From the NCBI RefSeq assembly GCF_009834535.1, contig NC_045696.1, positions 87,112,001-87,176,000 on the forward strand: a DNA stretch of 64,000 nucleotides. The letters are read 5' to 3'. Positions 1 to 64,000 of the stretch are shown one piece after another; positions within the stretch are counted from its first letter, which is position 1; each line of letters opens with the position of its first letter. Below the pieces are notes generated by a model, which did not search any database, was not told the origin of the DNA, and saw only the letters and a program-made list of their open reading frames with translations. A program made the position numbers and the translations under genes. The stretch comes from Camelus ferus (Eukaryota).

Positions 1-879
1 ACATTTAGCAACAGAATTGATCATAATTGGTAGGAGTTAAGGTTAGAGAAATGTTTCTTAGGAGAGAATGAGAACAACACTTGGGGCTTGACACGTATTA
101 GGAGTCTAATAAATGGTAAATAAAATTTAAGACTGAAAATAGGTGGAGAAACACAAATCAAAACTTGCTCTACTTTCTGATAAATGTTTATTGAATGTAA
201 GATTTAAAATAGCTACTCAAATATAAGATATTTTAATCAATTAATCGACATCTAATTTGATATTTATGTTTTGCTAAGTACAAATTAAGCAGCTGTATAT
301 ACTCCTGAAAGTTAATACATTCATATGAATGCAGTTAAAATTTTAGTATTTAAAAAGTTTTAAGTTAATTAATAGTGCAAAAAGTAACTCGTTGCATATA
401 TTTATATTTCTATCTATTATAACTCTTTATTTACCCATTACTTTTTAAAAAGTCCATTTGCTTTGAGTATATTTGCATGATAAACATATATAATACAACC
501 ACACACACTGTAGAAATCATAAAATTGAAATTGAAATTAGTACTCTGTATCCAGCGTGAAAACTTAAAAAATGAAAAATAATCACTTAATAGTGAGAAAA
601 TCAAAACAAAATTTGAAATACAGTATTGTACTTCATTTGAAACTTTCACACTAAAGGACAGTGAGTCTAAATTTGCATGATTGTATGATTTATCTGTGAT
701 TCTCAAATACAGTAATATCAATATTTAAGAATTACCACAAGTCACACAACTTTGATATAAGTAATAGTTTTGTGCAAAAATTTTATTATAGCCAAATAAT
801 GCAGAGGAGCAAAGTTAAATGACCAAAGAACAATTTTAAATGAGGTACAGTTAAAAAAAATTGATCAGGACGAGATGAC

Positions 880-1140
880 CATTTATTGAGCACCTACTAT
901 ATTCCAGAAAGTGTTTTATGTACTTTCACATTGTTTAATTTTCCAAACTATCCTGGCAGTTATTTTTTCCTTATTTGTTCAGTAAATACTAGTTTGATGA
1001 GTTAAAGGAATGAATTATGATTCCTTCTTTTCCAGTGGGAATGACTCAGAAATGATTAACACATTTTCTAAAATTATGCAGCTAGATGGTGACAAAAAAC
1101 TGTTCAATTGTAATTGCAAAACTTACATTTTTACGATCAC
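880..1140 (-). mobile_element. MIR SINE, degenerate
   Basis: Begins 'atttattgagcacctactat', the reverse complement of the MIR 3' end; degenerate core follows. Confidence 0.55.
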
Positions 1141-2429
1141 ATTATGCTGAATTTTAGTATAGTAGAAGTCAAACTCTTCCTAAACTGATATAAATGTGTA
1201 CCATTGTTCCTCTTAGTTTGGAAAGAGAGCTCAACTTAAACACTGATAATGAAAGACATGACGTAGGAGAAAGCTAGAGGAAAGCCTAGCTGGCCTGATA
1301 ACAAAGTAGCAGAAGTTAACACTGGAAACAGGTTTCCAAGAGAGAGTAAAGAGTTCTGCGGTCCCATACAAATAACCATGGGTAAACTGGGTCACCCGAA
1401 CAATGCAACCCCTCTGTCCATCATGTCTATGTGCCTCATTTATCTAGGTCTTGTAGACCTTGGGCACATCACATGATCAAACCACCTTGTCCAAACACTA
1501 AGCATGATGCTCACCCACCTTTACTGCAGAACTGTTAAGTATTTATTTCTCAGAACAAACTTCCCTAACTCAGAGGCTATAAATGACTAGTTATATTCAC
1601 CAAGTAAATTAAAACTGCCTAGAGTCAGTTTATTTACCACTGAAAGTTCTGAGATTTTAGTCATTACATGAAAATGTCCATCCTAGCTCCATCAGATAAG
1701 GATAGATAAGGAAATTGTTCACAAATAATAACATTTTAATTATAAAATAACTCAATCTAAGTGAGACTATAGATTAGGTTCAGGATGTCTCATACAATTC
1801 AAAAGTTGCCATGTATTAAAACAGATTTCTATATAAAAGGGTTCATAGCACTGTCCTGCATTTTATGTTAGTGGTTTAATGACTAATTACTAAAATAACT
1901 AGTCAAGGATAAGGTTAGGAGGAACTATCATGAAATGACAAGGAAATAAAATTGAGAGGATTTAAAACCTAAGATACTTACTAATTAACGTCAAATTCAC
2001 CTCTATAGGGTTTGGACTATTTTAAATCCTAGCTGAAATGTCAGAGGGTGTCAGTTTCCTCAAAGCTTTTCCAAATGGGTTTTTTTTTGTTTGTTTGTTT
2101 GTTTTTTGCTTGTTTTCTCCAATTTGATAGATAAGAAAGTTATGTCTTAGTTTTAGTTTGCATTATTTATGTTACAAACTGCATTTAGCCTCTTTTCTTA
2201 TGTTTATACACCATTTATTTATCTTTCTTTATGAGTTGTTCATGAATTGTCAGTATATAATAATGCTACACACTCATTTACCCTTTGGCTCAGTAATCCT
2301 TTTTCAGAAACATATTGTTTACCTTTAAAAATGTCAAAATATATGCATGTATTTTATATCGATTATTCAAAATGTCATACATTCATATACAAATGCAAAG
2401 CGTTTTTCAATAAGACTATTTTTAATAGG

Positions 2430-5400
2430 AAAGTATTAGAAGCATGGGAACAGGCAAGGACCTCTTCTCTCACCACTATGATTCAACTTTTATGGAAAGT
2501 CCCAGCTACTGCAATAAGAAAAGGAAGAGAAAAGAAAATATATATATATATACAGATTAGAAAAGAAGAAATAACACTGTGTTTATTTGCACTTCTGCAA
2601 TGATTATCTATGCAAAAAGTGCACACAAATATTCCTGGAATAATTATATCATTCCTGAAGCAAGTATATAGCAGGGTTACAGGATACGAAGTTAATACAC
2701 AAAGTCAATTATTTTCCTATATAGCAGCAATGAAAAATTGCAATATAAAATTAAATGAAAATACAGTTTATTGTAATATCAAAAAGTAAGCACAAATCCA
2801 GCAAAATATGTACAGGATCTATATATGAAAAACTACACAGTATTTCTGAAATTTAAAAAAAGACAATATTTTTTGTTTATTGATTGGAAGACTTAATATT
2901 TTTAAGATGTCAATTCTCCCCAACTTGACATATAGACTCAATGCAAACTTTATCAAAATTTTAGCAAGGTATTTTATAGATATTAATAAACTGAGTCTAA
3001 AATTTCTATGGAGTGGCAAATATAAGGAATAGCCAAAACAATAGTAAAGAAGAAGAACAAAGTTAAAGACTTACACTACCTGATTTCAAGACTTAATACA
3101 AAGCTACAATAACCAAGACATCATGGTGATGAAATGAACACATAGATCAATGGAACAGACTAGAGTGCCCAGAAATTCTCACACAAATTTAAGTTAAATT
3201 CTTAAACAGCCAAAGGTAAGTCAGTGGGGCAAAGGCAAGTCAATGGAGAAAGTATATTCCTTTCAACAAATGGTTTTGGGAAAATTGGACATCCATATGT
3301 AAGTAACTGAAACTAGACATAGAACTTAAAATATTCACACACACACACAAAAACTAAATAATAGACTTAAATGTAAAATGCAAAACCATAAATCTTCTAG
3401 AATAAAACAGGAAAAGTTATGGAACTTTTGAGATTGGAGATTAGTTTCTAAATGTAAGGATAAAAGCATAATACATAAAAGAAAAAAAAAGATGTTATAA
3501 ATTTAATAAATGTAAAATTTAAAATATCTACTCTGCAAAAGACACTGTAAATAGAATGAAAAGATAGAACACAGACGGGGAAATATTGGCAAAGCACATA
3601 TCTAATAAAGGACTTAGATCCAAATTATATAAAGGATTTTTAAAATTCAACAATAAGAAAACATGTAACCTGATTTTAAAAGGGCAAAAGACCTAAATAG
3701 ATATTTCACCATTAATATAAACAGAGCAAATAGGATGTGGGAAAAAAAAGTCAACATAACTTGTCATTAGAAAATTTGAAATTAAACATCACTGAGATAC
3801 CATTAGCACCTATTTAGCATAGCTAAAATCCCAAAACTCCAACAATACCAATTGCTGGCAAGAAACGTGGAGCAATAGAAATGTTCCTTCTTTTGTTGTG
3901 GGAATGCAAAGGAGTACAACCTTGGAAGGCAGTCTGTAAGCTTCTTATAAAGCTACACATAGTCTTACCATAAGAACTGGCTATCGTAGTCTGTGTTTGG
4001 CATTTTCTACTTCTAAGTATTTACCCAATGGATTTGAAAAATTATGTACATACAAAAATCTATATGCAAATGTTTATAACAGCTTTTTCCTAAATTGCAA
4101 AAACTGAAGGCAAACAAGATGTCCCTAACAGATGAAGGGAAAAACTCTGTTACAACCATACAATGAAAAATTATTCAACTTTGAAAAATGAGCTATCAGG
4201 ATAGGAAAAAAGATGAATGCATAAATGCATGTTGCTAAGCAAGTAAAGTAGTCTGAAAAGTTTACATAGTGTATAGTTTCATTATTTGGAAGTGGTGGTT
4301 AAAAAGGTGAAGAACAGATTTTTGGGGCAGTGAAACTACATTATTTGACACTATAATAGTGACTACATGACACATGCATTTGTCAAAACCCATAAAATTT
4401 TACAGCACAACCAATGAACCTTAATGAATGCAATTTGAAAAAATATCATTTAGCAGGCTAGAGAATCCCATGATGGAATGTTGAATATGACAAAATCATC
4501 TAACTGTGTCACAAAGATATGAAACAACCACACAGAAGGTGATGGGAGAAGAATGTGCTGACCTAAATAATTTTGTAAATGAGTAGAATCTGTAATACTG
4601 AAGGTAAAAGAAACTCATAAATATTATACTTAAGTACTATGCTTTGTGAGGTTGTTTCCTACAGTGGCATGGGTTAATATTCTGATAATATACACATGTA
4701 TGATGTAATTGAACAATTAATATATGGATGGCAGATTGTAGGAATCAGGTTGTTACTATTGGAGTGGTAAGTTACATATAAACATTAGGAATTCGCTAAG
4801 ATGATCCATGTAGCAATGGACTGGAGTTGGAGACATTAGTATGAACTCATGTTTAGGTTAATATAGATATATACGTTTACCTATAGAGTATTTTATAGAT
4901 ATGTGTCTATACATGGGTTGTATGCACATATATATTTCCTTGATCTATAAGCTGAAAGGTCCTGGAAGTAATCATATCCCAGTAGCAATGAAATCACGTA
5001 TCACTCATATATATGCTTCTAATGCCCTATACCAATGAAAGGAAGCACATTGTTTGGAAAATGTCTAATTCTAGGACTAGGGCAAGAAATATACAAGATG
5101 AAACTGAAGCATCTCATAACACCAGAGTTAGGAAATGATAAGTCACATTGATAGGGCATATGTCAAGGGACACAGGAGCCAATGGAAAGAGCTCCCTATG
5201 GCCAAAACAAGGACAATTGAGAAATGAAATAAAGTAGCACTGGTTTATAAGCAAAAGGGTAAAATATTCATGAGCCCATACTGATATAAATAAATGATCC
5301 AATAATTAAATAAATGAGGAAGAATAGAAAAATCTCTAGATTGAAGAATTCCAATAATTTATGTGGGCACTCCACTGTCAAGGAGATGGAGCAGTTTCCA

Positions 5401-6005
5401 CTCAAGTGTGGGTATGCATAGTGACTTACTTCCAAAGAATGCTGTATGGAAAGGGAGGTGGGGGTGGAGAACAATGTTACAGTAGAAAAATCTGACAAGC
5501 ACTACCTCAACCAGGTGATGAATGTTAACATCAACAGTTAACAGTTATTTTCATGGACTATATCCTTGATATGATATGATGAAAATTACACTTTATCTCG
5601 GTGGTTTTCCTCCTAAAACACATACCCCCACATTTAATCACAAGAAAAACAATACACCAATCCCACTTGAGGAACATTCTACAAAATACATGACCAATCC
5701 TCAAAACTGTCAAGAATCAAAAATAGGAATGTTTGTGGAAACATCAGAGCCAAGAGGAGTCTCGGGAGTTATGATTACTAAATGTTAAATATGGTATCCT
5801 GGAACAAAAAAAGGACATTAGTTAACAAAAATGTATCAGCATGGTTCAACAGTTCTAACAATTGTACCACACTAATATAAGATGTTAATAATAGGTGAAA
5901 CTTGAGGATGTTATGTAGAAACTCCCTGTACTCACTTCACAGTCTTTTTCTAAATCTAAAATTACAAAATAAAAAAGTTTATAAAGAAAAAAACTGAAAA
6001 AAAAA
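2430..6005 (+). mobile_element. Ancient L1 (L1M/L1MC-like): degraded ORF2 3' half plus long 3' UTR
   Basis: Degraded ORF2 peptides (e.g. 'IRKEEITLCLFA'; 'gatcaatggaacaga' = DQWNR; 'ttcaacaaatgg' = FNKW); 3' UTR ends in an A-rich tail at ~5965-6005. Confidence 0.8.
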
Positions 6006-6529
6006 GTGTCCCTACATTGGAGATTAGTCAAGTAAAGTAGAATACCTCAGCACAACAAAATACTACCGTAATTATAGAAAAGAATGCAAGAGATATCCAT
6101 AAACTTACATGGAGTTATTTTCAAAATCTATTAAGAGATGGTCTAGAAACCAAAACCTACTGACAGAAAGTGCTCTAGAATCTTGTTCTTTCAAAAATAC
6201 TTCAGAGCCAATAATTTGAGAGAAAATAGCAATTCCAAAATTATAACACATACAAAAAGAAAACTGGGGCAGACTACAGATCAGAGAAGTATGGAGGAGC
6301 AATGGATGGTACATTTTTAAAGGCAATTCCTTGAACATCTCCATTCTTCAAATTCTTCACTGATGATTATACATATGTAACAAAATATCTTAACTGTGTA
6401 AGACTAGTACTGAAACAAATCTGATAAAATAGAAAACTTTGAGAAAGTGGTAGGCATTAGTGCATTCAGATGAATTTATTTAACTAGAAAACACTGGTTT
6501 GTTCTTATAGTTGGTATTGTGTCATTTTT

Positions 6530-7030
6530 CTTGATTCATTCCCTCAACAGTTTTTCAACCGATATGCTTGGAGTACCTAATGCATGGCAGCTGTTCTAAA
6601 GAGAGAGCTTACAGTATTGAATAATATTATTGAGACCTGTAGTCTCAAGGAATGTATACCCTAAAGTGGATGAGGCTGAGAAGAGAGACAATAAACACAC
6701 AGAAACATTAAATGCAGTGAAAAATGCTAAAATGAAAATCAAATATTGCAGGGTGCATTTTACATGATTAGAGAAAGTCTCTCTGAGGACTTCACATTTA
6801 ATTTAAAATGATAATGACAGAAAGGAGTCTATTCTACAAAAACTAAAGGGATGATATTTCTACGTGGAAGAAGTAGCACAGAAACCAATACAGGAATGAG
6901 CTTTGCCAGCTAATGCAACAGAAAGAGCACTATCATGGCTGTAGTACAGGAGACCAAGGGGAGATGGGCACAAACAAATGCCTATCAGTAAAGGCAGTCA
7001 GGATATGGACTATAGCTTGATTATGGCTGT
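6530..7030 (-). mobile_element. L2 LINE 3' fragment
   Basis: Starts 'ttcattccctcaacag', with 'agagaaagtctctctgagg' typical of antisense L2. Confidence 0.55.
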
Positions 7031-8199
7031 ATAGTGGTCCTGTATGGTTTGATACACCTTTGTTTTTTAACAAAGTAAAGTAAATGATAAGCTTTCTGTG
7101 GTTATACACCAGTTATTTTCAACTGTAGAGGTTGATGGTTTGTACCTATTAAGATAATTGTGGTGTGGGGTGGCATGTGAAGGACTCCTCTGCATTAAGA
7201 ACATTAAAAAAAAAACATTTTGCAGTGATATGTGGTTATAAAAATCATTATCATTACCTAAACTTCTTTCATTTGTTTCTGGTCACAGTGCATAATGTGT
7301 TGTGAAATGCCCCAGTATTCATGCATGGTGCACCAAGTTCAGGCTTAAAAAAAAAAGGCAGGAGAATCAGAACTATCTCTACATTTTGCAGGGCCATAGC
7401 CGCTGGGGTCTGGTGGATCCCATACACCAGAGGTGGATGTAGACACATCCAGGAAAGTGCCAGGCCTCTTGAGGCTGAGGTCTGAGTCAGAGCTATACTT
7501 GCTCAGGTCTAAGGAGGCACTGTTCTCCAGTGCTGGGGAGACCTTCAACACTCCTCTCTACTCTTTATTTCTCATCATGGCCAAAACATTTGGAATCATT
7601 TATTAAACAGAAAGTTTAAGGAGAACAATTAATCCTGTGGCTCTCTCTCAGGATCAGTCAACAACAATCTGTATAAATTCACCTTTGGGAGAGGCCTGCA
7701 GGTGCCTCTATGTGGTTTATTTGGCCTAGAAGATAATTTTAATTCAGGAGAAGAAAAGTCTAAGCCCACTTTAAACACGAAGCCATATTTCCTGATCTGG
7801 TTTTACTTTGATGATTTATTCCTGTAACTCCTGTGTCCATTTTTCAATTGGCTTAGAATTTAGAGAGTAAATATTGCTCTTTTGTGTATGCAGAAACTTC
7901 AATATTTAAAAATAAACAGCACCTTTTAAACCATAAAATGACACTCAGATAAAATTTATGGCCAAAATAAAGTACTCATGTATGATACCAGGGTTTGAAG
8001 TCACACATGTATCAGGATTAGGGAGGTTGCCTAAATGTCTGGGTCAGGTTAAGTATAAAAACTAGAAAGTGGTGGTGCCAATGAAGTATTGGTGAGTGAA
8101 TGACCTGCATAAGAACATTCACAGTCACTAATTTTGACTCTGTTAACCAAAGAAGACATTTGGAAAATTGGTTTAGTTTAGGGCTGCTGGTGGTAGAAC

Positions 8200-8340
8200 T
8201 TGTCTGCTAGAATGTATTTTCTTGAGGTTAGAGATTGATTTTGTTTATTCATTTTAATGATCCCAGTACCTATCACTGGACCTGGTATGCTATAGGTACC
8301 CAATGCATATTTCTTTATTAACTGAATAAATGGATAAAGG
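8200..8340 (+). mobile_element. L2 3' end fragment
   Basis: 'cccagtacctatcactggacctggtatgctataggtacccaatgcatattt...actgaataaatgga' resembles the L2 terminus. Confidence 0.55.
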
Positions 8341-9549
8341 GAACAATTCAAACATATTATTCATTTTCTATAGCTCAAATTGCCCTAGTCAAATGTCAAT
8401 CTATGTTTAACATTAACAAGGCTTCAGTGTTTAAGTGCACCAGATTGCCAATCTAAAGTAATCATACACACTCACACAGACACACACAGAATTGTTCAAT
8501 ACAAAACCAAGTAACATGAAGGATTTATATTGTTGGACATCAAGTATATAAAGTGTTGAAGTATTGTTCTCTTAAATAAATTTAGTTCTAGGTATTAAGT
8601 AAATTAAAATGTAAAAAAATTCTAAAAATGCCTGTTACAAATAGGTGAAGATAGTTATAAGCAAAAAAGATTCTGAATGTCTATTACTTATATGTTTTGT
8701 ATTGAAATAACATAAACTCAATCATAGTAGGTCAAATATTTTCTTCTTTAACTTTTGTAAACAATTTCTGATAGCTATGTCATTTCTAAGAATATCTGGT
8801 TTTATCTTGGAAAAACTGAACTCTCAGGAGGTTCATTTTAAATTTTGTAATATTTGCTTGTCATAAGTAGTAAATATTCTCTATCATAAAATGCTCAGAA
8901 GCTGTTGATTTCCAAGTTCTTTATCTGCATTTGTGTGTACTACCTAAAATCCAAATATAAGCAGGAATACCATATCAAACTTTAATTTACAGTATAAAAA
9001 TCTGTGATTAAAACCTGATAGAAATGATTGATACATAAGTGAACCTTAAAAGCAAACTTTCTGGATTCAGTCTGAAATATAACTAAATCTGAATCATTAT
9101 AAACAAAATAGCAATCATCTTCCCAGGGATGGTTTGAACAAACATTACTGAAGGTCAAGGATTTAATGGTAAACTTTCAAGCTCCCCAATAATTTTCTTA
9201 TTCTCTGATTCAAATTTAAGGAACAGGCTTCCATATGTTTTCATATTGCTAGGAACGAAAGCTACCACATGTCAGCATTCAGGAATTTTGATACTGTCAG
9301 ACTGCATATTAACAGATATTAATAAAATTCAACACCAAAATGACATGTTTCCTATTCTTCACCCAAAACACAATTATACATGTAAGCAAACACACTACCA
9401 ACCACATACGCAGAAGCATACATGTATTTTCATTTAATAGCATTCCTTCTTACTTCTTTGTAAATTTGAAGCAATCAGAAGGTAACTTCCACAGATGTCT
9501 AACACCATCGTCAGAGCTCCATAGCCTCATTGCCTATTGTTAAGGATGA

Positions 9550-10806
9550 ACTCTACCTGATCCTATATCATTCCAGTCCCTCTGCGGCACTAAATCCCAC
9601 CCCCATCTCAATATCCTACCTAAGGATATTTTCTCCAGAAATGTTTTCCTCTTTCTCTCTTCTTTATCAAAATTTCCCTTTTTCCTGGATCATTCTTATT
9701 ACCATTCAAACATTCCTTAATTTCTTTCATTAAAAAAGGAGAAAGAAAACCACCTCTTTACCACACATAATTTAGTGAGGTATCACTTTATTTTGCAATA
9801 ATACTCCTCAAGAGAGTTGTCTCTGTTTGCTGTCTGCAATTCATTTTTACTCATACTCTCTTAAATCCAGTCTCTTCTGGCTTTTACTCCCAGTACTCCA
9901 ACCAAATTACCATTGTTACAAAAGTCAGTATTCTCCATATTGTTGAGTCCAATGGTTAGATTCTGGACCTCATTTTATTTGCACTACCAGCAATATTTGC
10001 TGCAGTTGATTATTCCCTATTCTGTAATTCATTTCTTCACCTGGTTCCAGAATACCACACTTAGTTGCTTTTCTTCCCACATTATTTACCACATTTGCTT
10101 AGACTTCTTTACTAGGTAAAATTTCACTACAATCACCTTGGTCACAACCATGATAACTTGTTTCCTAAACTAGTACAATAGGTCCCTAATTACATGTCTG
10201 CATCTATTATTGCCTCCTGTACCCCCACCTCCATTTTTTACTCAACACAACTGCCAGGATGAGTCTTTAAAAATGTTCATCCACTCATATCTGTTTTCTA
10301 GTAAGAACCCTGCAGTGGCACCCATACACTTAAGAGTAAAAGCCTAAATTTCATAAAAAGGCTTATAAGGCCCTGAATGATCCAGTCTGCCATTATTTCC
10401 TCGAGCTTCTTTCCTCTTCCCCATAGATCACTTTGCTGCACTGACCTTCCTGCTGCTCCTTGAACTCACAAGATTCTCCCCCTGCACTAGGGCCTTTGCA
10501 CTGCCATAAATATGACAAAATTTGGCCAGATATTTTTATGGCTTTCTCTATCATCTTCTTCATGATTTGCTCAAATATGACTTAAAAAATTCAACCCAAA
10601 TTCCCTTACCATTATCTACTTTTTTATCATACATTTGAAAATCACCTTATGTATATATATATGTAAGTTGATTCTCTACTGTCTTATTAAACTATTAAAC
10701 TATAAGTCTGTAAGTGCAGGGATTTTGATTTTTTTGGTTCATTGAGAAATCCCAAGTCCTTGGGACATAGTGGGTGCTCCAACAATACTTATTAAATAAA
10801 TGAATT
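9550..10806 (+). mobile_element. L2 LINE (L2a-like) 3' portion
   Basis: Pyrimidine-rich L2 body ('agggcctttgcactg'); ends 'gggacatagtgggtgctccaacaatacttattaaataaatgaat'. Confidence 0.7.
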
Positions 10807-11249
10807 AAAAATTCCCTTGGCATGACTTCATTTATGTCATACTCTTACAAAACTAATTGCACCATTTAGCACTTCTTGAATTACTGTACGTGTGTGTGTA
10901 TTTATAATCTGCCTCATGATTGTTGTTAGTGTACTGTAATGGTGATGTTCCTATATGAAACTATGCTCGACAGGTACCCCCAGGGCTGACTGTTTTCACA
11001 GCTAGCTGCATTATAAATGAACAAACACATTTCATGATATATTTGTAGTTCACTTTTTAGGACTATTGATGTATTTTCTCATGGAATTCTGGATAACATA
11101 TATATTATATATGTGTTTTGACTCATGCCTCCTTAAATTGAAAACGGCTTTTCTAGTTTTGTCCTCACGCCATACTGTAATTTTCTATAGCTTTTTCATG
11201 TCTTTCTATGGTCCTACACATAGTGGTCAAGTGTACCCTCTAGAATTAC

Positions 11250-11450
11250 AGTGCCTGCTGAGAGCCAGCTCTTTCCTTTACTAATTGTGTGCCCTTGGAC
11301 AAGCTATTCAGTATCTCTATGCCTCAGTTTCTATATCTGGAAATTAAAGGAAATAATTGTACACCTCATAGGATTTGGGGGAGGATTAAATAAGTTTATA
11401 CATCGGAAACACTTGTAAGGGTGTCTGGCACACAATAAGTACTATTATGT
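11250..11450 (+). mobile_element. MIR SINE
   Basis: Core 'cttggacaagctattcagtatctctatgcctcagtttctatatctggaaa...gaggattaaataag...ctggcacacaataagtact'. Confidence 0.8.
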
Positions 11451-12896
11451 GTCTCTGACATTTCTACTGGGGTATCAAATTCTTGCTTCTTTTTGACTTT
11501 TTCTTATCACATTTCTTTTTTTTTTTTCCCTCTGAGAGCACTTGCTCAACAAAAACATGTAAAAAGTGAGTCTTCAGGTTTTTGATTGTAGAACTCAATC
11601 TCTGCTTGATCATTTAAGAAAAGTCATTGATTGCTTTTGTTGTGCTATTGGTTGCTGTCTTTATCGCTTGCACTCTCTCAAACCTATGCACTCTGTGTTT
11701 ACCAAGGCTGGCTTTCCTTTGGTGTCCACATATTTTTCATCAAAGTAATTATTTTTTCAACTACTGTGGCTACAGGCAGAGAAGTTTGCTGTTAGGTAGC
11801 ACCCTCCCTTTTTTGAGTTTTGCAACAGACACAAGTCTCTCAATGCTGAGAAATGTGGGCACCTCCAATGGAACATCTCTAGGCTTCTTAGGAAGTTGTG
11901 GCTAAAGGCATTATTGTTTAATTACATCACACCCAGTATAACAGGATTATATTTGCTAAGTATAATGCTATATCTCCTCAATGGTTTGGGGATTTCTACA
12001 GTTCTCTCTTAATCATAAGATGATAGTTCTATGAACTGCCTTATCCAAAGTGCAATGGTGTCAATACTTGGAAAGTTGATAGCTCCCTTGTTAATGAACT
12101 AATTATGTTCTCTCTAAGGAACCAAAATGACTGAAAACCTTCTCGCAATTAGAACTAACATTTGGTACTATTTTTATGCTCAATTCTGTGAGTAGCATAA
12201 GAGAATCTTTGCAGTTATAAACGATGATATGCTGGAGCCAGCTCACATGCGAGATACATTTCTTTTCTAGATTGTGATATATAAAGGGTAAATATTTTCC
12301 TCATGAAGCAAATCTCGTGTCCATTTTATTGCATGTGTTTTCTATCTGTCACAGTTCTTCATTGCAAACAGGTACTGCTTCGAGCAGGTTTAAATGCCAA
12401 AGCAGTTTATGTACTGAATCAGAGTAACGTAGGAAAAACTGGAGAACCTAAACTTCGGAATCATTTGGATAAGGACATCATTGTCACTGCCACTGAACAC
12501 TTATGTTTCTGACTTCACTGTAGACAGGGCCAGCCCTGGATAATGGGAGCCCCATGGGTTCTATGGCAACTGCTATTTCTTGAAATTAGACATTGCCTTT
12601 GCTGCTGACCCAGAGTTAATTCACCATCCTCCATGCTGTTTTTCATCCCAATATTTCAGTTCAAAGCCTAAGAGTCAAGGTTTGATTTGCTAAGTAAGAA
12701 AGGCTGAGAAAATAAATATCTGGTCTTTCCTGCTGCTGCAGTTGAAGGTGAACTTTGCCTAGCACCACATTTCATGAAGTAGATAATTTTGCAAACATAT
12801 GAAGGAGTTCAGAATAGGTTACCAAAGGTAATAAAATTTGGTTCAACTTCTGAGCAATATTTTGCTGATAAAATCAATGTTTAAAAACTTAGAGCA

Positions 12897-13548
12897 AGAG
12901 ATTATCTGTACCCTCACATTCATTGCAGTATTATTCACAGTAGCCAAAGTTTGGAAACAACTTGTTTCCATTAACTGATAAATAGATAAAGAAAACATAG
13001 ACTATATGAAATATGATTCAGCTGTAAAATCGAAGAACCATTTTTGACTGCATGATGAGCTTAGAGGACATTATGCTAAGTGAAATAAATCACATAAAGG
13101 CAAATAATGTATGACCTCACTTACATGTGAAATCCAAAAGAGTCAATATCATAGAAACAGAGAGTAGATTGGTGGTTGCTAGGCTTCTGGGGGTGCGGGG
13201 GGCAGGGGAAATGGGGAGATGCTGGTCAAAGTTTACAAACTTCTAGTTACAAGATGAATAAGTTCTGAGGATTTAATGTACAGCATGGTGACTATAGTTA
13301 ACAGTACTGTGCTGTATACTTGAAAATTAAAAAGTGGACCTTAAATGTTTCTACCACACACACACAAATGGTAGTTACATGAGGTGATGGATGTGTTAAC
13401 TTACTAATGATAGTTTATTATGATTACTATAACAATTTTATTATGATAATCATTTCACAATGTATTCATATATCAAATCATTGCATTGTATACTTTAAAA
13501 TTACACAATGATATATGTCAATTATATTTCCATAAAGCTGGAAAAAAA
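12897..13548 (+). mobile_element. 5'-truncated L1 (L1MA-like) 3' end with target-site duplication
   Basis: ORF2 end ('gacattatgctaagtgaaata'), 3' UTR ending 'cataaagctggaaaaaaa'; 'cttagagca' flanks both sides (~12888 and ~13551). Confidence 0.8.
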
Positions 13549-15084
13549 CCCTTAGAGCAGTAATTTTTAATCTGGCTATAAAATAATACATTTTCTTTAT
13601 TAAATATTCAAGCATCTAGTGATAACTACTTGTTAACATTTTGATGAGCATGCTTTTGGATATTTCTCTCCATGCTCATGTAATATGTAAACTTTATTAC
13701 TAATCTAGCATCAGTTTTAGTTACAGAATCCTTTTTGAAGGCTGAATCTACCCTTTCCTCCGCAGTCATGTGCCATAAGAGAGACTGATATGACACTCAG
13801 CTTCAATTTGGGGTATGAATGATATGAAAGTGACCCCATCTACATTTCCAGGGAATCATCAAGGAAGGATGTACAATATAATTTTTTAAAAGTCTGCTTA
13901 CAATTCTAGGAAAGTTTCTCTTTGATTTTAAGATAGTGAGCCATTTGTAAACCAGTATAGATAGACACGAGAAAGATGAATGTAGCACTGATTGCAATTG
14001 GCAGCCATTCTACAACCAAAATAGAAAAGGTTCTAGAATGAATTTGACAAAGTAAAAGGGAAAATAAAATCACGATAAAAATCTGGGCCCATGAAAATGT
14101 TATTAAACTGCTGGATCAAACCAAAACTGAAAGTTTGGGACTTCCTTGTATACTATCAAATATAGTACCTTGTGGCATGATTTACTTTTAGTTAGATTCC
14201 CATCTGTTTGTCACTCAAAGAGCCTTAACAAATAGAGCAAACTAAAGTAAACATATAATATGCACAGAAAATCATACAGTAATATGTTTACAACATTCAA
14301 GCTTCTACCTCAAAAAAATACATAAGTGATAGATTGATTTACAAAAGCATAGTTCCAGTTTTTATGAATTTTAAGTAATGCATATTATGAGTATATGTTA
14401 TTTTACTTTATTTTAGAATGTCCTTATTAATGATGTCTAGAAATATTTAGTTTTTTGTTTTATGTTGTTTTGTTACTATGACAACTGCTGTGATGGCAAA
14501 ATCTTGGCATGCCCTTCCGTGCATTATCACTATTATTTTATTAACTCTGTGGAATAATTACTAGAAGTATGACATGTGGGTCAACTGATACGTATTTTTT
14601 AAATAGTCAGATTTATAGCAATAGTGGTCTCCAGAAATTTATAATGACTCATATTCATGTGTGTATAAAAATATTTATTTCTCCACATGCTCATTTAGAC
14701 TTGGGACTGAAAATTTTGTTAATCATTCCAGTCTAAATGGAGAAAAACTTTACACCTTTTTTTTTTTTTCAGTTTTTAATTTCTTTCATTGCCAACACAA
14801 GCCAATGTGATTTTTTTACATTTGTTTACCATCATTACTTATCTTATAAAATGCTTGTTTATACATTTTACCCACTTATTTTGGGGGATAGTCATCTTTT
14901 TTTCTTGTTGATCTGGAAGTGCTCAATGTATTAGTTATATTAACACTGTATTTCAGGACTTGAAAACATTCTTTTACGTACAATTGTGTTTATTGCTGCT
15001 TTATATTAATTTTGTTGTAGCCAAACCTATTAATCTTCCTTTTACTGTCTTTAAATTAATTTTTAAAATGTTATACAATTTTAA

Positions 15085-15395
15085 ACAACTTTTTTAAAGG
15101 TTACAGTCCATTTGCAGTTATTTCAAAATATTGGCTGTATTCCCTGTGCTATAGAATACATCCTTATAGCCTGTCTTCCACCTATTTGTTTGTAACTCCC
15201 ACTCCCCAACTCCTATATTGTCCCTCTCCCCGCCACAACTGGTAACCACTACTTCGTTCTCTATATCTGTGAGTCTGCTTCTTTTTTTGTTGTTGTTATA
15301 TTCGTTAGTTTGTTGTATTTTTTAGATTCCACGTGTAAGTGGTATCATACAGTATTTGTCTTTCTCTGACTTATTTCACTTAGCATAAAACCTCC
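15085..15395 (-). mobile_element. L1 3' end fragment
   Basis: 'ttccctgtgctatag...tttagattccacgtgtaagtggtatcatacagtatttgtctttctctgacttatttcacttagcat'. Confidence 0.8.
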
Positions 15396-16699
15396 TAAGG
15401 TTTTTAGTTATAGGCATGCTTAGTTTATTAAATTTTAGTGTATGATTTTCCTCCTCTAAATTGTGATTCTCAGCTATTTTCAATCCATTGGCATTTAAAA
15501 GGAACTGAAAATTCTCTATCATCCCAATGCAAATCAAATGAACACTGAAAAAGTAAATGTTAATCACTAGAACTAAACAGGACATACTGTTATTGTGTTT
15601 TATAGTGTTGTATCTCACATTTATAAAATCATGATTAATTCATGCCATAATTAAGAAAACAGTTTTCATCTTGGTTTTTGATTTGTAGTGTTTTAAGTAT
15701 CTTGATATTTTTAATTCATCTTAAAATGTATACATTTTATTGTGGGTAAACATGGAATATGTTTATGATCGTGGAAAGATAAGACTATTCATATGTACCA
15801 TACATAAAATATGTTTAAAGTAAATAATTTGCAAATCACAAATCAGAATAACATAATATCATCTTCATTTTTGTTTGAAGGTCTTAAATGCATATTCTGT
15901 TATATTTGTGTATTGCCTTAACAAAATTCTTACTAGGTACATATGTTTCTGTCTCTTAAAGAAATATTTGCCACAGGTTTATATGATTAATATCACAGTC
16001 TTGATAGGGATAAAATTGTATTAATATAAAAGATCTGATGTGAGCTTTCAAATATCATTTGTAGTTACATGTAATTTTCTTGCAATAAAACAATTAAAAA
16101 GGAATTTATTCAAGATTATTTAAATCTATTTAAAATAATCATTTGACATTTTCTCAATTACCTGTTTATCTCCAATGTATAGGGTGTGTTTAATAATTAT
16201 TTGTTAAATAAATTAAAGTGAATCTTCTAGGTAACAGATTAAAATGGAAATAATATGACATTAATCTAACAAATTTACTCTAAGCAACAACTATTTTTTA
16301 AACACTAATTATATGGGCTCATTGGGGTTGTTGAATCACTGTGAATGAGATGTCAAAAATAAGCTGGTAGTTGTCCTAATTTCAAGATCTCCTATAACAT
16401 AGGCTCCTTAAGGCCTCTTTCCTCATATATACATATACACACTATATTATATACACTTTTTTTTATCCCTTTGGTTCATTTATTTTTAGAAGTTACAGTG
16501 CTGATACCTGTTCTACTTGCAACTTTTATTCTCTCGTACCCTATTCTCTACTGAACCCTATTATTATCTCTTACATCACTTTCAAACTTCATTTTCTACT
16601 ACTTCTCACTTCTTTCATTAGGGCAACTATCTATGTATCCCACATACTTAACTATCTTTTATTTGCTGAGTACTGTTTTATTTTCATGAGATCAACCAT

Positions 16700-18310
16700 A
16701 AAGATGGGACTTGTAGTTCAGCTATGACATGTAAAGAGCTTACAAGTCCCATGGGCACAAGATAAAAAGCTGGCCAAACTGAAAATCATTGTTTTTCTTA
16801 GACTCATCAGAAAATTGAAGTTACAAGGTAAATCACCACCTCAAAATCTGGCGAGATGGGCTACTGTAGAGAAACAGCTAATGTGGAGCAGAAGCTGCCA
16901 GAGCCGTAAACTGGTAGAACATGTAGATGATCATGTTGATTAATTGCTGGAGGCCAAGTGTGGACTCTTGAGAATGAGAAACTCTTGGAGGGATGCAGTC
17001 TCATAGGGGCTGTCATACTTTTTGGAGTTTTAACTTCAGGAACCCACAAGTTTCTCATACTGAGGAGCTAAGAAAATTCACCTCCTATCTTCAACGCAAG
17101 ATAAAATAGCTGTTGTGAAATGTGCCTTGTGTGCAGTCCATAAAAGGCCTCCTCTTCAGGGAAAAAGCTTTACCAAAGCCTTATCCCATATAGATAGAGG
17201 CATAATTACTTAACATAAGCACTCACTAGCCTTAATATCTCACATAAGGGTGAGAGGAAAACAAAAAAGATAAGAAACATTTGTTTTTTATTTTTTGTAA
17301 GAAACACTTGTGAAGGTCACAGTCTAGCTACCCAGGCCCATTAAAAGACTAAGATTTAATCAAAAGATAATAGAATTTAAGTGAAGTAAGCCAGAAAGAG
17401 AAAGAAAAATACCATATGATATCACTCATATGTAGAATCTTAAAAAAAGAAAAAAGAAGACACTAATGAACTCATCTACAAAACAGAAACAGACTCGCAG
17501 ACATAGTAAACAATCTTATGGTTACAGGAAGGAAAGAGGGTAGGAAGGGATAAATTTGGGAGTTCGAGATTTGCAAATATTAACTACTATATATAAAAAT
17601 AGATAAAATACACTTTCTTCTGTATAGCATAGGGAACTATATCCAATATCTTATAATAACCTTTAATGAAAAAGAATATGAAAATGAATATATGTATGCA
17701 TATGTATGACTGAGACATTATGCTGTACACCAGAGACTAACTGATTGTAACTGACTATAGTTCAATTAAAAAAAAAAGGAATAAAAGAATAATTAGCTTC
17801 CCAATTCCCTACCACCACTTCAACAGGGCTTTAAATATAATAACAGAATTATAACTGGAAATGATGAAGGCACAAACTATCTTTAGGAAGAAGGTCTTAG
17901 AGAAACACGAAGACAGCAAGGAAGACAAAAATTTGAAGCCCCTGACACCTCCTGTTACAGCAAACATTAAACATAACTCAACTCCTAACCAGATTCATAT
18001 AAAACTCACACTAAATGTCTATTTACCTCAGTTCCTATTGCTTGCTATGTCATGTCCAGCTCTCAACCAAAAATTACATGCCCTGAAAAATGTCAGGAAA
18101 AAGCACAGCCTGAAGACACAAAGTGAGCATCAGAACTGGATTCAGATATGACACAAATTTTGGAATTATCAGACAGTGTCAAATAACTGTTACTATATTA
18201 AGAACTCTAAATGTAAGAGGTAGTCAATTTTCAAGTACGTATGTGTCATGTAAACAGAGAGATGGAAACTCTAAGGATCAAAATGAAATGATAAAAAAAT
18301 CAAACCCACT
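16700..18310 (+). mobile_element. Old L1 5' region (5' UTR / ORF1 start remnant), interrupted by a younger L1 3' end
   Basis: Resembles L1M 5'-end sequences ('gactcatcagaaaattgaagttacaagg', 'ttggaattatcagac', 'agagatggaaactctaag'). Confidence 0.55.
17378..17778 (+). mobile_element. Short L1 3' end insertion
   Basis: 'taagtgaagtaagccagaaagagaaagaaaaataccatatg' ([16 protein letters not shown]2 C-terminus), then 3' UTR and poly-A. Confidence 0.85.
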
Positions 18311-19614
18311 GTAATGATGAATCTATATGAGTCAATAAGATATTTGAGGCAAGTTCATATACTCCTATTTGTCAAATAAGTGAGATTTTTGGTATAAAAA
18401 TGCTTTTATATTCTTCAAGACATTATTTAAAGCTTTTATAATATCAAAATCAGGAGGTTCTTCCATCATGTTCACACACTGGTACTCACACCAGTGATTT
18501 TAGCTGCCTAAGATGTTGTAGCTTTGCAGTAACAAATTATGCACTCTGCTACAGTTACAAAAATACATCAAATACATATCATTTGTGTGTCTCTGTATAA
18601 AATAGAGAAGGCAAAAATTATAAAATTGGGTTTTTAGGCTTTATGGCATACAAATTAGGAAAAAAACAAAACATGAAACTTTCAGGAACCAAACCACAAA
18701 CTATAAAGATTTCCTCTAATAGGTGAGGTATGTATTTCAAGTAATCTCATACTCTGCAAAATATATATATATATAAAAATATATTGTTTTACAAAATTAT
18801 ATAAAATAAATTTATTATTTTTAATAATAAAAATATTTTTAGCTTTGAATTATGTATGCTGCCTTTTTGCCTGCCAAATATAACTCATTTGGATAAAATA
18901 TAAGTTATGAATAAATAAGAAGTTCTACAGTAGAAAATTCTTAGGCATTTCAGAAGATAATGCAATACCAAATATTTTTAATCAATTAATTTAATTCACC
19001 CATCAGTTTACTAGTTTACTAATAATTTATTCTCTTATTTAGCAAAAATGTATTATTGAAACATGACTATAACAGGGCACTACACACAAACTGAATGAAA
19101 TATAACCCTTGTGCTTGTGTTTAGAGACTCAGTAGAAACTTTATATAATTCAAGTTTCTTATTTATAGAAATCAACTCTAATTAACCTAGCAGTAATGAA
19201 TTTCATATAAAACATAGCTCAAATATCAGCATAGCTCAAGCAATGATTGGGAAATGAACAGGAACAAAATGCAGCCAGATAGCCTGATCCACAAACAAAT
19301 CATGATAAAATAAATGTCAGGTTGGAATGTTGTCATCACTGCTGCTGGTGAGGGAGGACCACTGTTGGCATTATTTCCACAGAACCCGGATTTTTTCTCT
19401 CCCTAGTTATAGTTACCCTGAAGAATGTCTCTTCGCCCCATTGAGAAAAGGCTAAAAGGAAAACCAAAGTCCACATATCAGAAATTATTATAGGAGTGTT
19501 TCACAGGGTATAATCTCCCTTCCATTCAGTGAATTCTGAGTCTTTGAATTCACACATTTCTGGGAAATGAGTTTGGCACTATGACTCAAAATTTGTTTAC
19601 AGATTCTTGTTTTA

Positions 19615-19725
19615 CATATATAAACACACTGAAACACACACACACACATAAACTCACACACACATATATACGTACATACACACATACACATATGCATATA
19701 CATATGTACAAATACACATACAAAT
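19615..19725. repeat. (CA)n/(TA)n mixed microsatellite
   Basis: Directly visible. Confidence 0.85.
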
Positions 19726-20539
19726 GTATTTTTCAGTTTTGCAACCAAAAATTAATGTGTAGTTAAAATGAAGACGACCTCTGGGAGGCTGCCTAGTATT
19801 TTAGTCCTCAGGGTCAAGAACAATTAGAATGAACTTATAAAAACCCCTTAGGACAGACCATTTTGCTGACTCTGCCAGCTCTGCAATTTATCCTGGCAAC
19901 CACATCCACTTTGCCCCTCATGCTATATGTCACTATTTGATCTTTACCTCTTTTGGGGTCCTCTAATTCCCTTGATTGCAGTTGAAGTGAATCCATTTCA
20001 ACTACAGAAACTTCTATCATCATCTATAGTCTATACAAAATTGCCACAAAATCACTTGTCAAAGATAATGACATGACTCCGCAAATTTTACACCTTGCCC
20101 TTGGAGGGATTGTCCTCTGGGCCTTGCCAGGGGATATTTAGGAAGAGTGTGGGCCATGTTAAATTCACTCCAGCATTTTCCTTTCTGTCAAAATTGTTTC
20201 AATTTATTTCTCAACATAGTACTTGGATTTGTTGGCATTTTCATTAAATTGATCATTGGCTATCAGTGCCACCTGATCAATGTTGTGGCCCACTCACAGC
20301 TGTTTATGCTACCATAGTGAATCTAGAAACTCTAGCAGATAGACTGGTGTTAATTCAGCCAACTGTGTAACTGTGTACTCAGAATACCCCCATCTCTAGT
20401 CCCCAGATTTTCTATAATATAAATACTAATGTAAATTGCTAAAATTAAACACTGAAAATCTTTTTCTATAATTCCTCTTTTCAAAGTTGTCTTTAATTGA
20501 CAATCCCTAGAGAATTGTAAGCTGTTACCTAATTCAATG

Positions 20540-20710
20540 TTTCTCAACATTGGCTAAGTTTCCATCTTAGCCAATCAGTGGGGGAGACTGAAGATCCTTA
20601 ATGTCCAGGCCATTCCCTAATTACTTGTATTGGTATTCCTGGGGAGGAACTCTGGCATCAGGACTTTTTATAGCTCCCTGGGCAATTTCAATTCACAAAG
20701 TTGAGAAATT
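20540..20710. mobile_element. MER5-type hAT MITE fragment
   Basis: 'caatgtttctcaac...ctccctgggcaatttc...aaagttgagaa' termini. Confidence 0.5.
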
Positions 20711-20745
20711 TTGCTTTTAGACTAAAGACAGCAATAGATGAGGAA

Positions 20746-21258
20746 TGTGGTAGGCTAAATGTTGGTCCTCCAAAAGATATGTCCAGATTCTAATCCAGAA
20801 CCTGTATCTATTATCTTATTATAGCAGAAAGAGTGAATATTACCTTGTATGGCAAAAGATGTGATTAAATTAAGAATCTTGAGAGGATGGGCTTTCCGGA
20901 GATTATCTAGGTGGATCCTAAATGCAACCACATTATCCATGTAAAAGAGAAGAGGAAGGAGTTTGGGGACAGACTCACAAAATAAAGGACATTTACAGAG
21001 GAAAAGATGATACAAAGATGGAGGCAGAGATTGGAGTGATGCAGCCAGAAGCCAAGGAATGCCAGTGATGCCTGGCTGCACCCTAAATCTAAGAAGCATG
21101 GAATCGATTCTCCCCTGGAGCCCTTGCAGCAAGTGTGGCCCTGCTAACATCCTGATTTCAGAATTCTGGCTTACAGATCTGCAAGAGAATAAGTTTATGT
21201 TGTTTTAAGCTGCCAAATTGGTGGTTATTTGGTAAGGCAGCCACATGAAAACTAAGGC
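20746..21258 (+). mobile_element. MLT1 (MaLR) solo LTR
   Basis: Starts 'tgtggtaggctaaat...ccaaaagatatgtcc'; 'agccaaggaatgcc'; ends 'gttgttttaagctgccaaattggtggttatttgg...gcagcc...aaactaa'. Confidence 0.85.
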
Positions 21259-21497
21259 AAGGAAGAATAAAAAGTAATTTTCTTTTTCAGGGAAATTTCT
21301 ACATCTTTAAGGCAAGGCAGATATAACCTTATCAGATAATGGCTAATAGGAAACACACATAGCACATACTGGTATTTAGTACTGCCTTGTGCATTTGCCT
21401 TGAAAACAAACAAGGACACACTCACCAACAGCAGAAGAGAGTATATATATATATATACATACACACACACATACATATACATACACACACACACACT

Positions 21498-21700
21498 CAG
21501 GGCTTAGGGACACTGACCCTCAGTGCAGTCAAAAATCTGTGTATAAATTTACAGTTGTCTCTCTGTATCTGCATTTCTGCTTCTGGGGATTCAAACAACT
21601 GAGGACCATGTAGTACTGTAGTATGTGTCTACTGAAAAAAAAATTCACATGTAAGTGGACCCATACAATTCAAACCTGTGTTGTTCAAGAGGCAACTGTA
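21498..21700. mobile_element. Tigger3/MER7-8-type DNA transposon MITE, preceded by a TA/CA microsatellite
   Basis: TIR 'tgttgttcaagaggcaactgta'; internal 'gcagtcaaaaatctgtgtataa'. Confidence 0.75.
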
Positions 21701-23322
21701 TGCACATGTGTAGGTAGAGAACCGGCAGAATGAGCATCTCTCTGTCTTTTTACTATTTGCACAGAGGTGTATTTTGGCCTAGGAACAGCTGGCTGAACCG
21801 TGGGAGGGCCTCCAGAAGACAGACTCTAAACATGATAAAGGAGCTAAGAACATACAGCCAACCATGTAGTAACTGACACTTCCTGGCACAGGAAATAATC
21901 CTTAGGAGCTTCAGGACATCAACTGGAGAGTTTACATATCAGTGTTGATGCTGTCAGTCAGAAGCCCTGTCAAACTACTCTTTTGCTCAATGAACAAAAG
22001 AGGGAAGAAAAGAAGCCTTCTCAGGCTCCAGGGTTTCTCTCTTCTTAGCACTTCGTATATTTGAAACATTTAATTCTCTCAAGAACCCTGTTTCACAGGT
22101 ATTATCATCCCCATATACGTATTGGGAAATTAGGTTCAGAAGAGTTATTTAATTTGCTCAATTAAATGTCAACGACAAAACTGAGATCTGTGCTGTTAAC
22201 CACATGCCTACACTGCAGCAATGGGGACCCTGAGGTTTCAATGCGTCAGATGTGGTGAGCCAGGGTCACCTTCTCGGGCATGTGATCCATGCAGGGCCTT
22301 GAACTTAAAAGGGTCCTATGATTGCTTTAATTCATCTTAATTTGTGAACATAGGGCTATACAGCTTGCACTGGGCCCTCCAAATTACGTAGCCAATCCCG
22401 CTGTAAGCTTTTGGAATTCCCCTGAATAGTTTAATTCTATTCTCAGGTTTCCATTTCTTACTAAACAAAGTGCTTATGTGCACATAGTATCTAGTAATTG
22501 ATTTTGAAAATCTACATTTCAGAGTTTCTAAATGCATATTTTAACATCATTTTTAAACATTACTGATTTCTGGATACACCTTTAAAATTGGCATCTTACA
22601 TTCCCTGTTGGTCAGGTGGCAGTCCGGATTCAGTAGCTATTACCTACACCTGTGTAAAGATAAGCACTGTTTTCCATATTATCAAGCCAAGTTATCTACA
22701 TAGTCAGAACAACACCTGTTGTGTTTGACACTCAAAATGTCTTCAAAGAGACTGTCATCTTTTAAAAAACCTCTTTGAATTCTCTCCAGTCTGTTAAAAA
22801 GTAGACTTTACTTGACCTCACTGCAGTAAGAGAAAACATCACCTTGACAGAGTCTTTGAACTATCTCAGAAGGAGGAAGTCAGAACCGGGATATATATAA
22901 GGGTTTGGGGGAATCTGAGCTCAAGTGGTTTATGATGGGTCTTTTAAGGCAGAAAACAGATGGGACTTAGCCAAAGTGTGCGAGGCTTTTGTCCCATTCA
23001 TACTGGGTTCAGAAATTTCCTGAAGCAACGTGCAAAGTCATTTGTGGGTTTACAAACTTATCTTTACTGAAACAAGCTACAATATCATGGGATACAGGTT
23101 ATCTTAATTTGTTTTTGAAGTTTACTGTTCATGGAAAGTGTATATTTTAAACTAATGGGGGCTTCACTACAATTCCACATTAGGGAAAGAGCAAAAGGCA
23201 AATGCTTGACATCACTACTACTTGCTACTCAGGTACTGGCATTGTCTGGAATTTGTAGCAAATGCAGGGTCTTAGTTTCCATTCCTCCACCTCCAAATCT
23301 ACATTTTTAACAAGATTATCAC

Positions 23323-23793
23323 TGTATTAGTCTAGATTCTCCGGAGAAAAAGATCAATTACATATATATACATACACATAACTTGCTATATATTATATAT
23401 AGGATTTATTATGAGGAATCAGCTCATGCAGTTAGGGAGGCTAAAATGTCCGAAGATCTGCATTTAACATGTGGAAGATTCAGGCAAGCTGATGGTATAG
23501 TTCCAGTCAGAATCTAAGTCCAAATGCAGATGACAGATGTCGCAGCCCTCAGACAATCAAGTAAGCAGAAAGAGTGAATTCTCTCTTACCCTCATTTTTG
23601 TCTTATTCAGGTCTTCAACAGACTGAATGAGGTACAGCCCTGTAATACTGCAGGGGGCAATCTGCTTTACTGTCTACAAATTCAAATGTTAATCTCATAC
23701 ATAAACACCCTCATAGACACACCTAGAATGTCTAACCAAATATCTGGGCACCTCATGGCCCAGTTAAGTTGGCACATAAAATTAACCACCACA
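23323..23793. mobile_element. MLT2 (ERVL) solo LTR
   Basis: 'tgtattagtctagattctccggagaaa'...'aaatatctgggcacctcatggcccagttaagttggcacataaaattaaccaccaca'. Confidence 0.85.
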
Positions 23794-24479
23794 CTCACGA
23801 TGTATATGCACATAAGAAATCCTGGTTTCAGGTACCACTGAAATGAGGCAGCCTACGAGTAGAAAAAGCTGTGTTAACTTTTAGACACCAAATTGGGCGC
23901 AACAGCATAGTCTTTCAAACTAAATATAATGCAGCTGGAGGAAAGAGAAATTGCCAACTTCTTTGGAAGAGAGGAATTAAATTTTAAAGAACCAAGAAGT
24001 TAGTGAGATATATTCAAGTTTCAGGCCAAACCATTGTTCAATTGTTGACACTCAATTTGTCAGAAAATTTGCATTTTGGACAGAGCTGTTTAACTTCCAT
24101 GTGATTCAACTGAGCGAATGCGAAGAGTTTAGTAAATTTAGAATGGACTTGAATTAAAACTTGAAGGAGAGTGTCAGAAGCTTGGAAGAATACCCCAGAG
24201 CCTATAATAGAACGATTTTTAAAAAGAAATGCTGCTGCACCGTTAACAGTCTTGGGGACACAGGGAAAATATTGCATGGAAAAATCTATATATCAATGAC
24301 TCCAAATTAAAGAGATTCAAAAATTCAGACACTGAATTTAAAGACACTTAGGAATACCTTAATTAGTTTATTCCTTTACAGTTTCCATTATGGATTATAA
24401 GAATGATTAATACATGTTTAAAAAATACATATCAAAACTTGGTCTTAGTTTAGTTTGGGAGGTTTTGTGTGCTTGTTTT

Positions 24480-25525
24480 TAGTTATAAATCTTTATTGCA
24501 GCTTCTCACAGCAGAACTGAGTTTGCAGCTCATCTTGGTTTCCTCAGAGTGGGGCCCCAGGGGTCAGGGCACAGGAAAGGAAACAAGCCACTGCCAGGGA
24601 GGGTGGCCACCCCTGGAGGAGACAAAACGTTCACAAATTCTCTTGTGCCACACTGCAGGGGACCAGGGTCTCTGGCCATGAGGTTCCTGAGGGAGAACAC
24701 GTGGCGTCGAGGGGAGGTGGGGGAGAGAGGGGAAACGGGCTGAACGCACCAGCTTCCACCACTTGAAGGTGATGGGCTCTGCGCACACGCTGGTGCGCAG
24801 TGCACCTCCCCACGCCCAACCGGATATCGCCGGTGCGCAGGGCACCTCCCCACGCCAAACCAGGTAGGCGTAGATAGAAGTTGTCCGCAAAGGCGCAGGG
24901 GGAGCCCAGCGGCTCCAGCAGCTCCGGCAGAGGCCAAACCTTCTCCAGACAGCAATGGCGCTTGATGATGGGCCTGAGAGCTCGGGCAGGTCTAAGTGCT
25001 TCCCCAGCACCAGCAGTTTGCCATGTTTGGGAAAAAGGCTTCGGCTTTGAGGGTCCGTCTGAAGCGCCCACGAACGTGAAAAGCTGCAGGATGCTGATGA
25101 TGTTCCGCTCTGTCAGGACCAGCTCTCGCTTCAGCACCTCTGGGTTCCGGTCGATGCAGCTCTCCGCCTATGAATCATGACAGAATTTCCATTGTTTTCT
25201 GCTTTTTTTTTTTTTTTTTTTTTTCCTTTCTTCTTCACTCCTTCGAAAAGTTCCTGCAGCAGTTAGTCAGGAGCAGCTGGAAGCCCTTCTTTGGCTGGGG
25301 AACTCGTGCTCCTGGCCCATAAACAGCCAGTTGGAGTAGCGTTTCACAAGGGCCTGCACCTGCTCGGCCTCGAGGAAATCCCGCAGAGCGTGGTGCGTCT
25401 CCAGCTCCCATTGCGGGGGTAACTGCTGTTCTCAGAGAGAATCTTGCCACCCAGCAACTCTTTCCTCTCCCAGCCTGTGACCAGGAGGCTCATTTCCAGG
25501 TTCCAAAGGAGTTGAGGTCAGTAAC
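24480..25525 (-). pseudogene. PADI4: Processed, 5'-truncated pseudogene of protein-arginine deiminase (PADI4-like): C-terminal ~260 codons plus 3' UTR
   Basis: Frameshifted translation gives LNSFG.LEMS, HALRDFLEAEQVQALVKRYSNWL, KGFQLLL, FEGVKKK, ESCIDRNPEVLKREL, KAEAFFPNM, LGKHL, CCLEKV, LLEPLG, GEVHC and ITFKWWKLV, collinear with the PAD4 C-terminus and intronless. 3' UTR 'ctcagttctgctgtgagaagctgcAATAAA' (signal at 24492-24497) is followed by a decayed A-rich tail. Confidence 0.9.
24788..24867. repeat. 40-bp tandem duplication covering the PAD active-site GEVHC codons
   Basis: cgctggtgcgcagtgcacctccccacgcccaaccggatat / cgccggtgcgcagggcacctccccacgccaaaccaggtag. Confidence 0.9.
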
Positions 25526-28500
25526 TTTCGTTTCTTTTTTCACAGTGGTGTCTAAAATAATGATATGTTACTTTTATAGTTACTAGCATCTTCAGTTTGA
25601 TGAAATACAGCAGTAATTCAGCAGGTCATAGGATCAAAATTTTCATTTGCTTTTTTCCCCCCCGAGGCTGCAGGAGATAAGATATTCTTTAGCAAAGTCA
25701 CAGATAGTTCCTGGGTTGATGAATAATATAATAATATAAGGATTTTAGCATGTTATTTTCTCCCTCTATGCTGTCTGTGTCTTTGGTGGCAGCCAATCCA
25801 CCCTGCAGTTACTAAATTTCTTCTGTCCTTTTCCCTATGGTAGGGAGTAGCCAACTAAAATCCTGAAGACTTCAAAGAGCACCTCCTTCTAGTAGATGCT
25901 CTGTATCAATTTAGTTACCTCTTTCATTAGCACATGTCTGACTGCCAGATTCTAATACTAAAACTAAATTTGTAGTGCATTCAGCCTGAATTAAGCCAAA
26001 TACTCAATCTCCAATTGTTCCTACTTCCTGAGAATCTCATGCTGGAAACCTGTACCCAGTTAGAAGTATTTGTATCAGTCAGAGATCTTGGTTGAATGTG
26101 TCAGAAATCAACTACAGTTAAGTGCACAAAATATAAACTTAGAAATATATTGCCTAGCCAACATGATGGTTCCGAGTGCCATTATTAACTGATTTCACAG
26201 TCCCAGACGGTATATCGAATGAGTACATCTTAGGTCAAATATCCATATTCTACATGTTGTCAAAAGAACAAAGAAATCTAGCATCTGAACCATGTGGCTT
26301 TGGCAGTAGAAAACAGAACAATTCCCCATAAAACTACACAATGATATATTATTTAAATGTGGAAATGTGTTTGAGATGCCACTCTGGAGGGAGGATTCGT
26401 TGTGTCTTCAAATTTACCTAAGGATTTTCTCAGGTATGTGTTAGGGATGAGGCAGGAGATAAAAGAGTTATTCCAGGCTGTGGGAACAAAGCACCAGGGT
26501 GCACACATGTCAGAATGGTAGTCTAGGATTCTAGTTTAAGATGACAACTACCAACATTCATTTCGTCTTCTGTAAAAAGTCCTGTTGAAGTGACAGAAAA
26601 AAAAAGTGGTACAAATTAATAAATACATGATTCTACCGGGATAGAAAAAGGAGAAACAGTGGGAGACCTTTTTTTTTTTTTTTTTAAATTTTGAGAGGCA
26701 GAAATCCCACTGACCAATGAAAGTGGAGAAAGAATGTGAGGGTATATTTGGTATGGAAAGCAAGATGTGTTGTGTGACAGAAATGCAGGCGATTGAACAA
26801 AAGACTGTATGGTGAACAGCAGAGCTAGATCTTTCACCCTTTCCACATTTTCAGGAAAATAGGTTGACTGGAAGCACCAGTGTTAGGCCCCAGGTTAAGA
26901 CCATAAAAGGGCATAAGTTGTCTGGGAAGGGCTTGGGCTCTGTGGAATTGGTTCCTCAGAGAAAAGGCCCACTTACTTGGCACTGAATGGTTTCATTTTC
27001 AAAATCACTGATCTACTAAGTTAGCTGCTTTCTTCATTAAATAGAATTCTCCATCATCTCTTCCATTTGGGGGAAACATCTCTTAAAGAAACAGAACTAC
27101 ACAGCTGGTGAAGAAACCCATGCTATCAATCCATATTAGTAAAATTTTATTTACAAATTCAGAACATACCCAAGGGGAATTTGAGAGCTATTGACTCAAA
27201 AGAGGAAAAAAAATTTATGGGAGTAAAAAAAGTTTTAATATTTTGATATTTGTGTATCTCTGGTCCTCACTGCCTTAGTAAAAGTGTGTGTTAAAGTGTT
27301 GTGTGTAAAGTATGTGATGTTTAAGCCTCCTTTGTTTAATAAAGAAAAGAGAGACACATCTTCCCCACTCTGTCCTCCTTAGGGTGTCTTCTTCAGAACA
27401 CAGGACTTTTTAATTTTACAAGGCAAGGTCCTGGGCCTTCTGATTCATGCAACTGTAAATGCAAACTTCCAAGGTTATAAGTTGGAAGGCCCTGGGATTG
27501 GAGGCAATCACAAGGTGTATTTTCTTGCCTTTCAAGGCACGAGAAAAGTTTTTATTTTTTTCTTTTACTTTTTTTGTATAAATTGCATGAAATTCTGTCC
27601 AGACCCTGTAACCATTCTTGTTTTACCTTACATGCGTGCAATTTGTTAATACTTAGCCAATTATGTAATTGTTCTCTGCCCCTTCTGTATTGGTAAGGAG
27701 GGGACTTTTGTTGACAGGACTATTTATTTTCTTGACAATGTATGTGTGAGATTGGCTCTAACCATTCAGACTGCTGTTTCTGGAAGCCGAACCTTCACCT
27801 CTCATCCATATCTAAAAATTTTTGTACTAAAATATAGGATGAGTATAGGGAGCCTTGCACTAAAACAAAAAACAAATGATGTAATTCAGAGTAGCATTTC
27901 AGCACATTGTGTGAAATAGTTGAGGCAGAGATGATTTCTACAAAGTTCCTCAAACCGTATGTAAACCTGAAATTATGCAATTTCTAGTCAATTCACTGTA
28001 TGTTCGCCTTTGTCTGTTTTACTGTTTCATGTGGCACACCATTATTAGCTATGAGAATTGAGAGTAGAAATGAGTTTGTTAATCTGATAGCTTGTTTTGA
28101 TCTGGCTTCCTTTTTTTCCCCAGTTGAAAATATATTCAAAGGCTCAAGTGGTGAATCATATTTGTGTCTGTAATATAGATTTAAATATGCTTAATTCTGC
28201 TCATCTGTCTGAAATGTTTTTTACATAATATTTAAATAATATTTAAGTTGTGATCTGTGTTTAGAAATCATGTGATTGCACCATTAGATTCTATTTTTAA
28301 CCTTCTATCTAGAACATAAAGTTCTACTGCAATTATTACATAGGGGCTACTTTCACTGTAATTCCAAATTGTCATGGGTCCATTGGGAAAGCTTAAGATG
28401 TGTGTAATGGTGATGTGAGTTTTATTGGGCTTCCTTCCTCAAGAAATAGCCATACTAATTATTTTCAGTGGAGTGTGTTTGCCAGTTGGATTATCCTGCG

Positions 28501-31500
28501 GCTCCTTCTGTGTGAATGTACTCTCTGGCTAGATGCTATATTGTGTGAAACTTCATGCCTGTTTATCATGCATTTTGTAAGTCCCTAGACAGTGGTTGGT
28601 GCTGGCTAGGGCTCTTGTGGGTAAGAAAAATAATTCTGGTAACCAGAATAGACGTCAATTCCTTTGGGAATGACTTGTTACCCCTGGTAACAACGGATAG
28701 TTTGTTTTTCCAAGGAAACGTGCATTATGGGTGCTTCAGAATTGGTACTTCTTTGACACATTAAACATTTTGAGAAAGCAGGAGGTAGATTGTGAGAATC
28801 CATGCTCTTAGACTTCTTTGTAGTCTCCATTTCTAACCCAATGATTACTGCATTCCTGTACGTGCCCTGCCAGGTCTGGCAGAGCTGATAACAAAGACTG
28901 TTTAATATCAACTGGCTGAGTAATTTTGTCTACTTGATTGTTCAGTGCTCTGTCCATAGTGTTCACTGGTGGGCATTTATATTTGACATGAAAAATTTTA
29001 CAGTTGATGCCATTTGCATCTGTCTGTCTGCATGCCTCTCTCCTAGACTTTTTTTTTTATCTGATAATCCAATTTTTTAACTGTTAGGCCACTCACCACT
29101 GCCCATAATTCCACAAATTCTCATCTCTGACTACATTTCCTTTCCCATAAAGTCAGTGAATAGTTACAATAGTAAAAGATCTGTCCATTGGGAAGATTTT
29201 CACTCACTGTCATTCAGAGATACCTCCAAGTATGGCTGGAGTATAGCCTCTATTCATTTTTTATTTGCTTTATGTACTGGGCCAATCTATCCCTAAACCA
29301 TGCTTTTTTTTTTTTAATATTCCCTTCAAACACCATAGATAACACGATGAGGGAGGGATGAAAATAGGGTGGATGACATGGGAATCTAGGCTGTGTACTT
29401 ATGCAATTTACTTATAGTATTTACTTCTAGTCCTGCTCAGGTTCAATCCTTGACATACCATTTCTATCCTACAATGAGCTATTACTGGATCTACCCAATT
29501 AGATGATGACTTTATGGATTGTCAAAATGAACATATACCCATTGGGGATCTTCTTGAACCCTACTTATGAATCTGGCAGCCAGGAAAAAAGATGGGGACA
29601 GCTCTTGAAGGGGCATTGGTTGCCTTGCAGGGAAGAGGCCTTTGCAGGTTATTCCTGTATCAAGGAGCCGAAAGTGAGCTCCCTCTGAAGACTTGGGGGT
29701 TCAGTTAAAATCTTCAGAGGAATCCACACAGGTATTCCCTTTCGAAGCTTCATCAACTCAGGTTTTCTCAACCAGGGCCCTAAACACAGCATAACAGACA
29801 TGCCTAGCCTGAGTATTTGATAGTATTTATAGCTCAGTGATCTTAATAATACCCTGTGTCTGTTCCTCAGTTGCTCCTAATTCACTGAGAGAGCTAAGGG
29901 CCTCTTTGTAAGTTAGAGTGGAGGTTCTCTGACTCACACCCTTAGCCACATCTTGTTTATCATCATCCTTCTTCAGGGTATCAGTGTAACTTCCATTCCA
30001 TTACCCTTGTATGTATTGTTCTTCGTGAACTTTTCAAAGACCTTGTTCATTACAGTGGACAAGGCATTCCCTTCCATCTTTGTACCACTACCGTCTTCCC
30101 CTGTTGTTCCAAGAAGCTGAGGCAGTTCCTGATGGCACTTACAGTAGGAAGCAATCAGATGGGAATCCACCTTATATGAGTTTCTCTCTTGAAAGGAGAT
30201 ATGAGCAACTTTGCCCATGACTGCAACAGTTTATAAACTGTATATTATGTGCTTCCTATAACATGATAAATTTATATGATAAAATAGCATGAGAATATGT
30301 TTATTCAACATTTAATAAGTTTTTCATTAAGAACCCCACTATGTGAAAATTGTTTAATATATGATCTCTATACTCAATTTATCCTCAAGATGGAATTTGT
30401 GGTATATGAGTAGCTATACTTAGTGATAAGTATAATGCTCATGATAAATTTCTTAGGAAACAAGCAAATCCCATGTTTAGAGATTGGTAAAGTTAAAAGT
30501 CAGTGCACTTGAAGAGAACTGTAAGAAGGCAGGATAGAGGTTCCATTTAGGCTTGAAATTCAAATGACAGCAAAGTTGGGAAACATTCCATAGAGGAGAA
30601 AAAATATGAGGAAATTAAGTGCAGATGAAGGAAAGTACAGGGTGCTTTCAGGGAAGGAGAGTAAGCACTTTAACTGGGTGCAGCATACATAGTACAAAAG
30701 GGAGTGCTGCACGTGTCTGGGCTGTGGCAGATCGTAGAGGGCCGTAAGTCTTGAGTGAACACCAACCCAGGGCAGCTGTGGAGCTGCAGTTTTGGCCTAG
30801 GCAGCTGGCCTAGGTAGTCACTGAAATTTCCTGATTTCATTAAGGTTTACCAACACTTCATCAGCATGGAATCCATGGAGGCATAATGTCCTTTGCTGCT
30901 TGTTTTATTTTGTTGAAGAACTTGCTAACATTTTGTAGGTGAGTGGATAATAAAACAAACAGAATAAGTTTACCTTCCTAAAAAGAACCTCATCCTTTAT
31001 ATAAGCCCTCTCCCTTCATGAATAAGGACACAATAGACTTCATAATTGGTTCCTTCCTGTAAGTTTTGTCATGTCATTGATGAAGTGTTAAACAAATTCA
31101 ACATAATGGGAAAGGAAAGGCAAAGGTAAATTTCAGAGATATTAAGAACGCATAAATGACAAGTATTTGGATATAATGGGATATATGAAATTAAGGAGAG
31201 AGTGCAGTTAAAGACGAAGAGTTTGGTGAAAAAAAATAAACAGAGATAATGAACAACTGAGTGAAACAATGCCACAAATGCAATCCAGCACTAAAGCCTA
31301 GTGATTTAAGTTTGTGAGTTTGGTGAAATAAAAATATACTGTGATTGTATTAAATTACTGTTTGCTTTCTGAAAAATATTAGTCTTTTCAGCAAAGGTTA
31401 ATGGAAAATCTATTTAAAAAATCAAATGCTCATCAAGTAAGAGTTCATGAGTACAGTATATAATCCAACTTAATGTGTCCACTATTTTTCAAAGATAATA

Positions 31501-32377
31501 GGAGCTAATGAGAATCCCTTAGCTTAAAATGAGATTACTTCTATTGAACATGATGCTGGAAGTAAGGATTTGTTAGAATAAGTATAAGTTAATGCTCCAT
31601 GTTTAATTACTATCTCATAATATTCCATTTATTATGATATTAATAACATGAAACTATATGCAGGTTATCTTCACATGTACGTGTACCTACTTCACGTCAA
31701 TTTGAAATTAATATCAAGTACTGAATATTTTTAAAGTTTAAATGTGAATTATGTTTGACATTGTGGCCATTTACAGCAACAATAAAAATTTCCCTTAAAA
31801 ATACCAATACCAAAATCAATCATTTATATGTCTTCAGTTTCTTAGGAAGCAAGATGTTAGTAGGCCCTAATAAAAACACATCTTGACTTTATCTAAAAAG
31901 TGGATATAGATGCTTTCTGTTGCACCTTCCCCTCACATGTATTACCTAAGTGCATTTATAAGAATTTTCAGCTTGAATTTTACTTGGTTAGCTATACAAA
32001 TGTTGAAAATTTCATACTTAATGAAAATAATTTGTTATCAAACCCACTTATTCACATGTATCTACTGACTTGGTGTATTTCAGAATTATACTTATTTTTA
32101 AGTTTGTACCTTTTGACCACTCTCACCCATTTGGCCCACCCCACACCCCTACCTCTGGCAATGACCAGTGTATTCGTTACATCCATGAATTCAGTTTTTT
32201 AGGTTCCACATAAAAGTGAGATCATATGGTATTTGTCTTTCTCTGAATTATTTCACTTAGTATTATAAATACCCTCAAGTTCCATCCAAATTGTCACAAA
32301 TGGCAAGATTTCCCTTTTTATGGAAGGATAAATTCCAGTATATATATGTATATGTGTATATATGTATATATACACAT

Positions 32378-32600
32378 ACAGTTGACCCTTGAGCAATGTA
32401 GGTTTGAACTATGAACTGCAAGGGTCAACTTATATGCAGATTTTTTTCAATAAATATGTACTACAGTACTAAACAATTGGTGGTTGGTTCAATCTGAGGA
32501 TGTAGAACTACAGATAGGGAGTCCTGACTATAAAGATATACTCAGATTTTTGACTGTATGAAGGGTCAGCACCCTTAACCCTAGTGTTGTTCAAGGGTTA
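32378..32600. mobile_element. Tigger3a/MER8-type MITE inserted at TA
   Basis: TIRs 'cagttgacccttgagcaa' ... 'tgttgttcaagggtta', flanked by TA-rich repeats. Confidence 0.8.
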
Positions 32601-33139
32601 TCTATCTATCTATATAACATAAAATCACATTTTCTTCATCTATCCACAGACATGTAAGTTGCTTCCATGTCTTGGCTATTGTAAATAATGCTGCAGTGAA
32701 AAGCATGTTCAGGTATCTTTTGGAGTTAGTGTTTTGTATCCTTTGCATAAATAGCACAGAATTTTTTGAGGAACCTCCATATTTTCAATAGTGACTGCAC
32801 CCATTTAAGTTCTCAACAACAGTGAACCAAGTTTCCCCTTTCTCCCCAATACTTTGTTGATTCTTATCTTTATAACAGACATTCTAACAGGTGTGAGGGG
32901 ATATCTCGTTGTGGTTTAGATTTGCATTTCTCTGATAGTGATGTTGAGCACCATTTCATGTACCCTTTGGCCATCTGTATGTCTTCTTTGGAAAAATATC
33001 TATTCAGATCCTCTGCCCCTTTTAAAAATAGCATATTTAGTACTCTGTTATTGACTTGTATTAGTTCTTTATTTATCTTGGATGTTAACCCCTTTTCAGG
33101 TATAAATGGAAAATGTTTTCTCCAGTTTGGTGAGTTGCT

Positions 33140-33223
33140 TTTTTTAAATTTTTTTTTTTTAATTGAAGTATAGTTGGTTTACAGTGTTGTGTTAATTTCT
33201 GGTGTACAGAATTAGTGATTCAG

Positions 33224-33261
<38 letters not shown>

Positions 33262-34312
33262 CTTTTTGTATTCTTTTTCACTATAGGCTGTTAAAAGATA
33301 CTGAATATAGTTCCCTGTGTTATACCACAGGACCTTGCTGTGTACCTATTTTATTTACAGTAGATAGTATCTGCAAATCCCACGCTCCCAATTTATTGCT
33401 CCACCGTACTCTTCCCCCCAGATAAACATAAATTTGTTTTCTATAAGTTCATGGTGTCATTTTTTAAGATTCCACATATAAGTAATATATGGCATTTTTC
33501 TTTCTCTTTCTGGCTTACTTCACTTAGAATGACAATCTCCAGGTCCATCCATGTTGTTGCAAATGGCATTATTTTATTCTTTTTTTATGGCTGAGTAGTA
33601 TTCCATCATATAAATATACCACGACTTCTTTATCCATTCATCTGTCGATGGACATTTAGGTTGTTTCCATGTCTTGGCTATTGTAAATAGTGCTAGTATG
33701 AACATTGAGGTGCATGTATCTTTTTGAATTAGAGTTTCCTCTGGATATACATGGATATACTAGGAACCCACTCTGGGCATAAGTCTATTTTCAGTTTTTT
33801 AAGGAATCACCATACTGTTTTCCATAATGTCTGCACCAAACTACATTCTCACCAGCAGTGTAGGAGAATTTCCTTTTCTCATACCCTCTCCAGCACATAT
33901 TGTTTGTGGACTTTTTAATGATGGCCATTCTGACCAGTGTGACTTGATACCTCATTATAATTTTGTTTTGCATTTCTCTGATAATTCACAATACTGAACA
34001 TTTTTTCATGTGCTATTGGCCATTTGTATGTCTTTATTGGAGAATTGCTTGTTTAGATATTCTGCTCATTTTTGGGTTGGGTTGTTGTTTCGATTATCGA
34101 GTTGTATGAGCTGTTTGTATATTCTGGAAAGTAAGCCCTTGTCAATCACGTTGTTTGCAAATATTTTCTCTCATTCTGTAGGTTGTCTTTTCATTTTATT
34201 TCTAGTTGCTTTGCTGTGCAGAAGTTTATAAGGTCCCATTTGTTTATTTTGGCTTTTATTTCTATTGCCTTGGTAGCCTGCGCTAGGAGAACATTGATAA
34301 GATTTATGTCAG
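33140..34312 (-). mobile_element. L1 3' segment (~1.17 kb) of a U6-L1 chimera
   Basis: Poly-T at ~33140-33160, L1 3' UTR and ORF2 C-terminus ('[19 protein letters not shown]'); abuts U6 directly. Confidence 0.9.
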
Positions 34313-34419
34313 AAAAAGATGGACTGCTTCATGGATTTGTGTGTCATCCTTGTGCAGAGGCCATGCTAAGTTTCTCTGTATTGTTTCAGTTTTAGTGTAT
34401 GTGCTTCCAAAGTGAACAC
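34313..34419 (-). pseudogene. RNU6: Full-length U6 snRNA retropseudogene fused 5' of L1
   Basis: Reverse complement GTGTTCACTTTGGAAGCACATACACTAAAACTGAAACAATACAGAGAAACTTAGCATGGCCTCTGCACAAGGATGACACACAAATCCATGAAGCAGTCCATCTTTTT aligns end to end with U6 (ACAGAGA box, AGC triad, oligo-U end); CpGs decayed. Confidence 0.95.
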
Positions 34420-37400
34420 AGTGTATTCCCTTTTAATTTTTGTGATGGTTTCCTTTGCTGTGCAGAAGGTTTTTAGTTTTATGCAGTCCCACCTATTTAT
34501 TTTTGTTGCCTTTGTTTCTGGAGTCATTGCCAAAAATTCCTCACCAAGACTGATGTCAAGGAGTTTACTGCCTATGTTTTCTTCTAGGAGTTTTGTGGTT
34601 TCAGGTCTTATTTTTAAGTCTTTATTCATTTTGAGTTAATTTTTGTGTATAGTGTAAGATAGTGGTCCAGTTTTATTCTTTTGTATTTGGCTGTCAAGTT
34701 TTTCCAACACCATTTACTGAAGAGATTGTTCTTTTCCCATTGTATATATTGGCTCTTTTGTCATAAATTAACCACATATGCATGGATTTATTTCTGGGCT
34801 CTCAATTCTGATCTGTCTATCAATGTGTCTATTTTTAATGCTGACACAAAGCTGTTTTGATGGCAATAGCTTTGTAATATAGTTTGAATTATGGAAATAT
34901 GATGCCTCCAACTTTGTTCTTTTTTCCTAAAATTGCTTTGGTTATTTGGGGTCTTGTGTGGTTCCATACAAATTATAGAATTTTCTCTATTACTGTGAAA
35001 AATGTTATTGGACATTTGGTAGGGGTTGCATTGAATCTATGGATGGCTTTGGGTAGTATGGACATTTTAACAGTATTAGTTCTTCTGATTTATGAGCATG
35101 GAATATCTAATTATTTGTGTCTTCAATTTATTTCATCAATGTTTTATGGTTTTCAGTATACAGTTATTTCACTTCCTTGGTTAAATTTATACCTGAGCAT
35201 TTTATTGTTTTGATGCAGTTGTATATGGAATTGTCAGTTTCTCTTTATAATAATGATAGTTATTAGTGTATGGGAAAGCAACAGGTTTTCATATATTGAT
35301 GTTTGTATCCTGCAAGTTAACTGAACTTGTTTGTAGCTCTAACAATTTTTGGGTGGAGTCTTTAGAATTTTCTTCTCCAATATGAATACCTTTTATTATT
35401 CTTGTCTAATTGCTCTGGTTAGAACTCTCAATATTATGTTGAATAAAAGTGAGAATGAGCATCCTTGTCTTTTTCCTGATTTTAGGGAAAAAACTCAGCT
35501 TTTCACAATTACATATGATGTTATCTGTGGGCTTGTCATATATGGCCTGAATTTATTGAGGGACTTGTGTCTATATACATTTTGTTGAGTTTTTTTCATA
35601 AATCATGAGGACTTTTGTCAAATGCTTTTTCTGCATCTATTGAAATGATTATATGATTTTTATACTTCATTTTGTTAACATGGCATGTCACATTGGTTTG
35701 CAGATGTTGAACCATCCTTGCATCAGTGGAATAAATCCCACATAATCATGGTGTATGATCCTTTTAATGTTTTATTGAATTGGTTTGTTAATATTTTGTT
35801 GAGGATTTTTGCATCTGTATTCATTGGGGATAGTCTATAATTTTCTTGTGGCATCCTTGTCTGGTCTTAGTATCAGGGTAATGCTGGCCTTTAAAATACA
35901 TTAGGAAGAGTTCTCTCTTCTGTGTTTTGGAAGAGTTTGAAGGATTGATGTTGATTCTTGTTTAAATGTTTGGTAGAATTAACCAGTGAAGCCATCTGGT
36001 CCCGGGTTTTGTTTGTTGGGAGGTTTTTGATTACTGATTCAGTTTCCTTATTAATTTAATTTGATTACTGATTCAACTAGTCATTTTTCTGTTCAGATTT
36101 TCTATTTATTCATGATACAGTTTTGCTAGGTTATATGTTTCTGGAAATTTATCCATTTTCTCTAAGTTATCCAACTTGTTGGCATTTAATTGTTCATAAT
36201 AGTCCCTTTATAATCCTTTGTATTTCTGTCCTTTTGGTTATAATGACTCCTCTTTCATATCTGAGCTTATTTGTCCTCTTTTTACTCTTGGTGAGTCTAG
36301 CTGAAGATTTGCCAATTTTATTAATCTTTTCCAAAAACCAGCTCTTAGTTTCATTGATCTTTCCTACTGCCTCTTTTTAGTCTCCATTTAATTTATTTCT
36401 GGTTTGATCTTTGTTATTTCCTTCTTACTACTAACTTTGAGTGTTGTTTGCTTTTTTCTCATTCCTTGAGTACAAAGTTAGGTGGTTTATTTTAGATTAT
36501 TCTTGTTTCCTGAGAAACAAGGAAGTGTGAATTTGATTAAACTTTTTCAAAGTGTAAACTTCTACAAATAATCAAGGCATTCTTAAATAAATGCAGGAAA
36601 TGTAGAAGTACCAACTAAAGATATTTTCTCATTTTCTTTTGTCATATTTGTCCTCTTGTCTCCATTCTTTCTCTTGAAGTGAGGTTTTACATTGTAGAAG
36701 AAAACTTTTGGAATACTAATTTTGTTTAATATATTATTTCCAGGTGATTAGTGACATATTTAGTAAAAGTTTATAGTTGCTCTTTTTTTGAATCTGTCTT
36801 TTTAAATTTTGCATTTTACATTTTTTTTAATTGTACAAAGGCACAAAATGATGATATCTTTGAGGTTTTTTGGTTTGTTTTGCATTGTGTTTGGCTTCAT
36901 GAAATGTCTCAGCCTGAATTTGACTGCTGCTATAGGTGATGTTATCTTCATTTTACAACCCAGACTAGACTATACGTCAGGAACACACTGAGCAGAACAG
37001 TGCAGTGACATTTTGTTCACTTTTATCTACCAATATTATGTCAAAACACATTGATCATCTATTAGATGACAACAAATAAGTAAGAGTACACAGAGAAGCA
37101 AAATGACTGTCTCTGATTAAGAAACATTTGGTACCCAGGATGGTGCTAAGAATACTAGGGCAAACACCAAAGAATCATCAAAAGGTCTTTGCAGAACACC
37201 TCGGATATTTGTTCCAAAAATACATTACTGTTTATACCAGATGAATAAATTAAGCCTGAAAACTCTGAAAAGTGTTAGTGCTATACATGTTTAAACCGTG
37301 CATACAAATAAAAAGATGTTTAAAAAAGACCATTGTAAAGTTATCCAAAGCAAGTCTGTAGATTTAGTTGTATCCAATTGAAGTTAAGGAAATGGTTTAG

Positions 37401-37589
37401 TTGCCACTATGAATACCGTGAGTATAAGAGTACTGTAGTCTTGCTGAACATGCCAAATTAAATACGCTGCAAAGCAGCTAAAATTGAACTACCCCCACCC
37501 TCTTTTTAGAAAATTAGCGTATTTTAATCTCTGAGCTATGTGTTACAAAGGAAGCGAAATATCAAAATACTTAAAAGCCTATCTCTAGG

Positions 37590-38148
37590 TAAGGCTTTCT
37601 CAACCTTAGCTCTTGTCTTAGTCTTTGGTACAATGTTATAGTAGCCAGAGCAGACTAAGTGGCTCAAAACTGAAGTTTGCTTCTCACAGTTCCAGAGCCT
37701 AGAAGTCCAAGATCGGGGTGCCAGCATAGTTGAACTCTGGTGAGATCCTTCTTCTGGGTTGCAGACTTCTTTGTATCCTCATATTACGAGCATAGAGCAG
37801 CAAACTTATGTGTCTCATAAAAGGGCAGTAACGCCATTAATAAGGGCTCTGCTCTCATGACAACATTGAATCTTATTTATCTCCTAACAGCTCCACTTTC
37901 TAATACCATATCATGGGGAACAGAGGGCTTCCACATAATAATTTTGAAGGGACCTAAGCATCCAATCCATAGTAGTTTTTTTGACTATGTGGGTCAGGTA
38001 ATTCTTTGTCATGGGAGGCAGGTTTAGCAGCATCCCTACCCTCTATTCCTGATGTCAGAGGCACTGCTCAATTGTGAAAACCAAAAATGTCTCCAGATGT
38101 TGTCGAATATTCCCTGGGGTTCAAAACCACACTGATTGAGAACAACTT
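37590..38148. mobile_element. MER20 hAT element split by an MLT1 LTR
   Basis: 'tttctcaacctt' start, resuming with 'tttagcagcatccct...aaccaaaaatgtctccagatgttgtc...ttgagaac'. Confidence 0.75.
37614..37972 (-). mobile_element. MLT1A-like MaLR LTR
   Basis: 'tgtcttagtc...ttctcacagttccagagcctagaagtccaagatc...caatccatag'. Confidence 0.8.
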
Positions 38149-38604
38149 CTCTAGGTGGGTAGTTAAAGAAAATTTAATAGGAAAATATATGTGTACATAT
38201 ATATTTATACTATATATATATGCTTTATGTATACATACATTATATATATGCATATCTTATATATATATACACATACATATTTACTTAAATATGTTACTTA
38301 TAATAGAAGTAAGAAATAATTGATGGTATGCAGACTAATGACATATCTTCTTTGGTAATTTATAAATTGATTTGACTTGAATGACCTTGCCTTACCTTCT
38401 TTACTAAAGAATAGTATACTAAAATTCAGGTTTATCACATCATTAAAATCAGTAAACAGAATCAACTTTTATATTAACATGTATATTTTAATTGGTAATT
38501 CATAATTTCTTATTTTTATTTTCACAAATAACAAACCAAAGTCTCACCATACATAAGAAGTTGGGGCAGCTTCTATATTATTTAAGTACTTGAATTTACT
38601 GTTT

Positions 38605-41600
38605 ATTATTTTTTTAACATTTTTTATTGATTTATAATCATTTTACAATGTGTCAAATTCCAGTGTTCAGCACAATTTTTCAGTCATTCATGGACATATA
38701 CACACTCATTGTCACATTTTTTTTCTCTGTGAGTTATCATAACATTTTGTGTATATTTCCCTGTGCTATACAGTGTAATCTTGTTTATCTATTCTACAAT
38801 TTTGAAATCCCAGTCTATCCCTTCCCACCCTCCACCCCCCTGGTAACCACAAGTCTGTATTCTCTGTCTGTGAGTCTATTTCTGTCCTGTATTTACGCTT
38901 TGTTTTTGTTTGTTTGTTTGTTTTTGTTTTTGTTTTTTAGATTCCACATATCAGCGATCTCATATGGTATTTTTCTTTCTCTTTCTGGCTTACTTCACTT
39001 AGAATGACATTCTCCAGGAGCATCCATGTTGCTGCTAATGGCATTATGTTGTCGGTTTTTATGGCTGAGTAGTATTCCATTGTATAAATATACCACTTCT
39101 GCTTTATCCAGTCACCTGTTGATGGACATTTAGGCTGTTTCCATGTTTTGGCTATTGTAAATAGTGCTGCTATGAACATTGGGGTGCAGGTGTCATCCTG
39201 AAGTAGATTTCCTTCTGGATACAAGCCCAGGAGTGGGATTCCTGGGTCATAGGGTAAGTCTATTCCTAGTCTTTTGAGGAATCTCCACACTGTTTTCCAT
39301 AGTGGCTGCACCAAACTGCATTCCCACCAGCAGTGTAGGAGGGTTCCCCTTTCTCCACAGCCTCTCCAGCATTTGTCATTTGTGGATTTTTGAATGACGG
39401 CCATTCTGACTGGTGTGAGGTGATACCTCATTGTAGTTTTGATTTGCATTTCTCTGATAATTAGTGATATGGAGCATTTTTTCATGTGCTTTTTGATCAT
39501 TTGTATGTCTTCCTTGGAGAATTGCTTGTTTAGGTCTTCTGCCCATTTTTGGATTGGGTTGTTTATTTTTTTCTTATTGAGTCGTATGAGCTGCTTATAT
39601 ATTCTGGAGATCAAGCCTTTGTCGGTTTCACTTGCAAAAATTTTCTCCCATTCCGTAGGTTTTCTTCTTGTTTTATTTCTGGTTTCCTTTGCTGTGCAGA
39701 AGCTTGTAAGTTTCATTAGGTCCCATCTGTTTATTCTTGCTTTTATTTCTTCTAGGAGAAAATTTTTGAGATGTATGTCAGATAGTGTTTTGCCTATGTT
39801 TTCCTCTAGGAGGTTTATTGTATCTTGTCTTATGTTTAAGTCTTTAATCCATTTTGAGTTGATTTTTGTATATGGTGTAAGGGAGTGTTCTAGCTTCATT
39901 GTTTTACATGCTGCTGTCCAGTTTTCCCAACACCATTTGCTGAAGAGACTGTCTTTATTCCAATGTATATTCTTGCCTCCTTTGTCAAAGATGAGTTGGC
40001 CAAAAGTTTGTGGGTTCATTTCTGGGCTCTCTATTCTGTTCCATTGGTCTATATGTCTGTTTTGGTACCAATACCATGCTGTCTTGATGACCGTAGCTCT
40101 GTAGTATTTCTGAAGTCTGGGAGAGTTATTCCTCCAGCCTCTTTCTTTCTCTTCAGTAATGCTTTGGCAATTCTAGGTCTTTGATGGTTCCATATGAATT
40201 TTATTATGATTTTTTCTAGTTCTGTGAAATATGTCCTGGGTAATTGGATAGGGATTGCATTAAATCTGTAGATTGCCTTGGGCAGTGTGACCATTTTAAC
40301 AATATTGATTCTTCCAATCCAAGAGCATGGAATATCTTTCCATTTTTTAAAGTCTTCTTTAATTTCCTTCATCAATGGTTTATAGTTTTCTGTGTATAAT
40401 TCTTTCACCTCCTTGGTTAGACTTATTCCCAGATATTTTATTACTTTGGGTGCTATTTTAAAGGGGATTGTTTCTTTACTTTCTTCTTCTGTTGATTTAT
40501 CGTTAGTGTAAAGAAATGCAACTGATTTTTGAACGTTAATTTTGTAACCTGCTACCTTGCTGAATTCTTCAATCAGCTCTAGTAGCTTTTGTGTGGACCT
40601 TTTAGGGTTTTCTATATATAGTAACATGTCATCAGCATATAATGACACTTCTACCTCTTGTTTTCCAATTTGGATCCCTTTTATTTCTTTCTCTTGCCTG
40701 ACTGCTGTGGCTAGGACTTCCAGGACTATGTTGAATAGGAGTGGTGATAGTGGGCATCCTTGTCTTGTCCCAGATTTTAGTGGGAAGCTTTTGAGTTTTT
40801 CACCGTTGAGTACTATGCTGGCTGTAGGTTTGTCACATATAGCTTTTATTATGTTGAGATACGTTCCCTCTATACCCACTTTGGCGAGAGTTTTTCTCAT
40901 AAATGGGTGTTGAATTTTATCAAATGCTTTTTCTGCATCGGTTGAGATGATCATGTGGTTTTTGTCCTTTCTCTTGTTGATGTGATGTATTACACTGATT
41001 GATTTGCGTATGTTGAACCAGCCTTGTGTCCCTGGGATGAACCCCACTTGGTCATGATGTATAATCTTTTTTATGTGTTGGATTCTATTTGCTAAAATTT
41101 TGGTGAGGATTTTGGCGTCTATGTTCATCAGTGATATTGGCCTATAATTCTCTTTTTTTGTAGTGTTTTTGCCTGGTTTTGGTATCAGGGTGATGGTGGC
41201 TTCATAGAATGAGTTTGGGAGTATTCCCTCCTTTTCAATCGTCTGGAAGAGTTTGAGAAGGACTGGTATGAGTTCTTCTTTGTATGTTTGGTAGAATTCC
41301 CTGGTGAAGCCGTCCGGTCCTGGACTTTTATTTGTAGGGAGGTTTTTAATTGCTATTTCTATTTCCTTTCTAGGGATCGGATTGTTCAAGTGTTCAGATT
41401 CTTCTTGATTCAGTTTTGGTGGACAGTATGTTTCCAGAAACTCGTCCATCTCCTCTAGGTTATCCAGTTTGGTTCCATATAGTGTTTCATAATATTCTCG
41501 TATGATATTCTGTATTTCTATTTTGTTTGTTGTAATTTCTCCATTTTCCTTTCTTATTTTGCTAATTTGTGCTCTCTCTTTTTTCTTCTTTGTGAGTTTG

Positions 41601-41605
41601 GCCAG
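38605..41605 (-). mobile_element. Young 5'-truncated LINE-1 (RT domain, C-terminus, 3' UTR) with 13-bp TSD
   Basis: ORFs 40049-41449 (RT, YADD) and 38937-40019; TSD GAATTTACTGTTT at 38592-38604 and 41606-41618; TT/AAAA-type target site. Confidence 0.97.
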
Positions 41606-41749
41606 GAATTTACTGTTTTTTAAAAAAGCAAAATAAAGGTTTGTTCTGAAGTAGAGATATTAACATGGACCACATCGACAAAACATGCCTAAGGTATCTT
41701 GGCAAGTTGCTATTCCTGAGACTGGAATTAATGGACTGCTCAGAGTAAT

Positions 41750-42210
41750 TCATTGATTCAAGAATAATGTATTGAATGCCAACTGTGTTCCAGGCATTGT
41801 TATGGGTACCAGGAATATTGTAGTAAATAAGGCAAAGAAAAAATAACTTTTATACTACCCTGGAACTTTCCTTTTAATTGGGGGGAGGCGTTGAGACAGA
41901 ACAATAATAATAAATATGTTTTAAATATGTCTGTCTAACTAGATATATAATTTATGAAGCAAATAACGTATGTAACTGATTCAAGGAATGCCTGGTGTGG
42001 TTTGAGTGGTACTACATTAGCTAGTTAGAGGGCTCGTAAGGCCTTTTCAGGAGAGGTGACATTTGAACTTAGAGATAAGTGATGGAAAGTAGGCAGAACT
42101 ATGAAGGAAAAAATATTTCAGCCAGATGAATAGTAAGGTTCAGAGGATGTGGCATATATTACAGTGACAGCCTGCTAGTATGGCTGAAGCTTAAAGGAGA
42201 AAGTTGTGGG
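41750..42210 (-). mobile_element. L2 3' fragment
   Basis: 'cattgattcaagaataatgtattgaatgccaactgtgttccaggcattgtt'; 'gaggtgacatttgaactta'. Confidence 0.7.
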
Positions 42211-44764
42211 AGATAGATTTTCTTATAATTTTTAAAGCAATTATTGTTTTAAATAGCTTATGTATCTCCACTGGAATGTTGTCACACTTCTTAATTTATT
42301 AAGCATTTTTCTTTCAGATAGACAGTGTAAATATGCATTTAAATATAAACTCTATATGAATTTTAGACCGCTTCTACCAAACCATACCATTTCTTTCTGA
42401 AGTATTTCAGTTATTTGAAACATTTGCTCAGAGTGCTCACCAAAAGCTTTTGCTTTGCCATTTTGCTAGTCTGATGTTCTGCCACTGTCTTCTTCACCTT
42501 TTTCTTTCCTGTCTAACTTTGCTTCCTCTTATTTAGTCCCTTCTCAAGACCTGCCATGTATCCTGTCTTGGTCACAACCATTTTGATTGGATTTTAGTAT
42601 CTGTTTTGGCCTGCTTGCTGTACTAATCAGTAATTGTTTAGATTGGAAGGTAGCAAATTACTGCTCCAGTAAACCTCTTTAAAGATTAAAGTTTAAATTT
42701 TAAAGTTTGTTTTCTTATTTTCCCATTGAAAAATCATAGGGTCCTTAAAGTTGGAGAAAGTTGCATAAGTCTGTTTGGAAACTACATGGACTACTTGATC
42801 CCTTAGGCTCTAGTGTAATAGGTTTTTCACTCCACACACACGTATTTAATGCAAAGGCATGTACAAAGTTCTTGGGATACACTTGCAAATAAAGGAAAAT
42901 AAATAACCTGTTCTCACGGCAGTTATATTCTCAAGGAATGAGGCAGATTAAATGCCATAAACATCATGTATAACTGTTACATACTTTTAGAATGAAGTGC
43001 TATGGAAAAAAGACAAAAAAATCCCAACTCAAGGTTTATGATTGTGTATATATGTGGTATTTGTTTCAATTACAAACAGAATAGTCATAGTATATATATT
43101 GGAGATGATGATATTTGAGCCAAGACCGAAAAAAAAAAAAAAAACCTGTTTTATTCAGCTCATGTTAAAGAAGCTAGATAACTGAGTGGTACAATTATAA
43201 CTCAGTATTCTCTGCCAGTAGAAAATGTGTCTGGAAGACAGACATAAATAAGAGCATTTGCAATTATTTTAAATATAAGTTACAAATGCAGTTTTTGCAA
43301 TAGTCATTTCCTCTGACTGTTAGAAAATTATAGCTTTTGTTTCCTTAACCTTAGATTGTGTCCTTTACTAAGAAAATTCAATTTCATGGATGTCATTTTT
43401 CAAGAATGAACAGTTTTTAGTGAAATAAATTGCAGTCGTTTCCTCAATTCTTTCAATAAATTAGAAACTAAAATTCAAGCCAGTTTATATAACAAAAATT
43501 AGTTTGGTAGGTGAAATTTCATAAAAATCTGTCAGTGTTATATGTATGTGAGTGTCAATGGTGTATATGTATATATATCCAAGTATTTTATTGAAATCAA
43601 AAAAAATCTGAAACTGTATACATAATTTCATTAGATTTTTGCTTTATTTCGTTAACAGGTGCTATCAACAATTAATTCAAATTACTTGAAAAAGGTCATT
43701 TATCATCTAACTCACTGTAGAAAATGAAGAATTTAGGTGTATTTCAGTTGTATGTTTTTCATATAGAAAGTAATTTCTCAACTTGAATTAGAAAATACTA
43801 ATTCACAAATTAAATAAGGACAGTTTTCTGAGTCTCACATTAATAATTGGAATATCTTTGGCTTCATTTTTTATGAAGAAGGCAGTTTACTTCAGCACTG
43901 TATGTTTGGGTGATAGAATCAAATATGAACACACTATAGAAAGTTAAGGTTGCAAGACTAACTCATCACGTATTGTGGTGCCTTGTGGAACTAATTTTGG
44001 TTGTGTTTTATACAAATGCTATTATACTTTATATATGAGCCGTGTTCTAAACTCTTACGACTAGTTACTTCCTTAAACACAATGATTTGTTGATTAATAT
44101 TTAAAGCAATTTTGTTTGCTAATTTTAAGTAATGCAATGCTGATTTTAATTCTGCAATGCCAATTCACATTTGTTTCCTGATTTAGAACAGTCACCTTCA
44201 AATTGTTAAATGTTTTCAGATCTAAGCAATTCCTAGAAATAGGGAATATACATTATAATATTTTATCATGTTATTTTAGTCAAAATATCTATAGCTAAAA
44301 TATATTAACATATGGAAATGAGAATTTGAAAGAATATTTTAATGTGGCGAATAGGAGTGTATCTTAAGAAAATACTTATTTATACTCCATAATACTGTTT
44401 AGGAAATTACCCCCCAGACTTTAAAAAGGATGTGATACTCTTTTGCAGAAATATGTGTTCTAGCCTGTTACTGGCTTGTTGACCTCCTAAAGCCCTAATA
44501 AAATATCTTAGTGTCTAGTTTTAAAAGAATGTCTTTAATGGATAGAATGATGATTCTGTCATTCTATTCCCAATTATCCTTAAATGTGCGTCTTCATTTG
44601 ACTGAAAAGTGTGTGGAGTGCTACTGCTCATGAAGAGGAATGTCCTTTCTAAAGTCTCTATAAAATTTTAGGGTTGTGTTTCTCGAACATTGTGATGTGT
44701 AAGAAGGCAGCTGGAACTTGGGATCAGATAACTTGAACTAAGAGACTTAGATTTTAATGTGATC

Positions 44765-45060
44765 CCAGTAAATATAGCAATAATCTTTAAAAAATGAAGC
44801 TAGTCAAGTAGACACTGAAGTTCATACAGAGAAATAAACATTGGACAATAGCTAGGTATGCACTAAAAGGGAAAATATATAAGGAAGTAAATGGTTTTAC
44901 CAGATATTACAACATACTGTACAGGCTCTGTGATTAGTGTGGTACAGGCATGTGACTAAAGGTCTAGATAGACTGAACTTCCTATAGAAATCCATTATAT
45001 GGTAAAGATTTCAAAGATCGTATTTTTCCAACAGCTGGACTGACATTTGGAAAAAAATAA
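44765..45060 (+). mobile_element. Old L1 ORF2 fragment
   Basis: Degenerate LKFIW/RIAK/VWYW-region sequence ('ctgaagttcata', 'gtgtggtacaggcat'). Confidence 0.5.
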
Positions 45061-46879
45061 ATAAATGCCTCATTCTCATTAGCTTTCTATATTTCCTATT
45101 CAGAGTTAATACAACATTGATTTATTTGTACTTTCCTTTTCCTTAATCAATGCATTTTCCCATTGTTGTACTCTAGCTGTATTCTGTTGGTTGATATGGA
45201 TGGTACTTAACTTCACTCTTACCCTAAGCAATCTGTTACATTATGCTTAAAACTCTGATGCAGTTTTAGAATATTTAACAGACACTTATCCGTGGGAAAT
45301 GGTTAGCTCACATGTTATAAACCATTCAAGATTAGCTAATAATATTCACATAGAAATAGCATATAATTCACCAGTGCTTGAAATTGAACACTCTATTGAG
45401 GGCGTTTTTAGTTCACTCTATTTAGGGTATTTTTAGTTATGTTAGAAAGAATATATTTTATTCAATTCAATTGAAATGATGCACTTAATATTTTGGTGTT
45501 GTAGCACAAAATAAATGTTAAAAAGCTATTATTTTCAAATAGATTCTAAAGAATACAGTTGTAAAATTGATAGTAACTTTGATACCTGTCTCTCCTAAAG
45601 GGTGTTCTGCACTTCCCTCTTCATATATATTATACTGAGAAAAATATTAATGTTCATCCATTGTTTATGTGGCTTGGCTTATTCTCAGTTTTATTTGGTT
45701 TATATGAAACATTTGTGTTGCTACATTGTTCTTCAAATTTTCTGAAACATACTAGTTAACAAGATGTCATGCCACTGCTATAGTGAATTTAGCATTTTAG
45801 AATAAAAGAGAGATGTGAATAATTACAATATCAAGATAACCTTATGTTATCCCTTCCTAAAATGCTAACACTGCACTGCATTTTCATTCATTGCTGAAAA
45901 TTAGAGTTGAGAAATGAAAGAACACGATTTACACTGTATGTAGAAAAGTTGTTGAAAATATCACTGAAGGCCTTCATTAACATATATGGAGTTGTTTTTG
46001 TTGAAGACACCAAGTTGAAGCAGTTTGCCTTTTCCTGCTAATTTTAATTACTGCCTTTGTGAATTTCTTTACGACTGCCAAATTTTCAAGTAATGATGTG
46101 TTCTGTAATGGCATTCATCAGGTTGTCATTCATTTTGTGAAGTTAAAACTAATTGGCAATGCTTTTAAGAGCAGCTTGTTAAAAAAAAAATCCTTTAGAT
46201 AGATGTGTTAGCAGTGGGGGAAAAAAAAGCCTCAAACTGCCCAGCAAACAGATGGTTCAATAAAAATAAAATAAATTGCATGTTTGCCAAGCTACATGCA
46301 TTCCCTTGACATGTGAAAAAAAGGAAATGGTAATATGTCTGTAGTTTGAAGAATCTACTGTTTAAGGCATGAATTCTGAATTTCATAATTTTTAACAAAA
46401 AGTAACATAACCATAGATCCTTTTGAAGGTTAAACAAGTGTATACTGAATATTTCATCATGCAAGTATCATATAGCTATCAGGAAGCTCTGGAAGATTAT
46501 GTGCAGTCATTTCTCAGTACTTCACATACGATTCTCAATTCTATAGATTTATACATTGACTGGATATATTCCAAACCCATAACTGACGTTAAGGAAGCCA
46601 TTGATTCTTCAGTTAACTAAAGTCCTTGATAAATATGCTGTACTGTTTTGGAAACTAACAGAGATAGGTTTATCCTTCACAGGGCAGAGCCAGATAGCGT
46701 GGGGGAGGAACCAGCCCAGATATATGTTCCTTATCTCTCTTGAACCCAAGATGCTTAAAGTGACCTCAATTTCCTGATTAAAATTCACTCCACTAATAAA
46801 TCCATAATAAAAAACTGATGTACACAAAGAAACATTCTTACTTGGAAATTAAGGAAGGCACTGCTAGGGAAACCTACGT

Positions 46880-47060
46880 GATGGTTCTTCAGTTGTGATC
46901 CCTGATTCAGCAGCATTAGATCACCTGGGGACTTGTTCGACATGTACATTATTGGATCTCACTCCAAATCTACTTAGAGTCTCTGGGACTGGGCCAACAT
47001 TTGTGTTTTTACACACTCTTCAGGTGACTGTGAAACATACTAAATTTTGAGAGGCACTGC
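46880..47060. mobile_element. MER5A hAT MITE
   Basis: 'cagcagcattagatcacctggggacttgtt...caggtgactgtga...tttgagaggcactg'. Confidence 0.75.
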
Positions 47061-50000
47061 CACAGACCAAATGAACCTTAAAAAAAAATTTCTTCTGTAA
47101 AATAATGAATATTATATTTTATGAAACAGTGAAATCTATACTCAGGTTGAAAAGATTGACATCTTTTAAAGGCTCAAAATTGATACTTAAAATATAAATT
47201 ATAGCTTAAAATATTTAAGGTCATATGAGGTCACATAAAAGGATAATTACCTCCTCAGTTCTTTTTAGGAATTCAGCGTAACAGTGATAGCAAAGTATAG
47301 ATAACAAATATAGATAACACTTACATGTGTTGCCCCTTTAAGCTGGAAATAAAGCAAACCTGAAAAAGATAAAATTAATACATAAACGAATGTAAGAAAT
47401 GCCAGTTGTTAAAATGATGTTTGCAGAGACTCAAGAAACACAAAATAAATAGAATTCAATTTTAGTTGACTTAATATTAGTTTTCTGTGCCTTTTCCTCC
47501 TGATGAAATGTTGCATTAAGTTAAAGCTCATGATCCTGGTTTTCCTGAGAACTAGATACTTAACAATCTATCTCTGAATAACCTGGTGTATTAAAGTGTA
47601 TGGATAATATGTGAAAATTAATTTAAGATATCCCTTTATTTTTTAATAGGAAAATAATTTAAAACGAGGATCTGGTTATAAAATATGCATGGCCTGGCTT
47701 CAGGAGAATTTGCCTGCTGCATTACCAAATATTTTCTCTAACTTGTTAATCTGTGTATGATCTACACTTGAAGCTGTATACAAAGTTTAGTTTATGAGAA
47801 TAGACTGCATTTACATTGAAAGCTATAAGATGATTTGAGACATATAGGATAAGTCTAATTTTGCTTCTATTAATAACCTTTTCCCATTTTTGCCAATTTG
47901 TTGTTGGTACTTAAGAGTTTAATTATTTAGAACACAGTTATCATTCCGGGAAAATATACTCTCCTAGAGAGAGTAAGTTGTTGACTTTTACAAATCTTAA
48001 GTGATCTTTCAAGTTATAGAAAAGGCAGAATATATAACTTAAAACAATGGATAGAGTACAAAAAATTTTAGGAATATGATAAAGTTCCAAGAGCAATTTA
48101 GGTGACTGATGTCATTATAGAATATTAGTTATGACATATTTAAGTAGTTTGAAATTCAGTATATTTGATAATAATGCTAAAAACTAGAAATGGTATATTA
48201 CTGGTATGTTGTCAAAACTCAATACTTTTGAAAGGAACTGGAAAGAAATGAAGAATGAGTTAAAATGTGAGCTACCTTTAGATGTGTATTTTTCCTTTGA
48301 TCTCTACTTAACAAAATGTTACATTACTTGTAAACATTCACAAAATAATTTGAAGAAAAGTAACTTCTGTGACTAGTTATGATAACAAGACAATTGTTAA
48401 GATTAAGAATATTTGTCTCTGCTAGTAATTAATGCAGGCTGTTTATAAGTTTAAATACATTGAAGTTGGGTAGAGTTAAACTTTTTTTTCCAGAAGCTTC
48501 TCAGATGAAATATTAAAATTAAATTACATGGATCTCTTGTTCAAAAGAAAATAATATAAAATAGTTATTGAGGGTTTTTCTTTACTATTAATCATAATCT
48601 GGCATTAAATTTGCTTCAGGTATAAATACTATAGAAATATAAACACTTTTAAAATGAAGTATTAGATGTATTAAAATTTTTCAAATATAAAAGAAGAATA
48701 TTAGACACAGGAATGTATGAGAAGGATGTTTGTATGCAGTCTTAATTTTATTTGATTGACTTAACATAACTGTTAAACTTATAACATTTGGCTAACTTTA
48801 AATCATTAAGGTATAAAGATGTACATATATACAGGAATATATACATATATTCATATATGTATGCATACATATGTGTAGGTAATATGTAAGAATTAACATT
48901 CCTTCAAAACTTGTACTGAGATTACTGATGTCAATATTTTGTAATTTAAATATAGCTGATTATAAAAGCCTATCCATTACAAAAAATTTCCTCATGGCTT
49001 ACTGAATTAACCTGTGCATGTAAATTTTCACCATTAAGTTGAATTCAGTGTGCCATTTCTCCTCAGACTTAGATAAACACCATGAGCCCATCACAGATGG
49101 TGGTAATAGTCCCATCAATGACAATGGAGTCACTTGTTATGACAAAATATTAGGTCAAAACCACCCAGCGAAGTAAAATGGCATCCCATCAATTTCTATA
49201 ACACCTTAGATATGCTCAACAATAGGCTATCACAGCAATAATTACACAATAACTGATCACTGAAATGGTAATGCTATTAAATCTAGACAGCAAGGGGAAT
49301 GTGATAACATAAGGCTATAAAATATGGTGCTTCAGTTATATTAGGAGTTATACGTTAACGGCTCAACTAAGGTAACATAAAGAGCCTCAATTATTACATA
49401 ATACCAAATAATTATATGAAAGTATTAGCATAAAAACAGTTTGTTCATACATTATTCTAATATAATTTTAATGAAGAAGTTTTATCGCATAATTTGGAAA
49501 TATTTTCACCAATGAATGTGTTTGGTCCAAATTTGGTTTTAAAGGTCAAAAGTAATTAAAAGAGCTGTACATAAATCATCATCTAGCATATCATTGCACT
49601 TTATGGTATTAGTCCAGTCATTTAAGAAAGAAAGCTCTTACCCAAAATATAAAATGGAAGGAAATGGGAGGGAAAAAAGTGTAATTTGCGAATATGCTAT
49701 TAAAATGGTTCATGAACAAGTTCTGAATTGCATTTAACTATGCCAGCCTCCAGTATAATGGTGACTGAGCTTAGGTAATAATCATAATCTGCTTGACATT
49801 AAGACCTTATGCTGCCATTATCAGTTGTAAAGCGTTACAGGTTACACATCACTTAGTTGTCTGAGCCTGCATCACACGCTCTAGGGGCACTGTCACCAGT
49901 CAGTAACAGATAGCCAACTTGGACTTTGTGTTTTCTGAAAAATTGAGTAGAAAAGTTGAATATATTACTTAGCATAACATTGAAATATCTTAAGCAAAGT

Positions 50001-51240
50001 AAAATACAACACTTCGCATAAGTATATTTTATTTGTGTGGGGTTTTTTTTGGCTCATTCATTTGTTTTTGATATGAGAAAAGTATTAAAACTTTGTCATA
50101 AAAATAATTTTAGTATGTAAAGTGTTGGATCAACTTCTTGCAGTTTTATCATTTATTTAGTCCCCCATCCTAGGCACCTGGCAATCATCTGAATTAGCTA
50201 AACCTTGTCTTTTACCTAATAATTCCATATCTCTGTCCCCAAGTTTTATTGGTTTTATATTTTTAACATTTTTTTCAAAGCTATTTCCATGTCTACTGTT
50301 AATACTGTAATTAAATGAAACGTGATAGGACTTGATTTGTACTACTTAGCAGTCATAACTTCTCTTCCAGTCTCCATTCTAGCTTTATTCAGTTACATCC
50401 TTTATGTGTCCTCTAGGAAGACACATCTAAAACAAAACCATCTTTAGGTGGTTTCCCCATTACTTTGAGCATGATACACATTTGATCACCTATTTCAGTG
50501 GTTCTAAAACATTACTGTGCATATGAATCACTTGGTGAACTTGTTAGATTCGTTTTACTTGCTAGATTTCAGAGCTTAACCCTCAGAAAGTCAAATCAAG
50601 TAGTAGTGTCAATGTGGGGTCAGAATCTATATTTTGATGAACACCCACTGTGCCCTGGATGACCTGGCTACCTCACCCCTGGTAGTTTCTCACTATTTGA
50701 CATATTTTAAGCTTAATATTACAAAATTGTAGTACTCCCTCTTCCTTGATGCTGAGGGATGCCAAAAAAAGTATACAGATGAACAAAAATTATGTCTATA
50801 ATAAGTGTTAGGAAGAAATCAGAAGAAGACAGAATTATGCGTATTTTTTTTTTTTTTTATGAGGTGGTCAGGAAAGGCCTCTTTGTGGAGGTGATTTTGA
50901 CTTGAGATCCTAATGAAGTAAAGAAAAGCCATATTAACATCTGTATTAAAACCATTCTGGACAGAGACAAAGGTCCTAAATCTGGAGTTCAGTGGAAAAT
51001 GGGTTGTAAAAGGAGGCACAGTTTGAGATTCAGGATGAGACATTCATCTTTTAGGGCTGGATGATAGAGCTTTTAGGTAAAGAATACCTAAAATGCTAGG
51101 TAAAAAAAAAAAACAAACAACTATTGAATTTTTCTGAGAGGATCCCTAGTACCTAACATTTCAAACAAGTTTGCAAAGGTGTTATGATGTATCATATGAT
51201 TAATAATTTTATGAATTTTTACTGGGAAGACATTGTAGAA

Positions 51241-51420
51241 GAGTGGCTCTCAAGTGTTGGCAAGCATCAGAGCTGGTGAAAACATTTTTGTTATGCCTCA
51301 TCTCCACAAAGTTTTCCAAATCAGTCATTTTAGGAATTGGGCCTGAGAATTTGCATTTCTAACAAATTCCCAGGTGATGCTAATCTTACTGGTCCAGGGA
51401 TCACATTTTGAAAACCACTG
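51241..51420. mobile_element. MER5A hAT MITE
   Basis: 'gggcctgagaatttgcatttctaacaaattcccaggtgatgct...ggatcacattttgaaaaccactg'. Confidence 0.85.
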
Positions 51421-51488
51421 TTGAAGAATTTTGAGCCAGGTAACAACAAAGACGAGTTTATAATTTCATAGTGTCTGTAGGCTGACTA

Positions 51489-51528
51489 GGAGGTAAGTTA
51501 TAGCCTAGGGAGGTAAGTTATAGCCTAG
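51489..51528. repeat. Perfect 20-bp tandem duplication
   Basis: ggaggtaagttatagcctag x2. Confidence 0.95.
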
Positions 51529-52426
51529 GGACAATTCCTTGCAAAAAGAATATACTTCCTGAATCATCAAGTGATGAAGGATGGATTCCTTTTTTGAAGT
51601 TAAAAATGATAGGGCTGGCAGTGAGGCTGCAGTGTGACAGTGAAAGGAAGGTGGAAAGAGAAGAGCTCAGATGCTGGCAGGAGGCAAATCAAGACAGAGC
51701 AAGATCCTTCAGGGCCTGGTAGGCCATGTTAATTACAAAATTAAAATAGTCTCCTGAATGTTGTAAACTTTTACATGCATTCACTTAACTAACTGTACAA
51801 TAATCACTTGAAGTAGGTAGAAGTTAATACCTCCCATGAGAATATGAAGGGTTTTTATTGAACTGAATTCTTGACATTTTATCAAATAGATTTAGGAGAC
51901 ATCTTTGAGATATACTGACACTTAAAGACAGTGTTAGTTTAGCCTTATCAGAGGATTGGGAGCACAAAGTAGCCTAGAAGCAGAAAATGGAAGCAAGTAA
52001 GAAGAGAGACCACAAAATACTGATAAAACCCAAAAGATATTGATAATTCTCAAAGAAACAGTATTATTCATCAATGTTTCAATCCTATTTATGATCTCTT
52101 ATAATCAGGGTTGGTGAAAAATAAAAGTAAAAGAAAGATGGCCAGGTGTAACATGAGACATTTTATTATGTGTACATATCCAAGTTTATTAGTCATGGAT
52201 TCATTAACATATAATCTTTGAGGAAAAAATGTGGCTATTTGGTAAAATTGCATATAAATAGGCTGAGAGAATACAGGTATGTACTTTATTGAAAGTCATG
52301 TGTTTTCATATTTCTTATCTATTATTTATTGAGTACATAGCTTTTCAAAGCTAGGAGTGGAAATCTTAAAAAAAAAAATTAAAATGCCCTAAATAGAAAA
52401 CATTAGATGTCTTATTAATTTGTTTT

Positions 52427-52703
52427 TCTTATTGAAGTATAGTTGATACACAATGTTAGCCTCTGGTGTACAACATACTGATTTAGTTATATACGTATAT
52501 ATGTTTTCTTTTATATTTTTCATTATGGGTTATTACAAGATACTGAATGTAGTTCCCTGTGCTATACAGTAGGACCTTGTTGTTTATCTACTCTGTACAT
52601 AGTAGTTTGTATCTGCCAATCCAAAAACTACTTTATCCCTCCCTACCTTTCCCCTTTGGTAACCTTGAGTTTGTTTTCTATGTCTGAGAGTCTCTTTCTG
52701 TTT
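52427..52703 (-). mobile_element. Short L1 3' end insertion with ~19-bp TSD
   Basis: L1 3' UTR 'ttattgaagtatagttgat'; flanks tgtcttattaatttgtttt (52408-52426) and tgtcttattaatgtgtttt (52704-52722). Confidence 0.85.
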
Positions 52704-53432
52704 TGTCTTATTAATGTGTTTTAATACATGCAGCTTGGACAGGGAAATTGGAAAGTACTTTCATGTTACTCCACTTGTCCAGTATTCTGCCTCACACATA
52801 CATACTCTACATAGATGGAGTGGTTTTCAGTATGCGTCTACATTCAGTATTCTGCATGAATTTCTTTTGTAAGAGGAAGCATTGAGAGATTAAACTAAAA
52901 TAATAGCCACATGACAAGGAACAAAAAGAAAGAAAGGAATAGGGGAATTAAAATAGCTCTTTTTAAGAATATGCCAATTTTTTTTTTACTGTAACCATAA
53001 ATTTTAATGTAGATGCTTGCATTTGACTAGTGCCAAGAAGTCCCATTACTCTAAGTCACCCCAAGCATATTCAGCACATCTTGCTCGAGGCTTTTTTTTT
53101 TTTTTTTTAACATTTTTTATTGATTTATAATCATTTTACAATGTTGTGTCAAATTCCAGTGTTCAGCACAATTTTTCAGTTATTCATGGACATATACACA
53201 CTCATTGTCACATTTTTTTTCTCTGTGAGTTATCATAACATTTTGTGTATATTTCCCTGTGCTATACAGTGTAATCTTGTTTATCTATTCTACAATTTTG
53301 AAATCCCAGTCTATCCCTTCCCACCCTCCACCCCCCTGGTAACCACAAGTCTGTATTCTCTGTCTGTGAGTCTATTTCTGTCCTGTATTTACGCTTTGTT
53401 TTTGTTTGTTTGTTTGTTTTTGTTTTTGTTTT

Positions 53433-56400
53433 TTAGATTCCACATATCAGCGATCTCATATGGTATTTTTCTTTCTCTTTCTGGCTTACTTCACTTAGAA
53501 TGACATTCTCCAGGAGCATCCATGTTGCTGCTAATGGCATTATGTTGTCGGTTTTTATGGCTGAGTAGTATTCCATTGTATAAATATACCACTTCTGCTT
53601 TATCCAGTCACCTGTTGATGGACATTTAGGCTGTTTCCATGTTTTGGCTATTGTAAATAGTGCTGCTATGAACATTGGGGTGCAGGTGTCATCCTGAAGT
53701 AGATTTCCTTCTGGATACAAGCCCAGGAGTGGGATTCCTGGGTCATAGGGTAAGTCTATTCCTAGTCTTTTGAGGAATCTCCACACTGTTTTCCATAGTG
53801 GCTGCACCAAACTGCATTCCCACCAGCAGTGTAGGAGGGTTCCCCTTTCTCCACAGCCTCTCCAGCATTTGTCATTTGTGGATTTTTGAATGACGGCCAT
53901 TCTGACTGGTGTGAGGTGATACCTCATTGTAGTTTTGATTTGCATTTCTCTGATAATTAGTGATATGGAGCATTTTTTCATGTGCTTTTTGATCATTTGT
54001 ATGTCTTCCTTGGAGAATTGCTTGTTTAGGTCTTCTGCCCATTTTTGGATTGGGTTGTTTATTTTTTTCTTATTGAGTCGTATGAGCTGCTTATATATTC
54101 TGGAGATCAAGCCTTTGTCGGTTTCACTTGCAAAAATTTTCTCCCATTCCGTAGGTTTTCTTCTTGTTTTATTTCTGGTTTCCTTTGCTGTGCAGAAGCT
54201 TGTAAGTTTCATTAGGTCCCATCTGTTTATTCTTGCTTTTATTTCTTCTAGGAGAAAATTTTTGAGATGTATGTCAGATAGTGTTTTGCCTATGTTTTCC
54301 TCTAGGAGGTTTATTGTATCTTGTCTTATGTTTAAGTCTTTAATCCATTTTGAGTTGATTTTTGTATATGGTGTAAGGGAGTGTTCTAGCTTCATTGTTT
54401 TACATGCTGCTGTCCAGTTTTCCCAACACCATTTGCTGAAGAGACTGTCTTTATTCCAATGTATATTCTTGCCTCCTTTGTCAAAGATGAGTTGACCAAA
54501 AGTTTGTGGGTTCATTTCTGGGCTCTCTATTCTGTTCCATTGGTCTATATGTCTGTTTTGGTACCAATACCATGCTGTCTTGATGACCGTAGCTCTGTAG
54601 TATTTCTGAAGTCTGGGAGAGTTATTCCTCCAGCCTCTTTCTTTCTCTTCAGTAATGCTTTGGCAATTCTAGGTCTTTGATGGTTCCATATGAATTTTAT
54701 TATGATTTTTTCTAGTTCTGTGAAATATGTCCTGGGTAATTGGATAGGGATTGCATTAAATCTGTAGATTGCCTTGGGCAGTGTGACCATTTTAACAATA
54801 TTGATTCTTCCAATCCAAGAGCATGGAATATCTTTCCATTTTTTAAAGTCTTCTTTAATTTCCTTCATCAATGGTTTATAGTTTTCTGTGTATAATTCTT
54901 TCACCTCCTTGGTTAGACTTATTCCCAGATATTTTATTACTTTGGGTGCTATTTTAAAGGGGATTGTTTCTTTACTTTCTTCTTCTGTTGATTTATCGTT
55001 AGTGTAAAGAAATGCAACTGATTTTTGAACGTTAATTTTGTAACCTGCTACCTTGCTGAATTCTTCAATCAGCTCTAGTAGCTTTTGTGTGGACCTTTTA
55101 GGGTTTTCTATATATAGTAACATGTCATCAGCATATAATGACACTTCTACCTCTTGTTTTCCAATTTGGATCCCTTTTATTTCTTTCTCTTGCCTGACTG
55201 CTGTGGCTAGGACTTCCAGGACTATGTTGAATAGGAGTGGTGATAGTGGGCATCCTTGTCTTGTCCCAGATTTTAGTGGGAAGCTTTTGAGTTTTTCACC
55301 GTTGAGTACTATGCTGGCTGTAGGTTTGTCACATATAGCTTTTATTATGTTGAGATACGTTCCCTCTATACCCACTTTGGCGAGAGTTTTTCTCATAAAT
55401 GGGTGTTGAATTTTATCAAATGCTTTTTCTGCATCGGTTGAGATGATCATGTGGTTTTTGTCCTTTCTCTTGTTGATGTGATGTATTACACTGATTGATT
55501 TGCGTATGTTGAACCAGCCTTGTGTCCCTGGGATGAACCCCACTTGGTCATGATGTATAATCTTTTTTATGTGTTGGATTCTATTTGCTAAAATTTTGGT
55601 GAGGATTTTGGCGTCTATGTTCATCAGTGATATTGGCCTATAATTCTCTTTTTTTGTAGTGTCTTTGCCTGGTTTTGGTATCAGGGTGATGGTGGCTTCA
55701 TAGAATGAGTTTGGGAGTATTCCCTCCTTTTCAATCGTCTGGAAGAGTTTGAGAAGGACTGGTATGAGTTCTTCTTTGTATGTTTGGTAGAATTCCCTGG
55801 TGAAGCCGTCCGGTCCTGGACTTTTATTTGTAGGGAGGTTTTTAATTGCTATTTCTATTTCCTTTCTAGGGATCGGATTGTTCAAGTGTTCAGATTCTTC
55901 TTGATTCAGTTTTGGTGGACAGTATGTTTCCAGAAACTCGTCCATCTCCTCTAGGTTATCCAGTTTGGTTCCATATAGTGTTTCATAATATTCTCGTATG
56001 ATATTCTGTATTTCTATTTTGTTTGTTGTAATTTCTCCATTTTCCTTTCTTATTTTGCTAATTTGTGCTCTCTCTTTTTTCTTCTTTGTGAGTTTGGCCA
56101 GAGGTTTGTCGATTTTATTTACTTTTTCAAAAAACCAGCTTTTGGTTTGGTTGATTTTTTCTATGGTCTTGTTAATCTCTATCGTATTTAATTCCTCTCT
56201 GATCTTTATTATTTCCTTCCTTCTGCTGCTTTTTGGGGCTTTTTGTTCTTCTTTTTCTGATTCATTCAGGTGGTGGGTTAAATTGTTTATTTGAGATTGT
56301 TCTTCTTTTTTGAGGAAGGCCTGTATCACTATAAACTTCCCTCTTAGCACTGCCTTTGCTGTGTCCCATAGGTTTTGAGTGGTTGTGCTTTCATTATCAT

Positions 56401-57226
56401 TTGTCTCAAGGTATTTTTTAATTTCAGCTTTGATTTCCTCATTGATCCATTGTTTTTTCAATAACATATTGTTTAATCTCCATGCTTTCCTTGTTTTCTC
56501 CTTTGTTTCTCTGTTGTTGATTTCCAGTTTCATGGCATTGTGGTCAGTAAAGATGCTTGAGATAATTTCTATCTTCTTAAAATTGTTGAGGTTTCTTTTG
56601 TGCCCAAGTACATGATCGATCCTGGAAAATGTTCCATGTGCACTTGAAAAGAATGTATATCCTATTTTTGGGGGGTGTAATGCTCTGAAAATATCCACCA
56701 AGTCTAGTTTTTCTATTGTAGTATTTAATTTCTCTGTTGCCTTGTTTATTTTCTGTCTGGAAGATCTGTCTAGTGATGTTAATGCAGTGTTAAAATCTCC
56801 AACTATGATTGTATTCCCATCAATATCCCCCTTTATCTCTGTTAGTAATTCTTGTATGTACTTAGGTGCTCCTATATTGGGTGCATATATATTAATGAGT
56901 GTAATATCCTCATCTTGTATCACTCCTTTAATCATTATAAAATGTCCTTCTTTATCTTTCTTTATGGCCTTTGTTTTAAAGTCTATTTTGTCTGAAATCA
57001 GTACTGCAACACCTGCTTTTTTGGCTTTTCCATTTGCATGGAATATCCTTTTCCATCCTTTCACTCTCAATCTATATGTGTCCTTCTCCCTAAAGTGGGT
57101 CTCTTGTATGCAGCATATTGAAGGTTCTTGCTTTATTATCCAGTCTGCCACTCTGTGTCTTTTGACTGGAGCATTTAGTCCATTAACATTTACAGTAATT
57201 AATGATAGATGTGTGTTTATTGCCAT
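53433..57226 (-). pseudogene. L1 ORF2 (APE endonuclease, RT, C-terminal domain), one frameshift near 54605
   Basis: 893-aa ORF (NVNGLN, GDFN, TDHN, YADD) leaves frame after LPDFR; C-terminal part continues in ORF 53433-54515. Confidence 0.95.
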
Positions 57227-57630
57227 TTTGAACTTATCTTTGCAGTTGAATTGGTGTATCTTCTTTGTTCCTTTCTTTTTCCTTTTGTGGTTTGGTAATT
57301 TTCCTTTGTATTATCATGGATTTTATTTAATTTTTTTGACTCCTTTGTGAGTTTTTGGCTTGTGGTTACCTTTTTTTGTAAATCTATCAACCCATTACTA
57401 TAACTGTTTTTATTAAACTGATAGTAACATGATCTCAAACCCATCCTACTGTTAAAAAAATTTAAAAAAGAAAGAAAATAATATTCTATATTTCCCTGCC
57501 TCCCTCTCCCACTCTCAGTGAATTGTATGTCTTCTTTTATAATTTCATGTTTACTTTATTTGTAATTCATGAGTTATCACCTTTCCAGTTGTGTGTTTCT
57601 CATTTCTGTAGCATCCTGCTGCTTTTCTAT

Positions 57631-58535
57631 TTAGAATAGCCCTTTCAATATTTCTTTTAGCATGGGTTTAGTGTTGCTAAACTCCTGCAGCTTTTTTTTT
57701 TTGTCTGTGAAACTCTTTATTTCTCCTTGTACCCTCAAGGATAGCCTTGCTGGATAAAGGATCCTAGGCTGCATCTTTTTTTCATTCAGGGCTTTGAATA
57801 TATCTTGCCACTCCCTTCTGGCCTGTAGTGTTTGTGTAGAGAAATCAGCTGAGAGCCTTATGGGGGGGTTCCCTTGTAACTTACTCTTTGCTTTTTCTCT
57901 TGCTGCCTTTAGAATCATTTCTTTATCCTTGACTCTGGCCATCTTGATTATGATATGTCTTGGTGTGGGTCTATTTGGGTTCTTCCTGTTTGGGACCCTC
58001 TGAGCTTCCTGTACTTGGATATCTGATTCCTTCTTTAAGTTTGGGAAGTTTTCAGTCATGATTTCTTCAAAAACCTTTTCAATCCCCTTTGATCTTTCTT
58101 TTCCTTCTGGGACCCCTATTATGCAAAGATTGGGACGCTTTATATTATCCCATAGGTCCCTTATGCTATTTTCATTATTTTTTATTTGCTTCTCTTGTAG
58201 TTCTTCTGAATGGGTGCTTTCTATTGCCCTGTTTTCTAGATCACTAATTCGTTCCTCTGCATTATCTAGTCGGCTTTGCACAGCTATTAGATCATTCCTC
58301 ATCTCTGTCAATGAGTTTACCCATTCTACTTGGCTCTTCTTTATAGCTTCAATTTCATTTTTGACATACTTTGTATCTCTAAACACACTTTTAATTCCTT
58401 CAGCAATTCGATCACTCCTTTTTTGAAATCTTGATCTAGTAGGCTATCGATGTCTATTTCATTGATCTTTCTTTCAGGGGATTTCTCTTGTTCTTTTAAT
58501 TGGGAAAGGTTTTTCTGCTTCTTCATCTTGCTCAT
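57631..58535 (-). pseudogene. L1 ORF1 (RNA-binding protein), frameshifted
   Basis: Split into ORFs 58341-58535 and 57631-58386 (LWDNIKRPNL, PRHIIIKM, RREW, YPARLS); locally out-of-frame patch 'KAKSKLQGNPP'. Confidence 0.93.
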
Positions 58536-59029
58536 ACCTCTTTGGCACTGTGGTTTATGGAGTATCAGTTGTTTATTTTGGTCCTTAAGGGTTTTATCTA
58601 TCTAATGCCTATTTAGGAATAGAACTTAGGAAAAAAAGAAAAATAAATAAGAGAGAGAAAGAATTTTAAAAGAAGGGAGAAAGAGGGTTTGAAAACAGTG
58701 TATAATGAATAATAGAAGAGTGAGTTGAAGCAGATTATTAATCGGGTTGAGATGTCCTTTTGAAAACCTTTACAAAAAAAAGGGGGGGGGGAGATGAATA
58801 GATGTATTTGAAACCTGTGTCTAATCAATAGCAGGACATCAAAACCCAAGAGAAATAGAAATGAATTAAGAAGTAAGAATTAAGAGAGTAATAGAAAATA
58901 GAACAGGTAAAAACAGATTTAAAAAAAAAGGGGGGGGGTTTGTCGGTGTTCTCCTGGAGTCTGTGTGCTTTCACTGTGAAGTCTTTCTGTCTTCGTCCTG
59001 TTTTGGAAGCTCAGCTTGCTGTTTTCAGA

Positions 59030-60211
59030 GGCCCTCCGTTGGCGCCCTCTTCTGTGCTGCTCCCAGCACCTGTCGGCAAGCAGATCGCGCCTCCTCCTAA
59101 CACTGGGTCAGGTGCAGCTCTCTGCTGTGGGCGGGCAGGTCGCTGCCCCTCCGGATGCCTCAGTCAGATGTTGCAGACTGGCCAGGTAGGAGGGCGGGTC
59201 GTGCCCCCTCCCAGCACCTCGGTCAGGGGCTGTGTTCCTGCCCGAAAGGCGGGGGGGCCGCTCTCCCTCTACCTGCGCCGCCGGTAGCTCCGCTCTCTGT
59301 GCGGCTGCGCGCTCCTCCCTGGTTGGCGCTCCGCAGGTTGGCTCGGGGAAGACCAAGGGACAGCCCTGTCCCTGCTCCGAGCCAAAACCCAGCTCCTTGT
59401 TTGTTTTTGTGGAGCAAGTTCTCTGAGGGACCAGGATGGAAGGATCCTATCTGCCCTGGGCTGCAGGCCAGTCTCAGTCTGGCCTTTGGGGCTGCTAAGC
59501 CCTTCGGTGCGGATGCAGGTTTCGCCCCCGCCCCCGCCTGAGTGCTCAGGGCGGAGGATATGGCGGCTGTGCCTGAGCCCCGCACCTCTTCCCCCGAAAA
59601 CTTTCCGCGGGTTTTCAGAGATGGGGGTGTGCACCCTTCCCCCGAGAGCACATCAACCTTGCTGTTTTATGGAGGGCCCAGGTTGTTCTGCCCTGTGCAC
59701 CCACAGCCAAGGCGCGCAGCCCCTTGCGTTCCCCTGGGGCTGCCTCCGTGCAGCCACTTCCGTCCTCCGCCCGGCTTGTGCAGCCTGGCCCTGCCCGCCA
59801 CTGCCGGCCCGCGTCTCAGGCTGGGTGTCGGGGGGATGCTCTGTGTCCGTTTAACTTAGTTCTGTTAGTCAAGGGCTGCTCTGTACAGATGCGAGCCTTG
59901 GAGGCTCCCCTTCCGTCCCGCTGGCCTCTCAGTTGGAGAGGGGAGACCCAGCGAGCGAGCGCCAGTCCTCCTTTGCCGCTCCCTCCCCGCGGGACCTGTC
60001 CCGCGCTGCTTTGCCTTTTGTTCTTTCTTTTTTCCTTTTCTCCTACCAGATTTTTGGCGTCTTTATCTTTTGAAGAGGGCGATGTTCTGTCGGAGTTCCA
60101 CAGGTGCTCTGGTTGGCTGAGTGGGTCTGTAGATGTGGGTCTTGGTGTATTTGTGGGAGAGGGTGACCCTACGAGCGTCCTTCTACTCCGCCATCTTCTC
60201 CGTCTCTCCCC
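59030..60211 (-). promoter_or_regulatory. L1 internal promoter, CpG island with 5'-terminal YY1 motif
   Basis: GC/CpG-rich; AAGATGGCGG at 60188-60197 (minus). Confidence 0.8.
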
Positions 60212-60769
60212 AAACAATCTGATGTTGAAGAAATAAGGTAATTTCTGATTAATAAGGGTTAGTAGATGTTGCTACCTCATGTTCTCATATTAGGGAATTA
60301 TAACATCTTAGTACAGGCTGCCAACATTTTGTGGAAGGATAAACAGTGGCCTAATGAGCCAACAGAAGCTAAGTTTATCTACTCACCTACATTTTATCAG
60401 TCTTGTCTTAATGGGAATTTATATGCTTTACCTTTCTCATTCTTAAACTGAATTCATCCTGTGACTTGGAGTACATTTATAAGGTGTTAGTTTTGTAGTG
60501 AGAGAAACTCTCTCCTACCTTGCAACCAAGCTGCTGATCCAAGCCTAATTAATGCAGTACTCCATCATACTAGCTACATGGAATATAAATCAAGATCTGA
60601 AACTTACACAGGTCTATCTATTTGGGATAAAGGTAAGGATGGTTGGCAAAAGTTTACATGGCTAAATATTTAATAGGGATAGTGTTATGTGTCCTAATCT
60701 ATTTTTATGATAAATATGACAGTGTATTTTCCGAGGAGAGTTGCAACAGTAGTTCCTATTTCATATGCT

Positions 60770-61250
60770 CTTTTCTTAATGTGGCTTTGCATTTTTTTCC
60801 CATCAAAAACAGGAGTATATTACTTTTTTCCCCTTTATTTTTTTTTTCAATCAGGCAAGTATAGGGTGAGTGTTCTATCATTAGAATATGTCAGGAATGA
60901 TGCTGGCCTAGCAAGAAGCATCTGCTACTTCTTAGGGGCACTCACTCTTGTGATGCTCTCACTCAGGAACCAAACACCACACTGTGAGAAGAGAAGCCCA
61001 CTGTGTCAAGGTCACATGCAGGAATTCTGGTCTCCAACTCCAGCTTAGTTCCCAGCCAGAAATCAGGCATAAGTACTACTCAGGTTAGTGCGTCATTTCC
61101 TTTGACTGTACCCAAATAGGAAACCTCAAGTGAGAGTCACTCACCTGACCTTAGTCAACTCACTGAACCACAGGAAAGATTTTGTTTGTGTAGATGAGTC
61201 ACTAAATTTGGGCTATTTGTTATGCAAGGACAAATAAGTGGAATAACAGC
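60770..61250 (+). mobile_element. Old MLT1-type LTR
   Basis: 'cccatcaaaaacaggagtata...ccacactgtgagaagagaagccc...cactaaatttgggctatttgttatgca'. Confidence 0.55.
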
Positions 61251-61734
61251 AAACACTCCAGCCTGGAAATTGATAACCCCATCATTAAATGAGTTAATAA
61301 AGGAGCCTAAGGAGATCTCTGGAATTTTCTGTGGGCTTAGAATATAGAATGTTATATCATCTAATTAAATAAAGCATATATATACCATCACTATCACCCC
61401 CAGAAAGTACAAGGAGAGAGTTAGATAAATGGCTTCCAAAAGTTCTTTTAATGATTTTCCGTCTCTCTATTTTACTTGAATATTGAATTTAATTTCCCAT
61501 TTAGATGATAGGGTCAGGAAATTTTTTTGAATTATCATAATAAATGCTGTATTAAATTCTTTTCTCATCTATGGACCTCTAAAAATTCTGTGGTCACAGT
61601 TGAACTGCCCTAATAAAATAGCTTCTTCATTGAATATATTCCATAAAGTAAGATGCCTTTCTTCAATAACAAGTTAACCAAGTTAATTTGTCGCAGGGAT
61701 AAATTATACTTCCCCTGTTGCTTTGAATTTTAGT

Positions 61735-62286
61735 TTTTCTTTTTTTCTTTATCTTTTGTAATTGAAGTGTAGTCAATTTACAATGTTACGTTAGTTTCTG
61801 TTGTACAGCATAGTGACTCAGTTTTATATATATTACTTTTCCTATCCTTTTTCATTGTAGGCTATTACAAGATATTGAATACAACTCCCTGTGCTATACA
61901 GCAGGACCTTGTTGCTTATCTATTTTATATATAGTAGTTAGTATCTGCTAATCTTGAACTCCCATTTTATCCCTTCCTACCCCCTTCCCCCTCCCCCCCC
62001 CTCAGTTTGTTTTCTATGTCTTTAGGTCTGTTTCTGTTTGGTTCAATTGTTTCATTTTTAAAAATTCTGTATATAAGTGATATCATATGATACTTTTATT
62101 TTTCTGGCTTATTTCACTTAGTATGGTAATCTCTAGGTCCATCCATGTTGCTTCAAATGGCATTATTTAATTATTTTTTATGGCTGAGTAGTATTCCATT
62201 GTATAAATATACCACAACTTCTTTATGCAATCATCTGTCATGGACATTTAGATTGCTTCCATGCCTTGGCTATGGTAAATAGTGCT
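61735..62286 (-). mobile_element. L1 3' end fragment
   Basis: 'aattgaagtgtagtcaatttacaatg...tttatggctgagtagtattccattg'. Confidence 0.9.
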
Positions 62287-64000
62287 TGTATCTTTTTATT
62301 TTAAAATGGTAGAAAATTATCAATAAATTATAAGTCCCTTAACTGAATAGGTCTTGTATTTGAGCACATTTATGATAGCCATCTAAAAGATAGCTAGCAA
62401 TTTCATTTTTAAAGATATTTTAGGGTTTTATTTTTCTTTTAATTCAGTTACATCAGATACCAGAAGATTAATAAACAATATAATCTGGGCAGTGAATACT
62501 GTACAATTATTATAAGCTATTGGAGAAATACAGCTATGGAATTAAAAGATACGAGATAAGCAAAGTTTTAAGAAAATCCAAGAAGATTAATTATATCACA
62601 ATAAATGTTAAAATGAAGCTATCTTAAAGGTAGAAGATAGATGTTATTCTTTTTTAAAAAGTCAATAAAATGTTCTTCTTTTGGTTAGTGTTTCATTATT
62701 TGTTATAACAATCTGGAATTTGAACACATTCATATCCCATTATTGTCAGGAGAATACTTACTTGATGGTATTTGCACCCTTGTGGTATTTTAATACTTAG
62801 ACACATCTGTAAAGTATTTCAATAAGCTGTTGAAATTAATCTGCTCATGGCAACTGGATTTGTCATTTGCAAAGAGTTGTCATAAATGACAGTGAAACTG
62901 GATTGAATCTTAGAAACTTATGTTTAAAATGTTTGGAAATTATAGTGAAAATGCAGGGTACTGTTATATTTAGCGAAAGTTTATCCATACTTTAGTATAA
63001 ATTAAGTAAACACTTGATAATATATTATGGATTTTGATAGAATGTTAACTTTGAGTGCTGTCTGTCTTTCCAAACTGTTCACAGAGAAACAATAAAATAT
63101 TTAGGTCGTTGGATCTTGTAAATCTCAAGTTCCCTGCAATTATAAATAAGCAAGTTACCATTAAATTAAGAAACAGATTTTTAAAACTCTATTGTAGTAT
63201 ATCCAAAGTATTAAAACTATTTTTAGTGCAACATCTCATTATTTCTTACCAAATTCTATTTTAGCATGAGGAGAAGAGATTGGAGTCTTCATATTAGTGT
63301 TACAGAAACTACTTTTTGCTGCCCGATGTAGATGGAACAAGCAAGAGCAAAAGCAGGGGAGGGGACCATATAAAAGATTATTTTATTCACTTAGTAGTAA
63401 TAACCTGGGCCAAAACATTGCATGTGGAGATGAAAAGACAGGAAGGACTTTGCAAGGTATTCAGAGTATTGAATTGGACTGTTTGGACATGCAGTTGACC
63501 AGATTAATAGGTAAGGTTCTCTGAATATTTAGTGTGCTAATCAGATAAAAATATTTTTAGAATAATAAACAGTAAAATAATTGAAATAAGTTCTTTTGTA
63601 AATACTGTCAATATTTCTCAGACTACCAAATAGCAGAAAGGGATAACAAGAGCAGTGCTGAATTACCAAATTGAAAATAAGGGATCTATGTAATACACCA
63701 TTATTTGTAAGTCAGGTCATCATGCTGCATACCTTGAGCTTATACAGAGCTGATTGTAAATTATATCAGTAAAGTTGGGGGAAATAAGGCACCTACATTC
63801 ATGTTTCTTCCATGTAAGCATCTGTTTCAGCCCTAAAAATGTCTTCCAGACCCCTGATGCAGTGACTATACCACTTCATGTGTCATGCCCATTTATGTTT
63901 GCAGTGAAGCTGTACTCCCAGAGCCTCAACTGCTGTTGCTTGCTAAAGTGTTTCTTCTGAACCATTTTTCTTAACATCTCATGTGATGCAATATGGTCCC

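Follow-up and report, generated by a model that had tools for sequence, protein, structure and literature searches.

Mammalian processed pseudogenes of the L1 type are intronless, 5'-truncated copies that lie on another chromosome than their parent gene, end at the poly(A) signal and decay neutrally. The camel locus described here shares each of these features and differs in its PADI parent, in the lack of a surviving target-site duplication and in a CpG content above, not below, that of the parent. Antisense exons made from retrocopies are also a known class, as described in sections of PMC7290577, PMC5408686 and PMC5010893; in the sections of PMC7290577 drawn on here, 256 human lncRNAs contain retrocopy sequence (180 of them on the opposite strand), and for 47 retrocopies a TSS on the opposite strand lies close to the 3' end. 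At the present locus the opposite strand is likewise spliced, we argue, into a non-coding RNA, and RNA cover begins near the 3' part of the copy. Unlike the human-specific antisense exons, this one is camelid, far older and followed by a putative 135-kb intron, with a putative start site and function. CpG islands have been linked to retrocopy promoters in part of PMC4772013, and the orphan CpG-island promoters treated there resemble our locus as CpG-rich patches far from genes that are tied to retrocopy transcription. Those islands lie beside the copy and drive sense expression, whereas here the coding body is itself the candidate island and transcription is antisense.

The copy derives from the C-terminal PAD domain (PF03068) of PADI4, and compared with the enzyme it lacks the N-terminal and middle domains, is frameshifted and has an altered catalytic motif. 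Mammals have five PADI paralogues, of which PADI4 is present in embryos of mouse and pig once they reach two cells, and the word 'pseudogene' occurs 0 times in the available portion of the text reporting this (PMC9174705). Padi4 is also found in naive ES cells according to an excerpt of PMC10542446. A search of the literature by title found no description of a PADI retrocopy; subscription journals, supplements and annotation tracks may list one.

The window analysed is the whole stretch of 64,000 nucleotides of Camelus ferus DNA, and positions refer to it unless a contig is named. Our preferred reading, which we hold to be reasonably probable, is that the window contains a dead PADI4 retrocopy inserted before crown artiodactyls, whose opposite strand now likely contributes an exon, and probably the first one, to a spliced non-coding RNA. 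Copies of this type are ordinary, and the later history of this one is moderately interesting. Its features are as follows.

24481..25529, minus strand: PADI4 processed pseudogene, 5'-truncated in exon 11 (about codon 397 of 666) and reaching to the poly(A) signal (genome DNA search and exon alignment)
25414..25529, minus strand: part of parent exon 11, with the junction at 25413 (alignment)
25286..25413, minus strand: equivalent of parent exon 12 (alignment)
25303..25317, minus strand: GHVDE changed to GQEHE, the motif's His and Asp lost (translation)
25162..25285, minus strand: parent exons 13-14 with deletions; A22 run from lysine codons at 25203-25224 (alignment)
25022..25161, minus strand: equivalent of parent exon 15 (alignment)
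24741..25021, minus strand: coding part of parent exon 16, with an altered stop codon (alignment)
24788..24867, no strand: tandem duplication of 40-bp units, 34/40 alike (sequence comparison)
24483..24740, minus strand: PADI4 3' UTR, with AATAAA at 24497-24492 (alignment and UTR scores)
24438..24482, minus strand: A-rich tract, possibly a decayed poly(A) tail (composition count)
24600..25420, no strand: core rich in CpG, with 41 CpG, O/E 0.60 and GC 0.58 (counts)
24758..25516, plus strand: RNA-contig cover up to a splice donor; putative exon of a spliced RNA, likely its first, running antisense to PADI4 (strand via GT-AG)
25517..25522, plus strand: splice donor of a putative 134,994-bp intron leading to an acceptor at C1:87272511, beyond the window (ends of RNA contigs)

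The GC content of 24501-25500 was 0.53-0.62 as compared to 0.32-0.37 in the neighbouring 500-base bins. The PAD C-terminal motifs GQEHE, KAEAFFPNM, LGKHL and FKWW were found on the minus strand spread across three frames, and the Pfam PAD model matched the copy at E 5.5e-7 in a profile search of the genome. Among the structure matches of a 50-aa open piece of the copy, PAD4 was best (E 1.6e-6), followed by PAD2 (2.6e-4), PAD1 (5.5e-4) and PAD3 (0.2). A preliminary description of this DNA had proposed a frameshifted minus-strand block from the PAD C-terminus with its homology scattered over several frames; GC bins, motifs and Pfam match all agree with it, and its coordinates were correct within a few bases. 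The stretch was present at a share of 0.99-1.00 in 14 of the 24 sequencing runs listed, and with 9 possible sources set aside 5 runs from 2 studies remained, so the copy is not an assembly artefact.

A DNA search of the genome with the copy returned 14 matches. One was the copy, 10 were exon pieces that cluster on contig C13, and 3 were short matches at the A-run. Profile search and tblastn resolved the C13 PADI cluster into five genes, one on the minus strand and four on the plus strand, and the parent is the fourth, with 16 coding exons by tblastn. Its last exon shares 99% identity with PADI4 of Vicugna pacos, and PAD4 is the closest of the solved structures. Copy and parent lie on separate contigs, C1 and C13. 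When aligned to spliced parent exons 11-16, the copy was identical at 753 of 964 aligned bases (78%) with 33 gaps. All 5 parent junctions were joined, the missing introns measuring 1043, 243, 833, 579 and 2013 bp; at four of them 9-15 of the 15 bases on each side matched, and at the fifth, which lies in the A-run, 8 and 7. Over shared coding columns the copy's identity was 0.78-0.79 to PADI4 as compared to 0.63-0.70 to PADI1/2/3/6, and its 3' UTR scored 187 against PADI4 and 26-36 against the four paralogues, while none of 50 shuffles scored above 40.5. Taken alone, the identity of the sequence as a PADI4 retrocopy is virtually certain. That the copy is a DNA-level duplication or stems from another PADI paralogue is a thought prompted by an intron-containing PADI3 fragment on contig C23 and by the exon 16 pieces of the copy, which also matched PADI3 and PADI2 in the DNA search. 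Its probability is negligible, as five introns are absent from the copy and both UTR and coding identity point to PADI4; we rejected it on the 5 joined junctions, the coding identity and the UTR match. The preliminary description had called the block an intronless retrocopy, named PADI4 as its source and noted a 3' UTR with AATAAA, and all three points stand: the splice alignment to the host PADI4 spans six exons and the UTR aligns to that of PADI4. Of the two refuting outcomes it named, another paralogue as best match or an alignment lying within one parent exon, neither applies.

The coding part of the copy carries 23 indels, of which 16 are frameshifting, and its divergence is flat over codon positions 1, 2 and 3 (0.21, 0.22 and 0.24; K2P 0.26). 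The catalytic residues of PAD enzymes are Asp, His, Asp and Cys. In the copy GHVDE has lost its His and Asp, the Cys codon survives out of frame and the upstream Asp was lost by truncation. With 23 coding indels and GHVDE read as GQEHE the copy is therefore dead as an enzyme, which is what the preliminary description had concluded from the motif, and it leaves knowledge of PAD enzymes unchanged.

A profile search for the PADI family gave 40 matches, and all but 5 lie in the cluster; the 5 are the copy on C1, one match on C2 and three on C23. The C2 match (C2:111,198,050-111,198,764, minus strand) is an intronless PADI6 piece comprising exons 14-16 and UTR, with 73-84% identity by exon. It sits inside an ERV-like element, just before the LTR, in place of a short internal stretch, and we take the element to be ERV-L/MLT2. 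The repeat match breaks off and restarts at the edges of the PADI6 piece, and the same gap measures about 130-290 bp in the two other copies checked; a repeat match interrupted by the PADI6 piece, with a short gap elsewhere, fits LTR-mediated capture. PADI6 is expressed in the oocyte, and the C2 copy is a candidate for LTR-mediated capture of oocyte mRNA. LTR-mediated retroposition is rare in mammals, with 3 human and 8 mouse cases given in the part of PMC5131818 used here. On C23 (C23:13,682,152-13,685,197, minus strand) lies an intron-containing PADI3-like fragment of about exons 10-13 with stops and frameshifts, which by its sequence is a DNA-level duplicate. The preliminary description knew of no described PADI retrocopy; this agrees with our literature search, but the copy is not unique, with a processed PADI6 copy in the same genome.

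Homology to the parent stops about 10 bases beyond AATAAA. The A-rich tract that follows holds 24 A in 45 bases, a value that 4.6% of the 45-mers in the window reach. No target-site duplication was found in the flanks, where the best alignment scored 20 and was equalled by 294 of 500 random pieces. Loss of the duplication is expected at such an age, so we infer the route from the way the copy is truncated 5' and stops at the poly(A) signal, which makes the L1 machinery likely. On C1 the copy lies between an SI-type match (85.8 Mb) and an NMD3 match (88.4 Mb), with a BCHE-type match at 85.2 Mb. The gene names SI, NMD3 and BCHE and the synteny to human 3q26.1 are our assumptions, as is a possible link to the human 3q26.1 lncRNA LINC01192/CT64. 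No host gene appeared among the ORFs listed over 464 kb, which is a list of long ORFs and not a gene annotation. An LTR-like repeat on the minus strand at about 23400-23810 lies some 670 bp beyond the 3' end of the copy and is not adjacent to it; it is presumably of the MLT2 type, matches the LTR next to the PADI6 copy on C2 at 76% and is probably unrelated.

To date the copy we used an alignment of 26 PADI4-named proteins out of 120 listed, with human and mouse absent. Artiodactyl-diagnostic sites (n=6) were those at which at least 8 of 9 artiodactyl rows differ from the state in at least half of 18 outgroups. The copy had the outgroup residue at 4 of these (N432, S434, F468 and E645), one was gapped and one (515) was misaligned. 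Site 515 lies beside the A-run, and direct translation (LFEGVKKK) gives the outgroup E, i.e. a fifth outgroup state. By our own arithmetic, using the substitution rates of the simulations described below, the odds of five chance reversions are about 3 in a million. The outgroup state at 4 of 6 sites, or 5 read directly, suggests that the copy likely predates crown Artiodactyla. At Laurasiatheria-type sites (n=9) the copy matched at 4, was gapped at 2, had neither state at 2 and showed the far state in a gapped spot at 1; with only 4 of 9 matching, the post-Laurasiatheria bound is weak. Insertion thus likely fell after the laurasiatherian split and before crown Artiodactyla, roughly 60-85 My ago, and the copy is likely older than 60 My. 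Its presence or absence is a ready marker for the deep branches of Laurasiatheria. The copy is also fossil evidence that an ancient mammal had PADI4 mRNA in its germline or early embryo. The preliminary description had drawn this same inference, which is sound and fits the embryo expression in the portion of PMC9174705 cited above, but it holds for any fixed retrocopy and concerns an ancestor that likely lived more than 60 My ago.

The copy contains 42 CpG (O/E 0.51) as compared to 31 (0.35) in the parent and an O/E of 0.13-0.15 in the 10-kb flanks. Its core at 24600-25420 (821 bp) has a GC of 0.58 and an O/E of 0.597, and the best 500-bp window reached 0.66. A CpG island has a GC above 0.5 and an O/E of at least 0.6 over at least 200 bp, or more strictly 0.55, 0.65 and 500 bp, and at 0.60 the core is borderline. 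Within 664 kb there were 10 GC-rich blocks; the O/E was at least 0.57 in 3 of them (the copy, the 5' UTR of the youngest L1 and an LTR-like repeat 79 kb upstream) and 0.08-0.40 in the other 7. Two old L1 5' UTRs nearby with similar non-CpG divergence (0.18) had 0.32-0.33, and the PADI6 copy on C2 had 0.33. That the copy is richer in CpG than both its parent and its flanks suggests a state that is unmethylated and promoter-like. The upstream LTR-like repeat, at C1:87,056,900-87,057,500, is old and multi-copy and has a CpG-rich core and a donor-like site on the plus strand, and we take its motifs to be YY1/NRF1/GC-box-like and promoter-like.

Among the aligned coding CpGs of the copy, 16 of 29 were absent from the parent and the paralogues. 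Of the parent's 27 CpGs the copy kept 8, and of the 10 confirmed by paralogues it kept 2, while 25 were new; with so few parent CpGs kept, it was not always protected. CpG evolution was simulated starting from the parent with assumed rates and no indels. In this setting 42 CpG were reached in 15-30 of 60 simulations without hypermutability, in 0-1 of 60 at 3x and in 0 of 60 at 6x or 10x. Models with no methylation kept 9 or fewer parent CpGs in 0 of 200 runs, and under two-phase models no more than 2-22 of 200 runs attained the 25 new CpGs. Constant-rate models were rejected, each failing on either kept or new CpGs. Weak-to-strong and strong-to-weak substitution rates in the copy were 0.171 and 0.168. 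The strand asymmetry of G>A (22/149) versus C>T (12/141) gave P = 0.10 and carries no weight. Each unit of the 40-bp duplication (24788..24867) contains a CCCACGCC motif that is absent in the parent and that we take to be KLF/SP-type. The best reading of the CpG pattern is early methylation followed by escape, perhaps together with GC-biased conversion.

RNA contigs of four runs were aligned to window 23900-26900. In X15 and X16, two RNA-seq runs of one study labelled reproductive system, cover ran from 24758 and 24869 respectively up to 25516, where the contigs of both runs share an identical 28-letter loose end. A plus-strand GT donor follows at 25517, 13 bases inside the copy's 5' edge. The loose end had no match in the window and one exact match in the genome, at C1:87272511 (plus strand), which is collinear and is immediately preceded by a pyrimidine tract and AG. 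X15 and X16 contigs at this acceptor bear the reciprocal loose end, so that the RNA ends correspond at canonical splice sites. The implied intron is 134,994 bp and the RNA would be antisense to PADI4, the strand being given by the splice motifs alone. Bridging of a junction has a threshold of 31 letters, probably the overlap length of such contigs, and the far side here has only 28-30 letters. The junction was found in 2 runs of 1 study at a depth of 3-9, from contigs that give neither strand nor start. Unspliced RNA cover extends into the intron and surrounds the far exon, and X17 has a single unspliced contig across the acceptor. This X17 contig (from a run only guessed to be RNA) has a depth of 65 over the far exon (local 827-1891) and ends at an A-rich tract with AATAAA, possibly a 3' end or internal priming. 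X20, of which a small share was used, gave one 190-nt contig within the copy and none at the far exon, and X24, sampled at 1 in 100 of the raw run, gave one partial read. Contigs of X15, X16 and X20 left 23900-24750 uncovered, and the point where cover starts varies (24758, 24869); a hole in contig cover proves nothing and we do not argue a start site from it. The longest ATG frame in the two joined exons (1159 nt) is 71 aa, and further exons are possible. Rfam gave 0 matches at the 2 loci. One X16 contig has G>A at 25713, likely an allele. With the donor end at 25516 joined to an acceptor 134,994 bp downstream the copy is a candidate antisense exon, and a spliced non-coding RNA likely includes its opposite strand, probably as first exon. 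This junction and the CpG excess, both absent from the preliminary description, are more informative than the points it made.

According to our preferred history, spliced PADI4 mRNA would have been reverse-transcribed in the germline or early embryo and the cDNA inserted in the AT-rich desert between SI and NMD3. The copy would at first have lost CpGs, as methylated DNA does, and would later, as a GC- and CpG-rich patch evading germline methylation, have come to start plus-strand transcription, the RNA exiting at the donor near the copy's 5' edge and splicing 135 kb downstream. If the promoter reading is true, this is a dated case in which a dead coding sequence within a gene desert turned into a CpG-rich promoter, and the parent supplies a built-in ancestral control. 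A long plus-strand transcript from elsewhere might instead splice from the donor in the copy, which would then be an internal or cryptic site, with the CpG excess arising by GC-biased gene conversion or local indel churn. The CpG-rich LTR-like block 79 kb upstream on the same contig, with its O/E of at least 0.57, could offer such a transcript a promoter, intron cover equals exon cover in depth, the majority of old CpGs were lost, and the equal rates of 0.171 and 0.168 in surroundings of 35% GC are also expected under biased conversion. We nevertheless consider this somewhat unlikely: no loose end precedes any contig within the copy, the X16 contig runs unbroken from the T-run through the junction, passing the best internal acceptor-like site near 25260, and 650-760 nt would be unusually long for an internal exon.

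Two further alternatives concern the RNA itself. We give little credence to a selected trans-regulator that pairs with PADI4 mRNA as duplex or endo-siRNA in reproductive tissue. The exon is 78% complementary to parent exons 11-16 and human trans-antisense candidates are described in part of PMC7290577, but the longest perfect run, 25 nt, was attained in 36% of 2000 shuffles, so that there is no excess complementarity, and identity is flat over exons (0.73-0.81) with 33 gaps. Our explanation requires no effect on PADI4. A wholly inert copy, the RNA signal being a chimera or DNA carry-over, is scarcely credible, since a chimera would need to land precisely on a GT and an AG that are collinear on the same strand and separated by 135 kb, and to do so identically in two runs; in its favour are the single study, the low depth, the far side under 31 letters, DNA possibly present in an RNA library, and the one partial read from X24. 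We also judge very improbable a much fuller version of the history, by which a Late-Cretaceous copy shared across artiodactyls had its coding body converted to a germline CpG-island promoter via new CpGs and duplicated KLF/SP-type sites, a conserved antisense lncRNA of reproductive tissue tunes PADI4 and histone citrullination in gametes or early embryos, and the copy together with the ERV-captured PADI6 copy shows two PADI mRNAs expressed in the embryo to have been captured by different retroposition routes.

Elsewhere in the window, a young near-full-length L1 occupies 53095-60210 on the minus strand; its 5' UTR (58950-60210) is CpG-rich, and its ORF2 is open over a stretch of 921 aa. A second L1 3' piece at 38602-41630 is 99.7% identical to it (3019/3029), and the pair would represent either two very recent insertions or a local duplication.

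What the first reader, a model, noticed from the sequence alone, without database searches (positions are those of the whole stretch)
38605..56100. Two neighbouring L1s are almost identical and share the same inactivating frameshift
Seen: 38.6-41.6 kb matches 53.1-56.1 kb (offset 14,496) with only about four differences that I could spot by eye. Both carry the same non-homopolymer frameshift after LPDFR (~40108 and ~54605). Both also share departures from the usual L1 ORF2 sequence: [26 protein letters not shown]. The short copy has its own TSD and different flanks, so it is not a segmental duplication. Known: L1 acts mainly in cis and needs the ORF2 C-terminal domain. Inference: local gene conversion between the copies, trans-mobilisation or local hopping of a defective donor, a non-autonomous or frameshifting subfamily, or assembly homogenisation.
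Basis: partly seen in the sequence, partly recalled or inferred. Interest (0 to 1): 0.7.

Follow-up and report, generated by a model that had tools for sequence, protein, structure and literature searches.

The report
Dead camel L1 overwrote its neighbour
Two broken LINE-1 jumping-gene copies 11.5 kb apart in a camel-family genome are 99.9% identical and share the same defects, likely because DNA repair recently copied the long one over an older, separately inserted short one, which is a known process, although an assembly artefact or a spreading defective family is not excluded.

Summary
A 5'-truncated L1 (38604-41605) and a full-length L1 (53092-~60212), same strand, differ by three substitutions and one 3-nt indel in 3 kb and share an ORF2 frameshift and three in-frame losses. 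The short copy has its own 13-bp TSD and endonuclease site; its 3' junction is in a public run's contig with no difference. The long copy is also broken in ORF1, so it cannot hop in cis. Two of the four differences lie in the last 74 bp; one is at a site where the camelid family itself is split (183 of 432 reads). The short copy therefore looks like a mosaic: own 3' tip, neighbour's body. Best reading (0.55): non-allelic gene conversion, long copy to short, tract about 2.9 kb. Rivals: assembly homogenisation 0.15, propagating defective subfamily 0.13, trans-mobilised RNA 0.12. No read was laid on ORF2 and no genome was held, so the frameshift is unverified and its copies uncounted. 'Non-homopolymer' is not established. 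The scan noted similar pairs before (cat-family genome, another genome, and 14.5 Mb away in this one). Known process; low interest.

The parts
38591..38603 (.). Short copy: TSD copy beside the tail (GAATTTACTGTTT on +)
   Evidence: junction held with 0 differences by contig record 9 of run X2, 38321-38631
38604..38618 (-). Short copy: short, twice interrupted A-rich tail
   Evidence: same tail in X2 record 9; 54 of 54 X24 reads and most contig depth have the other letter at 38608
38612..38685 (-). Short copy: 3'-terminal 74 bp holding 2 of the 4 differences (3-nt loss at 38648; C at family-split site 38685); likely the unconverted remnant
   Evidence: the unconverted status is inference
38686..41605 (-). 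Short copy: body, 2 differences in about 2920 bp; inferred conversion tract; ORF2 RT and C-terminal domains with frameshift at 40109-40107
41606..41621 (.). Short copy: TSD copy at the 5' truncation point, followed by a T6/A6 endonuclease-type site
   Evidence: the TT/AAAA consensus is recalled knowledge
53092..53435 (-). Long copy: 3' UTR and pure A17 tail; no TSD found
53433..57226 (-). Long copy ORF2 (EN and RT domains); frameshift at 54605-54603; one codon short after residue 551; 6 and 1 residues short in the C-terminal domain
57631..58535 (-). Long copy ORF1; frameshift near 58390-58365 and two compensating shifts near 57895 and 57865
58536..60212 (-). Long copy 5' UTR, GC-rich part with 68 CpG (observed/expected 0.57)

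Best explanation
The two copies are separate L1 insertions, and the body of the short one was likely overwritten by the neighbouring dead full-length copy through non-allelic gene conversion, which would explain why both carry the same defects. Shown: the short copy has its own TSD, endonuclease-type site and tail; the long copy is broken in ORF1 and ORF2; the bodies are nearly identical. Inferred: (1) the short copy inserted from another member of the same young camelid family; (2) the long copy decayed in place; (3) a break in the short copy was repaired on the homologous long copy 11.5 kb away, replacing about 2.9 kb, from between 38686 and 38717 to at or near the 5' junction, in one long tract or several; (4) one or two further changes arose since, about 70,000 years ago (95% range 8,000-250,000) at the published camel rate. 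A cDNA of the long copy as template instead of its DNA cannot be told apart here.
For: Separate TPRT marks and unrelated flanks. The junction and interrupted tail exist in run X2. 2 of 4 differences lie in the last 74 of 2994 bp, P = 0.004, or 0.007 for either end; the window was chosen after seeing the data. At 38685 the family is split (T in 183 of 432 X24 reads, 34-43% of contig depth) and the copies carry opposite letters; a fresh mutation would hit such a site and letter about 2.5% of the time for 3 substitutions. The long copy's states at 38685, 38717 and 38775 each occur in 37-42% of X24 reads (homogeneity P = 0.29), as one subfamily haplotype would; the short copy has two of them but not the first. 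A daughter lands within 15 kb of its parent with chance 1.4e-5, whereas 5000 long young copies (assumed number, assumed 2.1 Gb) would give about 180 neighbour pairs open to conversion. About 12-13% of sampled words are missing in 13 of 14 whole-genome-size runs and 9% in X1; about 4.5% would be missing if the shared ORF2 departures were family-common, about 12% if 12 of them are rare. Conversion between TE copies rises with proximity and identity (PMC6598467, section 4; PMC8230782, passages); breaks in LINEs can be repaired from another LINE in cis (passage in PMC3055243 citing Tremblay 2000, not seen).
Against: No read or contig was laid on ORF2, so the frameshift is not verified outside this assembly and not counted in the genome. 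Linkage of the three 3' UTR sites is inferred from equal shares, not seen; contig-depth shares do not agree with it (38685 T 0.34-0.43, T8 0.49-0.58, 38775 G 0.14-0.19), and X24 is RNA from the other organism and may come from few loci. The mosaic argument rests on one diagnostic site; PMC8230782 asked for at least three. The copies are 14.5 kb apart in register, beyond the roughly 10 kb range quoted for Alu, and 2.9 kb is longer than usual tracts (recalled; one search found no paper). No shared private substitution was seen in 282 bp of 3' UTR, so the element is within about 1% of its subfamily (P0 = 0.06 at 1%) and several 'departures' may be family traits. Missing words could also be bubbles dropped from contigs or errors of this assembly. 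Presence of the short copy in organism B was not shown: X3, like X1, had no flank coverage.
Confidence: 0.55

Rival explanations
1. Assembly homogenisation: both insertions are real, but the assembler or polisher filled the short copy's interior with reads of the neighbouring copy, or wrote the same systematic indel into both.
For: The interior was never checked against reads. All four frameshifts of the long copy lie in or beside short A or C runs. All 11 homopolymers are identical between copies. 9-13% of words are missing in every large run. Earlier unchecked notes report suspected errors in this assembly (e1-8090717, e1-9141267).
Against: The window has no N in 64 kb and holds a whole 7.1-kb L1, which suggests reads long enough to span a 3-kb copy (inference). 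Four differences remain, two of them interior. Independent random indels would differ between copies; there is no 1-bp indel between them in 3 kb. In-frame losses of 3, 18 and 3 nt are not typical consensus errors (own knowledge). The junction and tail match X2 exactly.
Confidence: 0.15
2. A propagating defective subfamily: a full-length camelid L1 lineage with a frameshifted ORF2 spreads in trans, and two of its many copies happen to be neighbours.
For: The 3' UTR is at a common family haplotype with no shared private change in 282 bp. 3 of the 4 shared ORF2 indels keep the frame, so some departures may come from a lineage under selection. The long copy looks young: A17 tail, CpG o/e 0.57 in the 5' UTR. 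Earlier unchecked notes describe many ORF1-only half-L1 copies in this genome.
Against: About 400 long copies are needed for one pair within 15 kb. Word shares of 0.87-0.91 are lower than the 0.93-0.955 expected if the departures were common (weak). The copies differ at a family-split site. L1 proteins prefer their own RNA and trans-complementation of defective L1 RNA is called rare (PMC5860796, passages). The frameshifted tail occurs in 0 of 378 held proteins, but no camelid protein covered it.
Confidence: 0.13
3. One-off trans-mobilisation: RNA of the dead long copy was reverse-transcribed by an active L1's proteins, perhaps after a template switch from another L1 RNA about 75-100 nt in, and inserted 11.5 kb away.
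For: The short copy has ordinary TPRT marks. The long copy keeps a CpG-rich promoter region. A template switch would also give a mosaic 3' tip (inference).
Against: Chance of landing within 15 kb is 1.4e-5 per daughter, and local hopping is not a known L1 habit (own knowledge). The short copy's tail is short and interrupted while the supposed parent's is pure A17; tail length falls with age (PMC3812793, passages), though it shortens fast at first, so this is weak.
Confidence: 0.12
4. A DNA-level repair duplication of the long copy's 3' part that only looks like an insertion, as earlier notes proposed for another pair in this genome.
For: It would explain locality and identity; unchecked notes e1-9253079 and e1-9915210 read a pair 14.5 Mb away this way.
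Against: Exact 13-bp TSD, endonuclease-type site, own tail, no flank carried along, and no microhomology at the 5' junction base.
Confidence: 0.04

Closest known systems
Non-allelic gene conversion between transposable-element copies (PMC6598467, abstract and section 4 seen; PMC8230782, passages seen)
   Same: Separately inserted neighbours made nearly identical; a mosaic of subfamily-diagnostic letters; old inactive elements can be donors and whole acceptors can be replaced (14 of 52 loci in PMC8230782).
   Different: Here L1, not Alu or LTR; about 2.9 kb; 14.5 kb apart in register; only one diagnostic site and no orthologous unconverted allele seen.
Repair of a break in a chromosomal LINE by conversion from another LINE (Tremblay, Jasin and Chartrand 2000; seen only as cited in a passage of PMC3055243)
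   Same: LINE-to-LINE conversion in cis or trans.
   Different: That was an induced break in mouse cells; here a germline event is inferred from sequence.
Camelid LINE-1 (Camelus dromedarius ORF2 fragment KAB1253934.1, P0381)
   Same: 89% identity over 137 aa of the C-terminal domain, the closest named protein; standard 5' UTR, ORF1, ORF2, 3' UTR, tail layout.
   Different: It does not cover the frameshift or the four motifs; it is probably another, decayed copy.
Trans-complemented defective L1 RNAs, SpIREs and processed pseudogenes (PMC5860796, passages); HAL1 half-L1 families (recalled and from earlier notes)
   Same: A defective L1 RNA can be moved by another element's proteins and leaves TPRT marks.
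   Different: No tendency to land beside the donor is known to me; HAL1 lacks ORF2 whereas these copies keep a frameshifted one.

Membership tests
Mammalian LINE-1 | ORF1 (Transposase_22 domains) and ORF2 with EN and RT | tested here: met
   Pfam PF02994, PF17490, PF17489, PF03372, PF00078
TPRT insertion (short copy) | TSD, endonuclease-type site, A-rich tail, 5' truncation | tested here: met
TPRT insertion (long copy) | TSD | tested here: not met
   No repeat of 10 bp or more between the flanks; a blunt insertion or small target deletion is possible
Autonomous L1 | Intact ORF1 and ORF2 | tested here: not met
   (as assembled)
Segmental duplication | Similarity extends into flanks | tested here: not met
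Non-allelic gene conversion | Copies arose independently | tested here: met
   Own TSD and tail, different flanks
Non-allelic gene conversion | Mosaic of diagnostic letters with a tract boundary | tested here: inconclusive
   One family-split site plus clustering at the 3' tip; linkage not seen
Non-allelic gene conversion | Unconverted allele or orthologue at the acceptor site | not testable with these tools
   No genome held; no camelid loci in metagenome, genome or viral collections
Non-autonomous L1 subfamily | Many dispersed copies share the defect | tested here: inconclusive
   No direct count; word shares argue weakly against
Assembly artefact | Spanning reads disagree with the assembly | not testable with these tools
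   No long reads among the 24 runs listed; only 38300-38890 was laid, where X2 agrees at the junction

The most novel reading that the evidence does not exclude
Camelids carry a young, transcribed, full-length L1 lineage whose ORF2 is frameshifted before the C-terminal domain and whose ORF1 is broken, and which still spreads by borrowing proteins in trans, or a dead L1's RNA was copied back into or beside its own locus; either would bend the cis-preference rule in a natural germline.
Probability: 0.15. Interest if true: 0.7.

Novelty: new member of a known kind. Interest (0 to 1): 0.25.

Why it matters
If conversion is right, this is one more case showing that kilobase-long L1 neighbours can be homogenised, so that shared defects and near-identity need not mean a shared active source, and divergence-based ages of L1 copies can mislead. 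That is useful but known. If a frameshifted full-length lineage were spreading in trans, it would be a natural exception to L1 cis preference and worth a paper; one genome-wide count settles it.

Tried and rejected
No whole genome is held, so the direct copy count was impossible. Three protein searches (one listed each) returned no camelid ORF2, best identity 82, 81 and 88%. The representative search (150 listed) gave one dromedary fragment that does not cover the diagnostic sites. The window's own ORFs are not in the protein collection (3 of 3). Pattern scans found 0 matches in metagenome contigs, genome contigs (33) and viral contigs (34); the protein scan of metagenomes gave 47 loci, best 79-86% on segments, none camelid-like. 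The old L1 at 34446-36517 (68%) is too distant to polarise changes beyond hints. X1 and X3 gave no flank coverage, which proves nothing. Summed contig depth was not used as a copy number. Cis hopping rejected (both ORFs broken); segmental duplication rejected; 3' transduction as the reason for the long copy's missing TSD found no support. Programmed frameshifting was not tested and has no evidence. Paper searches showed no report of neighbour L1 conversion in camelids or of a frameshifted non-autonomous L1 lineage; I read listings only for most hits, and the library lacks most subscription papers. Passages of PMC13192797, PMC10883270 and PMC8232201 added nothing specific. No supplements were opened. 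Atlas search of the 24634-25167 frame gave only a 0.76 hit.
Full report
Observation. The two segments match as described: one HSP, 38602-41605 against 53095-56101, 99.73%, and nothing in the flanks. Apart from the tails they differ at 38648 (3 nt), 38685, 39999 and 41167. Both are minus-strand L1. The long copy is full length, 53092 to about 60212, with a GC-rich 5' UTR, ORF1 and ORF2 domains. ORF2 leaves its frame after LPDFR in both copies, at an A3 run. Whether the indel is a homopolymer slip cannot be told, because relatives have L, T, K or Q at that residue. The closest named protein is a Camelus dromedarius ORF2 fragment, 89% over 137 aa. An earlier unchecked note calls this genome wild Bactrian camel. 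Two organisms hold 0.87-0.91 of the words of 37600-42600 in 14 large runs.

State of the copies. Shared departures from other mammals: the frameshift; one residue fewer after position 551 (315 of 375 relatives have it); 6 residues fewer near 992 (91 of 95 have 6-7 more); 1 fewer near 1035 (98 of 105); and 9 substitutions at positions where at least 90% of relatives agree. No camelid protein covers these sites, so private damage and family traits cannot be separated. The long copy's ORF1 has a frameshift near 58390-58365 and two compensating shifts near 57895 and 57865. As assembled it makes neither protein whole and cannot move itself. It has a pure A17 tail and no TSD. The short copy has a 13-bp TSD, a T6/A6 site of endonuclease type, and a short interrupted tail: an ordinary TPRT insertion, not a segmental duplication.

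Reads. Only 38300-38890 was laid, on 4 of the 24 runs. A 311-nt contig of X2 (organism A) crosses flank, TSD, tail and 3' UTR with no difference, so the insertion and its tail are real. X1 and X3 show no flank coverage, which proves nothing. The family is large: 17310, 7834 and 7800 contigs and 1442 RNA reads were laid. At 38648 the family carries the three letters (235 of 496 reads plus clipped ends), so the loss is the short copy's own. At 38685 the family is split, T in 183 of 432 reads; the long copy has T and the short copy C. At 38717 and 38775 both copies have states seen in 169 of 454 and 280 of 715 reads. The three long-copy states have the same share, 37-42% (P = 0.29), as a single subfamily haplotype would. 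The short copy then has that haplotype except at the 3'-most site. Linkage is inferred, not seen, and contig-depth shares (0.34-0.43, 0.49-0.58, 0.14-0.19) do not match it, although they too would need all four letter combinations at 38685 and 38775. No site in 282 bp separates both copies from nearly all reads, so the element is within about 1% of its subfamily.

Mechanism. Two of four differences lie in the last 74 of 2994 bp (P = 0.004-0.007, chosen after the fact), and one of them is a family letter rather than a fresh mutation (chance about 2.5%). This fits a short copy that came from another family member and kept its 3' tip while the body was replaced by the neighbour's sequence, with the boundary between 38686 and 38717. 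Locality points the same way. A retrotransposed daughter lands within 15 kb with chance 1.4e-5; a defective subfamily needs about 400 long copies for one such pair; neighbour pairs open to conversion would number in the hundreds if there are 5000 long young copies (genome size and copy numbers assumed). Word shares give a weak further hint: 9-13% are missing, against about 4.5% plus flank variants if the ORF2 departures were common and about 12% if 12 are rare. The same shortfall would arise if contigs drop those alleles or if they are errors of this assembly. Two interior differences in 2920 bp date the last homogenisation to about 70,000 years (8,000-250,000) at 2.5e-8 per 5-year generation (rate from a passage of PMC8605555), or twice that at half the rate.

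Rivals. Assembly homogenisation (0.15) is open because ORF2 was never compared with reads, the long copy's frameshifts lie at short A or C runs, and earlier notes suspect errors in this assembly; against it stand a gap-free window, four remaining differences and in-frame losses. A propagating defective subfamily (0.13) fits the young look of the long copy (CpG o/e 0.57 against 0.02 in the old L1) and the noted half-L1 copies, but needs many copies and runs against cis preference (PMC5860796, passages). One-off trans-mobilisation with a template switch (0.12) explains the mosaic but not the place. A repair duplication (0.04) does not explain the TSD.

Comparison with what is known. Conversion between TE copies is documented for Alu and LTRs, rises within about 10 kb and with identity, and can replace whole elements (PMC6598467, abstract and section 4; PMC8230782, passages). 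LINE-to-LINE repair is cited in PMC3055243 (passage; Tremblay 2000 not seen). It works like that process; membership is not proven, since one diagnostic site is fewer than the three asked for in PMC8230782 and no unconverted allele was seen. The tract is long and the distance a little beyond the Alu range. Nine paper searches showed no camelid case, within a limited library and mostly from listings. The scan's own notes hold similar pairs; they are leads, not support.

Verdict. Real, most likely an instance of a known process. Interest 0.25. The bold reading, a frameshifted L1 lineage spreading in trans or an RNA copied back beside its locus, keeps about 0.15 and is settled by one genome-wide count.

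Noticed in passing
window 34419-34313 (-), then 34263 to about 33149: Full-length U6 (Rfam RF00026, 91.7 bits, model 1-105) followed after about 50 nt by an L1 3' end, lying inside an older L1 (36517-34446 and 33123-32764). Looks like a U6/L1 chimeric insertion, a known class (PMC6789731, listing only). Best TSD candidate only 8 bp.
   Followed up: partly
window 60212 and 53092: The full-length L1 has no TSD; its 5' flank ends in TTT and the 3' side begins in the A tail, which fits a blunt insertion or a small target-site deletion.
   Followed up: partly
window about 54255-54125 and 39760-39630: ORF2 C-terminal domain is 6 and 1 residues shorter than in nearly all other mammals (91 of 95, 98 of 105); may be a camelid family trait.
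   Followed up: partly
window 57630-57227: Inter-ORF spacer of about 400 bp; earlier notes describe a 75-codon third frame in such spacers of this genome.
   Followed up: no
window 24500-25600: CpG-rich stretch (o/e 0.52) with several open frames; possible exon or CpG island; Atlas gave nothing above 0.76.
   Followed up: partly
window 51489-51531: Perfect 20-bp tandem duplication, 2.2 copies.
   Followed up: no
P0329, P0339: L1 ORF2 fragments deposited as Helicobacter pylori hypothetical proteins, likely host contamination.
   Followed up: no
   Followed up: no
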